Origin: Escherichia phage vB_EcoS_PNS1
Sequence record: NC_073063.1
Reading direction: 5' to 3' (one strand)
DNA: 43,945 nt
Both the position numbers and the translations under genes were made by a program. Positions 1-43,945 of this stretch are shown here, one piece after another. How positions within the stretch are numbered: the first letter of the stretch is position 1; the number at the start of each line of letters is the position of its first letter. The notes under the pieces are model-generated. The model ran no database searches. It was not told the origin of the DNA and worked only from the letters and a program-made list of their open reading frames with translations.

Positions 1-112
1 TGGAATGGTTATTTAAGATGCACGGCATCGAAAACGCGCAACGCGCATTTAAAGATATCAAGCTAATGGAACGCGTTGCGCTGGATGAAATGGCGCGGCA
101 GAACCCCGCATA
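1..112 (+). CDS. C-terminal fragment of tail assembly chaperone G-T frameshift product (wrap-around duplicate of 43819-43931)
   Basis: Bases 1-127 identical to 43819-43945; continues ORF 43701..43931, ending at TAA 110-112. Confidence 0.55.
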
Positions 113-432
113 ACGAAGCGGGACAGGGGTGCTGTCCCGCTTTGTCCCGCCACCATTAAACCGCATATATACTCACTTTTATTGCATAAACTAAAAGCGG
201 GACAGGGGTGCTGTCCCGATCTGTCCCGCCCCTTAAAAGTGAATAGCTATGCGGTTTTTCTGCATAAAACAAACGGGACAAAAAGCGGGACAGAATGAGG
301 CGGGACAAAGCGGGACAGCACCCCTGTCCCCGTCAGTGCTGCCGCGTGTTTTAGCCGGTCGGGACAGGCGGGACAAACCCCAGTCTTTCAGACTAGACGG
401 GGGTCAATGGCCCCCCTCGTCTGAGACTGAAT
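113..432. repeat. GCGGGACA repeat array with three 19-bp palindromes (GGGACAG-N5-CTGTCCC) and a GC-rich terminal hairpin; copy A
   Basis: Palindromes at 120-138, 200-218 and 312-330; at least 8 direct GCGGGACA(R) half-sites; hairpin agacggggg/cccctcgtct at 400-428; 3-prime ~190 bp about 85 percent identical by eye to 27545-27740. Confidence 0.8.
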
Positions 433-497
433 AAGGTTTGTTTTAAATTCGCTGATACAATGACCGACGGCAACTGCATAAAAAGGGGGACTGCATA

Positions 498-3137
498 ATG
501 GCAGATCAGGCAGCGGGCATCACGCTCAAGGCGGACGTCGCGCAAATTAAAACGGCTAATACTGTGCTGGACACATTTGCGCAGAAATCCGAGAACACAG
601 AACAGAAAGTAAAGAAATTAAACGACACACTTGGCAAGTCGAAAAAGGTTACTGGCGACGCTGCTGGCGGAATGGAAAAGTTAGCGACTGAATCGCAGCG
701 CGCCGCCGACGGCATGACGAAACAGGAGCGACTCGCCAGCCGATTAGGCATGTCGACCAAAAACCTGGGATTCGCATCGCGGAACGCCGCATTCCAGTTA
801 CAGGATATCGCGGTAACGCTTGAGATGGGTATGCCGGTGCATCGAGTCATGCTTCAGCAGCTACCGCAGCTTACTGGGGCGTTTGGCGGGTTGGGGAATA
901 CGCTGCGTTATGTCGTCGGCACACTCGGCCCGTTAGGGATCGGCATCGCTGCATTAACGGCAACGATGGGCGTAGGCGTGGCGATTATGTCCCGCGCGGA
1001 AAACCAAGTGGCGGCGCTTAACAAGACGCTGGCGCTGTCCGGTAATATTTCTGGCCTAACAGCTAACCAGATACTGGTGCTATCCGAGAACGCCGAGCGG
1101 ATGGGCGGATCATTCCGCAAGACGCGTGACACAATTCAGTCACTGGCGGCGGCTGGTGTGAAAGCTGGTGCGGACTTCGGCGCACTGGCGAAGGTAGTGA
1201 ATGACTTCTCGAAGGTATCCAGCCAGCCGATCGAAGATGTGGTCGCGGCGGTGGCGAAGCTGTCAACCGACCCGGTAGGAGGCTTGCGCGCACTGGCGGA
1301 TAAGTATCACGTCGTAAACGAAGCGCAGATCCAGCAGGTGCAGTCGTTGGTGGATATGGGCCGCGAGACAGACGCAGTTGCGTTGGCTAACAAAACTGCC
1401 GCCGCGTCGTTCACCACTATGACCAACGATATTAAGGCCAACATGGGCACGCTTGAGCGGTCGATGAACGTCGTCACATCGGCAGCTAAATCCATGTGGG
1501 ATGCCATCCTGGATGTGGGCCGCGCGCAGTCCTCCAATGAGTCCGAGATGAAAGCGCGCGAATCACTACAGCGCATGACCACTGCTTACTATGCCGAGAT
1601 GAAAGCGGTAAACGCTGCCGGTGGGGTAATGACTGAAGCGCAGAAAGCACGTATTAACATGCTTTACAGCGAACTGGTCGCCCAGGAAAAAGTGGTGGCG
1701 TCGCTCACCCTGCGTAACCGTGCCGAGCGAGACAACGCCCGCGCCGCAGACGAATCCGCAAAGGCGAACGAGGAGGCCAACCGCACCGCCCGTGACCGAG
1801 CCGCGTTTGAAAAGGAGTACGCAACTAACGCTAAAAAACGCGCCGACGAGATCGCCCGCCTCAATTTGCTGAATAAGCGCGGCGTTATTGATGAGAAAGA
1901 GCTTGCCGAGGCGGTGAAGCAGGTAAACGAGCGCTACAAAGACCCCGCCCCGAAGAAGGCCGCGGCTGTTCGCGTGGATGCCGGTATGAAAATGCTGGAA
2001 GTCGCGCGGAGCGAACTGGCCCAGCTTCGAGAATCCGGCAAGCAGATCGAAGCCAACGCGTCTACGCAGACCCGCACGCAACGCGCTCAAGCGGCCTTAA
2101 ACAAGCTGATCGCCGACAATGAGCAGTTAATTGCTGCGAGCAAAGAAAGAGCGCTAACGGCAGCCGAAAAGCAGCAGATGGCCGAATTCGGACGCGTGAA
2201 GGAAGTGCGCGAGCAGATCGTCGAAGAAGCTAAATTGCTGGACGCGAAAGAGAAGCAGGTTAAGGCGCACGCGCAGATCGATGCCTTCGTTAAGAACCAG
2301 AACGCTGAACTAAAAGCCACCGCCGCGGGCTATGCGCTTTCCACTCGAGAAGCGGCAAACCTGCGTGAAGAATTGCAGCTAATCGACCGCCTGAAGCGTG
2401 TTGGCGCTAACGATACCGATATTGACAAGGCGGTGTCTAAGTTGCGGGAAGTGCAGGAGGCGCAGACCGGTGCTAACGCCTCGCTATGGGATGGCTTCAG
2501 CCGCGGGCTTAAGGATAGCGTGGATGAAATGGGTAACGGATATACGCAGATGGCGTCGCTCACGAAATTTACATTCAGCGCTATGCAAGACTCGATGAAC
2601 GAGTTTTTCGAGACGGGCAAGATTAACGCGAAGGATATGGTCAAATCCATCCTGAGCGAGTTAATCAAGCTGGCTACCTCGCAGGCGTTCAAGTCCATCG
2701 TTGGCGCTTTCGGTGGTGGCGGCAAAAACGGATTGTTCGGCGCTATCTTCTCTGGCCTCACTAAGAATGCGGACGGAGGAGCGTACGCAGGAGGAAATCT
2801 AGCGGCCTATTCGGGTCAGGTGGTAAGCCAGCCTACCTTTTTCAGTTATGGCGTCCAGGCGTTCGCTAAGGGCGCAGGATTGATGGGTGAGGCTGGACCC
2901 GAGGCCATCATGCCACTGAAGCGCGGGCCGGACGGGAAACTGGGCGTTGCCGCGTCTGGCGCAGGCGGTGGTATGGTCGTGACGACTAACGTTTACACGG
3001 GGGCCGGTAAAACGGATACCAGTGTCAGCGGGCCAGACCCCCGTACCGCGCAGGCGTTCGGCAAGCAAATCACCGAAGCGGTGAAGGCTGAGATCGTGAA
3101 AGCGACGAAACCGGGTGGAGTACTGTACAAACGATGA
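498..3137 (+). CDS. tail tape measure protein
   Basis: 879 aa, Ala/Gln/Lys-rich helical protein with Gly-rich C-terminus; sits between chaperone G/G-T and distal tail genes; RBS aaggggg before ATG. Confidence 0.9.
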   Translation: MADQAAGITLKADVAQIKTANTVLDTFAQKSENTEQKVKKLNDTLGKSKKVTGDAAGGMEKLATESQRAADGMTKQERLASRLGMSTKNLGFASRNAAFQLQDIAVTLEMGMPVHRVMLQQLPQLTGAFGGLGNTLRYVVGTLGPLGIGIAALTATMGVGVAIMSRAENQVAALNKTLALSGNISGLTANQILVLSENAERMGGSFRKTRDTIQSLAAAGVKAGADFGALAKVVNDFSKVSSQPIEDVVAAVAKLSTDPVGGLRALADKYHVVNEAQIQQVQSLVDMGRETDAVALANKTAAASFTTMTNDIKANMGTLERSMNVVTSAAKSMWDAILDVGRAQSSNESEMKARESLQRMTTAYYAEMKAVNAAGGVMTEAQKARINMLYSELVAQEKVVASLTLRNRAERDNARAADESAKANEEANRTARDRAAFEKEYATNAKKRADEIARLNLLNKRGVIDEKELAEAVKQVNERYKDPAPKKAAAVRVDAGMKMLEVARSELAQLRESGKQIEANASTQTRTQRAQAALNKLIADNEQLIAASKERALTAAEKQQMAEFGRVKEVREQIVEEAKLLDAKEKQVKAHAQIDAFVKNQNAELKATAAGYALSTREAANLREELQLIDRLKRVGANDTDIDKAVSKLREVQEAQTGANASLWDGFSRGLKDSVDEMGNGYTQMASLTKFTFSAMQDSMNEFFETGKINAKDMVKSILSELIKLATSQAFKSIVGAFGGGGKNGLFGAIFSGLTKNADGGAYAGGNLAAYSGQVVSQPTFFSYGVQAFAKGAGLMGEAGPEAIMPLKRGPDGKLGVAASGAGGGMVVTTNVYTGAGKTDTSVSGPDPRTAQAFGKQITEAVKAEIVKATKPGGVLYKR

Positions 3138-3144
3138 TAAAATG

Positions 3145-3173
3145 GCCCCCACAACCATCGTGGGGGCTTTTCT
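3145..3173 (+). terminator. hairpin plus T-run after tape measure gene (probable attenuator)
   Basis: Stem gcccccac/gtgggggc with 7-nt loop followed by ttttct, immediately before ATG at 3174. Confidence 0.45.
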
Positions 3174-3773
3174 ATGTCACAAGGTACAATCACACTAACG
3201 AACGGAAGTAAGACCGTAACGGGCGCTGGAACGGCGTTCCTTAGCGAGATCGGGAAGGTCCGCGTATTCGCCCGCATCGACGGCAACGACTACACCGGCA
3301 AAATAGCCGCATTCAACTCTGACACTGAAATCACCCTGGCGGATAACTGGGCCGGTCCAACTAAATCAGGTGCGGCATATGAGCTAATCGAAGCACACGA
3401 CCCGCGATCAAACGAATGGCCCTATTACTGGCACATGCAATTGCAGGGCGGCGGCGACGTGCAGTTGGCTTTCCGGTCGGAGGAATTGCAATTCGGTAAC
3501 GGTTACGGTCAGAACATCGCGGACGGCCCGAACGCCGAAACGAAACAGTTCCCCGTGCAATTCATAGGGCTTACTACTGACAAGTGGTGCAATCCCAAAC
3601 TGGTTTACAACTTCCTTCGCGGGCACTTCGTAAAGCCGTTTGTCGTCACCGCGCCGGATGGCGAAACCGGTTTATTCGTGGTCGAGCGTTCGAGCTTGTC
3701 GTACACAGACAACGGGCACTACACGGCAACGGTATCCGCAACCCTTAAAACTGCTATTGGATTCGTAAGATGA
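3174..3773 (+). CDS. minor/distal tail protein (lambda gpM position)
   Basis: First gene after tape measure; N-terminus shares a motif with the tail fiber at 10079. Confidence 0.6.
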   Translation: MSQGTITLTNGSKTVTGAGTAFLSEIGKVRVFARIDGNDYTGKIAAFNSDTEITLADNWAGPTKSGAAYELIEAHDPRSNEWPYYWHMQLQGGGDVQLAFRSEELQFGNGYGQNIADGPNAETKQFPVQFIGLTTDKWCNPKLVYNFLRGHFVKPFVVTAPDGETGLFVVERSSLSYTDNGHYTATVSATLKTAIGFVR

Positions 3774-4558
3774 ATAAACTATATCGTGAGGCGACGCGCT
3801 TTGACCCATCGGGCCGAGTTCGCCTGATTCATATTGACGCGCAGGACGTGGAGCCAGGCGACGGCGCGATCGGAGCGGGCCATCACTATTTTCATTACTG
3901 CTTTATCCCGCACACTGCCGAGGATATTGCTGCCGCTGGGGGTGACGAGGATAAGCTGAAGCCAAAATCCATCTTCTTCGGCGGGCAGGAGTTCGAATTT
4001 TGGCCCTTCGATCTGTCAGGCCTCAACTTCTCCACATCGACGGCAGCGGAACCGCAACTAACAATCGTCGATATTGGAGGCATAATCACCCGGCTGTCGC
4101 TGAATCACGACCAGCTACTGGGCGCGAAGGTTGAGATCATTGATACGTTCGCGAAGTTCCTGGACAACGGGACAGACCCAGACCCGACGCAGAAACGAGT
4201 TCAGGAGTATTACATCGACTCGCAGGTCGGGCGCAATCCAGGCAAGCAGATCACCTTCGCCCTATCCTCACCTGCGGATATGGAAGGGCAGGTCGTTCCC
4301 CGTCGCCAAATCATGAATATGTGCGAATGGGCGCTCAACGGGAAGTATGCCAGCGGTGACGGGTGTACGTGGAACCTTGCGCAGCCAGGCATCAAGTATT
4401 ACGACGAGCGTGGTAATGAAGTCATCGCGATGAATATGGACCGATGCGGCGGCTGTTTGTCCGACTGCTATCTTCGTTTTGGCCAGGGGCTTGCCGACCC
4501 GAAAGCTGCGGTGCTGGACTTCGGTGGTTTTCCAGGGTCCAAATTGATTAAGGGGTAG
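3770..4558 (+). CDS. minor tail protein, lambda gpL-like
   Basis: Synteny, plus C-terminal cysteine cluster (DRCGGCLSDC) as in the Fe-S-binding gpL family. Confidence 0.8.
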   Translation: MNKLYREATRFDPSGRVRLIHIDAQDVEPGDGAIGAGHHYFHYCFIPHTAEDIAAAGGDEDKLKPKSIFFGGQEFEFWPFDLSGLNFSTSTAAEPQLTIVDIGGIITRLSLNHDQLLGAKVEIIDTFAKFLDNGTDPDPTQKRVQEYYIDSQVGRNPGKQITFALSSPADMEGQVVPRRQIMNMCEWALNGKYASGDGCTWNLAQPGIKYYDERGNEVIAMNMDRCGGCLSDCYLRFGQGLADPKAAVLDFGGFPGSKLIKG

Positions 4559-4560
4559 CC

Positions 4561-5301
4561 ATGTTAACGAAAAAGGTTAAAAGCGATATCGCCGCGCACG
4601 TTGCGGCATGTCTTCCGGAAGAAGCCTGTGGGCTGGTAGTCATGGTGGGCCGCAAACAAGTATTCGTCCCATGTATGAACGTATTCGAAGACCCGACCGG
4701 CGTGCGCTCACGCAAGGACGCGTTTACTATTAGTGATATGGCCTGGATGGATGCCGAGGATATGGGCGACGTCGTGCGCGTAGTCCACTCCCATCCGGGG
4801 CAGCGGGAGCTTACCCCATCGCTTGGCGACGTTAACGGATGCAACGGCAGCGGCGTAGTCTGGACCATCACTAACGAATATGGCGACTTTATCGAGATCG
4901 ACCCTGAAGACCCGCCGCTGGTAGGGCGTCGATTTGTTCTCGGAATTACGGATTGTTACGGCCTCGTCATGGACTGGCACAAAAAGCAGGGAGTAAACCT
5001 GCCAGACTTCCGCGTGCCGTATAACTGGTGGGAGACAGGCGAAAACCTGTATATGGACAATTGGTACGGTGCGGGATTCAGGGAATGCGAGGAGAATACG
5101 CCGGGGGCAATGGTCATCATGCAGATTAGCGCGCCTGTGCCTAACCACGCTGGGATATTCCTTCCGGGCAACCAACTACTACACCATATCTACGGCAGTC
5201 TGTCGAGTGTGATACCCTTCCGGTCAGGATTTTTCCGCGACAATGTGGTTAAATGGGTACGTCATAAAGACCTACCGGGGGATATCACAGAATGGCAATG
5301 A
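4561..5301 (+). CDS. tail tip protein, lambda gpK-like (JAB/MPN plus NlpC/P60-like)
   Basis: VVHSHPG JAMM-like motif; synteny between L-like and I-like genes. Confidence 0.8.
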   Translation: MLTKKVKSDIAAHVAACLPEEACGLVVMVGRKQVFVPCMNVFEDPTGVRSRKDAFTISDMAWMDAEDMGDVVRVVHSHPGQRELTPSLGDVNGCNGSGVVWTITNEYGDFIEIDPEDPPLVGRRFVLGITDCYGLVMDWHKKQGVNLPDFRVPYNWWETGENLYMDNWYGAGFRECEENTPGAMVIMQISAPVPNHAGIFLPGNQLLHHIYGSLSSVIPFRSGFFRDNVVKWVRHKDLPGDITEWQ

Positions 5302-5909
5302 CCACGTTTAAATTATACGGCGTTTTAGGACGTCGATTCGGTAAAGTGCATAAGCTGGATTGCTTCACTCCTGGCGAGGGTATCACCGGCCTGTGCGTGA
5401 AGTTACCCGGCTTACAGGACTTTCTAATGTCGGCCCACCTGGACAATATGATGTTCAAGGTGCGCAAAGGCGACCACACGATGACCGGCTATGATGAGTT
5501 GGGCGAGTTCCACGGCAACCGCGTAGTTACCATCGCGCCGGTTATGACGGGCGCAAAAAGAGGTCTGGGCCAATTGCTGGCGGGTGTGGTAATAGTGGTG
5601 GCGTCGTTCTATACCGGCGGACTTGCTACCGCCGCTTTCGGGGCTTCGGCTGCAACCGCTGCCGCTATTGGGACAGCGACGTTTTCGTTCGGCATGTCGC
5701 TTGCGCTGGGCGGTGCTATGCAATTGCTGTCCCCACAGCCGAAAGGATTGCAGACACGGCAGGACGTGGATAACAAAGCGTCGTATGCGTTCGGCGGACC
5801 GGTAAACACGACCGCACAAGGTACGGCACTTGGTGTATTATGGGGCGAGCGTGAGATCGGCGGCGCTATTATTTCAGCCGGAATCGTAACCGAGGACTTA
5901 AACGAATGA
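5292..5909 (+). CDS. tail assembly protein, lambda gpI-like
   Basis: Synteny directly upstream of J-like gene; Gly/Ala-rich hydrophobic C-terminal half. Confidence 0.7.
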   Translation: MAMTTFKLYGVLGRRFGKVHKLDCFTPGEGITGLCVKLPGLQDFLMSAHLDNMMFKVRKGDHTMTGYDELGEFHGNRVVTIAPVMTGAKRGLGQLLAGVVIVVASFYTGGLATAAFGASAATAAAIGTATFSFGMSLALGGAMQLLSPQPKGLQTRQDVDNKASYAFGGPVNTTAQGTALGVLWGEREIGGAIISAGIVTEDLNE

Positions 5910-8900
5910 CGATTGTATACGACGTCACAGGCCATAAAGGCGGCGGAGGCAAACAGCACACCCCACAGGAGACGCCAGATAGCCTGCATTCGCTGGCTAA
6001 AATCCGCATCTTGCTTGCGCTGGGGGAAGGGGAATTCGAAGGCATTACGAGCGCCAGCGAATTACGGCAGCGCGTATATCTGGACGGAACACCGATCCAG
6101 AATGCAGATCTGTCTGAAAACTTCCCCGGAGCGCGCGTGGAGTTCCGCCCCGGCACACAGCACCAGGATGTGATCCACGGATTTTCAGCGGTGGAAAGTG
6201 AGCAATCCGTCGGTGTAAAACTGGAAAACGGTACGCCGTGGGTGCGCCAGATTAACGACACCAGTCTTGACGCCGTGCGCGTTCGCATCGGCATTCCTGC
6301 CCTGTACACTAGCGAAGATAATGGCGACCTGGTGGGTGGGCGCATCGACTATAAGATCGTTGTGTATACGGATAACGCCGACCCGCGTGAGTTTACCTTC
6401 GCTGCCGTTGGTAAAACAATGTCTCTATACGAGCGCGATCACCGCATCGAGCTACCGCCGAACGTTAACACGGGCTGGCGCGTGGAGGTGCACCGCATAA
6501 CGGCAGACTCCACATCGGCAAAAGTGGTTAACAATATCCGGGTGCAATCTATTACTGAGATTATCGACGCCCGTCTTCGATACCCGCTAACCGCGCTGTT
6601 GTTCGTGGAGTTCGACGCTAAAGCGTTCCAGAACATCCCGCGCGTGTCCATCAAGTGCAAAGGCCGCAAAGTTCTAATACCTAACAACTACGACCCTATT
6701 AATCATACCTATTCGGGGGACTGGGACGGCACGTTCAAACGTGCATGGACGGATAACCCTGCGTGGCACTGGTACGATATTTGTATTACTGAGCGCTTCG
6801 GCCTCGGTCGTCGGATCAAACCGCAAATGCTGAACCGGTACGCGCTCTACCAGATCGCGCAGCGCTGCGATCAGTTGGTCAGCGACGGCAACGGCGGACG
6901 GGAAATCCGATTTAAGAATGATATGTACATCCAGTCGCAGACAGACGCCTGGACCGTGCTTAAGGATTTAGCTGCCATCTTCGCCGGGATGACCTGGTGG
7001 GGAAACCAAATGTTGAATATCGTCAGTGACCAACCGGTCGCAGCAGTGTCGCACACTATCACCAACGCCTCGGTAATTGATGGGCGATTCGACTACGCAT
7101 CCGGCAGCCAGAAAACTCGGTATTCAACTTTCGCGGTCGCATACGGCAACCCGAAAAACCACTATGATGACGCTATCGCAACGGGCCAGCGCGTCGAACT
7201 GGTACGCCGCCATAAGATAAACCGTCTTGATATCACAGCGATCGGCTGTACGCGCGAGTCAGAAGCGCAACGCCGAGGGCACTGGGCGCTAATCTCAAAC
7301 CAGCTTGATCAGCAAGTTAGTTTTAAGGTTGGCATGGAGGGGTTATTCTTTATCCCCGGTAGCGTAGTCGCGATCGCAGATACTAATATATCCGGCGGAT
7401 TCGAGACTCGCGGCGGTCGCCTGTTGTCAGACCCTGGAACGCGTACCGTGCTTAACACAGACAGCGAAATCACATTCCGCCCTGGTGATAAGTTCTTGGT
7501 GCGCACCGATAGCGGAAATGTGGAGACTCGCGAGATCGCCAGCGTCAACGGCAACAAGGTCACGCTAAAAACCGCACTGGATGCCGACCCGATTCCAGAC
7601 CAACCGTTTTGCGTTGATGGCGACGATATCCAGTTGCAAAAATTCCGCATCACCGACCTGGAATATGACGACTCTACGAGCACTTTCTCAGTGCGCGGGA
7701 TTGAATACAACGATAGTAAGTATGATGCCGTTGATAATGGCGCTCGCCTTGACCCAGGCATCTTTACGCAAGTGCCGGACGGTGTAATGAAGGGGCCGGA
7801 ATCCGTGACCATCACCCCGTCGCAGATCTCATCGCAAGGCCAGCTAATCACCAACGTGGATATTGTTTTCCCGCCGGTGAAAGATGCCGTGGTGTATGAA
7901 ATCCAGTGGAGGCGTACTAGCCTGCAGAATATGGAGATCCAGTGGGGTAACGACTGGGTGAATATCCCGCGCACGGCGTCGAATGGGGCGCACATTCCTA
8001 ACGTGTTCTCCGGTAACTATCAGGCACGAGTCCGCGCAATTGGCATGGGCGAAATCTCGTCCCCGTGGGTGTCTTCCGCGGTCACGCCGGTGGAAGGTCG
8101 CCTCGGTGGGCTTAACGCCCCAATCATCACCAACGCGATTTCGGGTCTGCATCAAATTCTATGGAAGTGGAATCACAACAACGCTGCGACTGATATCTCA
8201 TACACCGAGCTTGAAGTGCGCAAGACGGGTGAAACGGAATGGAAATTCTTAACAAACGTCCCATATCCTGGCGCGGAGTACGCGCAAACGTCGCTGGAGT
8301 TCGGCATATACCAGCAGTTGCGCGCCCGTGTAGCGGATAAAATCGGCAACCTGTCTGACTGGTCCGCCCCGTTCGAAGGCCAGGTGAGTGACAAAGTTGA
8401 CGAGTACATGAAGGGGCTTGATGACGAGTTCTTGACTTCCGAGGACGGTAAACGCTTCCAGGAAGCGATCGAAACCATGCCGCAAGGCATTTATGAAGCC
8501 ATGCTCACCGACGCGCAGCAATTGTTCAACGCCCGCGCCGAGTACAAGGGTATCTATGCGGAAATCTCGGTCGCGTATAACGTGGCGTCGGACGCCCACA
8601 AGGCGGTCGCTCAACTGGAGACGTTGATCGGCACGCGACTTGACGATGCGGAAGCGGCGATCCACACGTTGCAGACAGCGCAAAGCACGCACGAACAAGC
8701 GTTCGCCCAGTACCAGCAAACTGTTGCCGCTAAGTTCGGGGAGCAGGAAGCCGCCATCCAGCAGGTGCAAACGGCAACGGCAGACGTAGCGGGCGCGCTG
8801 GCGGAGTACAAGACCCAGGTCGCGGCACAGTTCGGTCAGCAGTCCGCCGCTATCGAGCAGAAGATGACGTCCACGTTTAACCATGCCGGTGGCAACGCCA

Positions 8901-9721
8901 CATACAGCCTTAAGGCGGGCGTGACGTATAACGGGACTTACTACGATGCCGGTATGCAGCTTTCAGTTGTTGCGGAAGGTGGCGCGGTTAAATCCCGCAT
9001 CGCGTTCAAGGCGGACCAGTTCTACATTATGCACCCGTCGAATGGGTCGCTTTCGTCCGCGTTTATCGTCGACGGCGGGCAGGTGTATATCGACACGGCA
9101 CGAATCAAGGACGCCTCCATCAACTTTGCACAGATCACGGACACGCTACAATCCAACAACTGGATTCCAGGGAGCAGGGGTTGGCGTATCGCGAAAGACG
9201 GAGGAGCGGAGTTTAACGCAGTAACGGTACGCGGCAACGTGTATGCGAATGATGGCGTGTTTAATGGTACGGTTTATGCAAGGGATGGTGTATTTACCGG
9301 AACGGTCGAAGCTACCAGCTTTGTCGGGGATATCGCCAATATGTATGTTATTGGCGAGAAAGCGATACCCAACACAGATAGGAATGGGTCGAGATCGTGG
9401 TCGGTGACTTTCAACGACTCGTCCAGGTCATCTAAACTCAAAGACTTTGTGTTGCTGTTAAGTTACTCACTGGTCGGGTATACCGCAAACCGGTCAAGTC
9501 GCATAGTGGTTACTGCCAATATTGGCGGGCATGTAGTCTCGAGGTCCATTGAGCGAGCGGCAAGCGGAAACTCAATCCATACGACGATTCCATTAGCTGT
9601 GAAGGGCGTGGCACAGGGAAGTGTACGAATTACAGTTACGGAAAAGTATACAAACGTCTACAGCAGTACATTGCACCCGTCTGTAATATTGATGACCAGA
9701 GGTACTGGTAGCTGGTCGTAA
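5906..9721 (+). CDS. central tail fiber / host specificity protein, lambda gpJ-like
   Basis: 1271 aa; N-terminal and central regions recall lambda J; conserved position after I-like gene. Confidence 0.9.
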   Translation: MTIVYDVTGHKGGGGKQHTPQETPDSLHSLAKIRILLALGEGEFEGITSASELRQRVYLDGTPIQNADLSENFPGARVEFRPGTQHQDVIHGFSAVESEQSVGVKLENGTPWVRQINDTSLDAVRVRIGIPALYTSEDNGDLVGGRIDYKIVVYTDNADPREFTFAAVGKTMSLYERDHRIELPPNVNTGWRVEVHRITADSTSAKVVNNIRVQSITEIIDARLRYPLTALLFVEFDAKAFQNIPRVSIKCKGRKVLIPNNYDPINHTYSGDWDGTFKRAWTDNPAWHWYDICITERFGLGRRIKPQMLNRYALYQIAQRCDQLVSDGNGGREIRFKNDMYIQSQTDAWTVLKDLAAIFAGMTWWGNQMLNIVSDQPVAAVSHTITNASVIDGRFDYASGSQKTRYSTFAVAYGNPKNHYDDAIATGQRVELVRRHKINRLDITAIGCTRESEAQRRGHWALISNQLDQQVSFKVGMEGLFFIPGSVVAIADTNISGGFETRGGRLLSDPGTRTVLNTDSEITFRPGDKFLVRTDSGNVETREIASVNGNKVTLKTALDADPIPDQPFCVDGDDIQLQKFRITDLEYDDSTSTFSVRGIEYNDSKYDAVDNGARLDPGIFTQVPDGVMKGPESVTITPSQISSQGQLITNVDIVFPPVKDAVVYEIQWRRTSLQNMEIQWGNDWVNIPRTASNGAHIPNVFSGNYQARVRAIGMGEISSPWVSSAVTPVEGRLGGLNAPIITNAISGLHQILWKWNHNNAATDISYTELEVRKTGETEWKFLTNVPYPGAEYAQTSLEFGIYQQLRARVADKIGNLSDWSAPFEGQVSDKVDEYMKGLDDEFLTSEDGKRFQEAIETMPQGIYEAMLTDAQQLFNARAEYKGIYAEISVAYNVASDAHKAVAQLETLIGTRLDDAEAAIHTLQTAQSTHEQAFAQYQQTVAAKFGEQEAAIQQVQTATADVAGALAEYKTQVAAQFGQQSAAIEQKMTSTFNHAGGNATYSLKAGVTYNGTYYDAGMQLSVVAEGGAVKSRIAFKADQFYIMHPSNGSLSSAFIVDGGQVYIDTARIKDASINFAQITDTLQSNNWIPGSRGWRIAKDGGAEFNAVTVRGNVYANDGVFNGTVYARDGVFTGTVEATSFVGDIANMYVIGEKAIPNTDRNGSRSWSVTFNDSSRSSKLKDFVLLLSYSLVGYTANRSSRIVVTANIGGHVVSRSIERAASGNSIHTTIPLAVKGVAQGSVRITVTEKYTNVYSSTLHPSVILMTRGTGSWS

Positions 9722-9726
9722 TAAAC

Positions 9727-9752
9727 AAAAAACCCCTCACGCGAGGGGTTAA
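9727..9752. terminator. bidirectional rho-independent terminator between J gene and convergent lipoprotein gene
   Basis: Stem aacccctc/gaggggtt with A-run upstream and T-run downstream. Confidence 0.5.
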
Positions 9753-9755
9753 CTT

Positions 9756-9998
9756 TTAATAATCAATGACGCAGTTTGAAGGCGAACCAATCCTTCGGTG
9801 TTCGTGGCTAATCTCCTGGCACCACTGACCCGTATAAGGTAGCTTTTCGGTATCGTAAACCAAAGACCCGTCTTCATGTCGCTCAATAGGCTGAGGTATT
9901 ACACCCGAATTTGGAACGCCTGTGTTTACGCCATTGCCACATGCTGTCATCAGAAGGCACGCCGCGGGTATTATCAGATTTTTGATTAAAGTTTTCAT
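9756..9998 (-). CDS. small lipoprotein, candidate Cor/Llp-like superinfection exclusion protein
   Basis: Internal ATG at 9998 with GGAG RBS gives 80 aa starting MKTLIKNLIIPAACLLMTAC (signal peptide plus lipobox-like Cys); sits between J and tail fiber genes. Confidence 0.55.
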   Translation of the reverse strand: MKTLIKNLIIPAACLLMTACGNGVNTGVPNSGVIPQPIERHEDGSLVYDTEKLPYTGQWCQEISHEHRRIGSPSNCVIDY

Positions 9999-10078
9999 GG
10001 TATAATCTCCGGTATTGGGTTGAGTTTTAGTATTACACCGCTCAATCAAGAATGCAACCAATTTAAGAGGATTTAGCT

Positions 10079-11581
10079 ATGGCAGCGGGTACGCTCTCTG
10101 TAACGAATAACAGCAAGGCGGTTGTCGGGGTAGGCACGGCGTTTACCTCGTTTACAGCTGGCGACTTCTTAACGCTGGTGGTGGGGCAAGTGCCCTACAC
10201 TGTTGCGATCGCGTCCGTCGAAAGCGACACCGCGCTTACGCTTGTGCTGCCGTTCGACGGCCCAACGGCAACGGGACTCGCCTGGGACGGCATCAAACGT
10301 GACACCATGTCACTTGCAACGATGGGCGTGACCGTCCAGGCGCAGAAAGCGCTACGCTTGATGATGGCGGATGAAAACAACTGGCGTGCAATCTTCGGCG
10401 ACGCTGAAGAAATCACCGTTACGCTGCCCAGCGGGCAAGTTATGCAGGGTATGTCATGGGGCTACCTGTCATCCTTGCTGAAGGACGTTGACCCCGTTGA
10501 GATGCGCAACCTGCAACAACAAGCCACCGCATCTGAAGCCGCAGCGCAGGGATTTCGCGATCAGGCCGAGGAGTGGGCGAAAAGCGTAAATGCGGATAAT
10601 CTGCTAACAAAATCCGGCAACCTGGCGGGCCTGGCTGACCAATCGGCGGCACGCGTCAATCTCGGTCTTGACCGCCTCGAGCAGTCTACATATGACACTA
10701 GACTTTTTGACGCTTCAGGCGGCTATTACTTCTTTATTGCAGATTCTGATTGGGGGTGTGTCCATAATACTGCCCCGGATTATCCACGCATTGCGTTACC
10801 AGTAGCCAGTGGTGGAACTGGGGGAACAACAGAGTATTCAGCGTGTCAAAATCTACGTGCGCTCAACTGTGCCTATGATATCAACACAAATTACGGTTCT
10901 GAACAATTGTATACAGGTATCGGATTTTACGGCCGAGATGTGTCACCGCAGCCTGGGGGTGACGGCGGGCCTTTCGGCTGGGCCGAGATTATGACAATTG
11001 CGGAGGGGGGTGGTGGCCCTGGATCGGTGGGTAACTGGTCACAGATCGGTTTTTCCACTGCCGCCTCACAGGCCCCGCGCTACCGTCAACGCATAGCCAA
11101 CCCGGGGCAGGTTACTAACTGGCGGGATTTCTTAATTCGTGACCTAAACACCACTGTTGACAGCAACGGTTTTATTAAAATCGCATCCCCTATTGTGAAA
11201 ATCAAAGGTGACGGGACCGCAGAGTTTAACGACGAGTCCGAAGGTTGCTCTGTAACACGGGTGTCCAAAGGTGTTTATGTAATATCGGGTTGTCTGGGCC
11301 TCAATTCCGACGCGTCATGGGGCGGGGTCAATGGCGGCTTTGAGATACCGGTAGATGTAAACAAGCAACCTTTGTTGTGGCTGGATTATGAAGTATTGGA
11401 TGAGGGAAGTATTGAGATTCGCACCTACCACCGCACGCATACTAACGCGCCTAAGTTCGCGAGAAATATTATTGACGGTATCGAAGACGGCGATCCGATA
11501 GATATCCCACCAAGCACCTACATCTCTGTTAGGGTGCAAATGCCCACAACAGGATTGGAAACAGCCACGAGTAGTGCGTAG
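10079..11581 (+). CDS. tail fiber protein
   Basis: 500 aa Gly/Ser/Thr-rich protein downstream of J module; RBS agagga. Confidence 0.7.
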   Translation: MAAGTLSVTNNSKAVVGVGTAFTSFTAGDFLTLVVGQVPYTVAIASVESDTALTLVLPFDGPTATGLAWDGIKRDTMSLATMGVTVQAQKALRLMMADENNWRAIFGDAEEITVTLPSGQVMQGMSWGYLSSLLKDVDPVEMRNLQQQATASEAAAQGFRDQAEEWAKSVNADNLLTKSGNLAGLADQSAARVNLGLDRLEQSTYDTRLFDASGGYYFFIADSDWGCVHNTAPDYPRIALPVASGGTGGTTEYSACQNLRALNCAYDINTNYGSEQLYTGIGFYGRDVSPQPGGDGGPFGWAEIMTIAEGGGGPGSVGNWSQIGFSTAASQAPRYRQRIANPGQVTNWRDFLIRDLNTTVDSNGFIKIASPIVKIKGDGTAEFNDESEGCSVTRVSKGVYVISGCLGLNSDASWGGVNGGFEIPVDVNKQPLLWLDYEVLDEGSIEIRTYHRTHTNAPKFARNIIDGIEDGDPIDIPPSTYISVRVQMPTTGLETATSSA

Positions 11582-11587
11582 CGCTGG

Positions 11588-11618
11588 AAAAAGGGCCATA
11601 AGGCCCTTTTTTTTTTTT
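11588..11618. terminator. bidirectional rho-independent terminator between convergent operons
   Basis: Stem aaagggcc/ggcccttt flanked by A-run and an 11-nt T-run. Confidence 0.6.
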
Positions 11619-12192
11619 AGTTTGAGTTTTCCCAGTCCATTTTTCGCCGCACCAGTGGGCTTTCGTAATATTCCTTACCTTCAACTTCCACTAAAGGCCA
11701 ATCGTTCACGATCACGTATGGCTCTGCTATATCCTCAATAACACCGTGCGCGCTATGCTGCCCGAACGACACACCGACCAGAATAACACCGGCAACTCGA
11801 CGAGCAAGATACTCGCGAGCGCAACGTGCCTCGACCAGTCCTCGACGGATGCCGCTGGTGGCCTTAACCTCGTAGGCCCATACGGCATCGACCACATGCT
11901 CGCGGAAGTCGGGACCGGACTTCACCTTGCGCTTTCCAACCATGATAATATCGCCGCGGTCAATGGTGTTGGCACTAAACAGGCCGGTACGCATCAGTAA
12001 GCCTTGCGGGATACAACTACGCCCGCCAGCCTGACCCTCAAGGTACATTCCTGCAAACATCTCGCCCAGCACACCGACAAGACGGCTTTGCTTGCACGCG
12101 TCAGACTTTAGGCGCCACTGGTCAAACTCGATGCTTGCTATCATTGCCGCCAGATGGAATTGTTTACCTGATATTTCATATTCGCCGTACAT
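11617..12192 (-). CDS. hypothetical protein, possible PD-(D/E)XK-type nuclease
   Basis: 191 aa; GPD...x13...EVK arrangement resembles PD-(D/E)XK core; GAGGA RBS; last gene of minus-strand operon. Confidence 0.35.
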   Translation of the reverse strand: MYGEYEISGKQFHLAAMIASIEFDQWRLKSDACKQSRLVGVLGEMFAGMYLEGQAGGRSCIPQGLLMRTGLFSANTIDRGDIIMVGKRKVKSGPDFREHVVDAVWAYEVKATSGIRRGLVEARCAREYLARRVAGVILVGVSFGQHSAHGVIEDIAEPYVIVNDWPLVEVEGKEYYESPLVRRKMDWENSN

Positions 12193-12234
12193 CGTGTGGT
12201 CCTCATTGATGCGGGCCGAAGCCCGCGATTAGAA

Positions 12235-12726
12235 TTATTTCAGTGCGCCAGTCACCAGTGTTTTTTCCATGTTACGGAAGTCTTCCGGCGTAATAAGTAT
12301 TTTGGACCCATCTTCGCCGGTGAGCACGACCATAGGCTGGACGTCCTGGTCTACGACGCCGAAATTGGCGGCTTTGACAGTCTTGCCCGCGGAAGAATGC
12401 AAGCCTTTTAGGCTACCGTATTGCGCTGCCGTTGTATCGATCTGAATATCGTCATGCACTGTCATGTAAGACTCGCCCAGCAAGGCCGCATACGCTACCA
12501 GGTCGACGATGTTATCTTCCTGGTGCTTACGGTGCTGGCGCACCAGCTTCAGGCAGATCAGGAATGTCCAGGCTTCTTGCTCGGTAAGATCGCGCCCGGT
12601 AAGCGCGTTAAACACGGCGGCGATCTGTTTAGCGCTGCGTTCTTCTTTCGCGTTGTCATAGCCGTTTTCTTTCCCGCGCTGTTCCATAGTGGTGGCGGCG
12701 TTTTTGCAGTATTCGTATGCTTTCAT
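12235..12726 (-). CDS. hypothetical protein
   Basis: ATG at 12726 with AAGGA RBS; 163 aa; the ORF-track start at 12885 has no RBS and overlaps the upstream gene. Confidence 0.5.
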   Translation of the reverse strand: MKAYEYCKNAATTMEQRGKENGYDNAKEERSAKQIAAVFNALTGRDLTEQEAWTFLICLKLVRQHRKHQEDNIVDLVAYAALLGESYMTVHDDIQIDTTAAQYGSLKGLHSSAGKTVKAANFGVVDQDVQPMVVLTGEDGSKILITPEDFRNMEKTLVTGALK

Positions 12727-12778
12727 TATGTTTTCCTTTTTAGTGGGGGCGGTATTGCCCCCGACGTGATTAAGATAC

Positions 12779-12800
12779 TGCAACCAACCTATTGGTTGCA
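12779..12800. promoter_or_regulatory. palindromic operator-like site TGCAACCAA-N4-TTGGTTGCA
   Basis: Inverted repeat with 9-bp arms, upstream of the minus-strand gene starting at 12726. Confidence 0.4.
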
Positions 12801-13259
12801 AGTATATTTTGCAACGTTTATTGCGTAAATTTTCGGGACCAGATCGCCGCACGCCAGACGAATTGCCGCGATGTTCTTCTCGCAATCTTCAATGATGACC
12901 AGTTCCGACACGTCAGCATAGCAGACCATTTTGAACACGGCGCACGCTTTAAACTCTGGCGGCGGGGTGTCGTCCAGCATGTGGCGCATAAACAACCGCC
13001 CTGTCGGGAATACTTCCAGTTGCTCGGCGGTGGTGTCCCAACATTCTAGCTGCCGGTTTGTCAGATACGCGATCTCGAAGCCTTGCTCTTTGTACATGCG
13101 CAACAGCGGCAGCATATCCATGTTCAGGTCTTCGCGGACGTGCGCCTTGTGCCACTTCGCCCAAAAGGTGGATTTAGTTTTTATCCCCGGCACCAGGTCG
13201 GCGCGCGCATCGCTTGATCCATTAATAACGCCATCCAGGTCACAAATCAGTAATTTCAT
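12789..13259 (-). CDS. HAD-superfamily phosphatase / 5-prime nucleotidase-like
   Basis: N-terminal ICDLDGVI matches HAD motif I (DxDG); GAGGA RBS; translationally coupled to upstream gene. Confidence 0.7.
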   Translation of the reverse strand: MKLLICDLDGVINGSSDARADLVPGIKTKSTFWAKWHKAHVREDLNMDMLPLLRMYKEQGFEIAYLTNRQLECWDTTAEQLEVFPTGRLFMRHMLDDTPPPEFKACAVFKMVCYADVSELVIIEDCEKNIAAIRLACGDLVPKIYAINVAKYTCNQ

Positions 13260-13480
13260 TTCAATTCCTCAATCAAATTTGCACGAACAATACGGGCGGA
13301 AGACGTGTAACACACTAGATGCCAACGGGCGGTCATTACGAGCCAGCCGGTAAGATCCATCCCAAGCAATTGCTCGGGGCGGATAACGCGACGTACTTTA
13401 TTCTCCCTCAGGTTGATTTGGTAACGTTTAACAATTTCGTCCACGACGCGCAGACTGCGGTCAACGATTAAGATATTCAT
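13256..13480 (-). CDS. hypothetical protein
   Basis: Small ORF coupled (ATGA overlap) to the HAD gene; start taken at first ATG. Confidence 0.4.
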   Translation of the reverse strand: MNILIVDRSLRVVDEIVKRYQINLRENKVRRVIRPEQLLGMDLTGWLVMTARWHLVCYTSSARIVRANLIEELK

Positions 13481-13946
13481 GTAGCTCACTCTCGCTCATT
13501 ATTTCAATTTGTGCGCTGCCGATTGGTGGCGCTTCGTCAAAGATTATCAATTGCTGGCACTTGTTATTGCTCGGCCCGACTTCACCGGTGACCGCATGGA
13601 TGAATCGTACACGCCAGTCCAGAAGAATTATCAGGTTTGCAGTCTTCCGGGCCAACTTCGCCCACTTCGTCGACGTGTCCTGATTCAGTAGCATGACAGT
13701 CCGGCGTCCGTGCGCTGCACACTCGACCCACGGCAGCGGATCGGAATACGGCGGATTGCACCACTTCCACCCTTTCAACTCTGACCAGTCCACTTCAAGC
13801 GCGCTGTGATCTGCCGTGAAATAACGCGGTAGCAGATGGTTGGCGTCGCTTGCCGCCATGTCATAACGGAATCGGTACTTCCGGCGCAGCGGTTTAAATA
13901 AAGCTGGCGGCGTGCGCCAGCTATCTTTTTGCTCACTCTTCTGCAT
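13461..13946 (-). CDS. dam: DNA N6-adenine methyltransferase (phage Dam family)
   Basis: 161 aa with WRTPP...CNPPYSD (NPPY catalytic motif), typical of small phage Dam methylases. Confidence 0.85.
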   Translation of the reverse strand: MQKSEQKDSWRTPPALFKPLRRKYRFRYDMAASDANHLLPRYFTADHSALEVDWSELKGWKWCNPPYSDPLPWVECAAHGRRTVMLLNQDTSTKWAKLARKTANLIILLDWRVRFIHAVTGEVGPSNNKCQQLIIFDEAPPIGSAQIEIMSESELHEYLNR

Positions 13947-14397
13947 GACCTGGATCTATCGCGTATAAAGGGACTTTATTGCCGGTTTTCATAACGCGTT
14001 GGACGCGCTTCGACTCCTCGGCGCTCATTGGGCGCATATCAGTGCTGTAACCACCGTTTGATGTATGCCGCCACGCCATAAGCACCAGGTCTTTCCGGTC
14101 AATCTTAGACTGGCGGCCCTTCGGACGGACGTACTCCTCGGCCAGTTTGCAATGCTCGCGCAGACCTTCGGCAGTGATGCGGTTTAGCGCGACGGTGGTT
14201 GTGTACCCGGTGCGCTGCATAATACCCATCAACTCATACAGCAGTTCGAAGCGCTCCTCTAACTCCTTGCGCATCTTTTCCTCGCCTTCATAGCTCGCCA
14301 TGTAGGTATCCGCCAGCGCGTTCGCCCGTTCGACCTGTTCGCGGGCTTCGAGGCATTGCGCGGCCCAGTAATTTTTCTCTTCTTGTAAAATTTTCAT
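13933..14397 (-). CDS. hypothetical protein
   Basis: 154 aa, GGAGA RBS; hairpin plus T-run lies in its 5-prime leader (14412-14437). Confidence 0.5.
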   Translation of the reverse strand: MKILQEEKNYWAAQCLEAREQVERANALADTYMASYEGEEKMRKELEERFELLYELMGIMQRTGYTTTVALNRITAEGLREHCKLAEEYVRPKGRQSKIDRKDLVLMAWRHTSNGGYSTDMRPMSAEESKRVQRVMKTGNKVPLYAIDPGHAEE

Positions 14398-14478
14398 CGT
14401 GTTGTCTCCAGGTATTAAAAAAGGCGTCCAAACCGGACACCCTTAAGATAATGCAACCAATATTATTATGCAACCAAT

Positions 14479-14802
14479 TTACGCATAAAAATTTGGGTCG
14501 CGTGCAACGTCTACCAGGTAAAGGTTGCTTATGCGGTTGCCGTAGTGGCCTGGTGTGCGCTGACGGCACACAACGGCGAAGCCTGGAGGGATTGTATTGC
14601 CCGTCTCTATAATCCACGCCACGCGTGCGCCGGATAGCGTCTTGCCGTTGTACTCGATACGTGTTCCGCCGTCGGCAGTGTTAAGGTTGCCAATCTTGCT
14701 ACCGGTAGACTTCAGGCGTATAACGCCCGTTTTGCTGTCATAGGTGAATAGCTGATTGGTCATTGCCACTGAAAAGTCGATGGCGTCGAATGCAGTATTC
14801 AT
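14479..14802 (-). CDS. HNH_3/NUMOD4-like homing endonuclease homolog, degenerate active site
   Basis: Pattern F-YD..TG.L..KS.G...IEYNGK...ARVAW...TG..P.GF...GNRISNLYL matches HNH_3 layout but His positions are replaced (ARVAW, VCRQR). Confidence 0.5.
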   Translation of the reverse strand: MNTAFDAIDFSVAMTNQLFTYDSKTGVIRLKSTGSKIGNLNTADGGTRIEYNGKTLSGARVAWIIETGNTIPPGFAVVCRQRTPGHYGNRISNLYLVDVARDPNFYA

Positions 14803-15494
14803 TTTAAATTTTCCTCGTTAACCGCTATCGCGAAGCCGCGCGGAGTGAGTGAGCGGATTAATTTTGTACGAGCGGATTTACCACCGAGGCGACTATACTG
14901 TTTCGAGTACCCTTTTTCAACGAAAACAGGTTTCTTCTCTGGCATACGGAAGCCGTTGCCGGTCCATAAGCAAGTCAGCTTCGGATATGAATCGCGGGCG
15001 TTGATGTATTCCGGGAAGAGCGGGTGTACGTCATCCTCCGGCAGATACCCCCCATACTCCCACGGGTCGAACGAGTGATCCGGCTTGCGCCACTGGGTGG
15101 AAAGCACACTGCGCGGATTCTCAATCATATATGGCACTTCGAAGAAGTCACCCAGGTAAGCGGCGATCTTCGCGGTGCGCACCGCCTTAAGCTGAAAGGC
15201 GGGGTCTTTTGCACGTTTGCGAGGGAAAGCTGGCGCGCCGCTCACTGCCAGATCCGTACACGGAGGGAACGCATAGATTATATCCGGCGTACCGAAATCG
15301 CCATTCATCGCGCGGTCCACAAAGTCCATATCGATAAACTCATTGCGATATCGGATTCCACGACCATAAATCCGGTAGTCAAGGTATGATCCGTGATCGG
15401 CTTCGGAGTAGTTGAAGCAATAACACTTATGCCCCATCTCGGCAGCACGCTCAATCATCAAGCCGCTGCCGTCAAATAATGACCAGATAATCAT
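14799..15494 (-). CDS. DNA (cytosine-5)-methyltransferase-like protein
   Basis: LFDGSG (motif I-like), FPPCTDLAVSG (PC motif IV-like), ENP (motif VI-like); short at 231 aa. Confidence 0.55.
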   Translation of the reverse strand: MIIWSLFDGSGLMIERAAEMGHKCYCFNYSEADHGSYLDYRIYGRGIRYRNEFIDMDFVDRAMNGDFGTPDIIYAFPPCTDLAVSGAPAFPRKRAKDPAFQLKAVRTAKIAAYLGDFFEVPYMIENPRSVLSTQWRKPDHSFDPWEYGGYLPEDDVHPLFPEYINARDSYPKLTCLWTGNGFRMPEKKPVFVEKGYSKQYSRLGGKSARTKLIRSLTPRGFAIAVNEENLK

Positions 15495-16915
15495 TTGCGC
15501 GCCTTTTTAGCTTTCATGTATTCCATTAAATCGTCCTGAATGTCTCGCTTACTGTCGCGTCGCTCCGCGACCAGCTCGTCCAGTGTGCCGCGCGCCTGGA
15601 TAATGTAGACGAATACGGGACGAGGGTGTCCGGCTTGCATCTGGCGAACTGGCCCGATACGCTCCACGATCTGCGCAAAGTGCTCATAGTTCCAGGTGTC
15701 TGAGAAGATAGCAAGGTGGTGTCCCCCATCCTGCAAGTTAAGGCCGTGACCCGCCGATGCCGGGTGCGCAAACATGATGGGGATCTCGCCCCTGTTCCAC
15801 GCTTCCATATCCTTATTTCCTTGCTTTCCCTTACCCATCGCGACGCCGTGCGGGAATTTCTTCTTAAGACGTGCCAAGTCATGCTTGTACTGGTACGCGA
15901 CGAGCAACGGTGCGCCGTTCAACTCCTCCACGATACTTTCCAGCGCGTCCAGTTTAGCGTCGTGGATTTTCACCCATTCGTCGGTGCGCTCGCCGTCTTC
16001 GTCGACTTTATACACGGCCCCGGAAGCAAGCTGAAGGCACTTAATAGTCTTCGACGCAGCGTTCGCCGCCTCCACAGTTCCGCTTTCCAGTTCGGCAAAT
16101 AGCTCCGCTTCGAACTGGTCATAAATCTTGCGGGCTTTCTTCGGCAGGTCCACAACAACCGGCGTATAGATCGGCTTGTCACATCCGAAGTATTCAGCCG
16201 CATCAACGGTTAGCGACACGTCGGACAGGCGTTGTTGGATTTCTTTCTCGGAGTTCTTAAGCGGGGCGTGCTGCGTAATGAAGCTGCCAGGCTTAACAGG
16301 CTTGCTAATAAACCAGCGGTCCGTGAATGCCTTATAGCTACTGCCGAGGCGTTCTCCGCCGTCGACAAACCACGTCTGCCCCCACAGGTCTTTCAATCCG
16401 TTTGGCGCGGGTGTGCCGGTAAGGTTAATCCAGCGCTTGACGTGCTTATGTGCGATCGCTGCCAGCGCACGGGCGCGCTTACTTCCCTGCTTGCTTCGAT
16501 AGCCTTTCAGCTTAGTCGATTCATCGGCAACCACGACCGTAAAGGGCCATTCGTCGCCGCAATACTCGACGAGCCACTCAACCACATCATAGTTAACACA
16601 AACCACGTTAGCGACGCTCTCAAGCGCAGCGATGCGGTCCTTCTCCGACCCGGTGCCGTCTACTACCAGCAGGGCGGGGAAGCGCCATTTTTCCTGTTCC
16701 GGGGGCCATGTGCCAGATGCAACGCGCAGCGGGGCCAGCACCAGTACGCGGTCCTCCTGGTTGGACAGGATGCCGGTCTGGAACATTTTATTCAGCGCCC
16801 ACAGGGTCGCGCCAGTTTTACCCGACCCCATTGTCGCCCATATATTGCATCGCTTATGCTTGAGGATGAACGCGGTTATCAACTTCTGATATTCGCGACG
16901 TCGGAAACGTGCCAT
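15491..16915 (-). CDS. superfamily II DNA helicase
   Basis: Walker A MGSGKTG and DExx box VVADES; start at internal ATG 16915 (474 aa), coupled to upstream small gene. Confidence 0.85.
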   Translation of the reverse strand: MARFRRREYQKLITAFILKHKRCNIWATMGSGKTGATLWALNKMFQTGILSNQEDRVLVLAPLRVASGTWPPEQEKWRFPALLVVDGTGSEKDRIAALESVANVVCVNYDVVEWLVEYCGDEWPFTVVVADESTKLKGYRSKQGSKRARALAAIAHKHVKRWINLTGTPAPNGLKDLWGQTWFVDGGERLGSSYKAFTDRWFISKPVKPGSFITQHAPLKNSEKEIQQRLSDVSLTVDAAEYFGCDKPIYTPVVVDLPKKARKIYDQFEAELFAELESGTVEAANAASKTIKCLQLASGAVYKVDEDGERTDEWVKIHDAKLDALESIVEELNGAPLLVAYQYKHDLARLKKKFPHGVAMGKGKQGNKDMEAWNRGEIPIMFAHPASAGHGLNLQDGGHHLAIFSDTWNYEHFAQIVERIGPVRQMQAGHPRPVFVYIIQARGTLDELVAERRDSKRDIQDDLMEYMKAKKARK

Positions 16916-16919
16916 ATCT

Positions 16920-17138
16920 TTATTCCGCCTTTTTCCAGACTTCGGTTTCACTGTTCCAGTTCCTTTTTGTGGCGTCGTAGTTGGTGCTGTACCCGATGTG
17001 TACACCCGTCGCCCGGAAGCTCTTAAATTTTTGCCAGCACACCGTCAACGGCAGCGGGTAATTCATGCCCGCGATAAACCATACGCGATCGCCAGGTTTG
17101 CATTCGCCCAGTGTGGTGAGTCGGTAGTGTTCTTTCAT
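16920..17138 (-). CDS. hypothetical protein
   Basis: 73 aa from ATG 17138 with GGAGA RBS; preceded by hairpin ggcgggc/gcccgcc containing a GCGGGACA half-site. Confidence 0.4.
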   Translation of the reverse strand: MKEHYRLTTLGECKPGDRVWFIAGMNYPLPLTVCWQKFKSFRATGVHIGYSTNYDATKRNWNSETEVWKKAE

Positions 17139-17181
17139 CGTCATGTCTCCCAAAAATGGCGGGACAAGCCCGCCGTATTAA

Positions 17182-17355
17182 TTATTCTTGCGCTGCGCGG
17201 TAGCGGCGCTGCCGTTCGCGCTCTTTCTTATTGCGGCATGATTTGCACTCGGCTCGATACCCGTCTGGACTGCGCGCAGTCTTACCGGTGTATTTGTGGA
17301 ACTGGGATAGCGGCTTGACGCAGCCGCAATTACTGCAGCGTTTTTCTTCAATCAT
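17182..17355 (-). CDS. small zinc-ribbon protein
   Basis: 57 aa from ATG 17355 with GAGGA RBS; CxxC...CxxC; similar to N-terminal repeats of the HNH endonuclease at 17671..18273. Confidence 0.45.
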   Translation of the reverse strand: MIEEKRCSNCGCVKPLSQFHKYTGKTARSPDGYRAECKSCRNKKERERQRRYRAAQE

Positions 17356-17395
17356 CTCTAAAATCCTCGATATGGCTAACCGGCACACTATACCG

Positions 17396-17674
17396 CTACG
17401 CGACCAATTCAGCAACCAATAAATCACAGTCGGCTATGTTGTCGATAACGCGAACGTCAGCACCGCGGCGGGCCATTCTCTCATGCTCACGTACCTGGTG
17501 CGGCTTCGGTTTTCCTCCTTGGCGCTTCACTTCGACGAACACTATTTTGCCGTTGATGATAATAATCAGGTCGGGCGCACCCGCGCGCCCCTCCCATGCC
17601 AGTTTTCGGCAGAATCCGCCGACCTCTTTCACCCGTTTCATCAGGTGACTTTGAATCTTGCCTTCTGGTGTCAT
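17396..17674 (-). CDS. VRR-NUC domain nuclease
   Basis: 92 aa from ATG 17674; D...EVK PD-(D/E)XK core in a VRR-NUC-sized protein; AAGGA RBS. Confidence 0.75.
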   Translation of the reverse strand: MTPEGKIQSHLMKRVKEVGGFCRKLAWEGRAGAPDLIIIINGKIVFVEVKRQGGKPKPHQVREHERMARRGADVRVIDNIADCDLLVAELVA

Positions 17675-18273
17675 TGTCGGCTTTTCCTTACGGCGGCGAT
17701 GGCAGGTCCGATAAACTTCTTCATTTCGTCCGGGGTAAACCGATCCCCGCGGGCTATGTTGCACTCTACGCAGCACGGCACGCAGTTATCTTTCGTATGG
17801 CCTACTGCGTTGTCGAGTCGGTCCGCGCCATTGTCGCCGGTGAATCCGCAGTATGCGCACGGCTGAGAAGTAAGGCGCAGCACGTCCTCTGTAGTAAGGT
17901 CGGTGTTTAGCCCCTTCCTTTCGTCTGCCTTACGGTACTGAAAGAGTTTATAGTAAGCGCGGATCTCTGGTGTCCGGTGGTTGTACTCACGGCGTGACTT
18001 ATTAGCGCACGATCGGCATTCTTTACGAATATGCGACCCGTTTGCTTGGCTTCCGGGCCGGAAGTTTTCCGGCGTGAGCGGCTTGCGCTCACCGCACGTA
18101 CGACATGTTACGACCTCCCCGGTGTACTCTCGCCATACTTCTCTCGGCGGCGCGCCTCTTTCCTTATCCCGTCTCTCTTTCTTATATGCCGCCATGCATT
18201 TGGCGCACCACGACTGGCCCTTGTTGAAAGCGGACTCATCTTTACCCGTATTACAACGCCCACAATGTTTCAT
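17671..18273 (-). CDS. HNH homing endonuclease with N-terminal zinc-ribbon repeats
   Basis: C-terminal CAYCG...DRLDN...GH...N...CVPCCVECN HNH-type motif; several CxxC pairs N-terminally; start at ATG 18273 with GAGGTG RBS. Confidence 0.75.
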   Translation of the reverse strand: MKHCGRCNTGKDESAFNKGQSWCAKCMAAYKKERRDKERGAPPREVWREYTGEVVTCRTCGERKPLTPENFRPGSQANGSHIRKECRSCANKSRREYNHRTPEIRAYYKLFQYRKADERKGLNTDLTTEDVLRLTSQPCAYCGFTGDNGADRLDNAVGHTKDNCVPCCVECNIARGDRFTPDEMKKFIGPAIAAVRKSRQ

Positions 18274-18338
18274 ATACACCTCGAAAAAGAAAACGTCAGA
18301 CAATATGCCTGACGTTTCCGCTAAAAGCAACATTTCCG

Positions 18339-20630
18339 CTACTTGCGGTAACGATACATACAATCGCCTTCTGCGGCAAGCGGGAAGCCTTTCGCCCAAA
18401 TCGGCAGGTCACACATCAGCGCGCACAACTCCTCGGTTGTGTAGTCGTCAGTATCCGGCACTTCGGTGATCAATTCATCGTGCACTGACAGTACGATCTC
18501 ATAGCCCGCAGCCTCAACGCCGGGCATGGACCACGCGAGGATATCGCGACACAGCGCCTGTACGATGTTTTCCGTCAGTTTGCCGCCGTAGGTATACTGG
18601 AATCCCCACTGGCGCGTCGTCTGATTCTCGCCCTGGTATTTGATGCGGGTGCTGGTGCGCTTCTTGCCGGTATCTTCGTCGATCTCGGTTGTCACTGACA
18701 GCGCAATGCCTGGGTAACTCATAATACGCCCCGACGGCAACTCAATTTTCAACCACCACCCAGCGGCGTTCGGGTCGTCGCGCTCCTCGTCGAAGGTTGG
18801 GTCGTGCTTCGCCTTCGTTCGAACAATCTTGAGCGCTTTCCTGCCATCCGGGCGAACGTTCGCGCCAGCCCAGTACGCTTTACCAGGATTTCGGATTGCA
18901 CATAACACCGCATCCTCAAGCTCGGCCCAAAATGCTACGGTCTTCGGGTGGGCCTCACGCCACATGCGTTTGATCGCGTCGCATGTCAGCCATACGTTTT
19001 TAGGCAGTATGTAGGTTGGGCGCTCGTCTTTCTTGCCAGGCTTCGGCGGGCGCTTCGCTTCGTTAATGCGAGCGTACTCATAACCACGCTTCGCCGCCGC
19101 CCAAATGTGATCCGGGAATGTGCCCTTCATGACGTCCGCCATCGCGTACAGGTCCAGTCCCAGGTTTTTAGCGAATTGCAAGAACGCCGCGACGCCGCCA
19201 CCATAGCCCAGTCCCAATTCGCAAGCCTTACCGATCTGGCGTAAATCCTTACGGTTAGCTTTGATGTAGTCCGGGTCGAGGCCGAACATCTTACCGGCAG
19301 TCTCACAATAAATATCGCGACCGGCCTTAAACACCATTAGCGCGGTTTTCTCGCCAGCGATCCAGGCAAGCCCGCGCCCTTCAACGTTGGAGTAGTCCGC
19401 TACGACAAACTTCTTGCCCTTTGCGGGGATAATGCACCCGCGAACGGTCGAGGCGGTTAGCTTCGATATGTCATACGCCCAGTGCGCGGTCCCGCGTAAC
19501 AGGGAGTTGATGCCGTTGGTGAGCATGTGCGACCGGACCCAAAAAGCGACGTCGCTCTCGCCTTCGCGGCGCTTAATCTTCCCTTCGTGGTCGTCGCTAT
19601 ACTCGCCGCGTGCCAGGTTTTGCGGCTGAAAGCTTTTACCGGCCCAGCGCAGCGTGCGCTTTGCGCCGCCATACTGAAGACATCCACGGCGGCGACCATC
19701 TGCGGATAAGCCGTTAACTAGCGGATTGTATTTAGTCGATGCCGTTGATGACGCGCCGAGGCGCATTTCTATAAGCGCTTTGCCTTCGTCGGGGAAGTCC
19801 GGGTCTTCAAGCAGGTCGTTAAGTGTGGATTTCTGCGCGTTGTGGATTGTGAACGCCGGGGCGATATCACGCAGGATTGGCAGGAATTCATTGCCGGTAA
19901 GCTTACCGCCGAAGCGCTCCCAGGCTTCTTCCTTCAATTCTTCTTTATGCGCCTGTACCGCTTTGATCGCGGCGTTCGCCAGATCAACGTCCACGTAGAA
20001 GCCGCGGTCGTTGACCAACTGGTCAATAAGCAGGATTTCATCTTCCTTCGGCGTGTTGCCCCAGTCCGGTATGCGCCAATAGACTTCCCTCATAGCGATG
20101 ATATCCAACGCGGCATAGCGCAGGAATTTAGCCCACTCCTCTGGGTGCGTCTCGCGCGTGTAGCGGCGGATTTTGTAGGTCTTAGGGGTAGGCTTACAGA
20201 ATCGTTTGATCAGCGCCTTGCCCGCCTTATCCTTCGCGTGCTCTGCGTCAACGCCCAGCACCTGGCACTGCATATCGAGGCTACCGGGCAGCGCGTGGCG
20301 AAAAGCCATAATCATGGTGTCTTCGATCTGGCTTACCGGCAGGTCAATACCCCACTTCTCACGGATAACCAGGCGGTCAAACAGGAGGCCGTTAGCCATC
20401 ACTATTTTTGCTTTCTTGCGGGATACCCGGCGGAGCGCCTTGCGCAGTTCACGCGGCATTGTGGGGAATTCAGTGCAATCCCATGTCTGCACGCGGCCCT
20501 CGTCGATGGCGTAGGTGCAAATCATAATCTCGGTGGTTGGGTGCTCTGCGTAGGCGTACGCCCCAACTTTCTTCAGGTCCACCCCGCTAAATGTCTCGGT
20601 ATCGAGAAACAGGCGTTCGAAGTCTTTCAT
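18339..20630 (-). CDS. family A DNA polymerase with 3-prime to 5-prime exonuclease domain
   Basis: 763 aa; exo motif LFLDTETFSG, O-helix/motif B region ...GKACELGLGYGGG, motif C SVHDEL. Confidence 0.95.
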   Translation of the reverse strand: MKDFERLFLDTETFSGVDLKKVGAYAYAEHPTTEIMICTYAIDEGRVQTWDCTEFPTMPRELRKALRRVSRKKAKIVMANGLLFDRLVIREKWGIDLPVSQIEDTMIMAFRHALPGSLDMQCQVLGVDAEHAKDKAGKALIKRFCKPTPKTYKIRRYTRETHPEEWAKFLRYAALDIIAMREVYWRIPDWGNTPKEDEILLIDQLVNDRGFYVDVDLANAAIKAVQAHKEELKEEAWERFGGKLTGNEFLPILRDIAPAFTIHNAQKSTLNDLLEDPDFPDEGKALIEMRLGASSTASTKYNPLVNGLSADGRRRGCLQYGGAKRTLRWAGKSFQPQNLARGEYSDDHEGKIKRREGESDVAFWVRSHMLTNGINSLLRGTAHWAYDISKLTASTVRGCIIPAKGKKFVVADYSNVEGRGLAWIAGEKTALMVFKAGRDIYCETAGKMFGLDPDYIKANRKDLRQIGKACELGLGYGGGVAAFLQFAKNLGLDLYAMADVMKGTFPDHIWAAAKRGYEYARINEAKRPPKPGKKDERPTYILPKNVWLTCDAIKRMWREAHPKTVAFWAELEDAVLCAIRNPGKAYWAGANVRPDGRKALKIVRTKAKHDPTFDEERDDPNAAGWWLKIELPSGRIMSYPGIALSVTTEIDEDTGKKRTSTRIKYQGENQTTRQWGFQYTYGGKLTENIVQALCRDILAWSMPGVEAAGYEIVLSVHDELITEVPDTDDYTTEELCALMCDLPIWAKGFPLAAEGDCMYRYRK

Positions 20631-20797
20631 TGCTTTATCCTCACTACGGCGTCAGCGCTGCCGATCATGGAGAAGATACCGTCGGAAAGGGTTATCTCCT
20701 CGCCGTTGTTGCGAATCTCGGCGACTGTGAAATATTCCCCCAGTAGCTTAGACCATACCTGCATTCCGACTTTCACTTCGCTGGCTTTAATACGCAT
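20627..20797 (-). CDS. small hypothetical protein (56 aa), translationally coupled to DNA polymerase
   Basis: ATG at 20797, stop TGA overlaps polymerase ATG (ATGA); not in the ORF track (below size cutoff). Confidence 0.35.
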   Translation of the reverse strand: MRIKASEVKVGMQVWSKLLGEYFTVAEIRNNGEEITLSDGIFSMIGSADAVVRIKQ

Positions 20798-20814
20798 TTT
20801 TCATTGTCCTATTA

Positions 20815-20845
20815 AAAAGCCCGCATTAAGCGGGCTTGAATAGTG
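20815..20845 (-). terminator. rho-independent terminator (minus strand)
   Basis: Stem gcccgc/gcgggc with loop ttaat followed by T-run on the minus strand, after gene 20856..21632. Confidence 0.5.
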
Positions 20846-20855
20846 GGCTTTGCCC

Positions 20856-21632
20856 TTAACGGCGGCGACGTTTACGTGGTGCTTCGTCTTCGTCCTCATC
20901 TTCGTCATCGCGTGGCTTACGACGTTTGCGAGGTTTTTCATCTTCCTCATCGTCGTCGTCATCGCGGCGCTTGGATTTTTTGGACTTGCGCGGTTTGTCG
21001 TCTTCGTCATCGTCATCACGACGTTTTGACTTTTTGGACTTGCGCGGGCTTTCGTCTTCGTCATCGTTGTCCAGGTCTTCGTCGGAACATGAAGACCCGC
21101 CACCTCCGAAGGCTTCGCCGTCTTCACGGAATCGCAGACCCAGCAAGCCAGCCCCGAGTCCCTTGCCGTTGGTATTGTTCCACGCCCAAATATCCAGGGA
21201 CACATTGCAATAACAACCGGAGTAGATCTCCTGGCCTTCGATCTCGTCGCCTTCTACGGTCAGACCTTGTTCCGTCTGCTTCTCGCCGAGTGACGTTTGA
21301 ATGATCGGCTGTTTGAACGATTTGGCGTTGATGTACAACATGCCTTCAAATTCTTCGGTTACTTCGTCGCGCTCGTCACCGTCGCGAACTGCGCATTCCT
21401 TAGAATCTTGGGCGTAGTGGCGGTCCATCCACTTATCGGCATTCTTCTCGGATTTCAGCTTGTCGGTGAGCACTGCGCGCGCTGCCGCTTCCACTTTGTC
21501 CACCTGCGGATCTTCTTTATCCAGAAGAATCACTGCACGGTATGCCGGTTTTTGTCCATCCTGTTTAGGGGTATCGCGCTCCCAAATTTTAAGGAAACAT
21601 ACGCGCACATTTTTCAGGTTGACTTTAGCCAT
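20856..21632 (-). CDS. putative ssDNA-binding protein (DUF2815-like) with repetitive charged C-terminal tail
   Basis: 258 aa from ATG 21632 (GAGGA RBS); N-terminus MAKVNLKNVRV...; C-terminal tandem repeats PRKSKKSKRRDDDD encoded by ~54-bp DNA repeats around 20975-21075. Confidence 0.6.
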   Translation of the reverse strand: MAKVNLKNVRVCFLKIWERDTPKQDGQKPAYRAVILLDKEDPQVDKVEAAARAVLTDKLKSEKNADKWMDRHYAQDSKECAVRDGDERDEVTEEFEGMLYINAKSFKQPIIQTSLGEKQTEQGLTVEGDEIEGQEIYSGCYCNVSLDIWAWNNTNGKGLGAGLLGLRFREDGEAFGGGGSSCSDEDLDNDDEDESPRKSKKSKRRDDDDEDDKPRKSKKSKRRDDDDDEEDEKPRKRRKPRDDEDEDEDEAPRKRRRR

Positions 21633-21722
21633 TTTCCAATTCCTCATTTTCACATGTATCGGGGTTATTGGAAGCCACCCCGTTCGGCTTGGTTGCTAAT
21701 CTACTTGGTTGCGCCTAAGCGG

Positions 21723-21965
21723 TCAAGCATTTTCATTAAAAAGATTCCGGGTCACGTAGTTGGTGGCGTTCTCGATCCAGCTTAACGGCGGGCGTTCGAT
21801 GTTCTTTTCCACCCAATCGACGGCAACTTCGCTATAGCCGTCATCCAGCCAGCGGGTCGGATGGCGAATCATCCACGCCACCATTAACACGCCTTGCACG
21901 CAATGCAGGATAAAGCCCAGCGCGCCGATCAAAAACATCAATAAGATTGCGAATACTTTATTCAT
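21723..21965 (-). CDS. small membrane protein
   Basis: 80 aa with hydrophobic N-terminal helix (FAILLMFLIGALGFIL); GAGGA RBS. Confidence 0.4.
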   Translation of the reverse strand: MNKVFAILLMFLIGALGFILHCVQGVLMVAWMIRHPTRWLDDGYSEVAVDWVEKNIERPPLSWIENATNYVTRNLFNENA

Positions 21966-23388
21966 TACTTAAGTCCTCGTCGGTAGCTTCGGACCACGCG
22001 GGGCGTGGGTCGTCTATAGGGGCTAATACCGGTTTAGCCGGTGCGCGCGTGATTTTATCACACAATTTCGCCCACACTTTCGGCTTCTCTTCCTTCAATA
22101 CCTTCTCGGCATCAGTAGGGCTGAGTAATGTTTCTTTGTACATAACATCGCGCTTGATCCGGGCCTTCGTGAAGATTTCAATCACTTCGCTTTCGTCCGC
22201 CCACTTGCGGATCCCTTCCTTACCGGCGACCATCTTGAGGCCCAGCGATTCGCCGTCGCCCGCCATTACCGCCTTGAATACCGCGTACTCGATAGCCTTG
22301 ATGTGCTGGCGCATTGCGTCCAGACCCTCATATGCCTTGCGCAGTTCCGCCGCGCTCATAGCGCCTGGTGCCGCTTCTTTCTTACCACGCTTCGCACGTC
22401 GTGCCGCTTTCCTGGCTTCGCGGGCCGTATTGCGGTCGTGATTGGCGCATTCTTCCTCTGTCGCGATACTCACGTCGTCTCCCAGGTCTTCGTCTGTTGC
22501 CGTTGGTGGGGTCATCGTGTCGATTGCGGCCTTAGCGCGGGCGCTACACTGATCCGCAAATCTGCACCACTGACACGCATCAACGCTCGGTCGGAAGTCG
22601 GCACGGGTGAGTCCCTTCTTGCCGCGGGCGTACGCTTCCAGGGCGGCGATAGCACGCTTGGACGCAAACTTCGCGAATATCTCCAGCGCTTCCACTGTAA
22701 TATCCCACTCCGATGCCCCGCCGCAATACGGCTGGAAGATGACCAGTCGCACGGTCGTAATGTCGTACATGGTTTGCAGCTTGCGCAGCAGGCCGAGCGC
22801 GTACAACATAAGCTGTTTGTTTTTTTTCGCCTCTACCTTATGTCGCCCGGTCTTCAGGTCGCCAACAATCAGCATGTACGTGCCGTCGGTCTTCTTCATG
22901 ACCATGACCATATCGGCAGTGCCGAACGTCTTAACCCGGTTGCCGTCGATCTCGAAGCCAGAGTGTAGGACGCGGGTAAGATCGGCGCGCATCTCAAGCT
23001 GGACAAACTCCGCCACTTCGAGAAGCGGTCGCCAGTGGTCAATGTACGCGTCGCACTGTTTCACCATATCGTCGTTGACCAGTACGCCGCCTTTCGGTGC
23101 TTTCGGGTGCGCCTTTACTGGCCCCTTGCCTTCATTCTCGACGTAACATCCTTTACACGTCTTTGCTGTTATCAGCTTTTCACCGGCGATAATGCGGTTT
23201 AGCACCACTTCAGATACGGTGTGCATACTCGTACCGTTAATCGCGGCTTGCCCGGATTCGTTCGGGATATCTTTTTCTACCACCAGGGCGGCGGGACACC
23301 CCATCCATTTTTTAGCACCTGATGGGCCAAGTAATGAGTGTTCCGTATTACTACCGGATTGCGTTTTACGTTTTGGTTTAATCGCCAT
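21958..23388 (-). CDS. PD-(D/E)XK nuclease, DUF2800/Cas4-like, with C-terminal cysteine cluster
   Basis: 476 aa; N-terminal SGSNTEHSLLGPSGAKKWMGCPA and CQWCRFADQC cluster; typical neighbour of DUF2815 and PolA in phage replication modules. Confidence 0.75.
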   Translation of the reverse strand: MAIKPKRKTQSGSNTEHSLLGPSGAKKWMGCPAALVVEKDIPNESGQAAINGTSMHTVSEVVLNRIIAGEKLITAKTCKGCYVENEGKGPVKAHPKAPKGGVLVNDDMVKQCDAYIDHWRPLLEVAEFVQLEMRADLTRVLHSGFEIDGNRVKTFGTADMVMVMKKTDGTYMLIVGDLKTGRHKVEAKKNKQLMLYALGLLRKLQTMYDITTVRLVIFQPYCGGASEWDITVEALEIFAKFASKRAIAALEAYARGKKGLTRADFRPSVDACQWCRFADQCSARAKAAIDTMTPPTATDEDLGDDVSIATEEECANHDRNTAREARKAARRAKRGKKEAAPGAMSAAELRKAYEGLDAMRQHIKAIEYAVFKAVMAGDGESLGLKMVAGKEGIRKWADESEVIEIFTKARIKRDVMYKETLLSPTDAEKVLKEEKPKVWAKLCDKITRAPAKPVLAPIDDPRPAWSEATDEDLSNE

Positions 23389-23545
23389 TATTCCACCCTT
23401 GAAAATTGAGCAATGTAATAATCGTGTTCAACATTGTCCCGCTTCGCGTCTTCGTTCATTGTCAAAGCCAGTTCTCATGCCTGATTATTTCTGGTAGCTC
23501 GTCGCCAGTGATACGGCAGCGAAATAAAACGAAAAATATAGCCAT

Positions 23546-23797
23546 TTATTTTGTCTCCCAGCGGTCAATTGTTTTTGCTTCGGATGCAACGGCGAAGCGA
23601 ACATATTCCAGATTGGAGTCAGCCCAAATATAAAAGTCGGGATTAGTAAAGGTGGTGCGCTTAATTTGCGCGGGGGTGTTGCGGCGTTTATCAATTACGG
23701 CAACGCGCGACTGAAAGCTGCCGATGCGTTCGAATAGCCAATAATATGGGCGCTGGTCGCGGGAATCCACCGCCTCGATTAGCGTGAAGCGTGCCAT
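23546..23797 (-). CDS. hypothetical protein
   Basis: 83 aa, ATG 23797 with GAGGA RBS. Confidence 0.5.
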   Translation of the reverse strand: MARFTLIEAVDSRDQRPYYWLFERIGSFQSRVAVIDKRRNTPAQIKRTTFTNPDFYIWADSNLEYVRFAVASEAKTIDRWETK

Positions 23798-23810
23798 TGT
23801 CTCGTCCTCT

Positions 23811-23837
23811 AAAAATAAGCCCGCAGATTAGCGGGCC
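23811..23837 (-). terminator. rho-independent terminator after first early gene (minus strand)
   Basis: Stem ggcccgc/gcgggc followed by T-run on the minus strand. Confidence 0.45.
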
Positions 23838-23844
23838 GGATATA

Positions 23845-24357
23845 TTAGTCTTCCAGTTCGAAATATGTTTCGACGATTTCTTTCAGATCTTTGTGGAAGT
23901 CTTCTACGTCGTCATCTTCCAGTTTTGCGATCGATTTGATCTCGAACGCTTCCAGCAGGTCGTCAAATTCGTCGTTGGCATCGTCGTCATCACCACCGGC
24001 GATAATCGCGGCATACTGTTTGATTTCGTCGCGCATCTCTGCCAGCGGGTCGGCATCTTTCTTACCTTTGCCTTTCGCCGGTGCTTTTTTACCCTTCGCC
24101 GGTTTTTCGTCTTCGGCTTCTTCATCGTCGTCATCTTCTACGACTTCTTTTTTGGCCTTACCTTTAGCCGGTGCTTTTTTGGTTTTCGCCGGTTTTTCGT
24201 CTTCATCGTCGTCATCTTCTACGACTTCTTTTTTGGCCTTAGACGGCTTCTTGTCTTCCTGCTTACCAACGGCAGCGCCAACGGTTTCATAATGCTTAGC
24301 GATGGTTTCCAGTGCTACTACGCCGCGAGTGATCAGGTTTACGATTTGCTCAAACAT
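23845..24357 (-). CDS. acidic tandem-repeat protein, first gene of the early operon
   Basis: 170 aa from ATG 24357 (GGAGA RBS); two copies of KKEVVEDDDDE(D/E)EKPAK.KKAPAKGK plus acidic C-terminus; an upstream in-frame ATG at 24537 has no RBS. Confidence 0.6.
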   Translation of the reverse strand: MFEQIVNLITRGVVALETIAKHYETVGAAVGKQEDKKPSKAKKEVVEDDDDEDEKPAKTKKAPAKGKAKKEVVEDDDDEEAEDEKPAKGKKAPAKGKGKKDADPLAEMRDEIKQYAAIIAGGDDDDANDEFDDLLEAFEIKSIAKLEDDDVEDFHKDLKEIVETYFELED

Positions 24358-24553
24358 GGTATATCTCCGATTGGTTAAGTTTATGTGTCGGCAGTAAACT
24401 TCGTCGGTGGCCTTAACATAGTGCCAGGTTACGCGTTCTCCCTTTCGGGTAGTGGACCTGGTTATATAATCACGGTTGGGAATCCTGACACTTCGATCCG
24501 GCCCCTGCGTTGCCCCTCTCCAGTTTGCGTCCTGCATCCTGTCGACGAGGTGA

Positions 24554-24582
24554 ATATTAGATTGGTTGCAGAAGGGAGTCAA
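24554..24582 (-). promoter_or_regulatory. sigma70-like early promoter (minus strand)
   Basis: Minus strand reads TTGACT, 17-bp spacer containing CTGCAACCAAT, then TAATAT. Confidence 0.5.
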
Positions 24583-24590
24583 CAACTAAT

Positions 24591-24627
24591 TTAAAAAAAA
24601 AAGCGCCGAAGCAAAATGCGACGGCGC
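24591..24627 (-). terminator. hairpin plus T10 run (minus strand) upstream of the early promoter
   Basis: Inverted repeat gcgccg/cggcgc followed on the minus strand by ten T. Confidence 0.4.
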
Positions 24628-24758
24628 TAACCAATAAGAGACAATGAGACGGGAGTATTATTACACGCGTTCGCGCCCGTTTCAATATTCCAAAGGAGTT
24701 GACACCCCGCGGTTTTAGGTGTAGTTTCGTTGGTCATTAACCAACCGGAGACAGAATA

Positions 24759-25088
24759 ATGAATATCAACGACGCAATCGAAATGTTAACTAAAACTGTT
24801 TGCAGTGAGACTAGCCGGTCCTGGGCGTATACCGATGCCGTGGGTGCGGTGCTATTTGAAATCGAACGTCTGCGACTTACCGAAAAAGCATTGCGCGCGA
24901 AGCTGGAATTACTCAACGGTACGGCAGCCAGCAAGCTGCAAAAACACAATGAAGAAATGGAAGAATACAAAAAACAGGTTATCCGTCTACGTGAGGAAGG
25001 TAAATCCTGGGCCATGATCGCCGAGCTAACCGGAATTAATCAGAGCACAGTGCGCTCATGGGTACGCAATAATAAAACTTCTAAGTAA
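24759..25088 (+). CDS. HTH DNA-binding protein, candidate transcriptional regulator
   Basis: 109 aa; C-terminal SWAMIAELTGINQSTVRSWVRN helix-turn-helix; first plus-strand gene after the divergent region. Confidence 0.6.
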   Translation: MNINDAIEMLTKTVCSETSRSWAYTDAVGAVLFEIERLRLTEKALRAKLELLNGTAASKLQKHNEEMEEYKKQVIRLREEGKSWAMIAELTGINQSTVRSWVRNNKTSK

Positions 25089-25098
25089 GGCCACGGCA

Positions 25099-27363
25099 AT
25101 GAGCTTAATTAAATTCGCTGTAACACGACCCGCTAAAAAAGGCGAAAAAGCCAGGGCGGAAAACTTCCAGATGACCACCGATGAATTTTTCGAATTTATC
25201 AATGACGCGAAAGAAATCTCCTCGGTGCATATCAACAAGACGGAAGATAAAGCCGAGTATGCGCGCCGCAAGCGTAAGGCCGATGGCATCGTGGCGTATA
25301 CCAGTGACGGCTTACGCCGCAAGACCAGTGCGGTGGACCGCTCGATCCTGTTCTTCGATATTGACCGCACCGACACCCGCACCTTACGCCGCTGCCGTAA
25401 GGCTTTCATCGACGCGGGGCTGGAGCACGTATTCCACACCACTACGGGCGACCGCCACCCGCTGAAGGGCGGAACGCGTTGCGCCCGTTTCCTGGTGCTC
25501 ACTGACAAGCCTGTCCCGGCGGAAGACCTGGGCCGTGTCCAGTATGCGCTATTACACCAACTGGGTCTGTCAGATGTGGACTTCGACGATTGCACGAAAG
25601 ACACAAACCGCCTGATGTACCTGCCGCACCAGCAATCGGTTATTAAGTGCCACTATGGCAAACGTGCCAGTGTCCGTCGTCTGCTTCGCCTGGCGGATAA
25701 GCTGGGGGTGGAGAAGGAGGAAGTCCGCCGCGAACTGACCAAGGGCGACGACGCCGTGGCAGACGGCATTCTGGACTGGTGCTTCCAGGCGGGATTCGAG
25801 GAGTTATCTTCCGGGCGGGGCTATGAAGTGCCGTGCCCTAACGAACACCTGCACAGCGGCGAAGGGTCCACCGCCATAATGGTCAAGGATGGCGAGATCC
25901 GTTTCAAGTGTATGCACACCGGCAACGAGTGCTGCTCGGAGCTGAACAGACACCAGCACCTGGCGCTCCGTCTTATCGGTATCCCGGACCACCTGAACGT
26001 CGAGCCGCACAACATGTCACGTAAGCAAATCGCCGCCATCCTGCCAGGTCTGGACGACGAGGAAGTCGAATCATTATATGATCATATTGTTGATGCGGTA
26101 GGCGACGGCGAAGAATACGGCGTGTGCACCGATTCGGATCTGGATAACGAGCCGGTCGCACTGTTCAGCAAGCACGACCCGATCATCGAAGGTCTGATTA
26201 ACTTTAAATCGACCTGGTATCTCGCCGGTGAGTCGAACATTGGTAAGTCTTTCTATGTGCTGGGGCAAATGGCTTCAGTATCTGCCGGTATTCCGTTTGG
26301 TGGGGCGAAGGTCGTCCAGTGCCACAACTTCTATTTCGATGCGGAAGGTGGTGAAGCCTCTAACCAGCGTAAAGAAGCATTGCAGATTAAATACGAGCAC
26401 GACCTGGATAAGCTGCACATTATCGATCTGCAATCACGCGGCTGGGATATCACCAGCAAATCAGGCTTGCGCGAAGTTATCAGCTTTATCAACCGCACCG
26501 CTAACGGCGAACCGGTTGGCCTGGTGGCGTTCGACTCACTCAACCAGACTGTTGCGTTGCGGTCCGCGGATGCTAAACCGTTCGACGAGAACAACGCCAG
26601 CGATATGGGTGAAGTGGTCAAAGCGCTGAAGGCCATCGCGGAAAATACAGGTGGCAGTGCGGGCGTCATCCACCACCCGGCGAAGGGTGCAAACGGCAGC
26701 AGAACCCCACGCGGGTCCGGCGCGCTGCATGGTGCTGTCGATTCTGCGTTCTTCCTGGAACAGCCGGACGACAACCAGCCAGGCCAATTGAACCTGTATC
26801 ACGAAAAGGCACGTAACGGCATCAAGCAAGCGCCGCGAGGCTTCGTCCTGCTCAAGTGCAAGGTGAAGGTGGATCTCCGCAAGTCAGAAGCGTTCGCGTC
26901 GCACCAGTCCACCAGCACCGGGCCAGACTTCGGTGACGTGGTTGCCGGTTGGGACGTCAAGCCAATTGCATCCACGCCACGCGACGAGACTCTGTATCTC
27001 GTACCGGTCGCCCTGGCACCGTTCGCCATCGAACAGGCAAAGTCCGCTGGCAAGGCCGCAGTTAAGGAAGAGAACGCCGCAGGACCGCGCAATGAAAAAG
27101 AGAAAGTGCTCTATGCGGCGCTGGAAAAACTGATGGAAGATAACCCGGACAATACCGGATTCAGCAAATCGGCAATTGTCCGCCAGGCTGGACTGGCAAA
27201 AGGTGGAACATCGACGAAGGCAATCGACGATATGGTCGAGCGCGGCGTACTCGGTTTTTATACAGACCCACACACCGGAGCCATCTATGGGTCGTCGAAT
27301 ATCGTCATCAAAACGAATATACCCATCACGCTTTCGGCGACCGATGACGACCTGAAAGATTAA
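25099..27363 (+). CDS. primase/helicase-type replication initiator (RecA-fold ATPase domain)
   Basis: 754 aa; Walker A GESNIGKS, Walker B-like LVAFDSLNQ; central Cys/His cluster; iterons begin at its stop codon. Confidence 0.85.
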   Translation: MSLIKFAVTRPAKKGEKARAENFQMTTDEFFEFINDAKEISSVHINKTEDKAEYARRKRKADGIVAYTSDGLRRKTSAVDRSILFFDIDRTDTRTLRRCRKAFIDAGLEHVFHTTTGDRHPLKGGTRCARFLVLTDKPVPAEDLGRVQYALLHQLGLSDVDFDDCTKDTNRLMYLPHQQSVIKCHYGKRASVRRLLRLADKLGVEKEEVRRELTKGDDAVADGILDWCFQAGFEELSSGRGYEVPCPNEHLHSGEGSTAIMVKDGEIRFKCMHTGNECCSELNRHQHLALRLIGIPDHLNVEPHNMSRKQIAAILPGLDDEEVESLYDHIVDAVGDGEEYGVCTDSDLDNEPVALFSKHDPIIEGLINFKSTWYLAGESNIGKSFYVLGQMASVSAGIPFGGAKVVQCHNFYFDAEGGEASNQRKEALQIKYEHDLDKLHIIDLQSRGWDITSKSGLREVISFINRTANGEPVGLVAFDSLNQTVALRSADAKPFDENNASDMGEVVKALKAIAENTGGSAGVIHHPAKGANGSRTPRGSGALHGAVDSAFFLEQPDDNQPGQLNLYHEKARNGIKQAPRGFVLLKCKVKVDLRKSEAFASHQSTSTGPDFGDVVAGWDVKPIASTPRDETLYLVPVALAPFAIEQAKSAGKAAVKEENAAGPRNEKEKVLYAALEKLMEDNPDNTGFSKSAIVRQAGLAKGGTSTKAIDDMVERGVLGFYTDPHTGAIYGSSNIVIKTNIPITLSATDDDLKD

Positions 27364-27500
27364 TTTGTGCGCGCATTGGTTGCCGATATGGGAATTCCCA
27401 TATCGCTAAAAGATTAATTTGTGCGCGCATTGGTTGCCGATATGGGAATTCCCATATCGCTAAAAGATTAAATTCTGCGCGCATTGGTTGCCATTTAGGG
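27361..27500. repeat. tandem 54-bp iterons each with a 20-bp perfect palindrome; candidate replication origin
   Basis: Units at 27361-27414 and 27415-27468 are identical, third partial; palindrome GATATGGGAATTCCCATATC at 27385-27404 and 27439-27458; each unit carries ATTGGTTGCC. Confidence 0.8.
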
Positions 27501-27544
27501 TGTTTTTATCCGGTCGTATTGGTTGCCGTGTAGTGTAAATATAA

Positions 27545-27740
27545 TGAATAGTTATGCAGTTTTATTGCATAAAGTAAGCGGGACAGAAAGCGGGACAAAC
27601 AAGGGGCGGGACAAAGCGGGACAGCACCCCTGTCCCGCCCCGGATGACGCGGCCTGGCGAGGAGCGGGACAGGCGGGACAAACCCCAGTCTTTCAGACTA
27701 GACGGGGGGTCTGTCACCCCCCTCGTCTGAGACTGCATAA
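27545..27740. repeat. GCGGGACA repeat array with palindrome GGGACAGCACCCCTGTCCC and terminal hairpin; copy B
   Basis: About 190 bp, about 85 percent identical by eye to the 3-prime part of 113-432; palindrome at 27618-27636. Confidence 0.8.
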
Positions 27741-27894
27741 AATCCGGTATTGCAAAATACACGGCAGCATGTTGCGGATCGCGGTCGTCGCTGAACTAGG
27801 CAACCAATGCGAGATGCAGAACGGGGTGTGAAAAATGCAGTTTGCAGATTCAGCAGATAGCGATCAACTTTTTCATACGCGTGATTAATATTGG

Positions 27895-27923
27895 TTGCAT
27901 CCGCCCTGACACACTGCTATATT
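27895..27923 (+). promoter_or_regulatory. candidate promoter for the small-gene block
   Basis: TTGCAT, 17-bp spacer, TATATT; overlaps two ATTGGTTGCA motifs. Confidence 0.4.
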
Positions 27924-27950
27924 GGTTGCACACCAACAGGAGGGCGGAAC

Positions 27951-28130
27951 ATGAAAACCGAAATGGCTGATAAGCACGAAATCAAGATCGGCGATACGGT
28001 AGTCCACAACGGGGAGCTTCGCACTGTGTGCAAGCGAGCGTTTAGCATCGATGAATTTATGGGCCTGCTACTTTGGGGCGACAGCTATCGTTTAGGGTAT
28101 AAACTGGTTGAGAGGGTTACGGAACTATGA
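27951..28130 (+). CDS. hypothetical protein
   Basis: 59 aa from ATG 27951 with AGGAGG RBS. Confidence 0.5.
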   Translation: MKTEMADKHEIKIGDTVVHNGELRTVCKRAFSIDEFMGLLLWGDSYRLGYKLVERVTEL

Positions 28131-28453
28131 AAGCGATTATCTGGAATTACGCAATGGCTATGGCGGCGGCACAAGAGGCGGCGGAGTTCGCCGGTGAAGG
28201 AGCGGAAGCGGTCGAAAGACTAGCGGCAGCGTGGTCCGTTGTTCGCGTCACGCAGCAGGCCATCGCTTGTATGCTTGAGCGCCGCTTCGATACGACGGCA
28301 GAGATCCTGCCCCTGGCGAACGCAATCCAGGACTACGCGATGGCGTTTGCCCGTGAGCGCCTGGCGTATCGCTTCGGGATCGGCGAGACGGCAGCAACAA
28401 ACGTTGCCCGGATTAAAGCCCAGCGCGAACTTTTCGCCCAGCTTGCGAAATAA
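28127..28453 (+). CDS. hypothetical protein
   Basis: 108 aa, Ala-rich helical; ATGA overlap with upstream gene. Confidence 0.5.
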   Translation: MKAIIWNYAMAMAAAQEAAEFAGEGAEAVERLAAAWSVVRVTQQAIACMLERRFDTTAEILPLANAIQDYAMAFARERLAYRFGIGETAATNVARIKAQRELFAQLAK

Positions 28454-28462
28454 GGGGCCAAA

Positions 28463-28732
28463 ATGAGCCGTAGGCGCGCTAAACAGCTTTCCTGGCATAT
28501 TCCACTGCATTGCCTACGCATATGGGCTAAGAATGCGGCTGAGGGCGATTCTGTGTTCTGGAGCTATCGCGACGATGTGAAGCCGTTGACGCAGACACGC
28601 TACTTGCACCAGTTCGCAGCAAAACACGATTTCAGGGTGCGGACTTCCTTGCAACCAATGGGAATCCGTATTACATTACGCCGGAAGCCCGCCGTTGAGC
28701 GGGTAGGCAAACACTGGAGACTGAGCAAATGA
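28463..28732 (+). CDS. hypothetical basic protein
   Basis: 89 aa, Arg/Lys-rich; AAGGGG RBS. Confidence 0.5.
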   Translation: MSRRRAKQLSWHIPLHCLRIWAKNAAEGDSVFWSYRDDVKPLTQTRYLHQFAAKHDFRVRTSLQPMGIRITLRRKPAVERVGKHWRLSK

Positions 28733-28881
28733 CACCAATGCAAAAAACAATAATGGCGGGATTCTCGCAGGAGTTTATAGACCTGGAATCCTGCCATGAC
28801 GCCTACAAACATTACGGCATCGCTACTGTGTGCGATGGCGACACGAAAACTGCCGATGAGATTGAGGAGACAGAACAATGA
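28729..28881 (+). CDS. small hypothetical protein (50 aa)
   Basis: ATGA overlaps on both sides (28729 and 28878); not in the ORF track. Confidence 0.35.
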   Translation: MTPMQKTIMAGFSQEFIDLESCHDAYKHYGIATVCDGDTKTADEIEETEQ

Positions 28882-29087
28882 AATTACTATTCCGCCGCAA
28901 ATCGGACGGGCGCATTCTTAAGCCGATACAGACCCTTGACGCATACGTGCGCCTACAACAACCGGCAAGCAAAAAAGTATTCCGCGCGCCAACAAGCACG
29001 CTGCCACAGTTCTTCACAGTACACTCCCACGATATCGAGCGTGGCGATGTGCTGCGTGATATTCGCGACGGCAGTATGTGGGGGTAG
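28878..29087 (+). CDS. hypothetical protein
   Basis: 69 aa, coupled to upstream ORF. Confidence 0.45.
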   Translation: MKLLFRRKSDGRILKPIQTLDAYVRLQQPASKKVFRAPTSTLPQFFTVHSHDIERGDVLRDIRDGSMWG

Positions 29088-29138
29088 CCTGGCGGCACTG
29101 GTGCTGTTGGCGTCGGTTATTAGTCTGGTTAAATACCT

Positions 29139-29438
29139 ATGGGGCAGATTATGATTCATGATGTGATTTATTGGTTTGGTATGGCTAGCATGTTATGCCT
29201 GGTTACGGGAGTGCTGGGCGCAATATGGGTATTCCTGGTATGGCCCGCGGTAGAAGCCGCCAGCATTACCCGCATGACGTTCCAGATATACAAGCGCCGT
29301 GGAATCACGGAGCACCCGACCAGGTTGCGCATGTGGTGGCTGTGGTATCGGGATATGATAGGCGGTCGAACATTCGAAGCCGTCCGTTCATCCGGGTGGG
29401 AGTGGAAAGGCGTCGGCAAGTGGTCCGTTTTCGATTAA
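29139..29438 (+). CDS. membrane protein
   Basis: 99 aa with hydrophobic N-terminal segment and Trp-rich region. Confidence 0.45.
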   Translation: MGQIMIHDVIYWFGMASMLCLVTGVLGAIWVFLVWPAVEAASITRMTFQIYKRRGITEHPTRLRMWWLWYRDMIGGRTFEAVRSSGWEWKGVGKWSVFD

Positions 29439-29455
29439 TTATGCAAGCGTGATAT

Positions 29456-29490
29456 AGTCCCAGTGAGCTAAAACTTACTGGGACTTTTTT
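29456..29490 (+). terminator. hairpin plus T6 immediately upstream of holin-like gene (attenuator)
   Basis: Stem agtcccagt/actgggact then tttttt, ending one base before ATG 29491. Confidence 0.5.
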
Positions 29491-29781
29491 ATGGATAAGC
29501 TAAACGAGTGGCTATTCGCCCTGGCATGTCTGGCGGGTGGCTTCGTAGGCGCACGCATTCATGGCGATGCTACGAAAGGGCCGCTAAACTTCGTTTTGTA
29601 TGTTGTAGTTGGCTTCCTGTGTGCCATATTTGGCGCACCGGCTATCGCTGAGTGGGCTGGTTTGTCGGGTGAGCGCACTGTCGCCGGTTTGGGCTTCGTA
29701 ACCGCGATCTTCTGGATGCCAATCGCCGACCGGATCAGGGAGACTATTGCGTCGTTCCGACTTCCGGGGGGTGCAAAATGA
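29491..29781 (+). CDS. holin-like membrane protein
   Basis: 96 aa with predicted transmembrane segments; directly upstream of endolysin. Confidence 0.5.
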   Translation: MDKLNEWLFALACLAGGFVGARIHGDATKGPLNFVLYVVVGFLCAIFGAPAIAEWAGLSGERTVAGLGFVTAIFWMPIADRIRETIASFRLPGGAK

Positions 29782-30023
29782 TTATCTCCGTCCTGTTGTT
29801 TGTTATCATCGGGGCTTCGTCCCTGTTTAACGTGTATGCGCCGTCCGTCCAGGATGGCATTTTCGGTCGGGTGCTGTATCTGTTAACGGCAATGGTCTGT
29901 ATTATCGGATTGTTGCAAACAGGAGACGTATCTGATACCACCTGGACCGCGTTAATATGGCTGTTTGCATTGCGCACACTGCGTAATGCTGTTTTGAATG
30001 GGGTAAAACATGCGATTCAGTGA
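29778..30023 (+). CDS. membrane protein (holin/antiholin candidate)
   Basis: 81 aa, two hydrophobic helices; overlaps neighbours on both sides. Confidence 0.45.
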   Translation: MIISVLLFVIIGASSLFNVYAPSVQDGIFGRVLYLLTAMVCIIGLLQTGDVSDTTWTALIWLFALRTLRNAVLNGVKHAIQ

Positions 30024-30501
30024 TAACGGTCTCCGATTTACGGCAGCATGGGAGGCGTTCAGCCCGGTGCCGTATTTCGCGACCAAGAAAGAGCAGGCCC
30101 GCGGCCTGTACACCTGGGGTTATGGGCACACCGGCACTAATCCGCCTCGAAGCATTACCCGTGCGGAAGCGCTGGAACTGCTCAAGCGCGATGTGGCGTA
30201 TGCCGAGGACTGGGTGAACAAATACGCACATCCGAGCATTAACCAGGCGCAATTCGACGCGCTGGTGGACCTGGTAATCAACGCCGGTCCTGGTCCGATC
30301 GTACCGGATGACGTCGCTAACGATTTCGATGATGCGGTGCGACTGGGCGACTGGGCGAAGGTCCGTGCTACGCTGCCGCAGTTCCGCAAGCAAGGCGGGG
30401 AAGTGCTTAAAGGTTTGGTCCGCCGAGCAATCGGCAGACAGGCGTTGTTTGATGGTAAGCAGTGGGACGTTGCCGAGCGAATCGGGCGTAACGCCGCATA
30501 A
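30010..30501 (+). CDS. endolysin, phage lysozyme (GH24-like)
   Basis: 163 aa; E...D...T catalytic spacing with TWGYGHTG motif. Confidence 0.85.
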   Translation: MRFSDNGLRFTAAWEAFSPVPYFATKKEQARGLYTWGYGHTGTNPPRSITRAEALELLKRDVAYAEDWVNKYAHPSINQAQFDALVDLVINAGPGPIVPDDVANDFDDAVRLGDWAKVRATLPQFRKQGGEVLKGLVRRAIGRQALFDGKQWDVAERIGRNAA

Positions 30502-30516
30502 TACGAGGGGCACGAT

Positions 30517-30684
30517 ATGTTGAAAAGTATTCTTGATCATAATGCGGAAGCGCTTGCCGCACTGGCTAAAACCGAAGATCCTGGCGCACGCGCTATCATC
30601 GCGGACACTATCAGCCACGCGGGGGTCTTCGATGCGAAGCTGCCAAGCCCACCACCGCAGGAAGAATCTGGTCCTGCAGCGTAA
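30517..30684 (+). CDS. small hypothetical protein (55 aa)
   Basis: ATG 30517 with GAGGGG RBS, followed by terminator; preferred over the overlapping track ORF 30533..30724. Confidence 0.35.
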   Translation: MLKSILDHNAEALAALAKTEDPGARAIIADTISHAGVFDAKLPSPPPQEESGPAA

Positions 30685-30690
30685 ACAATC

Positions 30691-30717
30691 AAGCCCGGTT
30701 AATTCCGGGCTTTTTAT
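30691..30717 (+). terminator. rho-independent terminator after lysis genes
   Basis: Stem aagcccgg/ccgggctt with loop ttaatt followed by tttttatt. Confidence 0.6.
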
Positions 30718-30779
30718 TGCTTGACTTGCAACCAACATAGACGCCATACTGCGACAAATCAACGAGAGGAGTAATCAAG

Positions 30780-30860
30780 ATGGCACGTAAAGATATTTGG
30801 GTATTAGCGATCTGGACCACCGCGGCTTTTATCGGCATGGTTATTTGCGAATTGAGATAG
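30780..30860 (+). CDS. candidate 26-aa hydrophobic peptide
   Basis: ATG 30780 with GAGAGGA RBS; MARKDIWVLAIWTTAAFIGMVICELR; TTGACT -35-like element at 30721. Confidence 0.25.
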   Translation: MARKDIWVLAIWTTAAFIGMVICELR

Positions 30861-30921
30861 CCCGCCGCCATACGGACCGTGGTATATTGTCCCCGGTCCA
30901 CTAATCAGGAATTAATTAAAT

Positions 30922-32064
30922 ATGCACCCGCAAACTAAAATTACCGATGAGCAATTGATCGCAGAAATTCAGGCAGGGACTACGGTTAAAGAGATTGCGA
31001 AGAAGTACGGCATTGCACTTCGAAATGTCTACATGCGCAAAGCCCGCCTATCAAAAAAGGGGATTGGTCATGGCAATGACGCCGTGATCCGTAAGCGCGT
31101 TGCCGATGGCTTTGGGGTTAAGCGCGTATCGGCCCTGGTGCGCGGCAATGGCGAAGAGGTCATGTCGTGGGTCATCACTGAGCAGGACAAGGAGCGCCAA
31201 CTCGAAGCAATGCGCGCTGTTGTCGAGGGTATGAACAGCGAAATCACACCGGCAGCGCCAGTAAAAGCCCCGCCAGTACCGATCCAGGCGCTCGACTTGC
31301 TCAACCTGTACACCGTGTCAGACTTCCACCTGGGCATGTTGGCATGGGGCGAGGAGACTGGCGAAGACTGGGATATGGCGATTGCCGAAGACCTGTTCTA
31401 CCGCTGGTTTGTCGAAGCCTTCGCACGCGCCCCGGACGCAGGCACTGCCGTAATTAATATCCTCGGTGATATGGCCCACTTTGATAGCCTCGATGCTGTC
31501 ACTCCGGCAAGTGGTCACATACTGGACGCCGACACCCGCTACCAGAAACTGGTCCGATACATGATTCGCATGGTGCGCAACGTCGTCGAACTGGCGCTGC
31601 AAAAACACCACAAAGTCAAACTGCTAATCGTCCAGGGAAATCATGACGAGTCGGGTATGATTTGGCTGGCTGAGATGTTCAATACTCTGTACGAGAACGA
31701 GCCGCGCGTCGATGTAGATACGTCCCCGGACGTCTACAAAATGGTGCAGCACGGTAAGACCACGCTATTCTTCCACCACGGGCACAAAGCGCGATTCGAT
31801 GCTATCGAGCAGGTTATGATCGCTAAATTCAGACAGGAGTTCGGGTCGAGCGAATACAGCTACGCGCACGTAGGCCATTTGCACCACCAGAAGATTGTCG
31901 AGTCTCGCAACATGATTGTTGAGCAGCACCGGACGCTCGCAGCGAAAGACGCCTACGCCAGTCGTGGCGGTTGGATGTCCGGTCGCAGCGCAAACGTCAT
32001 CACCTATAGCGCCAACTACGGCGAAGTAGCGCGCTTAACCATTAGCCCGGAAATGTTGAAGTAA
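30922..32064 (+). CDS. HTH-domain protein fused to calcineurin-like metallophosphoesterase
   Basis: 380 aa; N-terminal HTH (TVKEIAKKYGIALRNVYMRKAR); motifs DFH, GDMAHFD, GNHDE, HHGH. Confidence 0.7.
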   Translation: MHPQTKITDEQLIAEIQAGTTVKEIAKKYGIALRNVYMRKARLSKKGIGHGNDAVIRKRVADGFGVKRVSALVRGNGEEVMSWVITEQDKERQLEAMRAVVEGMNSEITPAAPVKAPPVPIQALDLLNLYTVSDFHLGMLAWGEETGEDWDMAIAEDLFYRWFVEAFARAPDAGTAVINILGDMAHFDSLDAVTPASGHILDADTRYQKLVRYMIRMVRNVVELALQKHHKVKLLIVQGNHDESGMIWLAEMFNTLYENEPRVDVDTSPDVYKMVQHGKTTLFFHHGHKARFDAIEQVMIAKFRQEFGSSEYSYAHVGHLHHQKIVESRNMIVEQHRTLAAKDAYASRGGWMSGRSANVITYSANYGEVARLTISPEMLK

Positions 32065-32194
32065 CGGCAACCCGTAAGCCTCCCAGCCTGCCGATTTGGT
32101 GGGCTTTTTTGTGCCTGTTATAATCCCCATTAGATGGCAGGGCCGTCTCCTATGTTGCCGATGGTCGGCGCATATGAACAAAAGGGCTTATATC

Positions 32195-32746
32195 ATGGCA
32201 GAAATCAAAGTTAAAGGCCGTCGCGCCAAACTGGACGGACGAGTGGCAGTAACCCCGCGCCGTAAACCAGGCGAGCAAACAGAACATACCAATCTCGGAC
32301 CGGAAATCGAGTACGGAAAGCGCCGTAAAGGCGGCAAATGTGGACGCCCTACTGACTACCGATCCGTTTACTGCGACCAGCTTCGCCGCTATTTTGCCGA
32401 CGCCGACGCCTGGCAGGTAAACTACTCCGATAAAGGCGCTGCGCAAGTAATCCCCCGCAACAAAATGCCAACCTTCGGTCGATTTGCCGCGGAAATCGGC
32501 GTGGGCGTAGCTTGCCTGTATCGCTGGGCGCGTGCGCATGAGGAGTTCGCCGAGGCGATGGCGGACGCTATGGAGTTGCAGAAAACTTTCCTGATGGAAG
32601 CTGGCGGCGTGACCATCGCGGCGGGATTCGCTACCTTCCTGCTTAAAGCTAACCACGGCATCCGGGACGATGTACCGCTGGATGACGACGAAGATGATAA
32701 CGGCGACGTCGTTGTCGAACCTACAGGCAAAGGCCAGGGTGAGTAA
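32195..32746 (+). CDS. terminase small subunit
   Basis: 183 aa from ATG 32195 (AAAGGG RBS); HTH-like PTFGRFAAEIGVGVACLYRWAR; acidic C-terminus; directly upstream of large terminase. Confidence 0.75.
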   Translation: MAEIKVKGRRAKLDGRVAVTPRRKPGEQTEHTNLGPEIEYGKRRKGGKCGRPTDYRSVYCDQLRRYFADADAWQVNYSDKGAAQVIPRNKMPTFGRFAAEIGVGVACLYRWARAHEEFAEAMADAMELQKTFLMEAGGVTIAAGFATFLLKANHGIRDDVPLDDDEDDNGDVVVEPTGKGQGE

Positions 32747-34131
32747 TGCGTAATTATGCGGCAGAACACCGCGCCCTGGAACGCGCGATCGCAAAGCGCA
32801 ACCGACCGCCGCGCCCTACGCGTGTTGCGCAGGCCGTCCGCCTGTATCAGCCTGATTGCCTTCCTCACCAGGTGGAGCTACTGCGCGACACTAAGACTAA
32901 AATCCTCGGTCTGTGTTCCGGCTTCGGTGGCGGAAAGTCATGGGTCGCGGCACGTAAGGTCATCCAGCTTCTGACACTGAACCCAGGTCATGACGGCATC
33001 GTGACCGAGCCGACTATCCCACTCCTGGTTAAGATCATGTACCCGGAACTGGAGAAGGCTTTCGACGAGGCAGGCTTCCGGTGGAAGTTCAACAAGCAGG
33101 ACAAGATTTATAGCGTGCTGGTGAAAGGCAAATGGACGCGCGTAATCTGTGAGTCAATGGAGAACTATACCCGCCTGATCGGGGTTAACGCCGCGTGGAT
33201 TGTTGCCGATGAGTTTGACACCACTAAGCAGGACGTCGCAATTGCGGCGTATCACAAATTGCTCGGTCGTCTGCGTGCGGGCCTTGTGCGCCAGTTTGTC
33301 ATCGTGTCTACGCCTGAAGGCTACCGGGCGATGTACCAGATTTTCGAAGTGGAGAAGGATAGCCAAAAACGTTTGATCCGGGCGAAGACTACCGATAACC
33401 ACCATTTACCGGCTGACTTTATCGACACGCTGCGCAGCCAGTATCCGGCAAACCTGATTGATGCGTATCTGAACGGCCTGTTTGTCAACCTTACGTCGGG
33501 CGCGGTGTACAAGATGTTCAACCGGGAGGAGAACGCCAGCACCGAAGAAGTGCAGCCGGAAGACACGCTGATTATCGGCATGGACTTTAACGTCACGAAG
33601 ATGGCGGCGGTCGTGTATGTCAGACGGCAGCGAATCACCGAAAACAAGGAGTTTCGCGACGAGATACACGCAGTGGATGAATTTGTGGACCTGTTTGACA
33701 CCCCGGCTATGATTGAGGCGATCGAGGAGCGCTACCCCGATCATTGTGCTGCCGGTCGGGTCGTCGTTTACCCTGATAGCAGCGGCAAGTCTCGCAAGAC
33801 TGTCAACGCATCGTCGTCAGATATCGCGCAACTGGAAGACGCGGGCTTCGAGGTGGAATACGACAGCGTTAACCCGCCTGTGAAAGACCGATTGATCGCG
33901 ATGAATACGATGATGTGCAACTCGAAGGGCGTGCGCCAGTATTTTGTCAACCTGGATAAATGCCCTACACTAGCGAAATGTCTGGAACAGCAGGTTTACG
34001 ACCTGAAGAAAGGCGAGCCGGATAAAACCGCCGGTGTGGACCACATGAACGATGCCGCGGGTTATCCAATTGCGCACCTGTTCCCTGTGATTCGTCCAAT
34101 CGCCGTTGTTCCTACCGTAGATTTCTACTAA
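32746..34131 (+). CDS. terminase large subunit
   Basis: 461 aa; Walker A-like GLCSGFGGGKS; ATPase plus nuclease-sized architecture; start overlaps TerS stop. Confidence 0.9.
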   Translation: MRNYAAEHRALERAIAKRNRPPRPTRVAQAVRLYQPDCLPHQVELLRDTKTKILGLCSGFGGGKSWVAARKVIQLLTLNPGHDGIVTEPTIPLLVKIMYPELEKAFDEAGFRWKFNKQDKIYSVLVKGKWTRVICESMENYTRLIGVNAAWIVADEFDTTKQDVAIAAYHKLLGRLRAGLVRQFVIVSTPEGYRAMYQIFEVEKDSQKRLIRAKTTDNHHLPADFIDTLRSQYPANLIDAYLNGLFVNLTSGAVYKMFNREENASTEEVQPEDTLIIGMDFNVTKMAAVVYVRRQRITENKEFRDEIHAVDEFVDLFDTPAMIEAIEERYPDHCAAGRVVVYPDSSGKSRKTVNASSSDIAQLEDAGFEVEYDSVNPPVKDRLIAMNTMMCNSKGVRQYFVNLDKCPTLAKCLEQQVYDLKKGEPDKTAGVDHMNDAAGYPIAHLFPVIRPIAVVPTVDFY

Positions 34132-34142
34132 GGAAACCGACC

Positions 34143-35663
34143 ATGACCGTTAACGTTGACAACCAGCACCCGCTCTATGCGCGCATCGCGCCAGAGTGGA
34201 AAATGATCCGTGATTGTGTAGCAGGGGAGCGCGCCGTGAAGGCGTGCGGCCCCTTGTACCTGCCACACCCCGCAAGCGGCGACACCACCGACCCGAAATC
34301 ACGGGCACGGTATAAGGCGTATAAGCAACGTGCTGTCTTCCTGAACGCCACCGCCCGCACACTGAATGCGCTGTTAGGTGTAGCCTTCGCCAAACCGGTG
34401 AGTATGGACCTTTCCGGGGCAATGGCTGACCTGATTGATGACGTAGACGGCAGCGGGATGCCACTGGCGCAACTCCTGCGCGGCGCTATGTCGGAAGTGC
34501 TGCAATCGGGCCGCGCTGGCTTTATGGTGGACTACGACCGCCAGGCTAACTTTGATGAACTGGGTAACGTAGTGCCGCAGACAGCCGCTGAAATGGCGAC
34601 ACACCGCCCGCTTATCCGCCTGTATACGGCTGAGCAGATCATTAACTGGCGGCAGACCCACGGGGTCGACACGCTAATCGTGCTGAAGGAGACGGACGAA
34701 ATCAGCACCGAAGATCCGGACGACTTCGCAAACCACGAGGTAACGATCTGGACTGAGCTTCGCATGATTAACGGTGTGGCGCATGGTCGCCGCTGGTATT
34801 ACAACGCGGACACGTCCGAAGTGCAAATGGACTTGCCGCGCGGCTTCACCCGCACCGACCTTGTACCACTGGTGGATGCTGCCGGTAACGCGCTTACGCA
34901 ACTGCCTTTCTGTTGGTGTGGCGCGGTGGACAACAACGCGACGCCGGACGCCGCACCGCTGGCAGATATTGCATCCATCAACATTAAGCACTACAACGCC
35001 GAAGCTGACGTCGCAGAGATTGCGCACATCGTAGGTCAACCTACCCTAGTTGCGACGGGGCTAACCCAATCATGGGCTGATAAAAACCTGAAGGGCGGCA
35101 TCGCGCTCGGGGCGACTAAAGGCGTCATCTTGGGTCAGAACATGGACGCTAAACTGCTTCAGGCGGAGGAGAGAAACCTGTCAGTTGCTCTGTGTGAGCG
35201 ACGCGAATTGCAAATGGCTAAACTGGGCGCGGCCCTGGTCGAGAAGGGGACCGCACCTAAGACGGCAACTGAAGCGGCCTACGATGCGCAGACTGATAAC
35301 AGTATCCTGTCACTGATTGCCGGTAACGTTGAGAAGGCTTTCAACCGCGCGCTGCAAATCGTCAAGCTGTTCACTGGCGACACCGCAGATCAACGCGTAA
35401 CGCTGAATAAGTTCTACACCGAGATCACGGTTGATGCACAGCTTATGACCGCGATGATGGCGGGTGTGCAGACCGGTACGGTCCGTCTGGCGGACTTTAT
35501 CAAGTGGATGATGGCCCAGGGCGTTATTGATGACTCGCAAACCGTTGAGCAGGTGGAAGACGAATTGCGAAATCAGAATCCATTGCCTCAAATGTCACCG
35601 GATGCGGTAGAATCTACCGAAGAAGACCCGGACAAGGTAGCGGACAATGGCGAAGACAATTAA
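34143..35663 (+). CDS. portal protein
   Basis: 506 aa, follows terminase; acidic C-terminus. Confidence 0.8.
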   Translation: MTVNVDNQHPLYARIAPEWKMIRDCVAGERAVKACGPLYLPHPASGDTTDPKSRARYKAYKQRAVFLNATARTLNALLGVAFAKPVSMDLSGAMADLIDDVDGSGMPLAQLLRGAMSEVLQSGRAGFMVDYDRQANFDELGNVVPQTAAEMATHRPLIRLYTAEQIINWRQTHGVDTLIVLKETDEISTEDPDDFANHEVTIWTELRMINGVAHGRRWYYNADTSEVQMDLPRGFTRTDLVPLVDAAGNALTQLPFCWCGAVDNNATPDAAPLADIASINIKHYNAEADVAEIAHIVGQPTLVATGLTQSWADKNLKGGIALGATKGVILGQNMDAKLLQAEERNLSVALCERRELQMAKLGAALVEKGTAPKTATEAAYDAQTDNSILSLIAGNVEKAFNRALQIVKLFTGDTADQRVTLNKFYTEITVDAQLMTAMMAGVQTGTVRLADFIKWMMAQGVIDDSQTVEQVEDELRNQNPLPQMSPDAVESTEEDPDKVADNGEDN

Positions 35664-36750
35664 TCAATATATGGCGGATCGAATGATTCGCCGACACATC
35701 TTCACCCAGCGCCTGAGTAATGACCAGGCGCGGCGGGTGCTGGCTATGTGGGAGAAGTTCCGGCCCACGTTACTGGGTAAGCTGACCGAGTTACTTGATG
35801 GCAAAAAGTCCATGAACAACAAGGCACTTACCACTCTGTTAACGCAACTCGACAAGACCGTTAAAACAGAACTGCGCACCGAGTTTAAGGCGCTGGCTGA
35901 AAGCCTTCAGGAGTTTGCCGACACCGAGGCCGATTATCTCGCCGACACATTAACGGCAGCGATCCAGCCGGTGGTCGCCGTACCTGCGGTCGAGGTGGTG
36001 GGGGTAGTAACAGGCGCGCAGATCGCAGCGACGGCTATGAAAAACCCGTTCCAGGGTAACACCATGATGCAGTGGCCCGATTCACTTTCCGAGTGGACCA
36101 GGACGCAGATCGGCAATCAGGTGCGCGCCGGATTCATCCAGGGCAAGCCGACGATGGAAATTATCGCGGATGTGAGGCGCGCGCTAGGCGGTCGTAGTGC
36201 GCAAGCAATCTCAAGCGTTGTTAAGTCCGCGGTCAACCACTATGCGGCGACCGCCCGCGAATTAATGGTAAAAGCTAATGACGATATTCTCGAAGGTCGC
36301 CAATGGTTGGCTACATTGGACACACACACGTCACCCATGTGCCAGCTACGCGATCGCCTGTTTTATCCGGTTGATGTTACTTCCGACACCAAAGGCAAGC
36401 GCGGCGGGAAAGTGGTGGCGGGATCACAATACGGCGCTGGTCCGGGCAAGCTGCATTATTGCTGCCGTTCGACGGAGACGTGGAAAGTCAAAGGTATGGA
36501 AGATTGGCCCAGTGGTAAGCGTCCGGCACTGAAGGATGACGCAGGCAGATTGCTGAGTGAGCAGGTAGACGCGCAGACTGATTTCTTCTCATGGGTGCAG
36601 CGCCAGCCGCGCCATATCCTGGAGGAGTTATATGGAGTGCAACGCGCCGACCAGATTATGCGCGGCGTGAAAGTGCCGAAGATGTTTACCGATTCTGGCG
36701 AACTGATGACTATTGCGCAGCTTAAAAACCGGGGGTTATGGCGTGATTAA
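35647..36750 (+). CDS. head morphogenesis / minor head protein (SPP1 gp7, Mu F-like)
   Basis: 367 aa directly after portal, start overlapping portal end. Confidence 0.75.
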   Translation: MAKTINQYMADRMIRRHIFTQRLSNDQARRVLAMWEKFRPTLLGKLTELLDGKKSMNNKALTTLLTQLDKTVKTELRTEFKALAESLQEFADTEADYLADTLTAAIQPVVAVPAVEVVGVVTGAQIAATAMKNPFQGNTMMQWPDSLSEWTRTQIGNQVRAGFIQGKPTMEIIADVRRALGGRSAQAISSVVKSAVNHYAATARELMVKANDDILEGRQWLATLDTHTSPMCQLRDRLFYPVDVTSDTKGKRGGKVVAGSQYGAGPGKLHYCCRSTETWKVKGMEDWPSGKRPALKDDAGRLLSEQVDAQTDFFSWVQRQPRHILEELYGVQRADQIMRGVKVPKMFTDSGELMTIAQLKNRGLWRD

Positions 36751-37072
36751 ATATGCAGCAATCGGACTGGTTATCGGTCTGGTGGTAGGATTCTGGCTAG
36801 GTGACTCCTATCGTGCTGGCGTAGTGGCGGAGGCGGCGCAAGAAGCGCAAGCCGAAGCCCAACGGCAGCAAACTAAAGTTATTGAGCGCTCCGTGCAGGC
36901 CGAACAAGCCCGCGACGTAGAATACCGGACTATAACGAAAGAGGTTGTTAAATATGTTACGCGCCCTAACCGCCCTGATTGTAGTTTTGATGCTGAGCGC
37001 GTGCGGATCAAGCAACGTGCCGTTGATGCCGCTAACGGAGTCGGCACTGCGTCCGCCGTGCAAGTTCGATAG
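36743..37072 (+). CDS. i-spanin (Rz-like)
   Basis: N-terminal transmembrane helix (AAIGLVIGLVVGFWLG) then charged helical region (AQEAQAEAQRQQ...); start GTG 36743 or TTG 36713. Confidence 0.65.
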   Translation: MIKYAAIGLVIGLVVGFWLGDSYRAGVVAEAAQEAQAEAQRQQTKVIERSVQAEQARDVEYRTITKEVVKYVTRPNRPDCSFDAERVRIKQRAVDAANGVGTASAVQVR

Positions 37073-37184
37073 CCCGTCCGCAGACCCCGACGAGGATTTG
37101 ATGATTGACGTGAAAAATATGGAATGCGGGGCGAAGCTAAGGGCGCAGGTGCTGGAGTTGCAGCAAATAATTAAGGGGCCGTAA
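36954..37184 (+). CDS. o-spanin (Rz1-like lipoprotein), overlapped with i-spanin gene
   Basis: MLRALTALIVVLMLSAC signal peptide with lipobox LSAC, Pro-rich mature part; starts inside the i-spanin gene in another frame. Confidence 0.7.
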   Translation: MLRALTALIVVLMLSACGSSNVPLMPLTESALRPPCKFDSPSADPDEDLMIDVKNMECGAKLRAQVLELQQIIKGP

Positions 37185-37196
37185 TGGCCCCTTTTC
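37173..37196. terminator. bidirectional hairpin terminator between spanin genes and convergent minus-strand gene
   Basis: Stem aaggggcc/ggcccctt with loop gtaat, T-run downstream. Confidence 0.6.
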
Positions 37197-37197
37197 G

Positions 37198-37962
37198 TTA
37201 GCGCGGAATGCCGCAAATCTCGTTAAGTGTTTTCACGTCCAGCGCCACTGCCGTGGATTTTGGCTTGTCCGGGTACGGGATGAATTGCTCGACTTCAGGC
37301 CATGCCTTAATAAGCTTCTTGTCAGTATTGTGCATGTCCAGTACACCGGTAACGGTGAGTTTGAACGCATCATACTTCGCGCGCAACTCGCGACGTGCCT
37401 TGTCGTTGCGGTCCAGTCGCTTACAGAAGTCATGGTCCGCCGGGTAGTCTACGCGACCGCGTGGGAGATATATCGGCAGCGCTTTCCCTTCCTCGTCCAC
37501 TTCGCACACTGACGCGAGCATAACTGTCTCGAACCCCGGAACGATATCGCCGAGATCAGGCGCGAGCTTATTCATATATTTCTCTTCCCAGTATCCGCGA
37601 TGCACGCGGAATTGGCGACCGTCACCGCTCAAGGACAAGGTGCGAACATTGCCGCCTGCGTTGATTTCAAAGGTGGCGTCGTAAACGCTGCCGATACCCT
37701 TCGGGCGGTCGGTGTTATAACTATACGTCGCCTTGTTGGTGTATACGCTGACGCCGTACATCTGCGACTGGTCATCGCGGATTGCCTTGATATGCTCGCG
37801 GAGCGCTGCGAACGTGCGAATGCCTTCCGGCATACAGTCAAGCGTGATTGCGTACGCCAGATCGCGTGAGTCCATCATGATTTGTTTGGCTTCGGTTGCG
37901 ATTTCGTGGTCGCGCAGGATGTTAGCCAGAATCTGATTTTTAATGTCTTTCGTCAGTCTCAT
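37198..37962 (-). CDS. hypothetical protein (opposite-strand island in head module)
   Basis: 254 aa, no motif recognised; flanked by hairpins. Confidence 0.55.
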   Translation of the reverse strand: MRLTKDIKNQILANILRDHEIATEAKQIMMDSRDLAYAITLDCMPEGIRTFAALREHIKAIRDDQSQMYGVSVYTNKATYSYNTDRPKGIGSVYDATFEINAGGNVRTLSLSGDGRQFRVHRGYWEEKYMNKLAPDLGDIVPGFETVMLASVCEVDEEGKALPIYLPRGRVDYPADHDFCKRLDRNDKARRELRAKYDAFKLTVTGVLDMHNTDKKLIKAWPEVEQFIPYPDKPKSTAVALDVKTLNEICGIPR

Positions 37963-38001
37963 TTTTATGTCCTCATTTTAGGGGCTTTCGCCCCGATTGG
38001 T

Positions 38002-38316
38002 TTAGTTGAATTTGATGTTGCCACCGGTGGAAGTTAAGCGGGCACATACTGCTTCAACGGCATCGACGCACATGAAATCGTTAAAGGCTTCGACCAGGGC
38101 GTTTATGAAAGATGCCGGAACCAGGCCGCAAGCCGGATTATCGAATGTTGCGGAGTTGATCGCCGCTTTTGCCGCTTCGGAAGCATTCATGCTCTGGCAC
38201 AGATTCAGCGCTTCCGCGTTACGCATTGCGTGAAAGGTAAAGGTATTCGCTACGGTAGCTTTATTGAAACGGGCCATTGCGGCGTCTACTGGAGTTGCTA
38301 CGGTCATGTTAGTCAT
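38002..38316 (-). CDS. hypothetical protein (opposite-strand island)
   Basis: 104 aa from ATG 38316 with AAGGA RBS; upstream region carries the TATATTGGTTGCACACCAACAG element. Confidence 0.45.
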   Translation of the reverse strand: MTNMTVATPVDAAMARFNKATVANTFTFHAMRNAEALNLCQSMNASEAAKAAINSATFDNPACGLVPASFINALVEAFNDFMCVDAVEAVCARLTSTGGNIKFN

Positions 38317-38388
38317 TTTGTTTTCCTTCATATCTCTGTTGGTGTGCAACCAATATAAAGCAACCAACATCCGCAACGCAAGCGAATT

Positions 38389-38416
38389 TTGCGATTATTT
38401 TTATCGCTGATAATAT
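38389..38416 (+). promoter_or_regulatory. candidate promoter for scaffold/capsid genes
   Basis: TTGCGA, 16-bp spacer, TAATAT. Confidence 0.3.
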
Positions 38417-38470
38417 TAAGGCGTGAAGTCAAGCGGGTGGCCCGCTTTGCCACAATCCCAGGGGGATAGC

Positions 38471-39172
38471 ATGAAACTTACTAAAGCAGAATATGACGCG
38501 TTGCCGGAAGGTATGAAGGCGCTTTTTGTTGCCGATGGTGACGGGTACAAATCAACGTTCATGACCGCCGAAGAAGTACAGGCGGAGATCAAGGGTCTGA
38601 AAGACAACAACGCGAAGCTGGTTAGCGAGAAGAAAGCAGAAGCCGAACGTCGCGCCGAAGCCGAGCGCCTTGCGAAAGAGAAAGAGGAAGCCGCCGCGCG
38701 CAAAAATGGCGACCTCGAAGCGATCGATAAGTCCTGGAAAGATAAGTTCGCAAAACATGAAGCGGACACGTCGGGGAAAATCGAAGCCTACCGCAAGCAG
38801 ATCCACGACTTAACCATCGGCAGCGCTGCCAAAGATCTGGCGTCGAAGCTGTTCGGTAAGAACGCGGGCATCATGCAACGTCACGTTATGGACCGCCTCA
38901 CTCTGGAGGACGGCGAAGACGGCAGCTTGAAAGTGCGTGTCTTGCAGGATGGCAAACCGTCCGCGCTGACTATGGAAGAGCTGGAAAAAGAGTTCCGTAA
39001 TAACGCCGATTTTGCATCCGTCCTGGCTGGCACGCCAGCAGGCGGCGCTCCTAGCAAACCGACGCAGGTTGTCGAAGATGTGAAGTCTAAAATTACGATG
39101 GGCCATAGCTTCGGTATCACCGATCTCACCAAACAGGCCGAGGATATCATCGCTAAAATGGGCTACGAGTAA
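38471..39172 (+). CDS. scaffolding protein
   Basis: 233 aa from ATG 38471 (GGGGGA RBS); Lys/Glu/Ala-rich coiled-coil; immediately upstream of major capsid gene. Confidence 0.65.
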   Translation: MKLTKAEYDALPEGMKALFVADGDGYKSTFMTAEEVQAEIKGLKDNNAKLVSEKKAEAERRAEAERLAKEKEEAAARKNGDLEAIDKSWKDKFAKHEADTSGKIEAYRKQIHDLTIGSAAKDLASKLFGKNAGIMQRHVMDRLTLEDGEDGSLKVRVLQDGKPSALTMEELEKEFRNNADFASVLAGTPAGGAPSKPTQVVEDVKSKITMGHSFGITDLTKQAEDIIAKMGYE

Positions 39173-39175
39173 GCA

Positions 39176-39201
39176 GATTGCCCGCGAAAGCGGGCAATTT
39201 T
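39176..39201 (+). terminator. hairpin terminator after scaffold gene
   Basis: Stem ttgcccgc/gcgggcaa with loop gaaa followed by tttt. Confidence 0.5.
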
Positions 39202-39269
39202 GCGAGCGCGTAAAACTAAGGTAACATTAATGCCACTGGGCGAATGCTCACAACTCAAAGGATTTCGAT

Positions 39270-40364
39270 ATGTCTTTAACAGTGTTCCAGCGTAAACTCG
39301 TTACCGCGGTTACGCAAATGATCCCCGACAACCTGAACGTTTTCAACGCTGCCGCCAATGGTGCTGTTGTTCTCGGTACTGGTGAAGTGCTGAAGGATGT
39401 TGTAGAAAAAATGTCCGTAGGCTTGATCGCCAACCTTGTTACCGACCGTAACGCCTACGCCACTGTCGGCACTCCGGCAACCGCTAAAGTGCTGGCGCGT
39501 ATGCTGACCAACTCCGTTAACCTATCCGCGAAAGTGGGTCCGGTAGCAATCACGAAGGCCATGATGGCTAAAATCGAAACCAACGTTAACAGCGTTGCGG
39601 CTGAGATTGCGGCACAGGCTACCCAAGCGATTATGCTGCACTACCTGAAAGCTGGTATCGGCGCAAGTAAAGCGGCGATCGAAAGCAACGCAGCGGCAAA
39701 ATACACCCAACCGGCGCGCGTTGACGGCGTTGGCGGTCGTACCTTCCCAACCCTGGCGGACTTCCCGCTGGCGGCTTCTAAGTTCGGCGATCAGGCGTCT
39801 TTAATTAAATCCTGGTTTATGGACGGCGTTACCTGGGCCAACTTCATTGCATACCAGGCGCTCCCGTCTGCCGAGCAGGTATTCGCGATCGGCGATCTGC
39901 AGGTAATGGGTGATGGCCTGGGCCGTCGTTTCATTATCTCCGATGCCGCCGCCGATGCTATGGGCACGGGTAACATGCTGGGTCTGGTCCCTGGCGCTGT
40001 TGCGGTTACCACCGACGGCCTCGATATGCTGGCGCAGGAAAAAGGCGGTAACGAGAACATCGAACGCTGGTGGCAGGGCGAGTTCGACTTCAACGTGGCT
40101 GTTAAAGGCTACCGTCTGAAGGCGTCCGCTCGTACCCCGATCGAAGGCGTTCGCTCGTTCAAGCTGTCCGATATCACCGCTAAGGACAACTGGGAACTGG
40201 ATCAGGGCCAGGTAGACAACGCACCGGCAACCGTGCAGGACGTTGGTGGCGATAGCGATACTAAAGGCCGCCGCCGTACGCAGACCGCGCAGGCAGTGCC
40301 TACCCGTAACATCAAGGAAACCGCTGGCGTACTGGTTACGCTTACTGCGACCACAGCGTCCTAA
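39270..40364 (+). CDS. major capsid protein
   Basis: 364 aa, AAGGA RBS, after scaffold and followed by a strong terminator. Confidence 0.8.
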   Translation: MSLTVFQRKLVTAVTQMIPDNLNVFNAAANGAVVLGTGEVLKDVVEKMSVGLIANLVTDRNAYATVGTPATAKVLARMLTNSVNLSAKVGPVAITKAMMAKIETNVNSVAAEIAAQATQAIMLHYLKAGIGASKAAIESNAAAKYTQPARVDGVGGRTFPTLADFPLAASKFGDQASLIKSWFMDGVTWANFIAYQALPSAEQVFAIGDLQVMGDGLGRRFIISDAAADAMGTGNMLGLVPGAVAVTTDGLDMLAQEKGGNENIERWWQGEFDFNVAVKGYRLKASARTPIEGVRSFKLSDITAKDNWELDQGQVDNAPATVQDVGGDSDTKGRRRTQTAQAVPTRNIKETAGVLVTLTATTAS

Positions 40365-40381
40365 CAGGCGCACATCCCAAA

Positions 40382-40407
40382 GGGGCGGGCTTATGCCCGC
40401 CTTTTTT
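40382..40407 (+). terminator. rho-independent terminator after major capsid gene
   Basis: Stem ggggcgggc/gcccgcc with loop ttat followed by tttttt. Confidence 0.65.
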
Positions 40408-40422
40408 ATAGGAGTGAATACA

Positions 40423-40923
40423 ATGTATGGCGACCCGCAAACCTTTGTCGATTATGCCGCTGCGCGAGGCGTTGAAATTACGCTAGGCGATGCAACGCGA
40501 CACCTGACCATCGTTAACGACTTCCTTAACGGCATCAACTGGATCGGCGAACAAGCAGACCAGACAGGAGTCGACGCATGGCCCCGCATTAATTACCCAT
40601 CGGACGGTAAGCCGGTGCGCGACACGCGCACTGAAGTTGTGGTAGTAGTGCCAGCAGGGCAAATCGTAGACTTCGCATCAATCCCTGTTGCCGTTGCGCA
40701 AGCCGTTTACCGGCTGGCGTTGTTGGTGGCGGACGAGATCGATATTTCTCCTGTCGGCGATGGTAAAGAGACTATCCGCGAAACGGTCGGCCCGATCACG
40801 ATGGAATATGACCCGGCGTCGATTGGTAGCGGGGTATCGTTCCCGTGGTGGGATGGCTTGTTAGGCCACTGGGTTGATTCAGGCGGCAACGCCGCGAGCA
40901 ATTTCGACGTATACAGGGGGTAA
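40423..40923 (+). CDS. head-tail connector / head completion protein
   Basis: 166 aa from ATG 40423 (AGGAG RBS); position between capsid and tail genes. Confidence 0.5.
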   Translation: MYGDPQTFVDYAAARGVEITLGDATRHLTIVNDFLNGINWIGEQADQTGVDAWPRINYPSDGKPVRDTRTEVVVVVPAGQIVDFASIPVAVAQAVYRLALLVADEIDISPVGDGKETIRETVGPITMEYDPASIGSGVSFPWWDGLLGHWVDSGGNAASNFDVYRG

Positions 40924-41027
40924 TATGAATCCTGCATTACTCGCGGCGATAATCGCCGCCAACGCTAAACAGCAACCAGAACAACCGGAGCCAGAACCAG
41001 CACCTCCGGCACAGGAGAGTGAATAAG

Positions 41028-41381
41028 ATGGCGGGCTTTAATTACGCAGGATTAAAGCGGAAAGTGAATCCGCTGATTAAAAAATTCGGCATGACCGTTA
41101 CTGTTACGCGTCCGGGATCGGTTGACCGCGTAGACGGCGAAGAAGTGGTCATCCCGCCGACCTCGTTTGACGTCATCGGTCTTCGAGAGGAGTACAGGCC
41201 GGGCGAGATCGACGGGACGCGTATCGTTGCCGGTGATGTGAAGTTTTTGTGTCAGGCCGTCAAGCAGGTAAAGGTCGGGGATTTGGTTAGCCTGAACAAT
41301 ACAGACTACCGTGTTATCAATCCCAACCCCCTGCAACCGGCGGGCCAGACCATGCTGTTTCAACTACAGCTAAGGGGCTAA
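41028..41381 (+). CDS. head-tail joining protein
   Basis: 117 aa from ATG 41028 with AGGAGA RBS. Confidence 0.5.
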   Translation: MAGFNYAGLKRKVNPLIKKFGMTVTVTRPGSVDRVDGEEVVIPPTSFDVIGLREEYRPGEIDGTRIVAGDVKFLCQAVKQVKVGDLVSLNNTDYRVINPNPLQPAGQTMLFQLQLRG

Positions 41382-41382
41382 C

Positions 41383-41979
41383 GTGGCTGAAGTCTACTCA
41401 TTCGCCGCCACTATTGCTACATGGGTGGATAAGACGAAGGAGAACAACGATAAGGCGGTGCGGGCGTACGGGATGCAAATACTAGGACGCCTGATCGAGA
41501 TCTCCCCGGTTGGCGACCCCCGCCGGTGGAAGATTAACAGGGCATACGCGATGGCCCGCCAGCACGCGAACAAGGTGAACGCCGCACAGCGCCGCAAGAA
41601 TGGCGGCAAACTGAAGCGCGGGCAGAAGAAGCACGCCAGTGTGCTAATCTCATTCAAAACTAAAAACGGCAACGTCACGTTCCGCCAGCGTGGCTGGGCT
41701 GCGAAGAATTACACCGGCGGACGCTTCCGGGGAAACTGGCAGGTTACGTTCGACCGTCCGGCTGTAGGCGCTATTGACCGAGTGGACAAGGCAGGAACGG
41801 CAACATTAGCCGCTGGGCGTGAAGTGCTGGCGCATTACGATTCCGGTGAATACGGGTCGATCTGGTTTACTAACAATGTGCCGTATGCGCAGCGACTTGA
41901 GTATGGCTGGAGTAAACAAGCGCCCGCGGGGATTGTTCGCGTCGTAGCGGCAGAAATTAATTCTAAGGTGAAAAAATGA
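41383..41979 (+). CDS. tail-component / neck protein (HK97 gp10-like)
   Basis: 198 aa, GTG start with AAGGGG RBS; C-terminal SIWFTNNVPYAQRLEYGWS resembles HK97 gp10 family. Confidence 0.55.
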   Translation: MAEVYSFAATIATWVDKTKENNDKAVRAYGMQILGRLIEISPVGDPRRWKINRAYAMARQHANKVNAAQRRKNGGKLKRGQKKHASVLISFKTKNGNVTFRQRGWAAKNYTGGRFRGNWQVTFDRPAVGAIDRVDKAGTATLAAGREVLAHYDSGEYGSIWFTNNVPYAQRLEYGWSKQAPAGIVRVVAAEINSKVKK

Positions 41980-42398
41980 GCAATACTCTAATCCGCAAGG
42001 CGCTTAACAGCGTGGTTGAAGAATTATCGGTAAGCCTCAGCACCAGCCAGCGTCCGATCCAGGTTAACTGGGAGAACGTTAGCGGCGACCACGCAAACGG
42101 CAGCGGTGTCTACCTGGAGCCGTACCTGCTACCGGCCCCGACCCAGTTTGTGGGCTTCCAGCAGAAGGGCCGGATCTATGCTGGCGTATATCAGGTTGCC
42201 GTGGTGTTTCCAGCGGGCACGGGCACACAGTACGCGAGCGAACTGGCGGACGCCATCGCGACGTCGGATAAGTGGCTGGCGGTGAAGATTTCGGGAGCGG
42301 CCTTCCAGCTTCAGGACTCGCCTTATACCAGTTCGGTGGTCGAGGACGTTGATCGCGCCCGCATCGTGGTTACAGTCCCCTACACCTGTTGCGCCTGA
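41976..42398 (+). CDS. tail completion / terminator protein
   Basis: 140 aa, coupled to upstream gene, directly upstream of major tail gene. Confidence 0.5.
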   Translation: MSNTLIRKALNSVVEELSVSLSTSQRPIQVNWENVSGDHANGSGVYLEPYLLPAPTQFVGFQQKGRIYAGVYQVAVVFPAGTGTQYASELADAIATSDKWLAVKISGAAFQLQDSPYTSSVVEDVDRARIVVTVPYTCCA

Positions 42399-42459
42399 TT
42401 TGGCGCAATTCTGCGCGTGCTGTATCATTAAACCGTATATCTAAACAGGAGCGTTCATT

Positions 42460-43185
42460 ATGGGTTATCAACTTCCTAACGGGTCCAGCGTCCAGATCGG
42501 GTCCGTACTAGGCAATGGTATCGCGGTTACGGCAGCTACCAACGCCGCTGCGTCGATCTCCGACCTTACGCAAGGTTGCGTAATTACCTGCGCGGAGTCT
42601 CACGGTCTGGTTGTTGGCGACGTTGTTATGTTCACTAAAACCCCGTGGGTCCGTGCGCTGAACCGCGCGTTCATCGTGGGTAAAGTGTCAGGGAACGACG
42701 TGACGCTGGCGCGCTTCGATACTCAAGACGCCACCAAATACCCGACCGGTGCTTTCGGCGTAGGCACACCGGGTGAGGTCGTGAAGGTGTCGAGCTTTAT
42801 CGACTTCCCGTTTATCACTAACGTTGCCGTGTCGGGTGGCGACCAGCAGACCACCACCTTCCAGCCGTTGCAGGTGAATACCGCGATCAGTCTGAACACC
42901 ACGAAAAACCCGTTGGTCCAGACCTACACTTTCACCCACGACGAAGAAGACCCGATCCGCCCGATTCTGGAAGACCTGGACGACACACAGAAAACCACTG
43001 TGATTAAGTTCACTAACCCGGCAGCGGCAAGCGGCAAAGGTGAAATCCGCATTTACCCGGCTAAGGTGTCTTTCCGCAAGATTCCGTCGGCTGAAGTAAA
43101 CAACGTGGAGACGGTGGAGTCCACCCTCACTATGCAGTCCGATATGGTTATTTACCGTAAGGACTTGGTCGAGGCGCTGTCGTAA
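42460..43185 (+). CDS. major tail protein
   Basis: 241 aa, AGGAG RBS, followed by a terminator and then the G/G-T chaperone genes. Confidence 0.75.
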   Translation: MGYQLPNGSSVQIGSVLGNGIAVTAATNAAASISDLTQGCVITCAESHGLVVGDVVMFTKTPWVRALNRAFIVGKVSGNDVTLARFDTQDATKYPTGAFGVGTPGEVVKVSSFIDFPFITNVAVSGGDQQTTTFQPLQVNTAISLNTTKNPLVQTYTFTHDEEDPIRPILEDLDDTQKTTVIKFTNPAAASGKGEIRIYPAKVSFRKIPSAEVNNVETVESTLTMQSDMVIYRKDLVEALS

Positions 43186-43215
43186 TTTGGTCGCTTAAAT
43201 AGCGGGTGTTAATAT

Positions 43216-43239
43216 GGGGCCAGTACGGCCCCTTTTTTA
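43216..43239 (+). terminator. rho-independent terminator after major tail gene
   Basis: Stem ggggcc/ggcccc with loop gtac followed by tttttt. Confidence 0.6.
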
Positions 43240-43254
43240 TTGGAGAATTATATA

Positions 43255-43617
43255 ATGGCTAAATCACCACTCTTCACACTTGACCCTAAACCGACCTTTA
43301 AGCTGCCGATTGAGATCCCGCGCCCTGGTGAGAACGAACCGGGCAAAATGACGTTTACCGTGCGCCACCGCCCTATCGACGAATTTTCGCAGACCATGCA
43401 GGACACTGAGCGCAAATTGTCGGAGTATGACGACAATGACCCGGAAGGATTTAACGTTATGGTCGAGGCCATCATGCACGTCGCTGAAGGCTGGAATTTG
43501 CCGGACGAATTTAATGCTGCCAACGTCCGCCGCCTGGTAGTCAACTACCCGCGCGCGTTCGGCGTGTTCCATACGTCGTACTACCTCGAATTGATGGGGT
43601 TGCGTGAAAAAAACTAA
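43255..43617 (+). CDS. tail assembly chaperone (gpG-like)
   Basis: 120 aa from ATG 43255 (GGAGA RBS); ends just after slippery heptamer A AAA AAC. Confidence 0.7.
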   Translation: MAKSPLFTLDPKPTFKLPIEIPRPGENEPGKMTFTVRHRPIDEFSQTMQDTERKLSEYDDNDPEGFNVMVEAIMHVAEGWNLPDEFNAANVRRLVVNYPRAFGVFHTSYYLELMGLREKN

Positions 43618-43931
43618 TTGAGGCGGCGCGGCGATTTTATGGCCCGCCGCCACCCTCCGAAGATTTAGCCGCGAGTTTATGGGGTGCGACACCGGAAGAC
43701 GTGTGTCCACCCGTTGCGCTGTGGCCAGACAATGCGAAGGTAGTCGCAGTCTTCACCGATTGCTCCACGCAATGGCGTACCGGATTTGGCGGGGCATACG
43801 GCATAGACTACGGCGTACTGGAATGGTTATTTAAGATGCACGGCATCGAAAACGCGCAACGCGCATTTAAAGATATCAAGCTAATGGAACGCGTTGCGCT
43901 GGATGAAATGGCGCGGCAGAACCCCGCATAA
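43255..43931 (+). CDS. tail assembly chaperone G-T fusion (by -1 frameshift at 43608-43614)
   Basis: Frame 43611..43931 has no stop and joins ORF 43701..43931; conserved G/GT arrangement upstream of tape measure. Confidence 0.55.
43608..43614 (+). other. programmed -1 ribosomal frameshift site (slippery heptamer AAAAAAC)
   Basis: Heptamer 7 nt before the G stop codon; the -1 frame stays open from 43611 to the TAA at 43929-43931. Confidence 0.6.
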
Positions 43932-43945
43932 CGAAGCGGGACAGG

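Follow-up and report, generated by a model that had tools for sequence, protein, structure and literature searches.

The region at 36743-37184 of the 43,945-nt stretch of DNA analysed here (the window) very probably encodes the two-component spanin pair of a Dhillonvirus siphophage, a function assigned from homology, topology and genomic context. The window is 99.9% identical to Escherichia phage vB_EcoS_Sponge and near-identical to phages HK578, JL1, EK99P-1 and SO-1. The two overlapping open reading frames that an earlier note had described in this region lie exactly where it placed them: an Rz-like frame for the i-spanin, and a second, Rz1-like frame for the o-spanin that begins inside the first. 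Our literature search turned up no experiments on this spanin family. The two candidate genes, read from the open reading frames and their translations, and the sequences preceding their start codons are as follows:

36743..37072, plus strand: i-spanin (Rz-like) gene, GTG start, TAG stop, 109 aa
36731..36735, plus strand: GGGGG Shine-Dalgarno-like run of the i-spanin gene, 7 nt 5′ of the GTG, within the 3′ end of the head-morphogenesis gene
36954..37184, plus strand: o-spanin (Rz1-like) gene, ATG start, TAA stop, 76-aa precursor and 60-aa predicted mature lipoprotein
36939..36944, plus strand: AAGAGG Shine-Dalgarno sequence of the o-spanin gene, 9 nt before the ATG, inside the K-E-V codons of the i-spanin motif TITKEVVKY

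The first product matches PHROG 2536, ‘Rz-like spanin’, with E=3.7e-36, and more weakly the spanin PHROGs 8821, 1152 and 2975. Kyte-Doolittle hydropathy averages 2.2 over its residues 1-17, in keeping with a transmembrane helix, and the hydropathy of the whole translation revealed no second hydrophobic segment; we infer a type II orientation, with the bulk of the protein in the periplasm. The chain can be divided into a transmembrane helix at about residues 2-19, a periplasmic helix, a linker containing proline and cysteine (P75, C80) and a second helix. An AlphaFold model (AF2, single-sequence) places helices at residues 4-72 and 84-97 around a linker at 73-83, at modest confidence (pLDDT 65), making helices in the periplasmic part likely; the first modelled helix takes in the N-terminal hydrophobic segment. 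The earlier note had proposed an N-terminal transmembrane helix plus a coiled coil; the helix holds up, but no heptad signal was found, as hydrophobic periodicity at 3.5 residues did not rise above shuffled sequences in a crude test (p=0.67 and 0.31), and we therefore call the protein helical rather than coiled-coil. Alignment shows C80 to be invariant across Dhillonvirus, Jerseyvirus, Kagunavirus and one distant relative.

The second product, read in the +1 frame, begins with a signal peptide, MLRALTALIVVLMLSA, followed by CGSS, in which Arg3, a hydrophobic core and the lipobox LSAC lead to Cys17, with Gly rather than Asp at +2. As a signal peptidase II substrate by its lipobox, it is predicted to be lipidated, in agreement with the lipoprotein proposed earlier for this frame. 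It matches two PHROGs labelled ‘Rz-like spanin’, PHROG 5672 (E=4e-26) and PHROG 1267 (E=1.5e-11), the latter over residues 4-74, signal peptide included. The mature chain contains 7 prolines in 60 residues and is not proline-rich throughout, and a reading of its sequence suggests a C-terminal helix. Hydropathy after the signal peptide peaks at 0.26, leaving no C-terminal hydrophobic segment of the kind that a unimolecular spanin (T1 gp11 type) would carry. Both topological signals on which the pair could have failed, the transmembrane segment and the lipobox, are thus present in the translations. C17, C36 and C58 do not vary in the alignment, which reaches relatives of 27-46% identity (Dhillonvirus, Jerseyvirus, Kagunavirus and one distant relative), and C80 of the i-spanin together with C36 and C58 of the o-spanin would be periplasmic cysteines available for homotypic disulfide bonds. 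According to Kongari et al. 2018 (PMC6139136), such bonds between like molecules are found universally in two-component spanins.

The remaining lysis genes lie elsewhere. The earlier note had placed holin and endolysin at 29491-30501, about 6 kb away, and had put the spanins after the head-morphogenesis gene; both statements proved accurate, with two holin genes and an endolysin gene found in that interval, a gap of 6,242 bp between the endolysin and the downstream spanins, and the i-spanin GTG overlapping the stop of the 35647-36750 gene. A canonical contiguous holin-endolysin-spanin cassette was accordingly rejected. The relevant features are:

29491..29781, plus strand: first holin gene, 96 aa, PHROG 2359 ‘holin’ (E=8e-32), 47% identical to the class II holin of K1ind2
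29778..30023, plus strand: second holin gene, 81 aa, PHROG 2508 ‘holin’ (E=2e-27)
30010..30501, plus strand: endolysin gene, 163 aa, glycoside hydrolase family 24 lysozyme, Pfam PF00959 (E=6e-21), PHROG 7
30517-30684: orf55, 55 aa, just after the endolysin gene, PHROG 11068, a family of unknown function
30691..30712, found on both strands in the terminator scan: terminator-like hairpin closing the holin-holin-endolysin-orf55 unit
35647..36750, plus strand: head-morphogenesis gene (SPP1 gp7 / Mu F-like), PHROG 241 ‘head morphogenesis’ (E=2e-116), directly 5′ of the i-spanin gene
37173..37193, strand not assigned: GC-rich hairpin AAGGGGCC-GTAAT-GGCCCCTT, straddling the o-spanin stop, its 5′ arm formed by the last coding bases

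The endolysin is 49% identical to that of K1ind2, and a reading of its sequence found no hydrophobic signal-anchor at the N-terminus. Between it and the spanins lie orf55 and the genes for a nuclease, the small and large terminase subunits (terS, terL), the portal and head morphogenesis, the last of these encoding a protein 25% identical to the gp7-family protein of K1ind2 (E=7e-25). A canonical spanin next to the endolysin would have spoken against the pair, and orf55 was inspected as the only candidate in that slot; it has no lipobox and, on reading its translation, no hydrophobic stretch of transmembrane length. The lipobox scan of the whole window likewise returned no second spanin candidate, and no lipobox frame with a C-terminal transmembrane domain in a free coding position. 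Two of its hits, at 19527-19709 and 23192-23497, lie inside long opposite-strand genes and were dismissed as spurious. The scan also recovered a genuine minus-strand lipoprotein gene (9756-9998), which is next to the tail-fibre gene and lacks a paired transmembrane protein.

The pair belongs to a known family. By tblastn, 665 phage records match the i-spanin and 647 the o-spanin, many of them labelled i-spanin, o-spanin or Rz-like spanin. The comparison covered a phage collection and IMG/VR loci, enough to settle the identity of the pair. Identity of the i-spanin is about 94-98% to HK578, slur05 and YD-2008.s and 37-42% to Jerseyvirus and Kagunavirus proteins, to which the o-spanin is 43-46% identical. 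HK578, JL1, SSL-2009a, EK99P-1, EP23 and SO-1 have been placed in the ‘Jersey’ families of overlapped i- and o-spanins, alongside Salmonella phages Jersey, SETP3 and SE2 and coliphages K1G and K1ind (Kongari et al. 2018, BMC Bioinformatics 19:326, PMC6139136); in protein family, overlapped architecture and genomic position, the pair described here shows no substantial difference from them. Jerseyvirus and Kagunavirus spanins likewise follow an SPP1-gp7-like head-morphogenesis gene and precede a scaffold gene. In Kagunavirus K1ind2 the lysis genes are split in the same way, and its genes for holin, endolysin and head morphogenesis are homologous to those here; Jerseyvirus Shelanagig has its spanins in the same position. 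Two details differ: in Dhillonvirus the i-spanin gene begins within the end of the head-morphogenesis gene, whereas one or two extra genes intervene in Jerseyvirus and Kagunavirus, and the o-spanin start of the latter two is a GTG lying 16 nt further upstream than the Dhillonvirus start.

More distant homologues, with the TITKEVVKY motif and an overlapped lipoprotein gene, follow the endolysin gene directly, in lysis cassettes of canonical form, in two relatives (L022 and L023); in a third (L024) the pair is downstream of the endolysin with open reading frames in between. The head-module position is the rule in Dhillonvirus, Jerseyvirus and Kagunavirus, in contrast to the distant homologues examined, which follow the endolysin. 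These comparisons bear on a different reading of the two products, in which the lipoprotein would be of the superinfection-exclusion or receptor-blocking type (Cor of phi80 and N15, Llp of T5) and the helical protein an unrelated membrane protein or a head-assembly accessory. T5 Llp and Cor are small phage lipoproteins with exclusion roles, so that a precedent exists, and the pair does sit among the structural genes, a long way from the endolysin. Yet spanin PHROGs match both products, the two genes occur always together and overlapped across the distant lineages compared, their distant homologues stand directly after the endolysin gene in L022 and L023, and the slot typical of exclusion lipoproteins, beside the tail-fibre gene, is already taken by the separate lipoprotein gene at 9756-9998. 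We regard this reading as highly improbable.

The overlap itself provides a further line of evidence for a functional spanin pair. The o-spanin frame is shifted by +1 relative to that of the i-spanin, shares 119 nt with it and, as had been proposed, runs past its end, continuing for 112 nt beyond the i-spanin stop; this is the ‘overlapped’ architecture, and the same layout is present in all Dhillonvirus copies examined. Neither frame is broken by an indel or a stop in any of the 17 distinct Dhillonvirus copies compared. Third-position variability is 0.64 and 0.59 where only one gene is encoded but drops to 0.39, for either frame, where the two overlap, and these comparisons point clearly to purifying selection on both overlapping frames. 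Such conservation also weighs on the possibility that the pair is truly homologous to spanins but dispensable or vestigial, the outer membrane being disrupted instead by a disruptin-like peptide or by orf55. A site outside the lysis cassette could suggest decay, and orf55 (30517-30684, PHROG 11068) does fill the usual spanin slot; against this stand the purifying selection on both frames, which are free of indels and stops in the 17 distinct genomes, a layout conserved in Dhillonvirus, Jerseyvirus and Kagunavirus, and the character of orf55 itself, which has no lipobox and, on reading its translation, neither a transmembrane segment nor cationic amphipathic character. A dispensable or vestigial pair is accordingly a very unlikely reading.

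By length alone, such an open alternative frame is not rare: of the 555 alternative-frame runs within the long genes of the window, 11 (about 2%) reach at least 79 codons. Third-position variability in the o-spanin-only part (22/37), as judged by sequence comparison, shows that the o-spanin frame is under selection, and relatives of 27-46% identity keep the frame at full length, together with its start codon, Shine-Dalgarno sequence and lipobox cysteine. That the o-spanin frame is a chance opening with a coincidental lipobox, as its 2% background frequency and the 52-aa C-terminal piece without signal peptide annotated in the GenBank records of Sponge and YD-2008.s might suggest, is refuted by these comparative data and by the PHROG 1267 match across the signal peptide, and is scarcely credible.

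We compared the TITKEVVKY motif and the arrangement of start codons across 11 lineages. The motif is the most conserved block of the i-spanin, and it also carries the Shine-Dalgarno sequence and start codon of the o-spanin gene; TITKEVVKY may therefore be constrained at the nucleotide level, locking the spanin family into its overlapped architecture. The span given in the earlier note also allowed an in-frame TTG at 36945 as the o-spanin start. The ATG at 36954 is the better choice, because AAGAGG at 36939-36944 sits 9 nt upstream of it.

Among characterised spanins, the overlapped prototype is P2 LysB/LysC, in which the o-spanin likewise starts in the +1 frame inside the i-spanin gene and extends past its end, and in which the topologies match, with an i-spanin anchored by a transmembrane helix and a lipoprotein o-spanin. 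The P2 pair lies beside holin and endolysin in a lysis cassette (Kongari et al. 2018, PMC6139136), whereas the pair here is 6.2 kb off, in the head module, and no P2-like phages were among the tblastn matches listed for either LysB/LysC counterpart. T4 offers a parallel in position: its spanin genes PseT.3/PseT.2 are likewise ‘not located near’ the holin (t) and endolysin (e) genes, and for its o-spanin PseT.2 a C-terminal helix, as suggested for the o-spanin here, has been predicted, along with a requirement for conserved cysteines (Kongari et al. 2018, PMC6139136). T4 differs in its separated gene architecture, in the sequence family of its spanins and in being a myovirus with no clustered lysis genes.

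Lambda Rz/Rz1 represents the same functional class, a periplasm-spanning inner-membrane protein and an outer-membrane lipoprotein with periplasmic cysteines, and would share the proposed mechanism, in which the membranes fuse once the murein has been degraded. The Rz1 gene lies wholly within Rz, in contrast to the overlapped genes here; the i-spanin here is also shorter (109 aa, against 153 aa for Rz), and the pair is not adjacent to holin and endolysin. A Pfam-A hmmscan at E<=0.1 returned nothing for the o-spanin and only a sub-threshold DUF7904 match for the i-spanin, so that neither product can be assigned to the lambda Rz or Rz1 Pfam families, and the likeness to lambda is architectural rather than at the level of sequence.

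Following the lambda paradigm, lipidation of the o-spanin would take place at Cys17 and the Lol pathway would carry the lipoprotein to the outer membrane, since the +2 residue is Gly and not Asp, while the i-spanin would stay in the inner membrane. Contacts between the C-terminal parts of the two proteins in the periplasm would join them in a complex that passes through the peptidoglycan mesh and is probably dimerised covalently by way of the conserved cysteines on the periplasmic side. After release of the endolysin by the two holins and destruction of the murein, the complexes would become mobile, and fusion of the inner and outer membranes would complete lysis.

The spanins would not be co-expressed with the holins and endolysin, whose own transcript would be bounded by 29456-29485 and 30691-30712. 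From its position, the hairpin at 30691-30712 may part the lysis unit from a second unit containing the nuclease, terminase, portal, head-morphogenesis and spanin genes, an assignment made on consensus hairpin scans in a region where terminator-like sites (15 found) are not above the expectation from shuffles (12.0 +/- 3.9). The late unit would then run in the order nuclease, terS, terL, portal, head morphogenesis, i-spanin, o-spanin, hairpin, with the spanins as its last two cistrons. The closing hairpin at 37173-37193 lies between convergent genes, the o-spanin gene on the plus strand and an Nmad5 gene (37198-37962) on the minus strand; the terminator scan reported it on the minus strand, and on the plus strand its stem is followed by TTCGTT, a weaker T tract. 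It is likely the terminator ending the packaging, head and spanin unit. At the other end of the pair, the i-spanin GTG overlaps the head-morphogenesis stop by 8 nt, and this overlap of start and stop suggests translational coupling of the i-spanin to the head-morphogenesis gene.

Separation from holin and endolysin could be tolerable because spanins would be inert until the endolysin acts, so that their timing need not follow that of the holin. The split is very probably an ancestral trait common to Dhillonvirus, Jerseyvirus and Kagunavirus. We think it rather unlikely that this layout, with the spanins as translationally coupled cistrons at the end of the head-morphogenesis operon, has a functional meaning and is not a historical accident; if it had one, the position could, for example, set the dosage or the timing of the spanins with respect to capsid assembly, whatever the expression of holin and endolysin. 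Our literature search found no paper discussing the head-module location of Dhillonvirus or Jerseyvirus spanins, and the Shelanagig announcement is silent on lysis genes.

Unclustered lysis genes are textbook knowledge from T4, and both the spanin pair and its split position are an already catalogued trait of Dhillonvirus and its Salmonella and E. coli relatives. The interpretation put forward in the earlier note is thus supported, yet the finding is an ordinary one, since the family is catalogued and unclustered lysis genes are also known from T4. Its main value is corrective and concerns annotation quality, with little significance beyond. Several GenBank records of relatives annotate the pair as spanins, but that of vB_EcoS_Sponge labels both genes ‘hypothetical’, and the Sponge and YD-2008.s records begin the o-spanin at an internal start, giving a 52-aa product without the lipoprotein signal; the correct o-spanin gene is 36954-37184, encoding 76 aa. 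For the engineering of Dhillonvirus phages for therapy, the full set of lysis genes must include the spanin pair of the head module, and not the holin-endolysin cassette alone.

The two frames reported by the earlier note as an overlapping pair at 36743-37184 are both present in the ORF list and in the raw sequence:

36743-37072, plus strand: i-spanin gene (Rz-like, frame A), GTG start, TAG stop, 109 aa
36954-37184, plus strand: o-spanin gene (Rz1-like, frame B), +1 frame relative to A, ATG start, TAA stop, 76 aa

The genes have 119 nt in common and the o-spanin gene runs 112 nt past the i-spanin stop, which is the 'overlapped' spanin gene architecture. The i-spanin GTG, with a GGGGG run 7 nt upstream, shares 8 nt with the last codons of the preceding gene (35647-36750; ORF list and raw sequence). 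Frame B contains an in-frame TTG at 36945 as well as the ATG at 36954; because AAGAGG lies 9 nt upstream of the ATG, the latter is the likely start, yielding the 76-aa product.

Length by itself makes an alternative frame of this kind only mildly unusual: among the long genes of the window, 11 of 555 runs in alternative frames reach at least 79 codons. The question of chance is decided by comparative data rather than by frame length. Across 17 distinct Dhillonvirus copies, drawn from annotated records and IMG/VR loci, both frames were intact in every copy, with zero indels over 442 bp. Wherever a single frame codes, variability peaked at the third codon position, with 44/69 such positions variable where A codes alone, 22/37 where B does and 57/100 for the upstream gene. 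Within the overlap this third-position variability dropped to 15/39 in the A frame and 15/38 in the B frame, the result expected if both frames were constrained.

Residues 1-17 of the i-spanin (MIKYAAIGLVIGLVVGF) have a mean Kyte-Doolittle hydropathy of 2.2, and no further hydrophobic segment was found anywhere in the protein. An AlphaFold2 model built from the single sequence (mean pLDDT 65) places a continuous helix at residues 4-72, a loop at 73-83 that includes P75 and C80, and another helix at 84-97, supporting a helical i-spanin; however, the 3.5-residue hydrophobic periodicity of these segments was no better than in shuffles, so a coiled coil is not demonstrated. The N-terminal transmembrane helix of the original description thus stands, and its coiled coil is unproven. 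The o-spanin begins with MLRALTALIVVLMLSA/CGSS, in which a basic residue precedes a hydrophobic core and the lipobox LSAC, with Gly at +2. Under the '+2 rule', the o-spanin should therefore be sorted to the outer membrane. Its mature form would be 60 aa long and contain 7 Pro, besides two more Cys (positions 36 and 58). The predicted topology accordingly holds on both sides, including the LSAC lipoprotein read in another frame and extending beyond the end of the first gene.

A 701-bp query around the pair shows 99.9% identity to Escherichia phage vB_EcoS_Sponge; it matched 156 phage records at 80% identity or more, placing the window, by sequence, in Dhillonvirus. Against PHROG, the i-spanin matched phrog_2536 'Rz-like spanin' (E=3.7e-36), with weaker matches to 8821, 1152 and 2975, and the o-spanin matched two 'Rz-like spanin' families, phrog_5672 (E=4e-26) and phrog_1267 (E=1.5e-11, over residues 4-74). 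Pfam returned no significant match for either protein, and membership in the lambda Rz/Rz1 sequence families was therefore ruled out. By tblastn, 665 phage records contain the i-spanin and 647 the o-spanin, the majority being Salmonella Jerseyvirus and E. coli Kagunavirus or Dhillonvirus. Many carry the label i-spanin, o-spanin or Rz-like spanin. In the alignments, C80 of the i-spanin is invariant along with a V68, K70, Y71, P75 block, as are the predicted lipidation site C17 and the further cysteines C36 and C58 of the o-spanin; this pattern fits the conserved periplasmic cysteines of two-component spanins described by Kongari et al. (PMC6139136). The same 2018 study groups overlapped i-spanins and o-spanins into a 'Jersey' family, whose members include the Dhillonviruses EK99P-1, EP23, HK578, JL1, SSL-2009a and SO-1 as well as Jersey, SETP3, SE2 and K1G/K1ind. 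Topology signals, PHROG matches and conservation all support reading these genes as a spanin pair.

The remaining lysis genes, and two further ORFs considered alongside them, lie elsewhere:

29491-29781: holin, holin PHROG match
29778-30023: holin, holin PHROG match
30010-30501: endolysin, family-24 lysozyme, Pfam PF00959 (E=6e-21)
30517-30684, plus strand: 55-aa ORF directly 3' of the endolysin, PHROG 11068, function unannotated
9756-9998, minus strand: 80-aa lipoprotein, MKTLIKNLIIPAACLLMTA/CGNG, PHROG 12984 'lipoprotein' (E=8e-41)

Read by eye, the endolysin N-terminus shows no hydrophobic signal-anchor sequence. From the endolysin stop to the spanin start is 6,242 bp, matching the roughly 6 kb first noted, and the interval holds the 55-aa ORF, a DNA-repair exonuclease-like gene, the small and large terminase genes (terS/terL), the portal gene and an SPP1-gp7-like head morphogenesis gene; the last of these lies directly upstream of the spanins, as had been proposed, and its stop overlaps the i-spanin start by 8 nt. 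The 55-aa ORF occupies the slot usual for spanins, is conserved (labelled 'lysozyme downstream ORF' in Sponge) and has a Pro-rich acidic tail. It contains neither a lipobox nor a visible transmembrane segment, and a lipoprotein-signal scan of the whole window returned only the o-spanin, two matches within long genes of the opposite strand that were rejected as spurious, and a single unpaired lipoprotein, leaving no canonical spanin beside the endolysin. On the opposite strand, the gene for the unpaired 80-aa lipoprotein has a 1271-aa tail-fibre-like gene (5906-9721) on one side and the following tail gene (10079-11581) on the other, a typical place for Cor/Llp-type superinfection-exclusion lipoproteins.

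The spanin position recurs in related genera. Jerseyvirus Shelanagig has annotated i-spanin and o-spanin genes in the same place, between the gp7-like head gene and the scaffold and major capsid genes that follow. Kagunavirus K1ind2 likewise carries a 'putative spanin; overlapping gene' in this position, and its holin II, holin I and endolysin genes are ~7.7 kb distant on the circular map. Because K1ind2 shares both the layout and homologous genes (47% protein identity for holin, 49% for endolysin and 25% for head morphogenesis), we infer that the arrangement was inherited rather than rearranged locally. Distant IMG/VR homologues with the same i-spanin motif lie directly after the endolysin (L022, L023) or downstream of it with ORFs in between (L024), supporting the spanin assignment and suggesting that the head-module position is derived. 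T4 spanins situated away from holin and endolysin are already well known (PMC6139136).

By analogy with lambda Rz/Rz1, the model used here (summarised in PMC6139136), the i-spanin would be anchored in the inner membrane and the lipidated o-spanin in the outer membrane, and the two would bind in the periplasm, held inside the murein mesh; after the holins have freed the endolysin and the murein has broken down, these complexes would fuse both membranes. Because spanins would be inert until murein degradation, they would need no co-regulation with the holin, making a split layout unproblematic.

Expression context was assessed from hairpins found by a consensus scan, in which the regional count of terminator-like sites was not above shuffle expectation:

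29139-29438: 99-aa membrane protein, PHROG 2531, function unannotated, just upstream of the first hairpin
29456-29485, plus strand: terminator-like hairpin, 12-bp stem then TTTTTT, 5 nt before the first holin start codon
30691-30712, reported on both strands: terminator-like hairpin 3' of the 55-aa ORF
37173-37193: hairpin straddling the o-spanin stop codon, where the convergent minus-strand gene ends

Judged by this placement, holin-holin-endolysin and packaging/head/spanin appear to be transcribed separately, the latter unit ending with the two spanin cistrons. The overlap of the i-spanin start with the head-morphogenesis stop suggests translational coupling between these genes, and the hairpin at 29456-29485 could be a terminator requiring read-through or antitermination for lysis gene expression.

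Beyond the spanins, two opposite-strand genes are inserted before the scaffold gene:

37198-37962, minus strand: Nmad5 'nucleotide modification associated domain 5' gene, Pfam PF18757 (E=7e-62)
38002-38376, minus strand: function-unannotated protein gene, PHROG 24635
38423-39172: scaffold gene

In Pandora71 the place of the second gene is taken by a much shorter annotated minus-strand ORF, so the insert that separates the scaffold gene from the head-morphogenesis/spanin genes appears variable.

The most conserved i-spanin block, TIT[KR][ED]V[VI]KY (36932-36956), also serves to initiate o-spanin translation: its K-E-V codons contain the Shine-Dalgarno sequence, and 'tAT G', read across Tyr and the next codon, supplies the ATG. 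This arrangement occurs in 9 of 11 lineages, distant ones included (the window plus comparison loci L016, L018, L020 and L022-L026), whereas in Jerseyvirus and Kagunavirus the Tyr codon is TAC and the o-spanin begins at a GTG 16 nt upstream. Protein function, the embedded start signals or both may keep the motif conserved. A Dhillonvirus subgroup (L011, L016 [Sodalis phage SO-1], L017 and L018) has a shortened i-spanin C-terminus, ending in ANRVGL-stop or ANGIGN-stop versus ANGVGTATAVQVR-stop otherwise, and its overlap with the o-spanin is 21 nt smaller.

Collectively, this is a catalogued spanin pair in a layout typical for its lineage; GenBank annotates spanins at this locus in YD-2008.s, HK578, EK99P-1, Pandora71 and StarDew. 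Both genes are labelled 'hypothetical protein' in the Sponge record, and in Sponge and YD-2008.s the o-spanin is called from an internal start (L027 8427-8585; L001 9427-9585), giving a 52-aa C-terminal fragment without the lipoprotein signal peptide. PHROG 5672, a 47-position profile, covers o-spanin residues 32-76 only and could derive from truncated products of this sort. The sole useful output of the analysis is an annotation correction, with the full o-spanin gene at 36954-37184.

Follow-up and report, generated by a model that had tools for sequence, protein, structure and literature searches.

A candidate leftward operon in the head module of Escherichia phage vB_EcoS_PNS1, with the core gene nmad5 and an exchangeable leader cassette

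Two minus-strand genes in the head module of Escherichia phage vB_EcoS_PNS1 (NC_073063.1), nmad5 and orf104, are probably best explained as a leftward Dhillonvirus operon, which would combine nmad5, a core accessory gene of replication and recombination, with a swappable cassette, here orf104. We put the probability of this explanation, which is built on sequence comparison, at roughly 55%. The window, that is, the whole stretch of 43,945 nt analyzed here, is a near-complete Dhillonvirus genome with 96.8% identity to vB_Eco_Lzu_P3. On its plus strand the neighboring genes encode terminase, portal, head morphogenesis protein, Rz with an embedded Rz1, scaffold, and major capsid protein, and the two minus-strand genes are flanked by the Rz/Rz1 spanins on one side and the scaffold gene on the other. 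An earlier note on this DNA had described two opposite-strand reading frames of 254 and 104 aa, and both were found on the minus strand at the coordinates it gave. The features of the locus are as follows.

37173..37193, both strands: bidirectional terminator hairpin with an 8-bp stem, common to Rz1 (plus) and nmad5 (minus)
37198..37962, minus strand: nmad5, 254 aa plus stop; stop codon at 37198-37200
37970..37974, minus strand: Shine-Dalgarno sequence GAGGA of nmad5, assigned by sequence, within the conserved GAGGACAyAAAAATG
37981..37994, minus strand: GNRA-tetraloop hairpin GGGGC GAAA GCCCC, -11.4 kcal/mol
38002..38316, minus strand: orf104, 104 aa; ATG at 38316 preceded by AAGGA
38324..38328, minus strand: Shine-Dalgarno sequence AAGGA of orf104, 7 nt before the ATG
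38336..38357, minus strand: 22-bp element, TATATTGGTTGCACACCAACAG in minus-strand reading, repeated exactly at 27918-27939 (plus strand)
38346-38353 and 38360-38367, minus strand: two TTGGTTGC boxes that flank the -10-like hexamer
38376..38381, minus strand: predicted -35-like TTGCGT, 18 nt upstream of TATATT

Based on their Pfam and PHROG matches and on the dN/dS of nmad5, both of which are given below, nmad5 and orf104 are real genes and not chance open reading frames. An alternative, TTG-started reading of orf104 extends to 38376. The presence of a promoter-like region and of a terminator supports the view, already put forward in the earlier note, that the two genes constitute a separate transcription unit running against the flow of the head genes, and their products are unlike virion components. 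From upstream to downstream, the operon would comprise the promoter-like region with the TTGGTTGC boxes and the 22-bp element, a cassette slot occupied by orf104 and the GNRA hairpin, nmad5, and the terminator held in common with Rz1. Hairpins had been proposed as the boundaries of the unit. Both hairpins exist, and the one at 37173-37193 acts as expected of a convergent terminator: its folding energy is -15.6 kcal/mol on the plus strand (z -2.6) and -15.9 kcal/mol on the minus strand (z -3.2), where 0 of 200 shuffled sequences folded as well, and the stop codon of Rz1 (37182-37184) sits in its loop. By contrast, the hairpin at 37981-37994 is not a canonical terminator, because no U-tract follows it on the minus strand.

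The 22-bp element CTGTTGGTGTGCAACCAATATA at 38336-38357 matches 27918-27939 exactly when read as its reverse complement, which confirms the shared element named in the earlier note. It contains a -10-like TATATT (38352-38357), one TTGGTTGC box, and a TTGGT/ACCAA palindrome, and it is kept in 12 of the 12 related loci examined. For the core TTGGTTGC, 21 occurrences were counted in the window, where 1.9 are expected. The second copy (27918-27939, plus strand) heads the operon downstream of the primase gene, which starts at 27940. By manual comparison of conserved hexamers, TTGCGT-18-TATATT is the putative sigma-70-type promoter of the orf104-nmad5 unit, with counterparts in SECphi18 (TTGCAA-17-TATATT) and at the 27918-27939 copy (TTGCAT-17-TATATT); a sigma-70 consensus scan of 36500-39000 called no promoter. 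From an early-type promoter resembling that of the post-primase operon, orf104 and nmad5 would be expressed together with non-late genes.

nmad5 is a genus-core gene under purifying selection and not a sporadic moron. Among 157 Dhillonvirus records, defined by a capsid protein at at least 80% identity, Nmad5 was found at at least 80% identity in 144 and at 60-80% in another 4, so that about 148 of the 157 carry the gene. Dhillonvirus proteins at the same position are 85-98.8% identical to the PNS1 protein, and the position is also kept at two loci with Nmad5 proteins of 67% (L029) and 38% (L031) identity. The dN/dS of nmad5 is about 0.11 (11 relatives), and its composition is native (GC 0.540 and GC3 0.66, compared to a genome GC of 0.544). 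Its dN of 0.062, compared to 0.012-0.021 in the flanking genes, corresponds to 3-5 times faster evolution at the protein level.

Both genes lie between those for head morphogenesis and scaffold, a position that nmad5 occupies almost throughout the genus, and their products could accordingly take part in head assembly or be minor components of the virion, encoded opposite to the other head genes. We regard this as highly improbable, given that phages with a deletion of nmad5 are viable, that Edwardsiella phage eiAU and many other phages hold the homologue in early or replication regions, and that orf104 is missing from about 60% of the genus. Moreover, a profile search against PDB sequences returned nothing significant for either protein, with only a capsid match at E 0.31, and fold searches with an AlphaFold2 model of Nmad5 (pLDDT 77.9) detected no structural relative, structural proteins included. 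nmad5 is thus a non-virion, dispensable gene. In eiAU, of which the capsid protein is 62% identical, the head morphogenesis-scaffold-capsid block is unbroken, and the Nmad5 homologue follows the primase gene. The uninterrupted block in eiAU indicates that, at this evolutionary distance, the orf104-nmad5 block represents an insertion.

Between the conserved promoter and the ribosome-binding site of nmad5 there is a slot that takes five states among 12 related loci: empty, orf104, a 135-aa cassette (L006, L009), a clamp-like cassette, and a 53-aa cassette. orf104 is therefore one of at least four alternative cassettes in the nmad5 leader slot. Database counts for these cassettes are 59 records (orf104), 7, up to 16, and 4, and one of the other cassettes encodes a replication protein that is beta-clamp-like. 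On its downstream side the slot is bounded by GAGGACAyAAAAATG, which directly follows the promoter where the slot is empty, as seen in the alignment with SECphi18 and in the slot comparison. In SECphi18 and SM_S22, which lack orf104, the same promoter abuts nmad5. The GNRA hairpin travels with the cassette, since it is found after orf104, the 135-aa cassette, and the clamp-like cassette, and is missing where the slot is empty or filled by the 53-aa cassette. A leader GAGATATGAAGGAAAACAA(A/G)ATG is common to orf104 and the 135-aa cassette.

Lambdoid morons are independent promoter-gene-terminator units inside late operons, as described by Hendrix and colleagues. The orf104-nmad5 unit resembles them in that it runs on the opposite strand, has a promoter-like region and a terminator, and breaks a late structural operon, and the moron idea of the earlier note holds for orf104, but not for the compositionally native nmad5 with its near-universal occurrence in the genus. 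Our findings support the interpretation that orf104 behaves as a moron or as a cassette of accessory character. Its occurrence in close relatives is sporadic (59 of about 157 Dhillonvirus records); it deviates in composition (GC 0.508 and GC3 0.55, compared to a GC3 of 0.63-0.69 in its neighbors); and it has homologues in unrelated phages, namely in Pantoea and roughly 150-kb myophage genomes. Unlike lambdoid phages with their morons, PNS1 is virulent, hence there is no prophage expression, and its sporadic element is a promoterless cassette in the 5' leader of a resident gene.

The orf104 product matches phrog_24635 (E 1e-67) in a PHROG search, and no match was found in Pfam, PADLOC, or PDB. 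The protein is acidic (pI 5.1) and predicted to be all-alpha; its structure model, made from 10 homologues, has a pLDDT of 48 and is too poor for a fold search. We rejected a functional link between orf104 and Nmad5, because orf104 homologues elsewhere are not beside Nmad5 and many Dhillonviruses have nmad5 alone. orf104 would rather be an early accessory gene, independent of nmad5 and horizontally mobile, for which the nmad5 promoter simply provides expression.

The statement in the earlier note that neither protein contains a recognizable motif is superseded for the 254-aa protein. Nmad5 matches Pfam PF18757 at E 6.7e-62 (209.6 bits; gathering cut-off 27) over its full length, with residues 1-253 covering profile positions 1-206 of 206, and it also matches phrog_1965 in a PHROG search. 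Family alignments identify G104, W221, and P222 as invariant and R2, L3, P167, T213, L217, E223, P229, L246, N247, G251, and P253 as conserved in at least 90% of members. Accordingly, Nmad5 carries an N-terminal M-R-L-T helix start and the C-terminal motifs T-x-x-K-L-x-x-x-W-P-E...P and L-N-x-x-x-G-x-P, and no catalytic-looking cluster of conserved residues is apparent in the family alignments. With a pI of about 7 the protein is near-neutral, and no structural relative was found, so that nothing points positively to binding of DNA or of proteins.

Genomic context points to replication and recombination. At 40 of 57 Nmad5 loci outside Dhillonvirus, a replication or recombination gene lies no more than 5 kb away and in almost every case shares the strand of Nmad5, a raw figure to be read in the light of the frequent occurrence of a replication gene within 5 kb of a random phage gene; at 24 loci the distance is within 2 kb. 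Nmad5 directly follows an Enc34-type SSB at 14 loci, 12 of which place it between SSB and PolA, and these belong largely to one related group. The SSB-adjacent loci share a DUF2800-SSB-PolA-VRR_NUC-SNF2 module with PNS1, as documented by matches of PolA (E about 1e-150) and SNF2 (about 1e-155); the SSB gene of PNS1 is at 20856-21653. In prophage-like contigs (such as L073-L080 and L086), the same family and the same module, including an Enc34-type SSB, PolA, VRR-NUC, and SNF2, occur together, and Nmad5 is encoded between SSB and PolA, immediately next to both and in the same orientation. Dhillonvirus nmad5 differs in having moved to the head module and to the opposite strand, far from the replication module. 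In other lineages Nmad5 is beside RecT/YqaJ/SSB, AAA_24-DUF669, or a primase-polymerase. The putative promoter provides a further link to replication, since the 22-bp element is duplicated at the post-primase operon, where eiAU keeps Nmad5. In the replication-linked explanation that we favor, Nmad5 would be an accessory protein without catalytic function that belongs to the replication and recombination machinery of the phage.

The name of the Nmad5 family derives from an association with base-modification genes, according to the Pfam description and secondary sources, and the literature label of a "DNA-modification enzyme" goes back to the family name alone. In Yuavirus PAC5, Nmad5 sits between aGPT-Pplase1 and a thymidylate-synthase-like hydroxymethylase (PMC9476957). 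Based on the name, on this neighborhood, and on a point mutation in Nmad5 that alters the outcome of Tmn defense, Nmad5 could be a DNA-modification enzyme or cofactor, with Tmn sensing an Nmad5-dependent modification of Dhillonvirus DNA, which is the view taken in PMC11846954. We judge this to be unlikely. Yuavirus and M6-like Pseudomonas phages encode the same PF18757 family upstream of a family A DNA polymerase, with the C-terminal 85 residues or so 38-41% identical and without the Dhillonvirus insert at about residues 111-143 that makes the PNS1 form longer. In those phages the genes around Nmad5 encode aGPT-Pplase1/2, a kinase, a radical-SAM enzyme, a PLP enzyme, and a hydroxymethylase, none of which is present in PNS1. 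When 12 proteins of the Yuavirus hypermodification and nucleotide-metabolism cassette were compared to all six-frame open reading frames of the window by phmmer, Nmad5 alone matched. The partner enzymes are thus without homologues in a near-complete genome, and in Pfam scans of 20 early-region open reading frames a Dam methyltransferase gene was the sole DNA-modification gene. Similarly, the invariant residues of Nmad5 do not form a conserved catalytic signature, Dhillonviruses of the BASEL collection are sensitive to type I and type II restriction (PMC8594841), and most Nmad5 homologues reside in phages or prophages that lack such cassettes, lambdoid ones included. A sensed modification is also hard to reconcile with an unchanged Tmn sensitivity upon deletion of nmad5. 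Overall, Nmad5 of PNS1 would not belong to any base-hypermodification pathway.

The earlier note had proposed exclusion, anti-defense, or host-modulating functions, and the single experimental link to these is published: point mutants at Nmad5 K216 (K216E) of the Dhillonviruses SM_A8 and SM_S22 escape Tmn (Yamashita et al. 2025, Commun Biol, PMC11846954). According to the same work, deletion of nmad5 yields viable phage without Tmn escape, and cloning of nmad5 is toxic. Judged by sequence and position, PNS1 nmad5 is the orthologue of this escape gene: in SM_A8 and SM_S22 it has the same opposite-strand location, with Rz1 on one side and the scaffold gene on the other, K216 is kept, and there is no substantive difference from PNS1 Nmad5 at the sequence level. 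SM_A8 Nmad5 also has 254 aa and is 88.2% identical over 254 aa, and SM_A8 carries a 99% identical orf104. In SM_S22, where the slot is empty, the annotated 334-aa Nmad5 results from extending the gene too far upstream, into the scaffold gene. SM_A8 is Tmn-sensitive with both genes present; hence, orf104 is not an anti-Tmn factor, and wild-type Nmad5 and orf104 give no protection from Tmn.

K216 falls within T-x-x-K-L-x-x-x-W-P-E, the most conserved motif of the Nmad5 family, and the local sequence around it, NTDKKLIKAWPE, is the same in SM_A8. In an alignment of 40 family members, column 216 is K or R in 27 and acidic in none, and the adjoining L217 is near-invariant (37/40). Sensitivity to Tmn would depend on the surface around this conserved K216-L-x-x-x-W-P-E motif. 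The replication-accessory reading is weakened by the contrast between deletion and K216E in the presence of Tmn, which a simple role of Nmad5 as a sensed protein does not explain. Only a few phage proteins, Nmad5 among them, have a genetic connection to the Tmn membrane defense. Considering the absence of the partner enzymes, the placement in replication operons, and the position of K216 in the top-conserved motif, the mechanistic question turns to replication-linked sensing. RIIB was reported as the Tmn trigger in T2 (PMC13001434), and similarity between Nmad5 and T4 RIIB was rejected (hhalign probability 0.2%). Overlap with other published immune triggers of Dhillonviruses was likewise rejected, because Ksap1 (Avs2) and portal (RAZR) are different genes.

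The toxicity and the faster evolution of nmad5 would also fit a host-directed or counter-defense role. Hot spots of small mobile genes are typical of anti-defense loci, and the slot ahead of nmad5 is such a hot spot. It is conceivable, if somewhat doubtful, that the locus is a counter-defense or host-takeover module in which Nmad5 hits a host process or an immune component and the slot holds interchangeable anti-defense genes. An opposite-strand unit with a putative promoter and a terminator of its own fits this idea, as do the non-essential nature of Nmad5, its toxicity when cloned, the gain-of-function Tmn escape through a single substitution, and the 3-5-fold faster evolution of the protein relative to the flanking gene products. 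Neither protein matched a PADLOC-DB family at E <=1 or any other known defense or anti-defense family, however, and the Tmn sensitivity of SM_A8 argues against protection by the wild-type proteins. Moreover, the family-wide placement of Nmad5 is in replication and recombination operons and not in accessory regions, and the beta-clamp-like cassette product is a replication protein.

In a more far-reaching and tentative version of the replication-linked explanation, Nmad5 is misnamed and may be a widespread fold-orphan, typically SSB-adjacent accessory subunit in replication and recombination modules of phages, to the K-L-x-x-x-W-P-E surface of which Tmn is tuned. The gene and its early promoter would have moved to the head module, where the leader became a hot spot for cassettes (orf104, a mini beta-clamp, and others). 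The cassette slot of nmad5 offers a small, naturally occurring collection of early accessory genes that replace one another and can be tested for counter-defense or host-takeover functions in near-isogenic phages already in use for phage engineering.

A second opposite-strand gene in a late module of PNS1 occupies the cor/lipoprotein slot downstream of gpJ (9756-9998, minus strand). It similarly has a TTGGTTGC-type promoter-like region, and the content of the slot varies, with cor in SM_A8 and a different lipoprotein in PNS1. Different from the orf104-nmad5 unit, this slot encodes an exported lipoprotein with a plausible role in exclusion, unrelated to either Nmad5 or the orf104 product.

The opposite-strand gene pair within the head module is real and largely explained: nmad5 (254-aa product Nmad5) is a member of a known family with a published defense-escape phenotype, and orf104 (104 aa) is a mobile, uncharacterized cassette. 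What appears to be new is twofold: the nmad5 leader is a cassette hot spot, and genome content and family-wide context argue against a modification label for Nmad5 and for a putative accessory role in replication or recombination. Over the 1.8 kb around the locus, identity to dozens of Escherichia dhillonviruses (genus Dhillonvirus, HK578/SSL-2009a group) is 94-97%, with vB_Eco_Lzu_P3 the best match (96.8%). The earlier note had described two minus-strand genes amid head genes, hairpins at their boundary and between them, and a shared 22-bp element, all of which we confirmed. On the plus strand, genes for the terminase large subunit, portal, head morphogenesis protein and an Rz-like spanin with embedded Rz1 lipoprotein precede the pair, and scaffold and major capsid protein genes lie beyond it; the 22-bp element at 38336-38357 recurs in exact reverse complement at 27918-27939, and both hairpins fold. 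The features are as follows:

37173-37193, both strands (~-16 kcal/mol on each): hairpin whose loop contains the Rz1 stop codon
37198-37962, minus: nmad5 ORF, 254 aa
37981-37994, minus: inter-gene hairpin, coding strand GGGGC-GAAA-GCCCC, -11.4 kcal/mol
38002-38316, minus: orf104 ORF, 104 aa
38352-38357, minus: -10-like hexamer TATATT
38376-38381, minus: -35-like hexamer TTGCGT, 18 nt before TATATT

The hairpin at 37173-37193 is a convergent terminator common to both sides. The inter-gene hairpin is followed by TAAAATGAGG rather than a U-run and is thus not a canonical terminator. The Rz1 gene (36945-37184) is nested in Rz in the +1 frame, with its stop codon (37182-37184) in the bidirectional terminator loop, and this spanin pair is part of the head module, distant from the holin and endolysin genes (~29100-30500). 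Bases 1-127 recur exactly at 43819-43945, so that the window is a single 43,818-bp genome plus overlap; the 127-bp repeat would be either terminal or the product of assembly overlap in a circularly permuted genome.

Nmad5 matches PF18757, "nucleotide modification associated domain 5", over its full length (Pfam, E 6.7e-62). Spontaneous mutants of the Dhillonviruses SM_A8 and SM_S22 escaping the bacterial defense Tmn carry Nmad5 K216E, which is K296E in the longer SM_S22 annotation (PMC11846954). Reverting K216E restored Tmn sensitivity, and engineering it conferred resistance; deletion of nmad5 was tolerated and gave no escape, and cloning of the apparently toxic gene was not achieved (PMC11846954). 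SM_A8 Nmad5 is 88% identical to that of the window, and the two share the stretch NTDKKLIKAWPE. The SM_S22 annotation (334 aa) extends upstream into the scaffold gene, and the promoter-nmad5 gap is empty there; we take the additional 80 residues for an artefact of annotation. An AlphaFold2 model from a 40-sequence alignment (pLDDT 77.9, pTM 0.74) begins with a helical hairpin at the N terminus, followed by a small beta meander, an insert of low confidence (~111-143), a long helix (178-209) and short helices bearing the W-P-E motif. K216 directly precedes the near-invariant L217, and among 40 family members, 27 have K or R in this column and none an acidic residue; K216E therefore brings a charge without precedent to the most conserved surface of Nmad5. 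This fits an altered interaction rather than loss of function, in agreement with the published deletion result.

The earlier note had taken the pair for a moron, a reading that presence or absence in relatives could check; it fits orf104, the protein of which is sporadic in the phage collection (59 records at >=90% identity), and not for Nmad5, which is near-general (144 records at >=80% and four more at 60-80%, versus 157 for capsid protein at >=80%). Two more distant relatives, with Nmad5 67% and 38% identical and capsids 90% and 81% identical, respectively, keep nmad5 at this opposite-strand site flanked by Rz and scaffold. By comparison with 11 relatives, nmad5 has a dN/dS of 0.11; its dN is 0.062, and the genes for scaffold, capsid, portal and head morphogenesis have 0.012-0.021; nmad5 is under constraint yet evolves several-fold faster than its neighbors. 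Its composition is genome-like (GC 0.540, GC3 0.66); orf104 has a GC of 0.508 and a GC3 of 0.55.

A DNA-modifying role is suggested by the family name and by Yuavirus PAC5, in which a block upstream of the DNA polymerase comprises aGPT-Pplase2, a PLP enzyme, a radical-SAM enzyme, a kinase, aGPT-Pplase1, Nmad5 and a thymidylate-synthase-like gene (PMC9476957). When 12 proteins of this block were compared with every six-frame ORF of the window, Nmad5 was the sole match, with no partner enzyme. Pfam scans of 20 early-region ORFs identified a set typical of replication and repair, with an AAA_25 primase/helicase, DUF2800 PD-(D/E)XK nuclease, Enc34-type SSB, family A polymerase, VRR-NUC, SNF2 helicase, Dam methyltransferase, DUF6378, HAD-like phosphatase and metallophosphatase, and no hypermodification enzyme. 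Type I and II restriction reportedly acts on Dhillonviruses of the BASEL collection, unlike the deazaguanine-modified Queuovirinae (PMC8594841). The family alignment contains no catalytic-looking conserved cluster, its invariant residues being G104, W221 and P222. On these grounds, the label "DNA modification enzyme" is considered unsupported for Dhillonvirus Nmad5.

A profile-guided scan of viral contigs yielded 69 Nmad5 loci, of which 57 do not belong to the Dhillonvirus group. Their neighborhoods were assessed with the window replication proteins and Pfam-confirmed RecT, YqaJ, DUF3799 nuclease, AAA_24, DUF669 and primase-polymerase as markers. A replication or recombination gene lies within 5 kb of Nmad5 at 40 of these 57 loci and within 2 kb at 24, nearly always on the same strand; the counts include related loci and carry no formal background model. 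At 14 loci Nmad5 is directly 3' of an Enc34-type SSB, in 12 of them between SSB and PolA, and all 14 have the DUF2800-SSB-PolA-VRR_NUC-SNF2 module of the window phage; at L037 and L039 Nmad5 is upstream of the replication module. In independent lineages Nmad5 follows an OB-fold SSB beside RecT/YqaJ, precedes an Exo-RecT-SSB set or AAA_24-DUF669, or comes behind a primase-polymerase or the replication genes of a lambdoid-type early region. These neighborhoods lend moderate support to a putative replication/recombination accessory role. In the related Edwardsiella phage eiAU the head module is unbroken, and the Nmad5 homologue is downstream of the primase/helicase gene, ahead of the holins. The equivalent window operon opens with the other copy of the 22-bp element, which fits the possibility that nmad5 and its promoter moved together in a forerunner of the Dhillonvirus group.

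The hexamers of the orf104-nmad5 promoter region have equivalents in SECphi18 (TTGCAA-17-TATATT) and at the second 22-bp copy (TTGCAT-17-TATATT). One TTGGTTGC box is in the spacer and another right behind the -10-like hexamer. This 8-mer occurs 21 times in the window versus 1.9 expected (11-fold excess; sites include 12780/12792, 14453/14470, 17412, 21689/21705, 27376-27929 and 38346/38360), 19 times in eiAU and 22 times in SM_A8; copies are almost always intergenic and frequently paired at 14-17 bp. At several sites TTGGTTGCAT provides a -35-like TTGCAT 16-17 nt ahead of a -10-like hexamer. TTGGTTGC probably acts as a regulator or promoter box of the phage, and the region is a putative sigma-70-type promoter controlled by a phage DNA-binding protein; a promoter scanner gave no call there. 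Immediately past the primase/helicase gene, 27352-27513 holds three tandem 54-bp repeats (the latter two 98% and 72% identical to the first), each with one TTGGTTGC box, and the first two with a GGGAATTCCC palindrome; this looks like an iteron-like, replication-origin arrangement.

In SECphi18 the conserved promoter region and 22-bp element lead directly into ACGAGGACACAAAAATG, which comprises the start codon of nmad5 and its ribosome-binding site. In the window a ~350-bp block (AAGGA leader, orf104, GNRA hairpin) is inserted precisely at this junction. Twelve related loci display five states of this slot:

State 1: empty (SECphi18, SM_S22 and three others)
State 2: orf104 and hairpin
State 3: 135-aa ORF and hairpin, as in type phage HK578
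State 4: 170-aa beta-clamp-like ORF, orf104 3'-end remnant and hairpin, as in EP23
State 5: 53-aa ORF, without hairpin

At locus L004 (IMGVR_UViG_2597490041_000001), identical at the protein level to Shigella phage EP23, the beta-clamp-like cassette is upstream of nmad5, and approximately the last 20 nt of orf104 (…GGCATCAAATTCAACTAA) persist with the hairpin 3' of the stop codon of this cassette. The remnant is a footprint of one cassette displacing another, and the common leader and 3' hairpin look like homology permitting cassette exchange. Homologues of cassette genes occur in Pantoea, Serratia, Erwinia and Salmonella phages and in ~150-kb myophages, none adjoining Nmad5 there. An anti-Tmn function of orf104 is ruled out, as SM_A8 carries a 99% identical orf104 yet is sensitive to Tmn (PMC11846954).

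A 154-aa protein (13933-14397, minus) is 81% identical to SM_S22 CDS0035, which is located between Dam and an HNH endonuclease and absent in SM_A8, and is therefore the published anti-Tmn gene ORF35. Together with K216 of Nmad5, the phage thus has both a Tmn-sensitivity determinant and an anti-Tmn homologue. A 74-aa ORF (13256-13477, minus; MNILIVDRSL...), flanked by the genes for Dam methyltransferase and HAD-like phosphatase, matches Ksap1, the published Klebsiella Avs2 trigger of Dhillonviruses, by position and length alone. Antisense in the tail module, downstream of a gpJ-like gene, is an 80-aa lipoprotein gene (9756-9998, minus; MKTLIKNLIIPAACLLMTAC...) preceded by TTGGTTGCAT-16-TAATAC; SM_A8 instead has the superinfection-exclusion gene cor in this slot, behind the same upstream region. 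This lipoprotein gene is a second opposite-strand accessory unit of the genome.

Follow-up and report, generated by a model that had tools for sequence, protein, structure and literature searches.

At the end of a tail gene of Escherichia phage vB_EcoS_PNS1 (sequence record NC_073063.1), a stop codon directly follows a slippery run of adenines, and from that point a second open reading frame, displaced by −1, extends further downstream. The question raised by this arrangement is whether ribosomes pass from the first frame into the second, producing a G-T chaperone fusion, or whether the downstream frame is expressed in some other way or not expressed at all. A conserved −1 frameshift in the G/GT tail assembly chaperones of long-tailed phages was reportedly described by Xu, Hendrix and Duda in 2004; it is by now a textbook mechanism, expected in almost all long-tailed phages, and no new principle is at stake, the main practical value of the present case being one of annotation. 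We have analysed the whole stretch of 43,945 nucleotides, hereafter the window, in which all features lie on the + strand unless otherwise stated. The original prediction of a −1 frameshift that yields a G-T chaperone fusion is supported, since all the elements of a lambda-type G/GT site that can be tested on the sequence (synteny, domains, purifying selection on the −1 frame and a conserved slip site) are present. We thus regard the locus as very probably the tail assembly chaperone G/GT −1 recoding site of a Dhillonvirus, at which a fusion protein would be produced.

Identity and setting of the two reading frames

Gene G (43255–43617) starts at the ATG at 43255, nine nucleotides downstream of what reads as a Shine-Dalgarno sequence (GGAG, 43242–43245), and encodes a tail assembly (tape measure) chaperone of 120 amino acids whose sequence ends in LREKN. 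The product matches the Pfam family Phage_TAC_4 (PF08748) over its full length, with residues 1–120 on profile positions 1–124 of 124 and a score well above the gathering cutoff (E = 2.2e-23, 83.3 bits against 21.1), and a search of PDB sequences with G returned 0 matches. The gene is annotated as a CDS in HK578, Kenya-K19 and other phages, and among the 22 distinct Dhillonvirus sequences that were aligned for the selection analysis, which are about 88–98% identical, its variable sites are distributed as 11/7/84 over codon positions 1/2/3 of the zero frame. An antisense open reading frame of 148 amino acids (43264–43710) was considered and rejected as a shadow of G, the substitution patterns being those of the plus-strand frames.

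The T extension (43614–43931, base 43614 being read twice) comprises 105 codons (LIEAARRFYGPPPP...ARQNPA) followed by a TAA at 43929–43931, so that the conceptual GT fusion amounts to 120 + 105 = 225 amino acids. As originally predicted, the −1 frame is open for 107 codons up to this TAA, from 43608 to 43928. The extension also has a full-length Pfam match above the gathering score, to DUF1799 (PF08809; E = 2.8e-21, 76 bits, cutoff 26), with residues 23–99 on profile positions 1–80 of 80, and it matches phrog_680 with E = 3e-31. Further, phrog_17368 matches the conceptual 225-residue fusion as a single collinear stretch that spans the junction, residues 1–223 aligning on profile positions 1–212 of 213 (E = 7.7e-31). 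DUF1799 may be taken as the T domain of the Phage_TAC_4 chaperone family; the literature on DUF1799 yielded one phage paper, on an unrelated subject, and the PDB sequence search with T gave a single match of no use (E = 0.3).

G-T and the sequence on either side of it have matches of 80–99% identity in 157 phage records, nearly all of them from Escherichia phages of the genus Dhillonvirus (for example HK578, YD-2008.s and Kenya-K19), and the window is an HK578-like Dhillonvirus genome, that of a long-tailed E. coli siphophage. Bases 1–127 are an exact copy of 43819–43945, an assembly or terminal overlap, which means that the contig is circular or terminally overlapping and has a unique length of 43,818 bp. 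The earlier view that the window boundary falls inside the extension, making the first 112 bases coding, must therefore be amended: the opening bases do hold extension sequence (bases 1–110, with the TAA at 111–113, repeat its 3′ end), but as a redundant duplicate rather than as a continuation, and at its 3′ end the window contains the whole of the T extension.

Upstream of G lies the gene of the major tail (tube) protein (42460–43185, 241 amino acids), as inferred from matches to Pfam Phage_tail_3 (E = 1.3e-32) and to the major tail protein family phrog_584 (E = 9e-74). The downstream marker, across the circular junction, is the tape measure protein gene (498–3137 in the list of open reading frames, 879 amino acids; Pfam TMP_2, E = 3.7e-44), whose counterpart carries a tape measure annotation in HK578 and Kenya-K19. 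The order is thus tube gene, G, T in the −1 frame and tape measure gene, and the G/GT pair occupies the place between major tail and tape measure genes that is typical of the conserved chaperone frameshift. Between T and the tape measure gene there are 385 nt of repeat-rich intergenic sequence, and a search of bases 1–520 against Rfam evidenced nothing beyond sub-threshold noise from miRNA hairpins.

The slip site and the coding status of the −1 frame

The sequence 43605–43617 reads TGA AAA AAA C TAA, and in the frame of G the gene ends as CGT GAA AAA AAC TAA. The slippery heptamer A_AAA_AAC, of the X_XXY_YYZ type, occupies 43608–43614 in the register of G, and its last base adjoins the zero-frame stop TAA (43615–43617); the original placing of the heptamer 7 nt before the stop is accurate if the distance is counted from its first base. 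Directly 5′ of the heptamer a TGA (43605–43607) closes the −1 frame, with the result that the two frames overlap over 10 nt only (43608–43617), a space filled by the heptamer. A slippery sequence in the zero-frame register is thus found inside the overlap, and together with the abutting stop and a downstream hairpin (see below) it fits within about 45 nt. Readthrough of the stop codon was discarded, as the zero frame ends at a TAG 15 codons past the TAA without coming into the frame of T.

It could be argued that such a heptamer is coincidental and that the frame downstream is an unexpressed, decaying remnant, and in agreement the bare string AAAAAAC occurs in the window no more often than expected (7 copies for an expectation of 8.2). 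However, among the 13,011 codon positions that the window's long open reading frames offer, 23 hold an in-frame X_XXY_YYZ heptamer (around 0.18%), and given that a 10-nt overlap admits a single register, the probability of a chance placement is about 0.002, even leaving the conservation evidence aside. The presence of a significant Pfam domain in the −1 frame also speaks against a remnant, as do the substitution patterns. Across the T extension the variable sites among the 22 distinct Dhillonvirus sequences distribute as 23/10/72 over the codon positions of the −1 frame, a strong third-position bias, and codon differences are synonymous and non-synonymous in a proportion of 480:96 in this frame, compared with 43:547 and 81:513 in the other two. 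No new stop codon has arisen in the −1 frame in any of 21 relatives. Coding conservation of the downstream frame was among the points named with the original prediction, and this is what we observe: as judged from these patterns, the T extension is under purifying selection as −1-frame coding sequence, from the slip site on.

The statement that selection acts from the slip site on is of relevance for a further alternative, namely that T is a separate gene with its own initiation, at GTG 43701 or at ATT 43617, and that no fusion is made. Both starts have been used in annotation, the former in Kenya-K19 and EC115 and the latter for gp16 of HK578, and the GTG does exist in the window. Nevertheless, ATG, GTG and TTG are all missing from the −1 frame between 43608 and 43700, and GTG 43701, the first possible start, is present in only 5 of the 22 distinct Dhillonvirus sequences, the remaining 17 having GTT or ATT. 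The region upstream of this only possible start behaves as coding sequence in its own right, with variable sites distributed as 6/1/16 in the −1 frame for 43617–43700 alone, and synonymous to non-synonymous differences of 109:20 for 43614–43700, against 17:112 and 2:128 in the other frames. In distant homologues, too, the alignment takes in the 29 codons 5′ of the GTG, starting at residue 1, and the DUF1799 match, which opens at residue 23 of the extension, begins seven residues upstream of it. In respect to ATT 43617, this is not a normal start codon, lacks a Shine-Dalgarno sequence and is replaced by AAA, ATC or AGG in homologues; likewise, the head of the −1 peptide carries no start codon in the homologues from T1-like, Ralstonia and Stenotrophomonas phages. 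The rarity of the GTG, the early DUF1799 match, and the selection and alignment upstream of the GTG indicate that independent initiation of T is not credible, and we consider it very improbable. What overlaps the end of G is therefore a second open reading frame in −1, without a conserved start or ribosome binding site of its own.

The comparison with other phages places the strongest constraint precisely at the slip site. All 22 other Dhillonvirus loci that we examined carry TGAAAAAAACTAA unchanged, and 43603–43619 is the sole invariant run of at least 12 nt in G-T among the 22 distinct Dhillonvirus sequences, which makes it the most conserved stretch of the locus. A tblastn search with the T extension retrieved 1,152 phage records, many of them only 30–41% identical and yet aligned from residue 1, and in every homologue compared the conserved −1 peptide (L-x-x-A...) begins at the slip. 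In T1-like Drexlerviridae the end of G reads GTA AAA AAC TAA (tonijn, JakobBernoulli and BEK2 from GenBank, as well as 32 IMG/VR loci), in Ralstonia and Stenotrophomonas phages it reads G_GGA_AAC TGA, and Scapp and a Webervirus have sites of the A_AAG or A_AAA_G type one codon 5′ of the stop. The arrangement and a slip site are thus kept despite the divergence of T to 30–41% identity. Conservation of the −1 frame across phage families, and of the slip site above all else in the locus, adds to the domain and selection data, by which the reading as coincidence or remnant is, on sequence grounds, effectively refuted; we give it practically no weight. In four groups of homologues (Dhillonvirus, T1-like, Ralstonia-phage and Stenotrophomonas-phage) a stop, TAA or TGA, stands directly 3′ of the heptamer, and its recurrence in four divergent clades suggests a contribution of the ‘shifty stop’ kind.

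An A-rich site might also act at the level of transcription, with RNA polymerase adding one A on the A7 run (43607–43613) in some transcripts, which would lead to a junction reading REKK-LIEAARR. One extra A gives exactly the frame of T, and the A7 at the site, as well as the A6 of the T1-like homologues, would be the substrate. Productive slippage by the E. coli RNA polymerase usually takes runs of about 8–9 or more. Recoding by transcriptional slippage on homopolymer runs is well established (PMC5009743); however, the G_GGA_AAC of the Ralstonia and Stenotrophomonas phages is a classical ribosomal heptamer without any homopolymer run, from which it follows that the conserved trait is the in-frame X_XXY_YYZ pattern and not a run of A. 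In addition, a stop abutting the heptamer and a hairpin 7 nt downstream suit a ribosome rather than an RNA polymerase. Transcriptional slippage is therefore an improbable source of the fusion, if somewhat less so than a separate start for T, and ribosomal frameshifting remains the preferred explanation.

Precedents for a fusion in related phages were found in the literature and in sequence records. A frameshift was reported or proposed in the T1-like phages Stevie and Rogue1 (PMC4319613, PMC3496638), the proposal for Rogue1 being a G-T-type fusion (PMC3496638), and in Serratia phage Scapp (NC_070875.1) a joined CDS is noted as ‘Tape Measure Chaperone Frameshift Product’. Literature searches on Dhillonvirus together with frameshift, and on HK578, found nothing specific.

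Candidate stimulators and the proposed shift

A GC-rich hairpin (43622–43651) starts 7 nt after the heptamer and is a candidate stimulator of the shift. It has arms of 7 bp (GGCGGCG, 43622–43628; CGCCGCC, 43645–43651) and a free energy of −22.5 kcal/mol, corresponding to z = −3.1 in respect to shuffled sequences. No variation is seen in the arms among Dhillonvirus: of the third-codon positions, 0 of 5 vary within the arms, whereas in the rest of the extension the count is 72 of 98 (Fisher p = 0.002). We have compared the stem more broadly on an ungapped alignment of 57 columns and 39 distinct sequences, and a stem on the same pairs of columns recurs in 28 of 32 T1-like loci, two pairs switching from C-G/G-C in Dhillonvirus to U-A in the T1-like phages. 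Pairing is observed in 79.8% of the cells against 36–53% in slid controls, one of which equals the covariation score. The double changes separate whole clades and thus represent few independent events, the stem being invariant within Dhillonvirus, and they change the encoded residues as well (Ala-Ala...Pro-Pro versus Ala-Val...Lys-Pro); the stem is missing in 4 of the 32 T1-like loci, in BEK2, in Scapp and in the Stenotrophomonas phage. Altogether the pairing data lend modest support to a conserved stem, short of proof, and the hairpin is probably a frameshift stimulator.

Other candidate elements did not withstand comparison. No conserved Shine-Dalgarno-like stimulator was found around 10 nt 5′ of the heptamer, and the one G-run nearby, GGGG at 43596–43599, was rejected as such an element, as the third base of its Gly codon (43599) varies among Dhillonvirus. 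A pseudoknot of the sort proposed for Rogue1 (PMC3496638) was likewise rejected: complementarity between the loop and downstream sequence amounts, by eye, to only 4–5 nt and is lost in most Dhillonvirus, whose loop reads CGACGC.

According to the mechanism that we propose, most ribosomes would terminate at the TAA at 43615–43617 and release the 120-residue chaperone G, while a minority would slip back by one nucleotide on A_AAA_AAC (43608–43614). The slip might be a tandem one, with tRNA-Lys and tRNA-Asn moving from AAA AAC to AAA AAA, or it might involve the P-site tRNA-Asn alone, while the A site holds the stop codon. In either case the next codon would be CTA (43614–43616), and a total of 105 codons would be translated in the −1 frame before the TAA at 43929–43931 is reached, giving a GT fusion of 225 amino acids with the junction REKN-LIEAARR. 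We infer that the shift is probably set to a low, fixed ratio by the TAA that adjoins the heptamer and by the GC-rich hairpin that begins 7 nt after it. By analogy with lambda, both products would coat the tape measure protein through their G part, GT would recruit the tail tube protein through its T part (DUF1799), and neither G nor GT would be found in the virion.

In E. coli, A_AAA_AAC is reportedly much less prone to shift than A_AAA_AAG (PMC5009743), and as a consequence the shift may be inefficient here, or may rely on help from the stop codon and the hairpin. A bolder reading, which we put forward tentatively and hold to be rather doubtful, is that the signal of the Phage_TAC_4/DUF1799 family is a compact cassette of three parts, namely a heptamer ending in AAC, which is a weak shifter in E. 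coli, an abutting stop and, some 7 nt further on, a GC-rich hairpin; stop and hairpin would then be required to lift a poor slip site to the G:GT ratio needed, and the shift may be a slippage of P-site tRNA-Asn with the stop in the A site rather than a tandem one. If true, the mechanism would be unlike that of lambda, whose heptamer is located 15 nt before the stop. The compactness of the arrangement would also make it a convenient natural test case of how stop-codon context and a downstream stem tune the weak A_AAA_AAC in E. coli. Chaperones of the Phage_TAC_4/DUF1799 type are common to Dhillonvirus, T1-like Drexlerviridae and some phages of Burkholderiales and Xanthomonadales.

Relation to known systems and to current annotation

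The G/GT system of lambda shifts by −1 at G_GGA_AAG (Levin 1993 and Xu 2004/2013/2014, as summarised in PMC5009743) with a G:GT ratio of 30:1 (PMC5009743), and of its products G binds the tape measure protein and T the tube protein, both being absent from virions (PMC5009743). The locus under study resembles it in the order of tube gene, G, T in the −1 frame and tape measure gene, in the X_XXY_YYZ heptamer that lies in frame close to the 3′ terminus of G, in the fact that T has no start of its own, and in size, lambda G and T having 140 and about 144 amino acids against 120 and 105 here. On the other hand, homology to lambda G and T was not detected by BLASTP (E = 7 and 0.23), and the Pfam families are different, Phage_TAC_2 and Phage_tail_T in lambda as opposed to Phage_TAC_4 and DUF1799. 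The sites differ as well, since in place of lambda's 15-nt spacing the heptamer here abuts the stop, has a −1-frame TGA directly 5′ of it and is followed at 7 nt by a hairpin that is probably conserved; moreover, lambda T overlaps H, whereas here T and the tape measure gene are separated by 385 nt. As far as sequence comparison tells, the locus operates in the manner of lambda G/GT, whereas by homology it belongs with the T1-like chaperones and not with those of lambda.

The true homologues are indeed those of T1-like Drexlerviridae (Stevie, Rogue1, tonijn, JakobBernoulli and BEK2), in which T is 30–38% identical from the first residue. The slip cassette, A_AAA_AAC followed by TAA, is identical in the two groups, and in most of the T1-like phages a hairpin is found in the same alignment columns, 6–7 nt downstream. 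The site differs in some details: theirs is an A6 preceded by GT, while here an A7 is preceded by G; their −1 frame is open for 40–170 nt upstream, while here it is closed right at the site; and the inner pairs of their stem are U-A instead of C-G/G-C. Scapp has a homologue in the same position, with T 37% identical and a frameshift CDS annotated in two pieces, but its site, GAA AAG TAT TAA, is of the A_AAG type (single-tRNA slip), lies one codon ahead of the stop and has no hairpin like the one described here.

A parallel can also be drawn with E. coli dnaX (A_AAA_AAG), which shares with this locus an A-rich lysine heptamer read by E. coli ribosomes and a short spacer followed by a stable stem-loop, a candidate one in the present case, the 7-nt spacing of which falls within the roughly 5–9 nt of the dnaX type. 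Contrary to dnaX, the final codon here is AAC (Asn) and not AAG, and no conserved Shine-Dalgarno-like element is present upstream. The dnaX frameshift shortens its product, and the one described here lengthens it.

A joined G-T CDS is annotated in 0 of the 10 Dhillonvirus GenBank/RefSeq records inspected, an absence that stems from the way such genes are annotated and does not speak against the shift. In the same 10 records T is truncated (to the GTG), begun at the non-start codon ATT (HK578), split into fragments in wrong frames, or omitted altogether, and G is frequently mislabelled as ‘tail length tape measure protein’.

Hairpins flanking the G-T genes

Directly 3' of the T stop codon, whose second copy in the window lies at 111-113, a hairpin with 14-bp arms (ACGAAGCGGGACAG / CTGTCCCGCTTTGT) occupies window positions 113-145, and the annotation of phage HK578 places a rho-independent terminator at the corresponding site. 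By implication, expression of the tape measure gene (498-3137, plus strand) would depend either on readthrough past the 113-145 hairpin or on a promoter of its own, an arrangement that differs from that of lambda, in which T overlaps H. A further terminator-like hairpin, GGGGCC AGTAC GGCCCC followed by TTTTTT, is found at 43216-43232, between the end of the tube gene (major tail protein) at 43185 and the start of G at 43255, and could lower the expression of the chaperone relative to that of the tube protein.

The CGGGACA repeat module

T and the tape measure gene are separated by an unusually long intergenic stretch of 385 nt (window 113-497), which contains 12 copies of the heptamer CGGGACA, in both orientations. 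Within it we observed a module of about 195 nt, extending roughly from 238 to 434, in which TGCATAAA is followed by six to seven CGGGACA copies and then by a long hairpin, CAGTCTTTCAGACTAGACGGGGG...CCCCCTCGTCTGAGACTG. A second copy of this module, about 85% identical, is present at 27541-27737, downstream of a gene encoding a 754-residue protein with an AAA_25 domain. Over the whole window the heptamer occurs 26 times against 6.3 expected, 19 of these occurrences lying in the two module-bearing clusters (113-497 and 27541-27737). A comparison with Rfam matched no family; the module looks like a putative binding-site array for a regulator, or else a promoter module.

Ends of the window

Sequence comparison evidenced that the last 127 bases of the window (43819-43945) are repeated exactly at 1-127, a repeat which is either a circular-assembly overlap or a terminal redundancy. 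The unique genome thus amounts to 43,818 bp, with the break of the contig lying within the T extension.

Annotation and apparent slip-site variants in related phages

The annotation of G-T is inconsistent between public Dhillonvirus records. In HK578 (L001, NC_019724.1) gp16, at 10795-11109, is annotated with an ATT start whose first base is the final one of the G stop codon; in other records of the genus T is given a GTG start, is broken up into small wrong-frame ORFs or is left out; also, both G and T carry the label 'tail length tape measure protein' in RefSeq and PHROG. For phage vB_EcoS_L-h 1M (L031, NC_073086.1) the CDS coordinates appear to be displaced by about 726 nt from the actual G-T match, which as a result lands under 'major tail protein', and this record also has N residues within and near the slip site. 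In two T1-like contigs from IMG/VR (L064 and L065) the slip-site run is one A shorter (GTAAAAACTAA, around locus position 490), so that G continues in the third frame and T is found in the +1 frame instead of −1; a homopolymer error in sequencing is the most likely explanation of the missing A.
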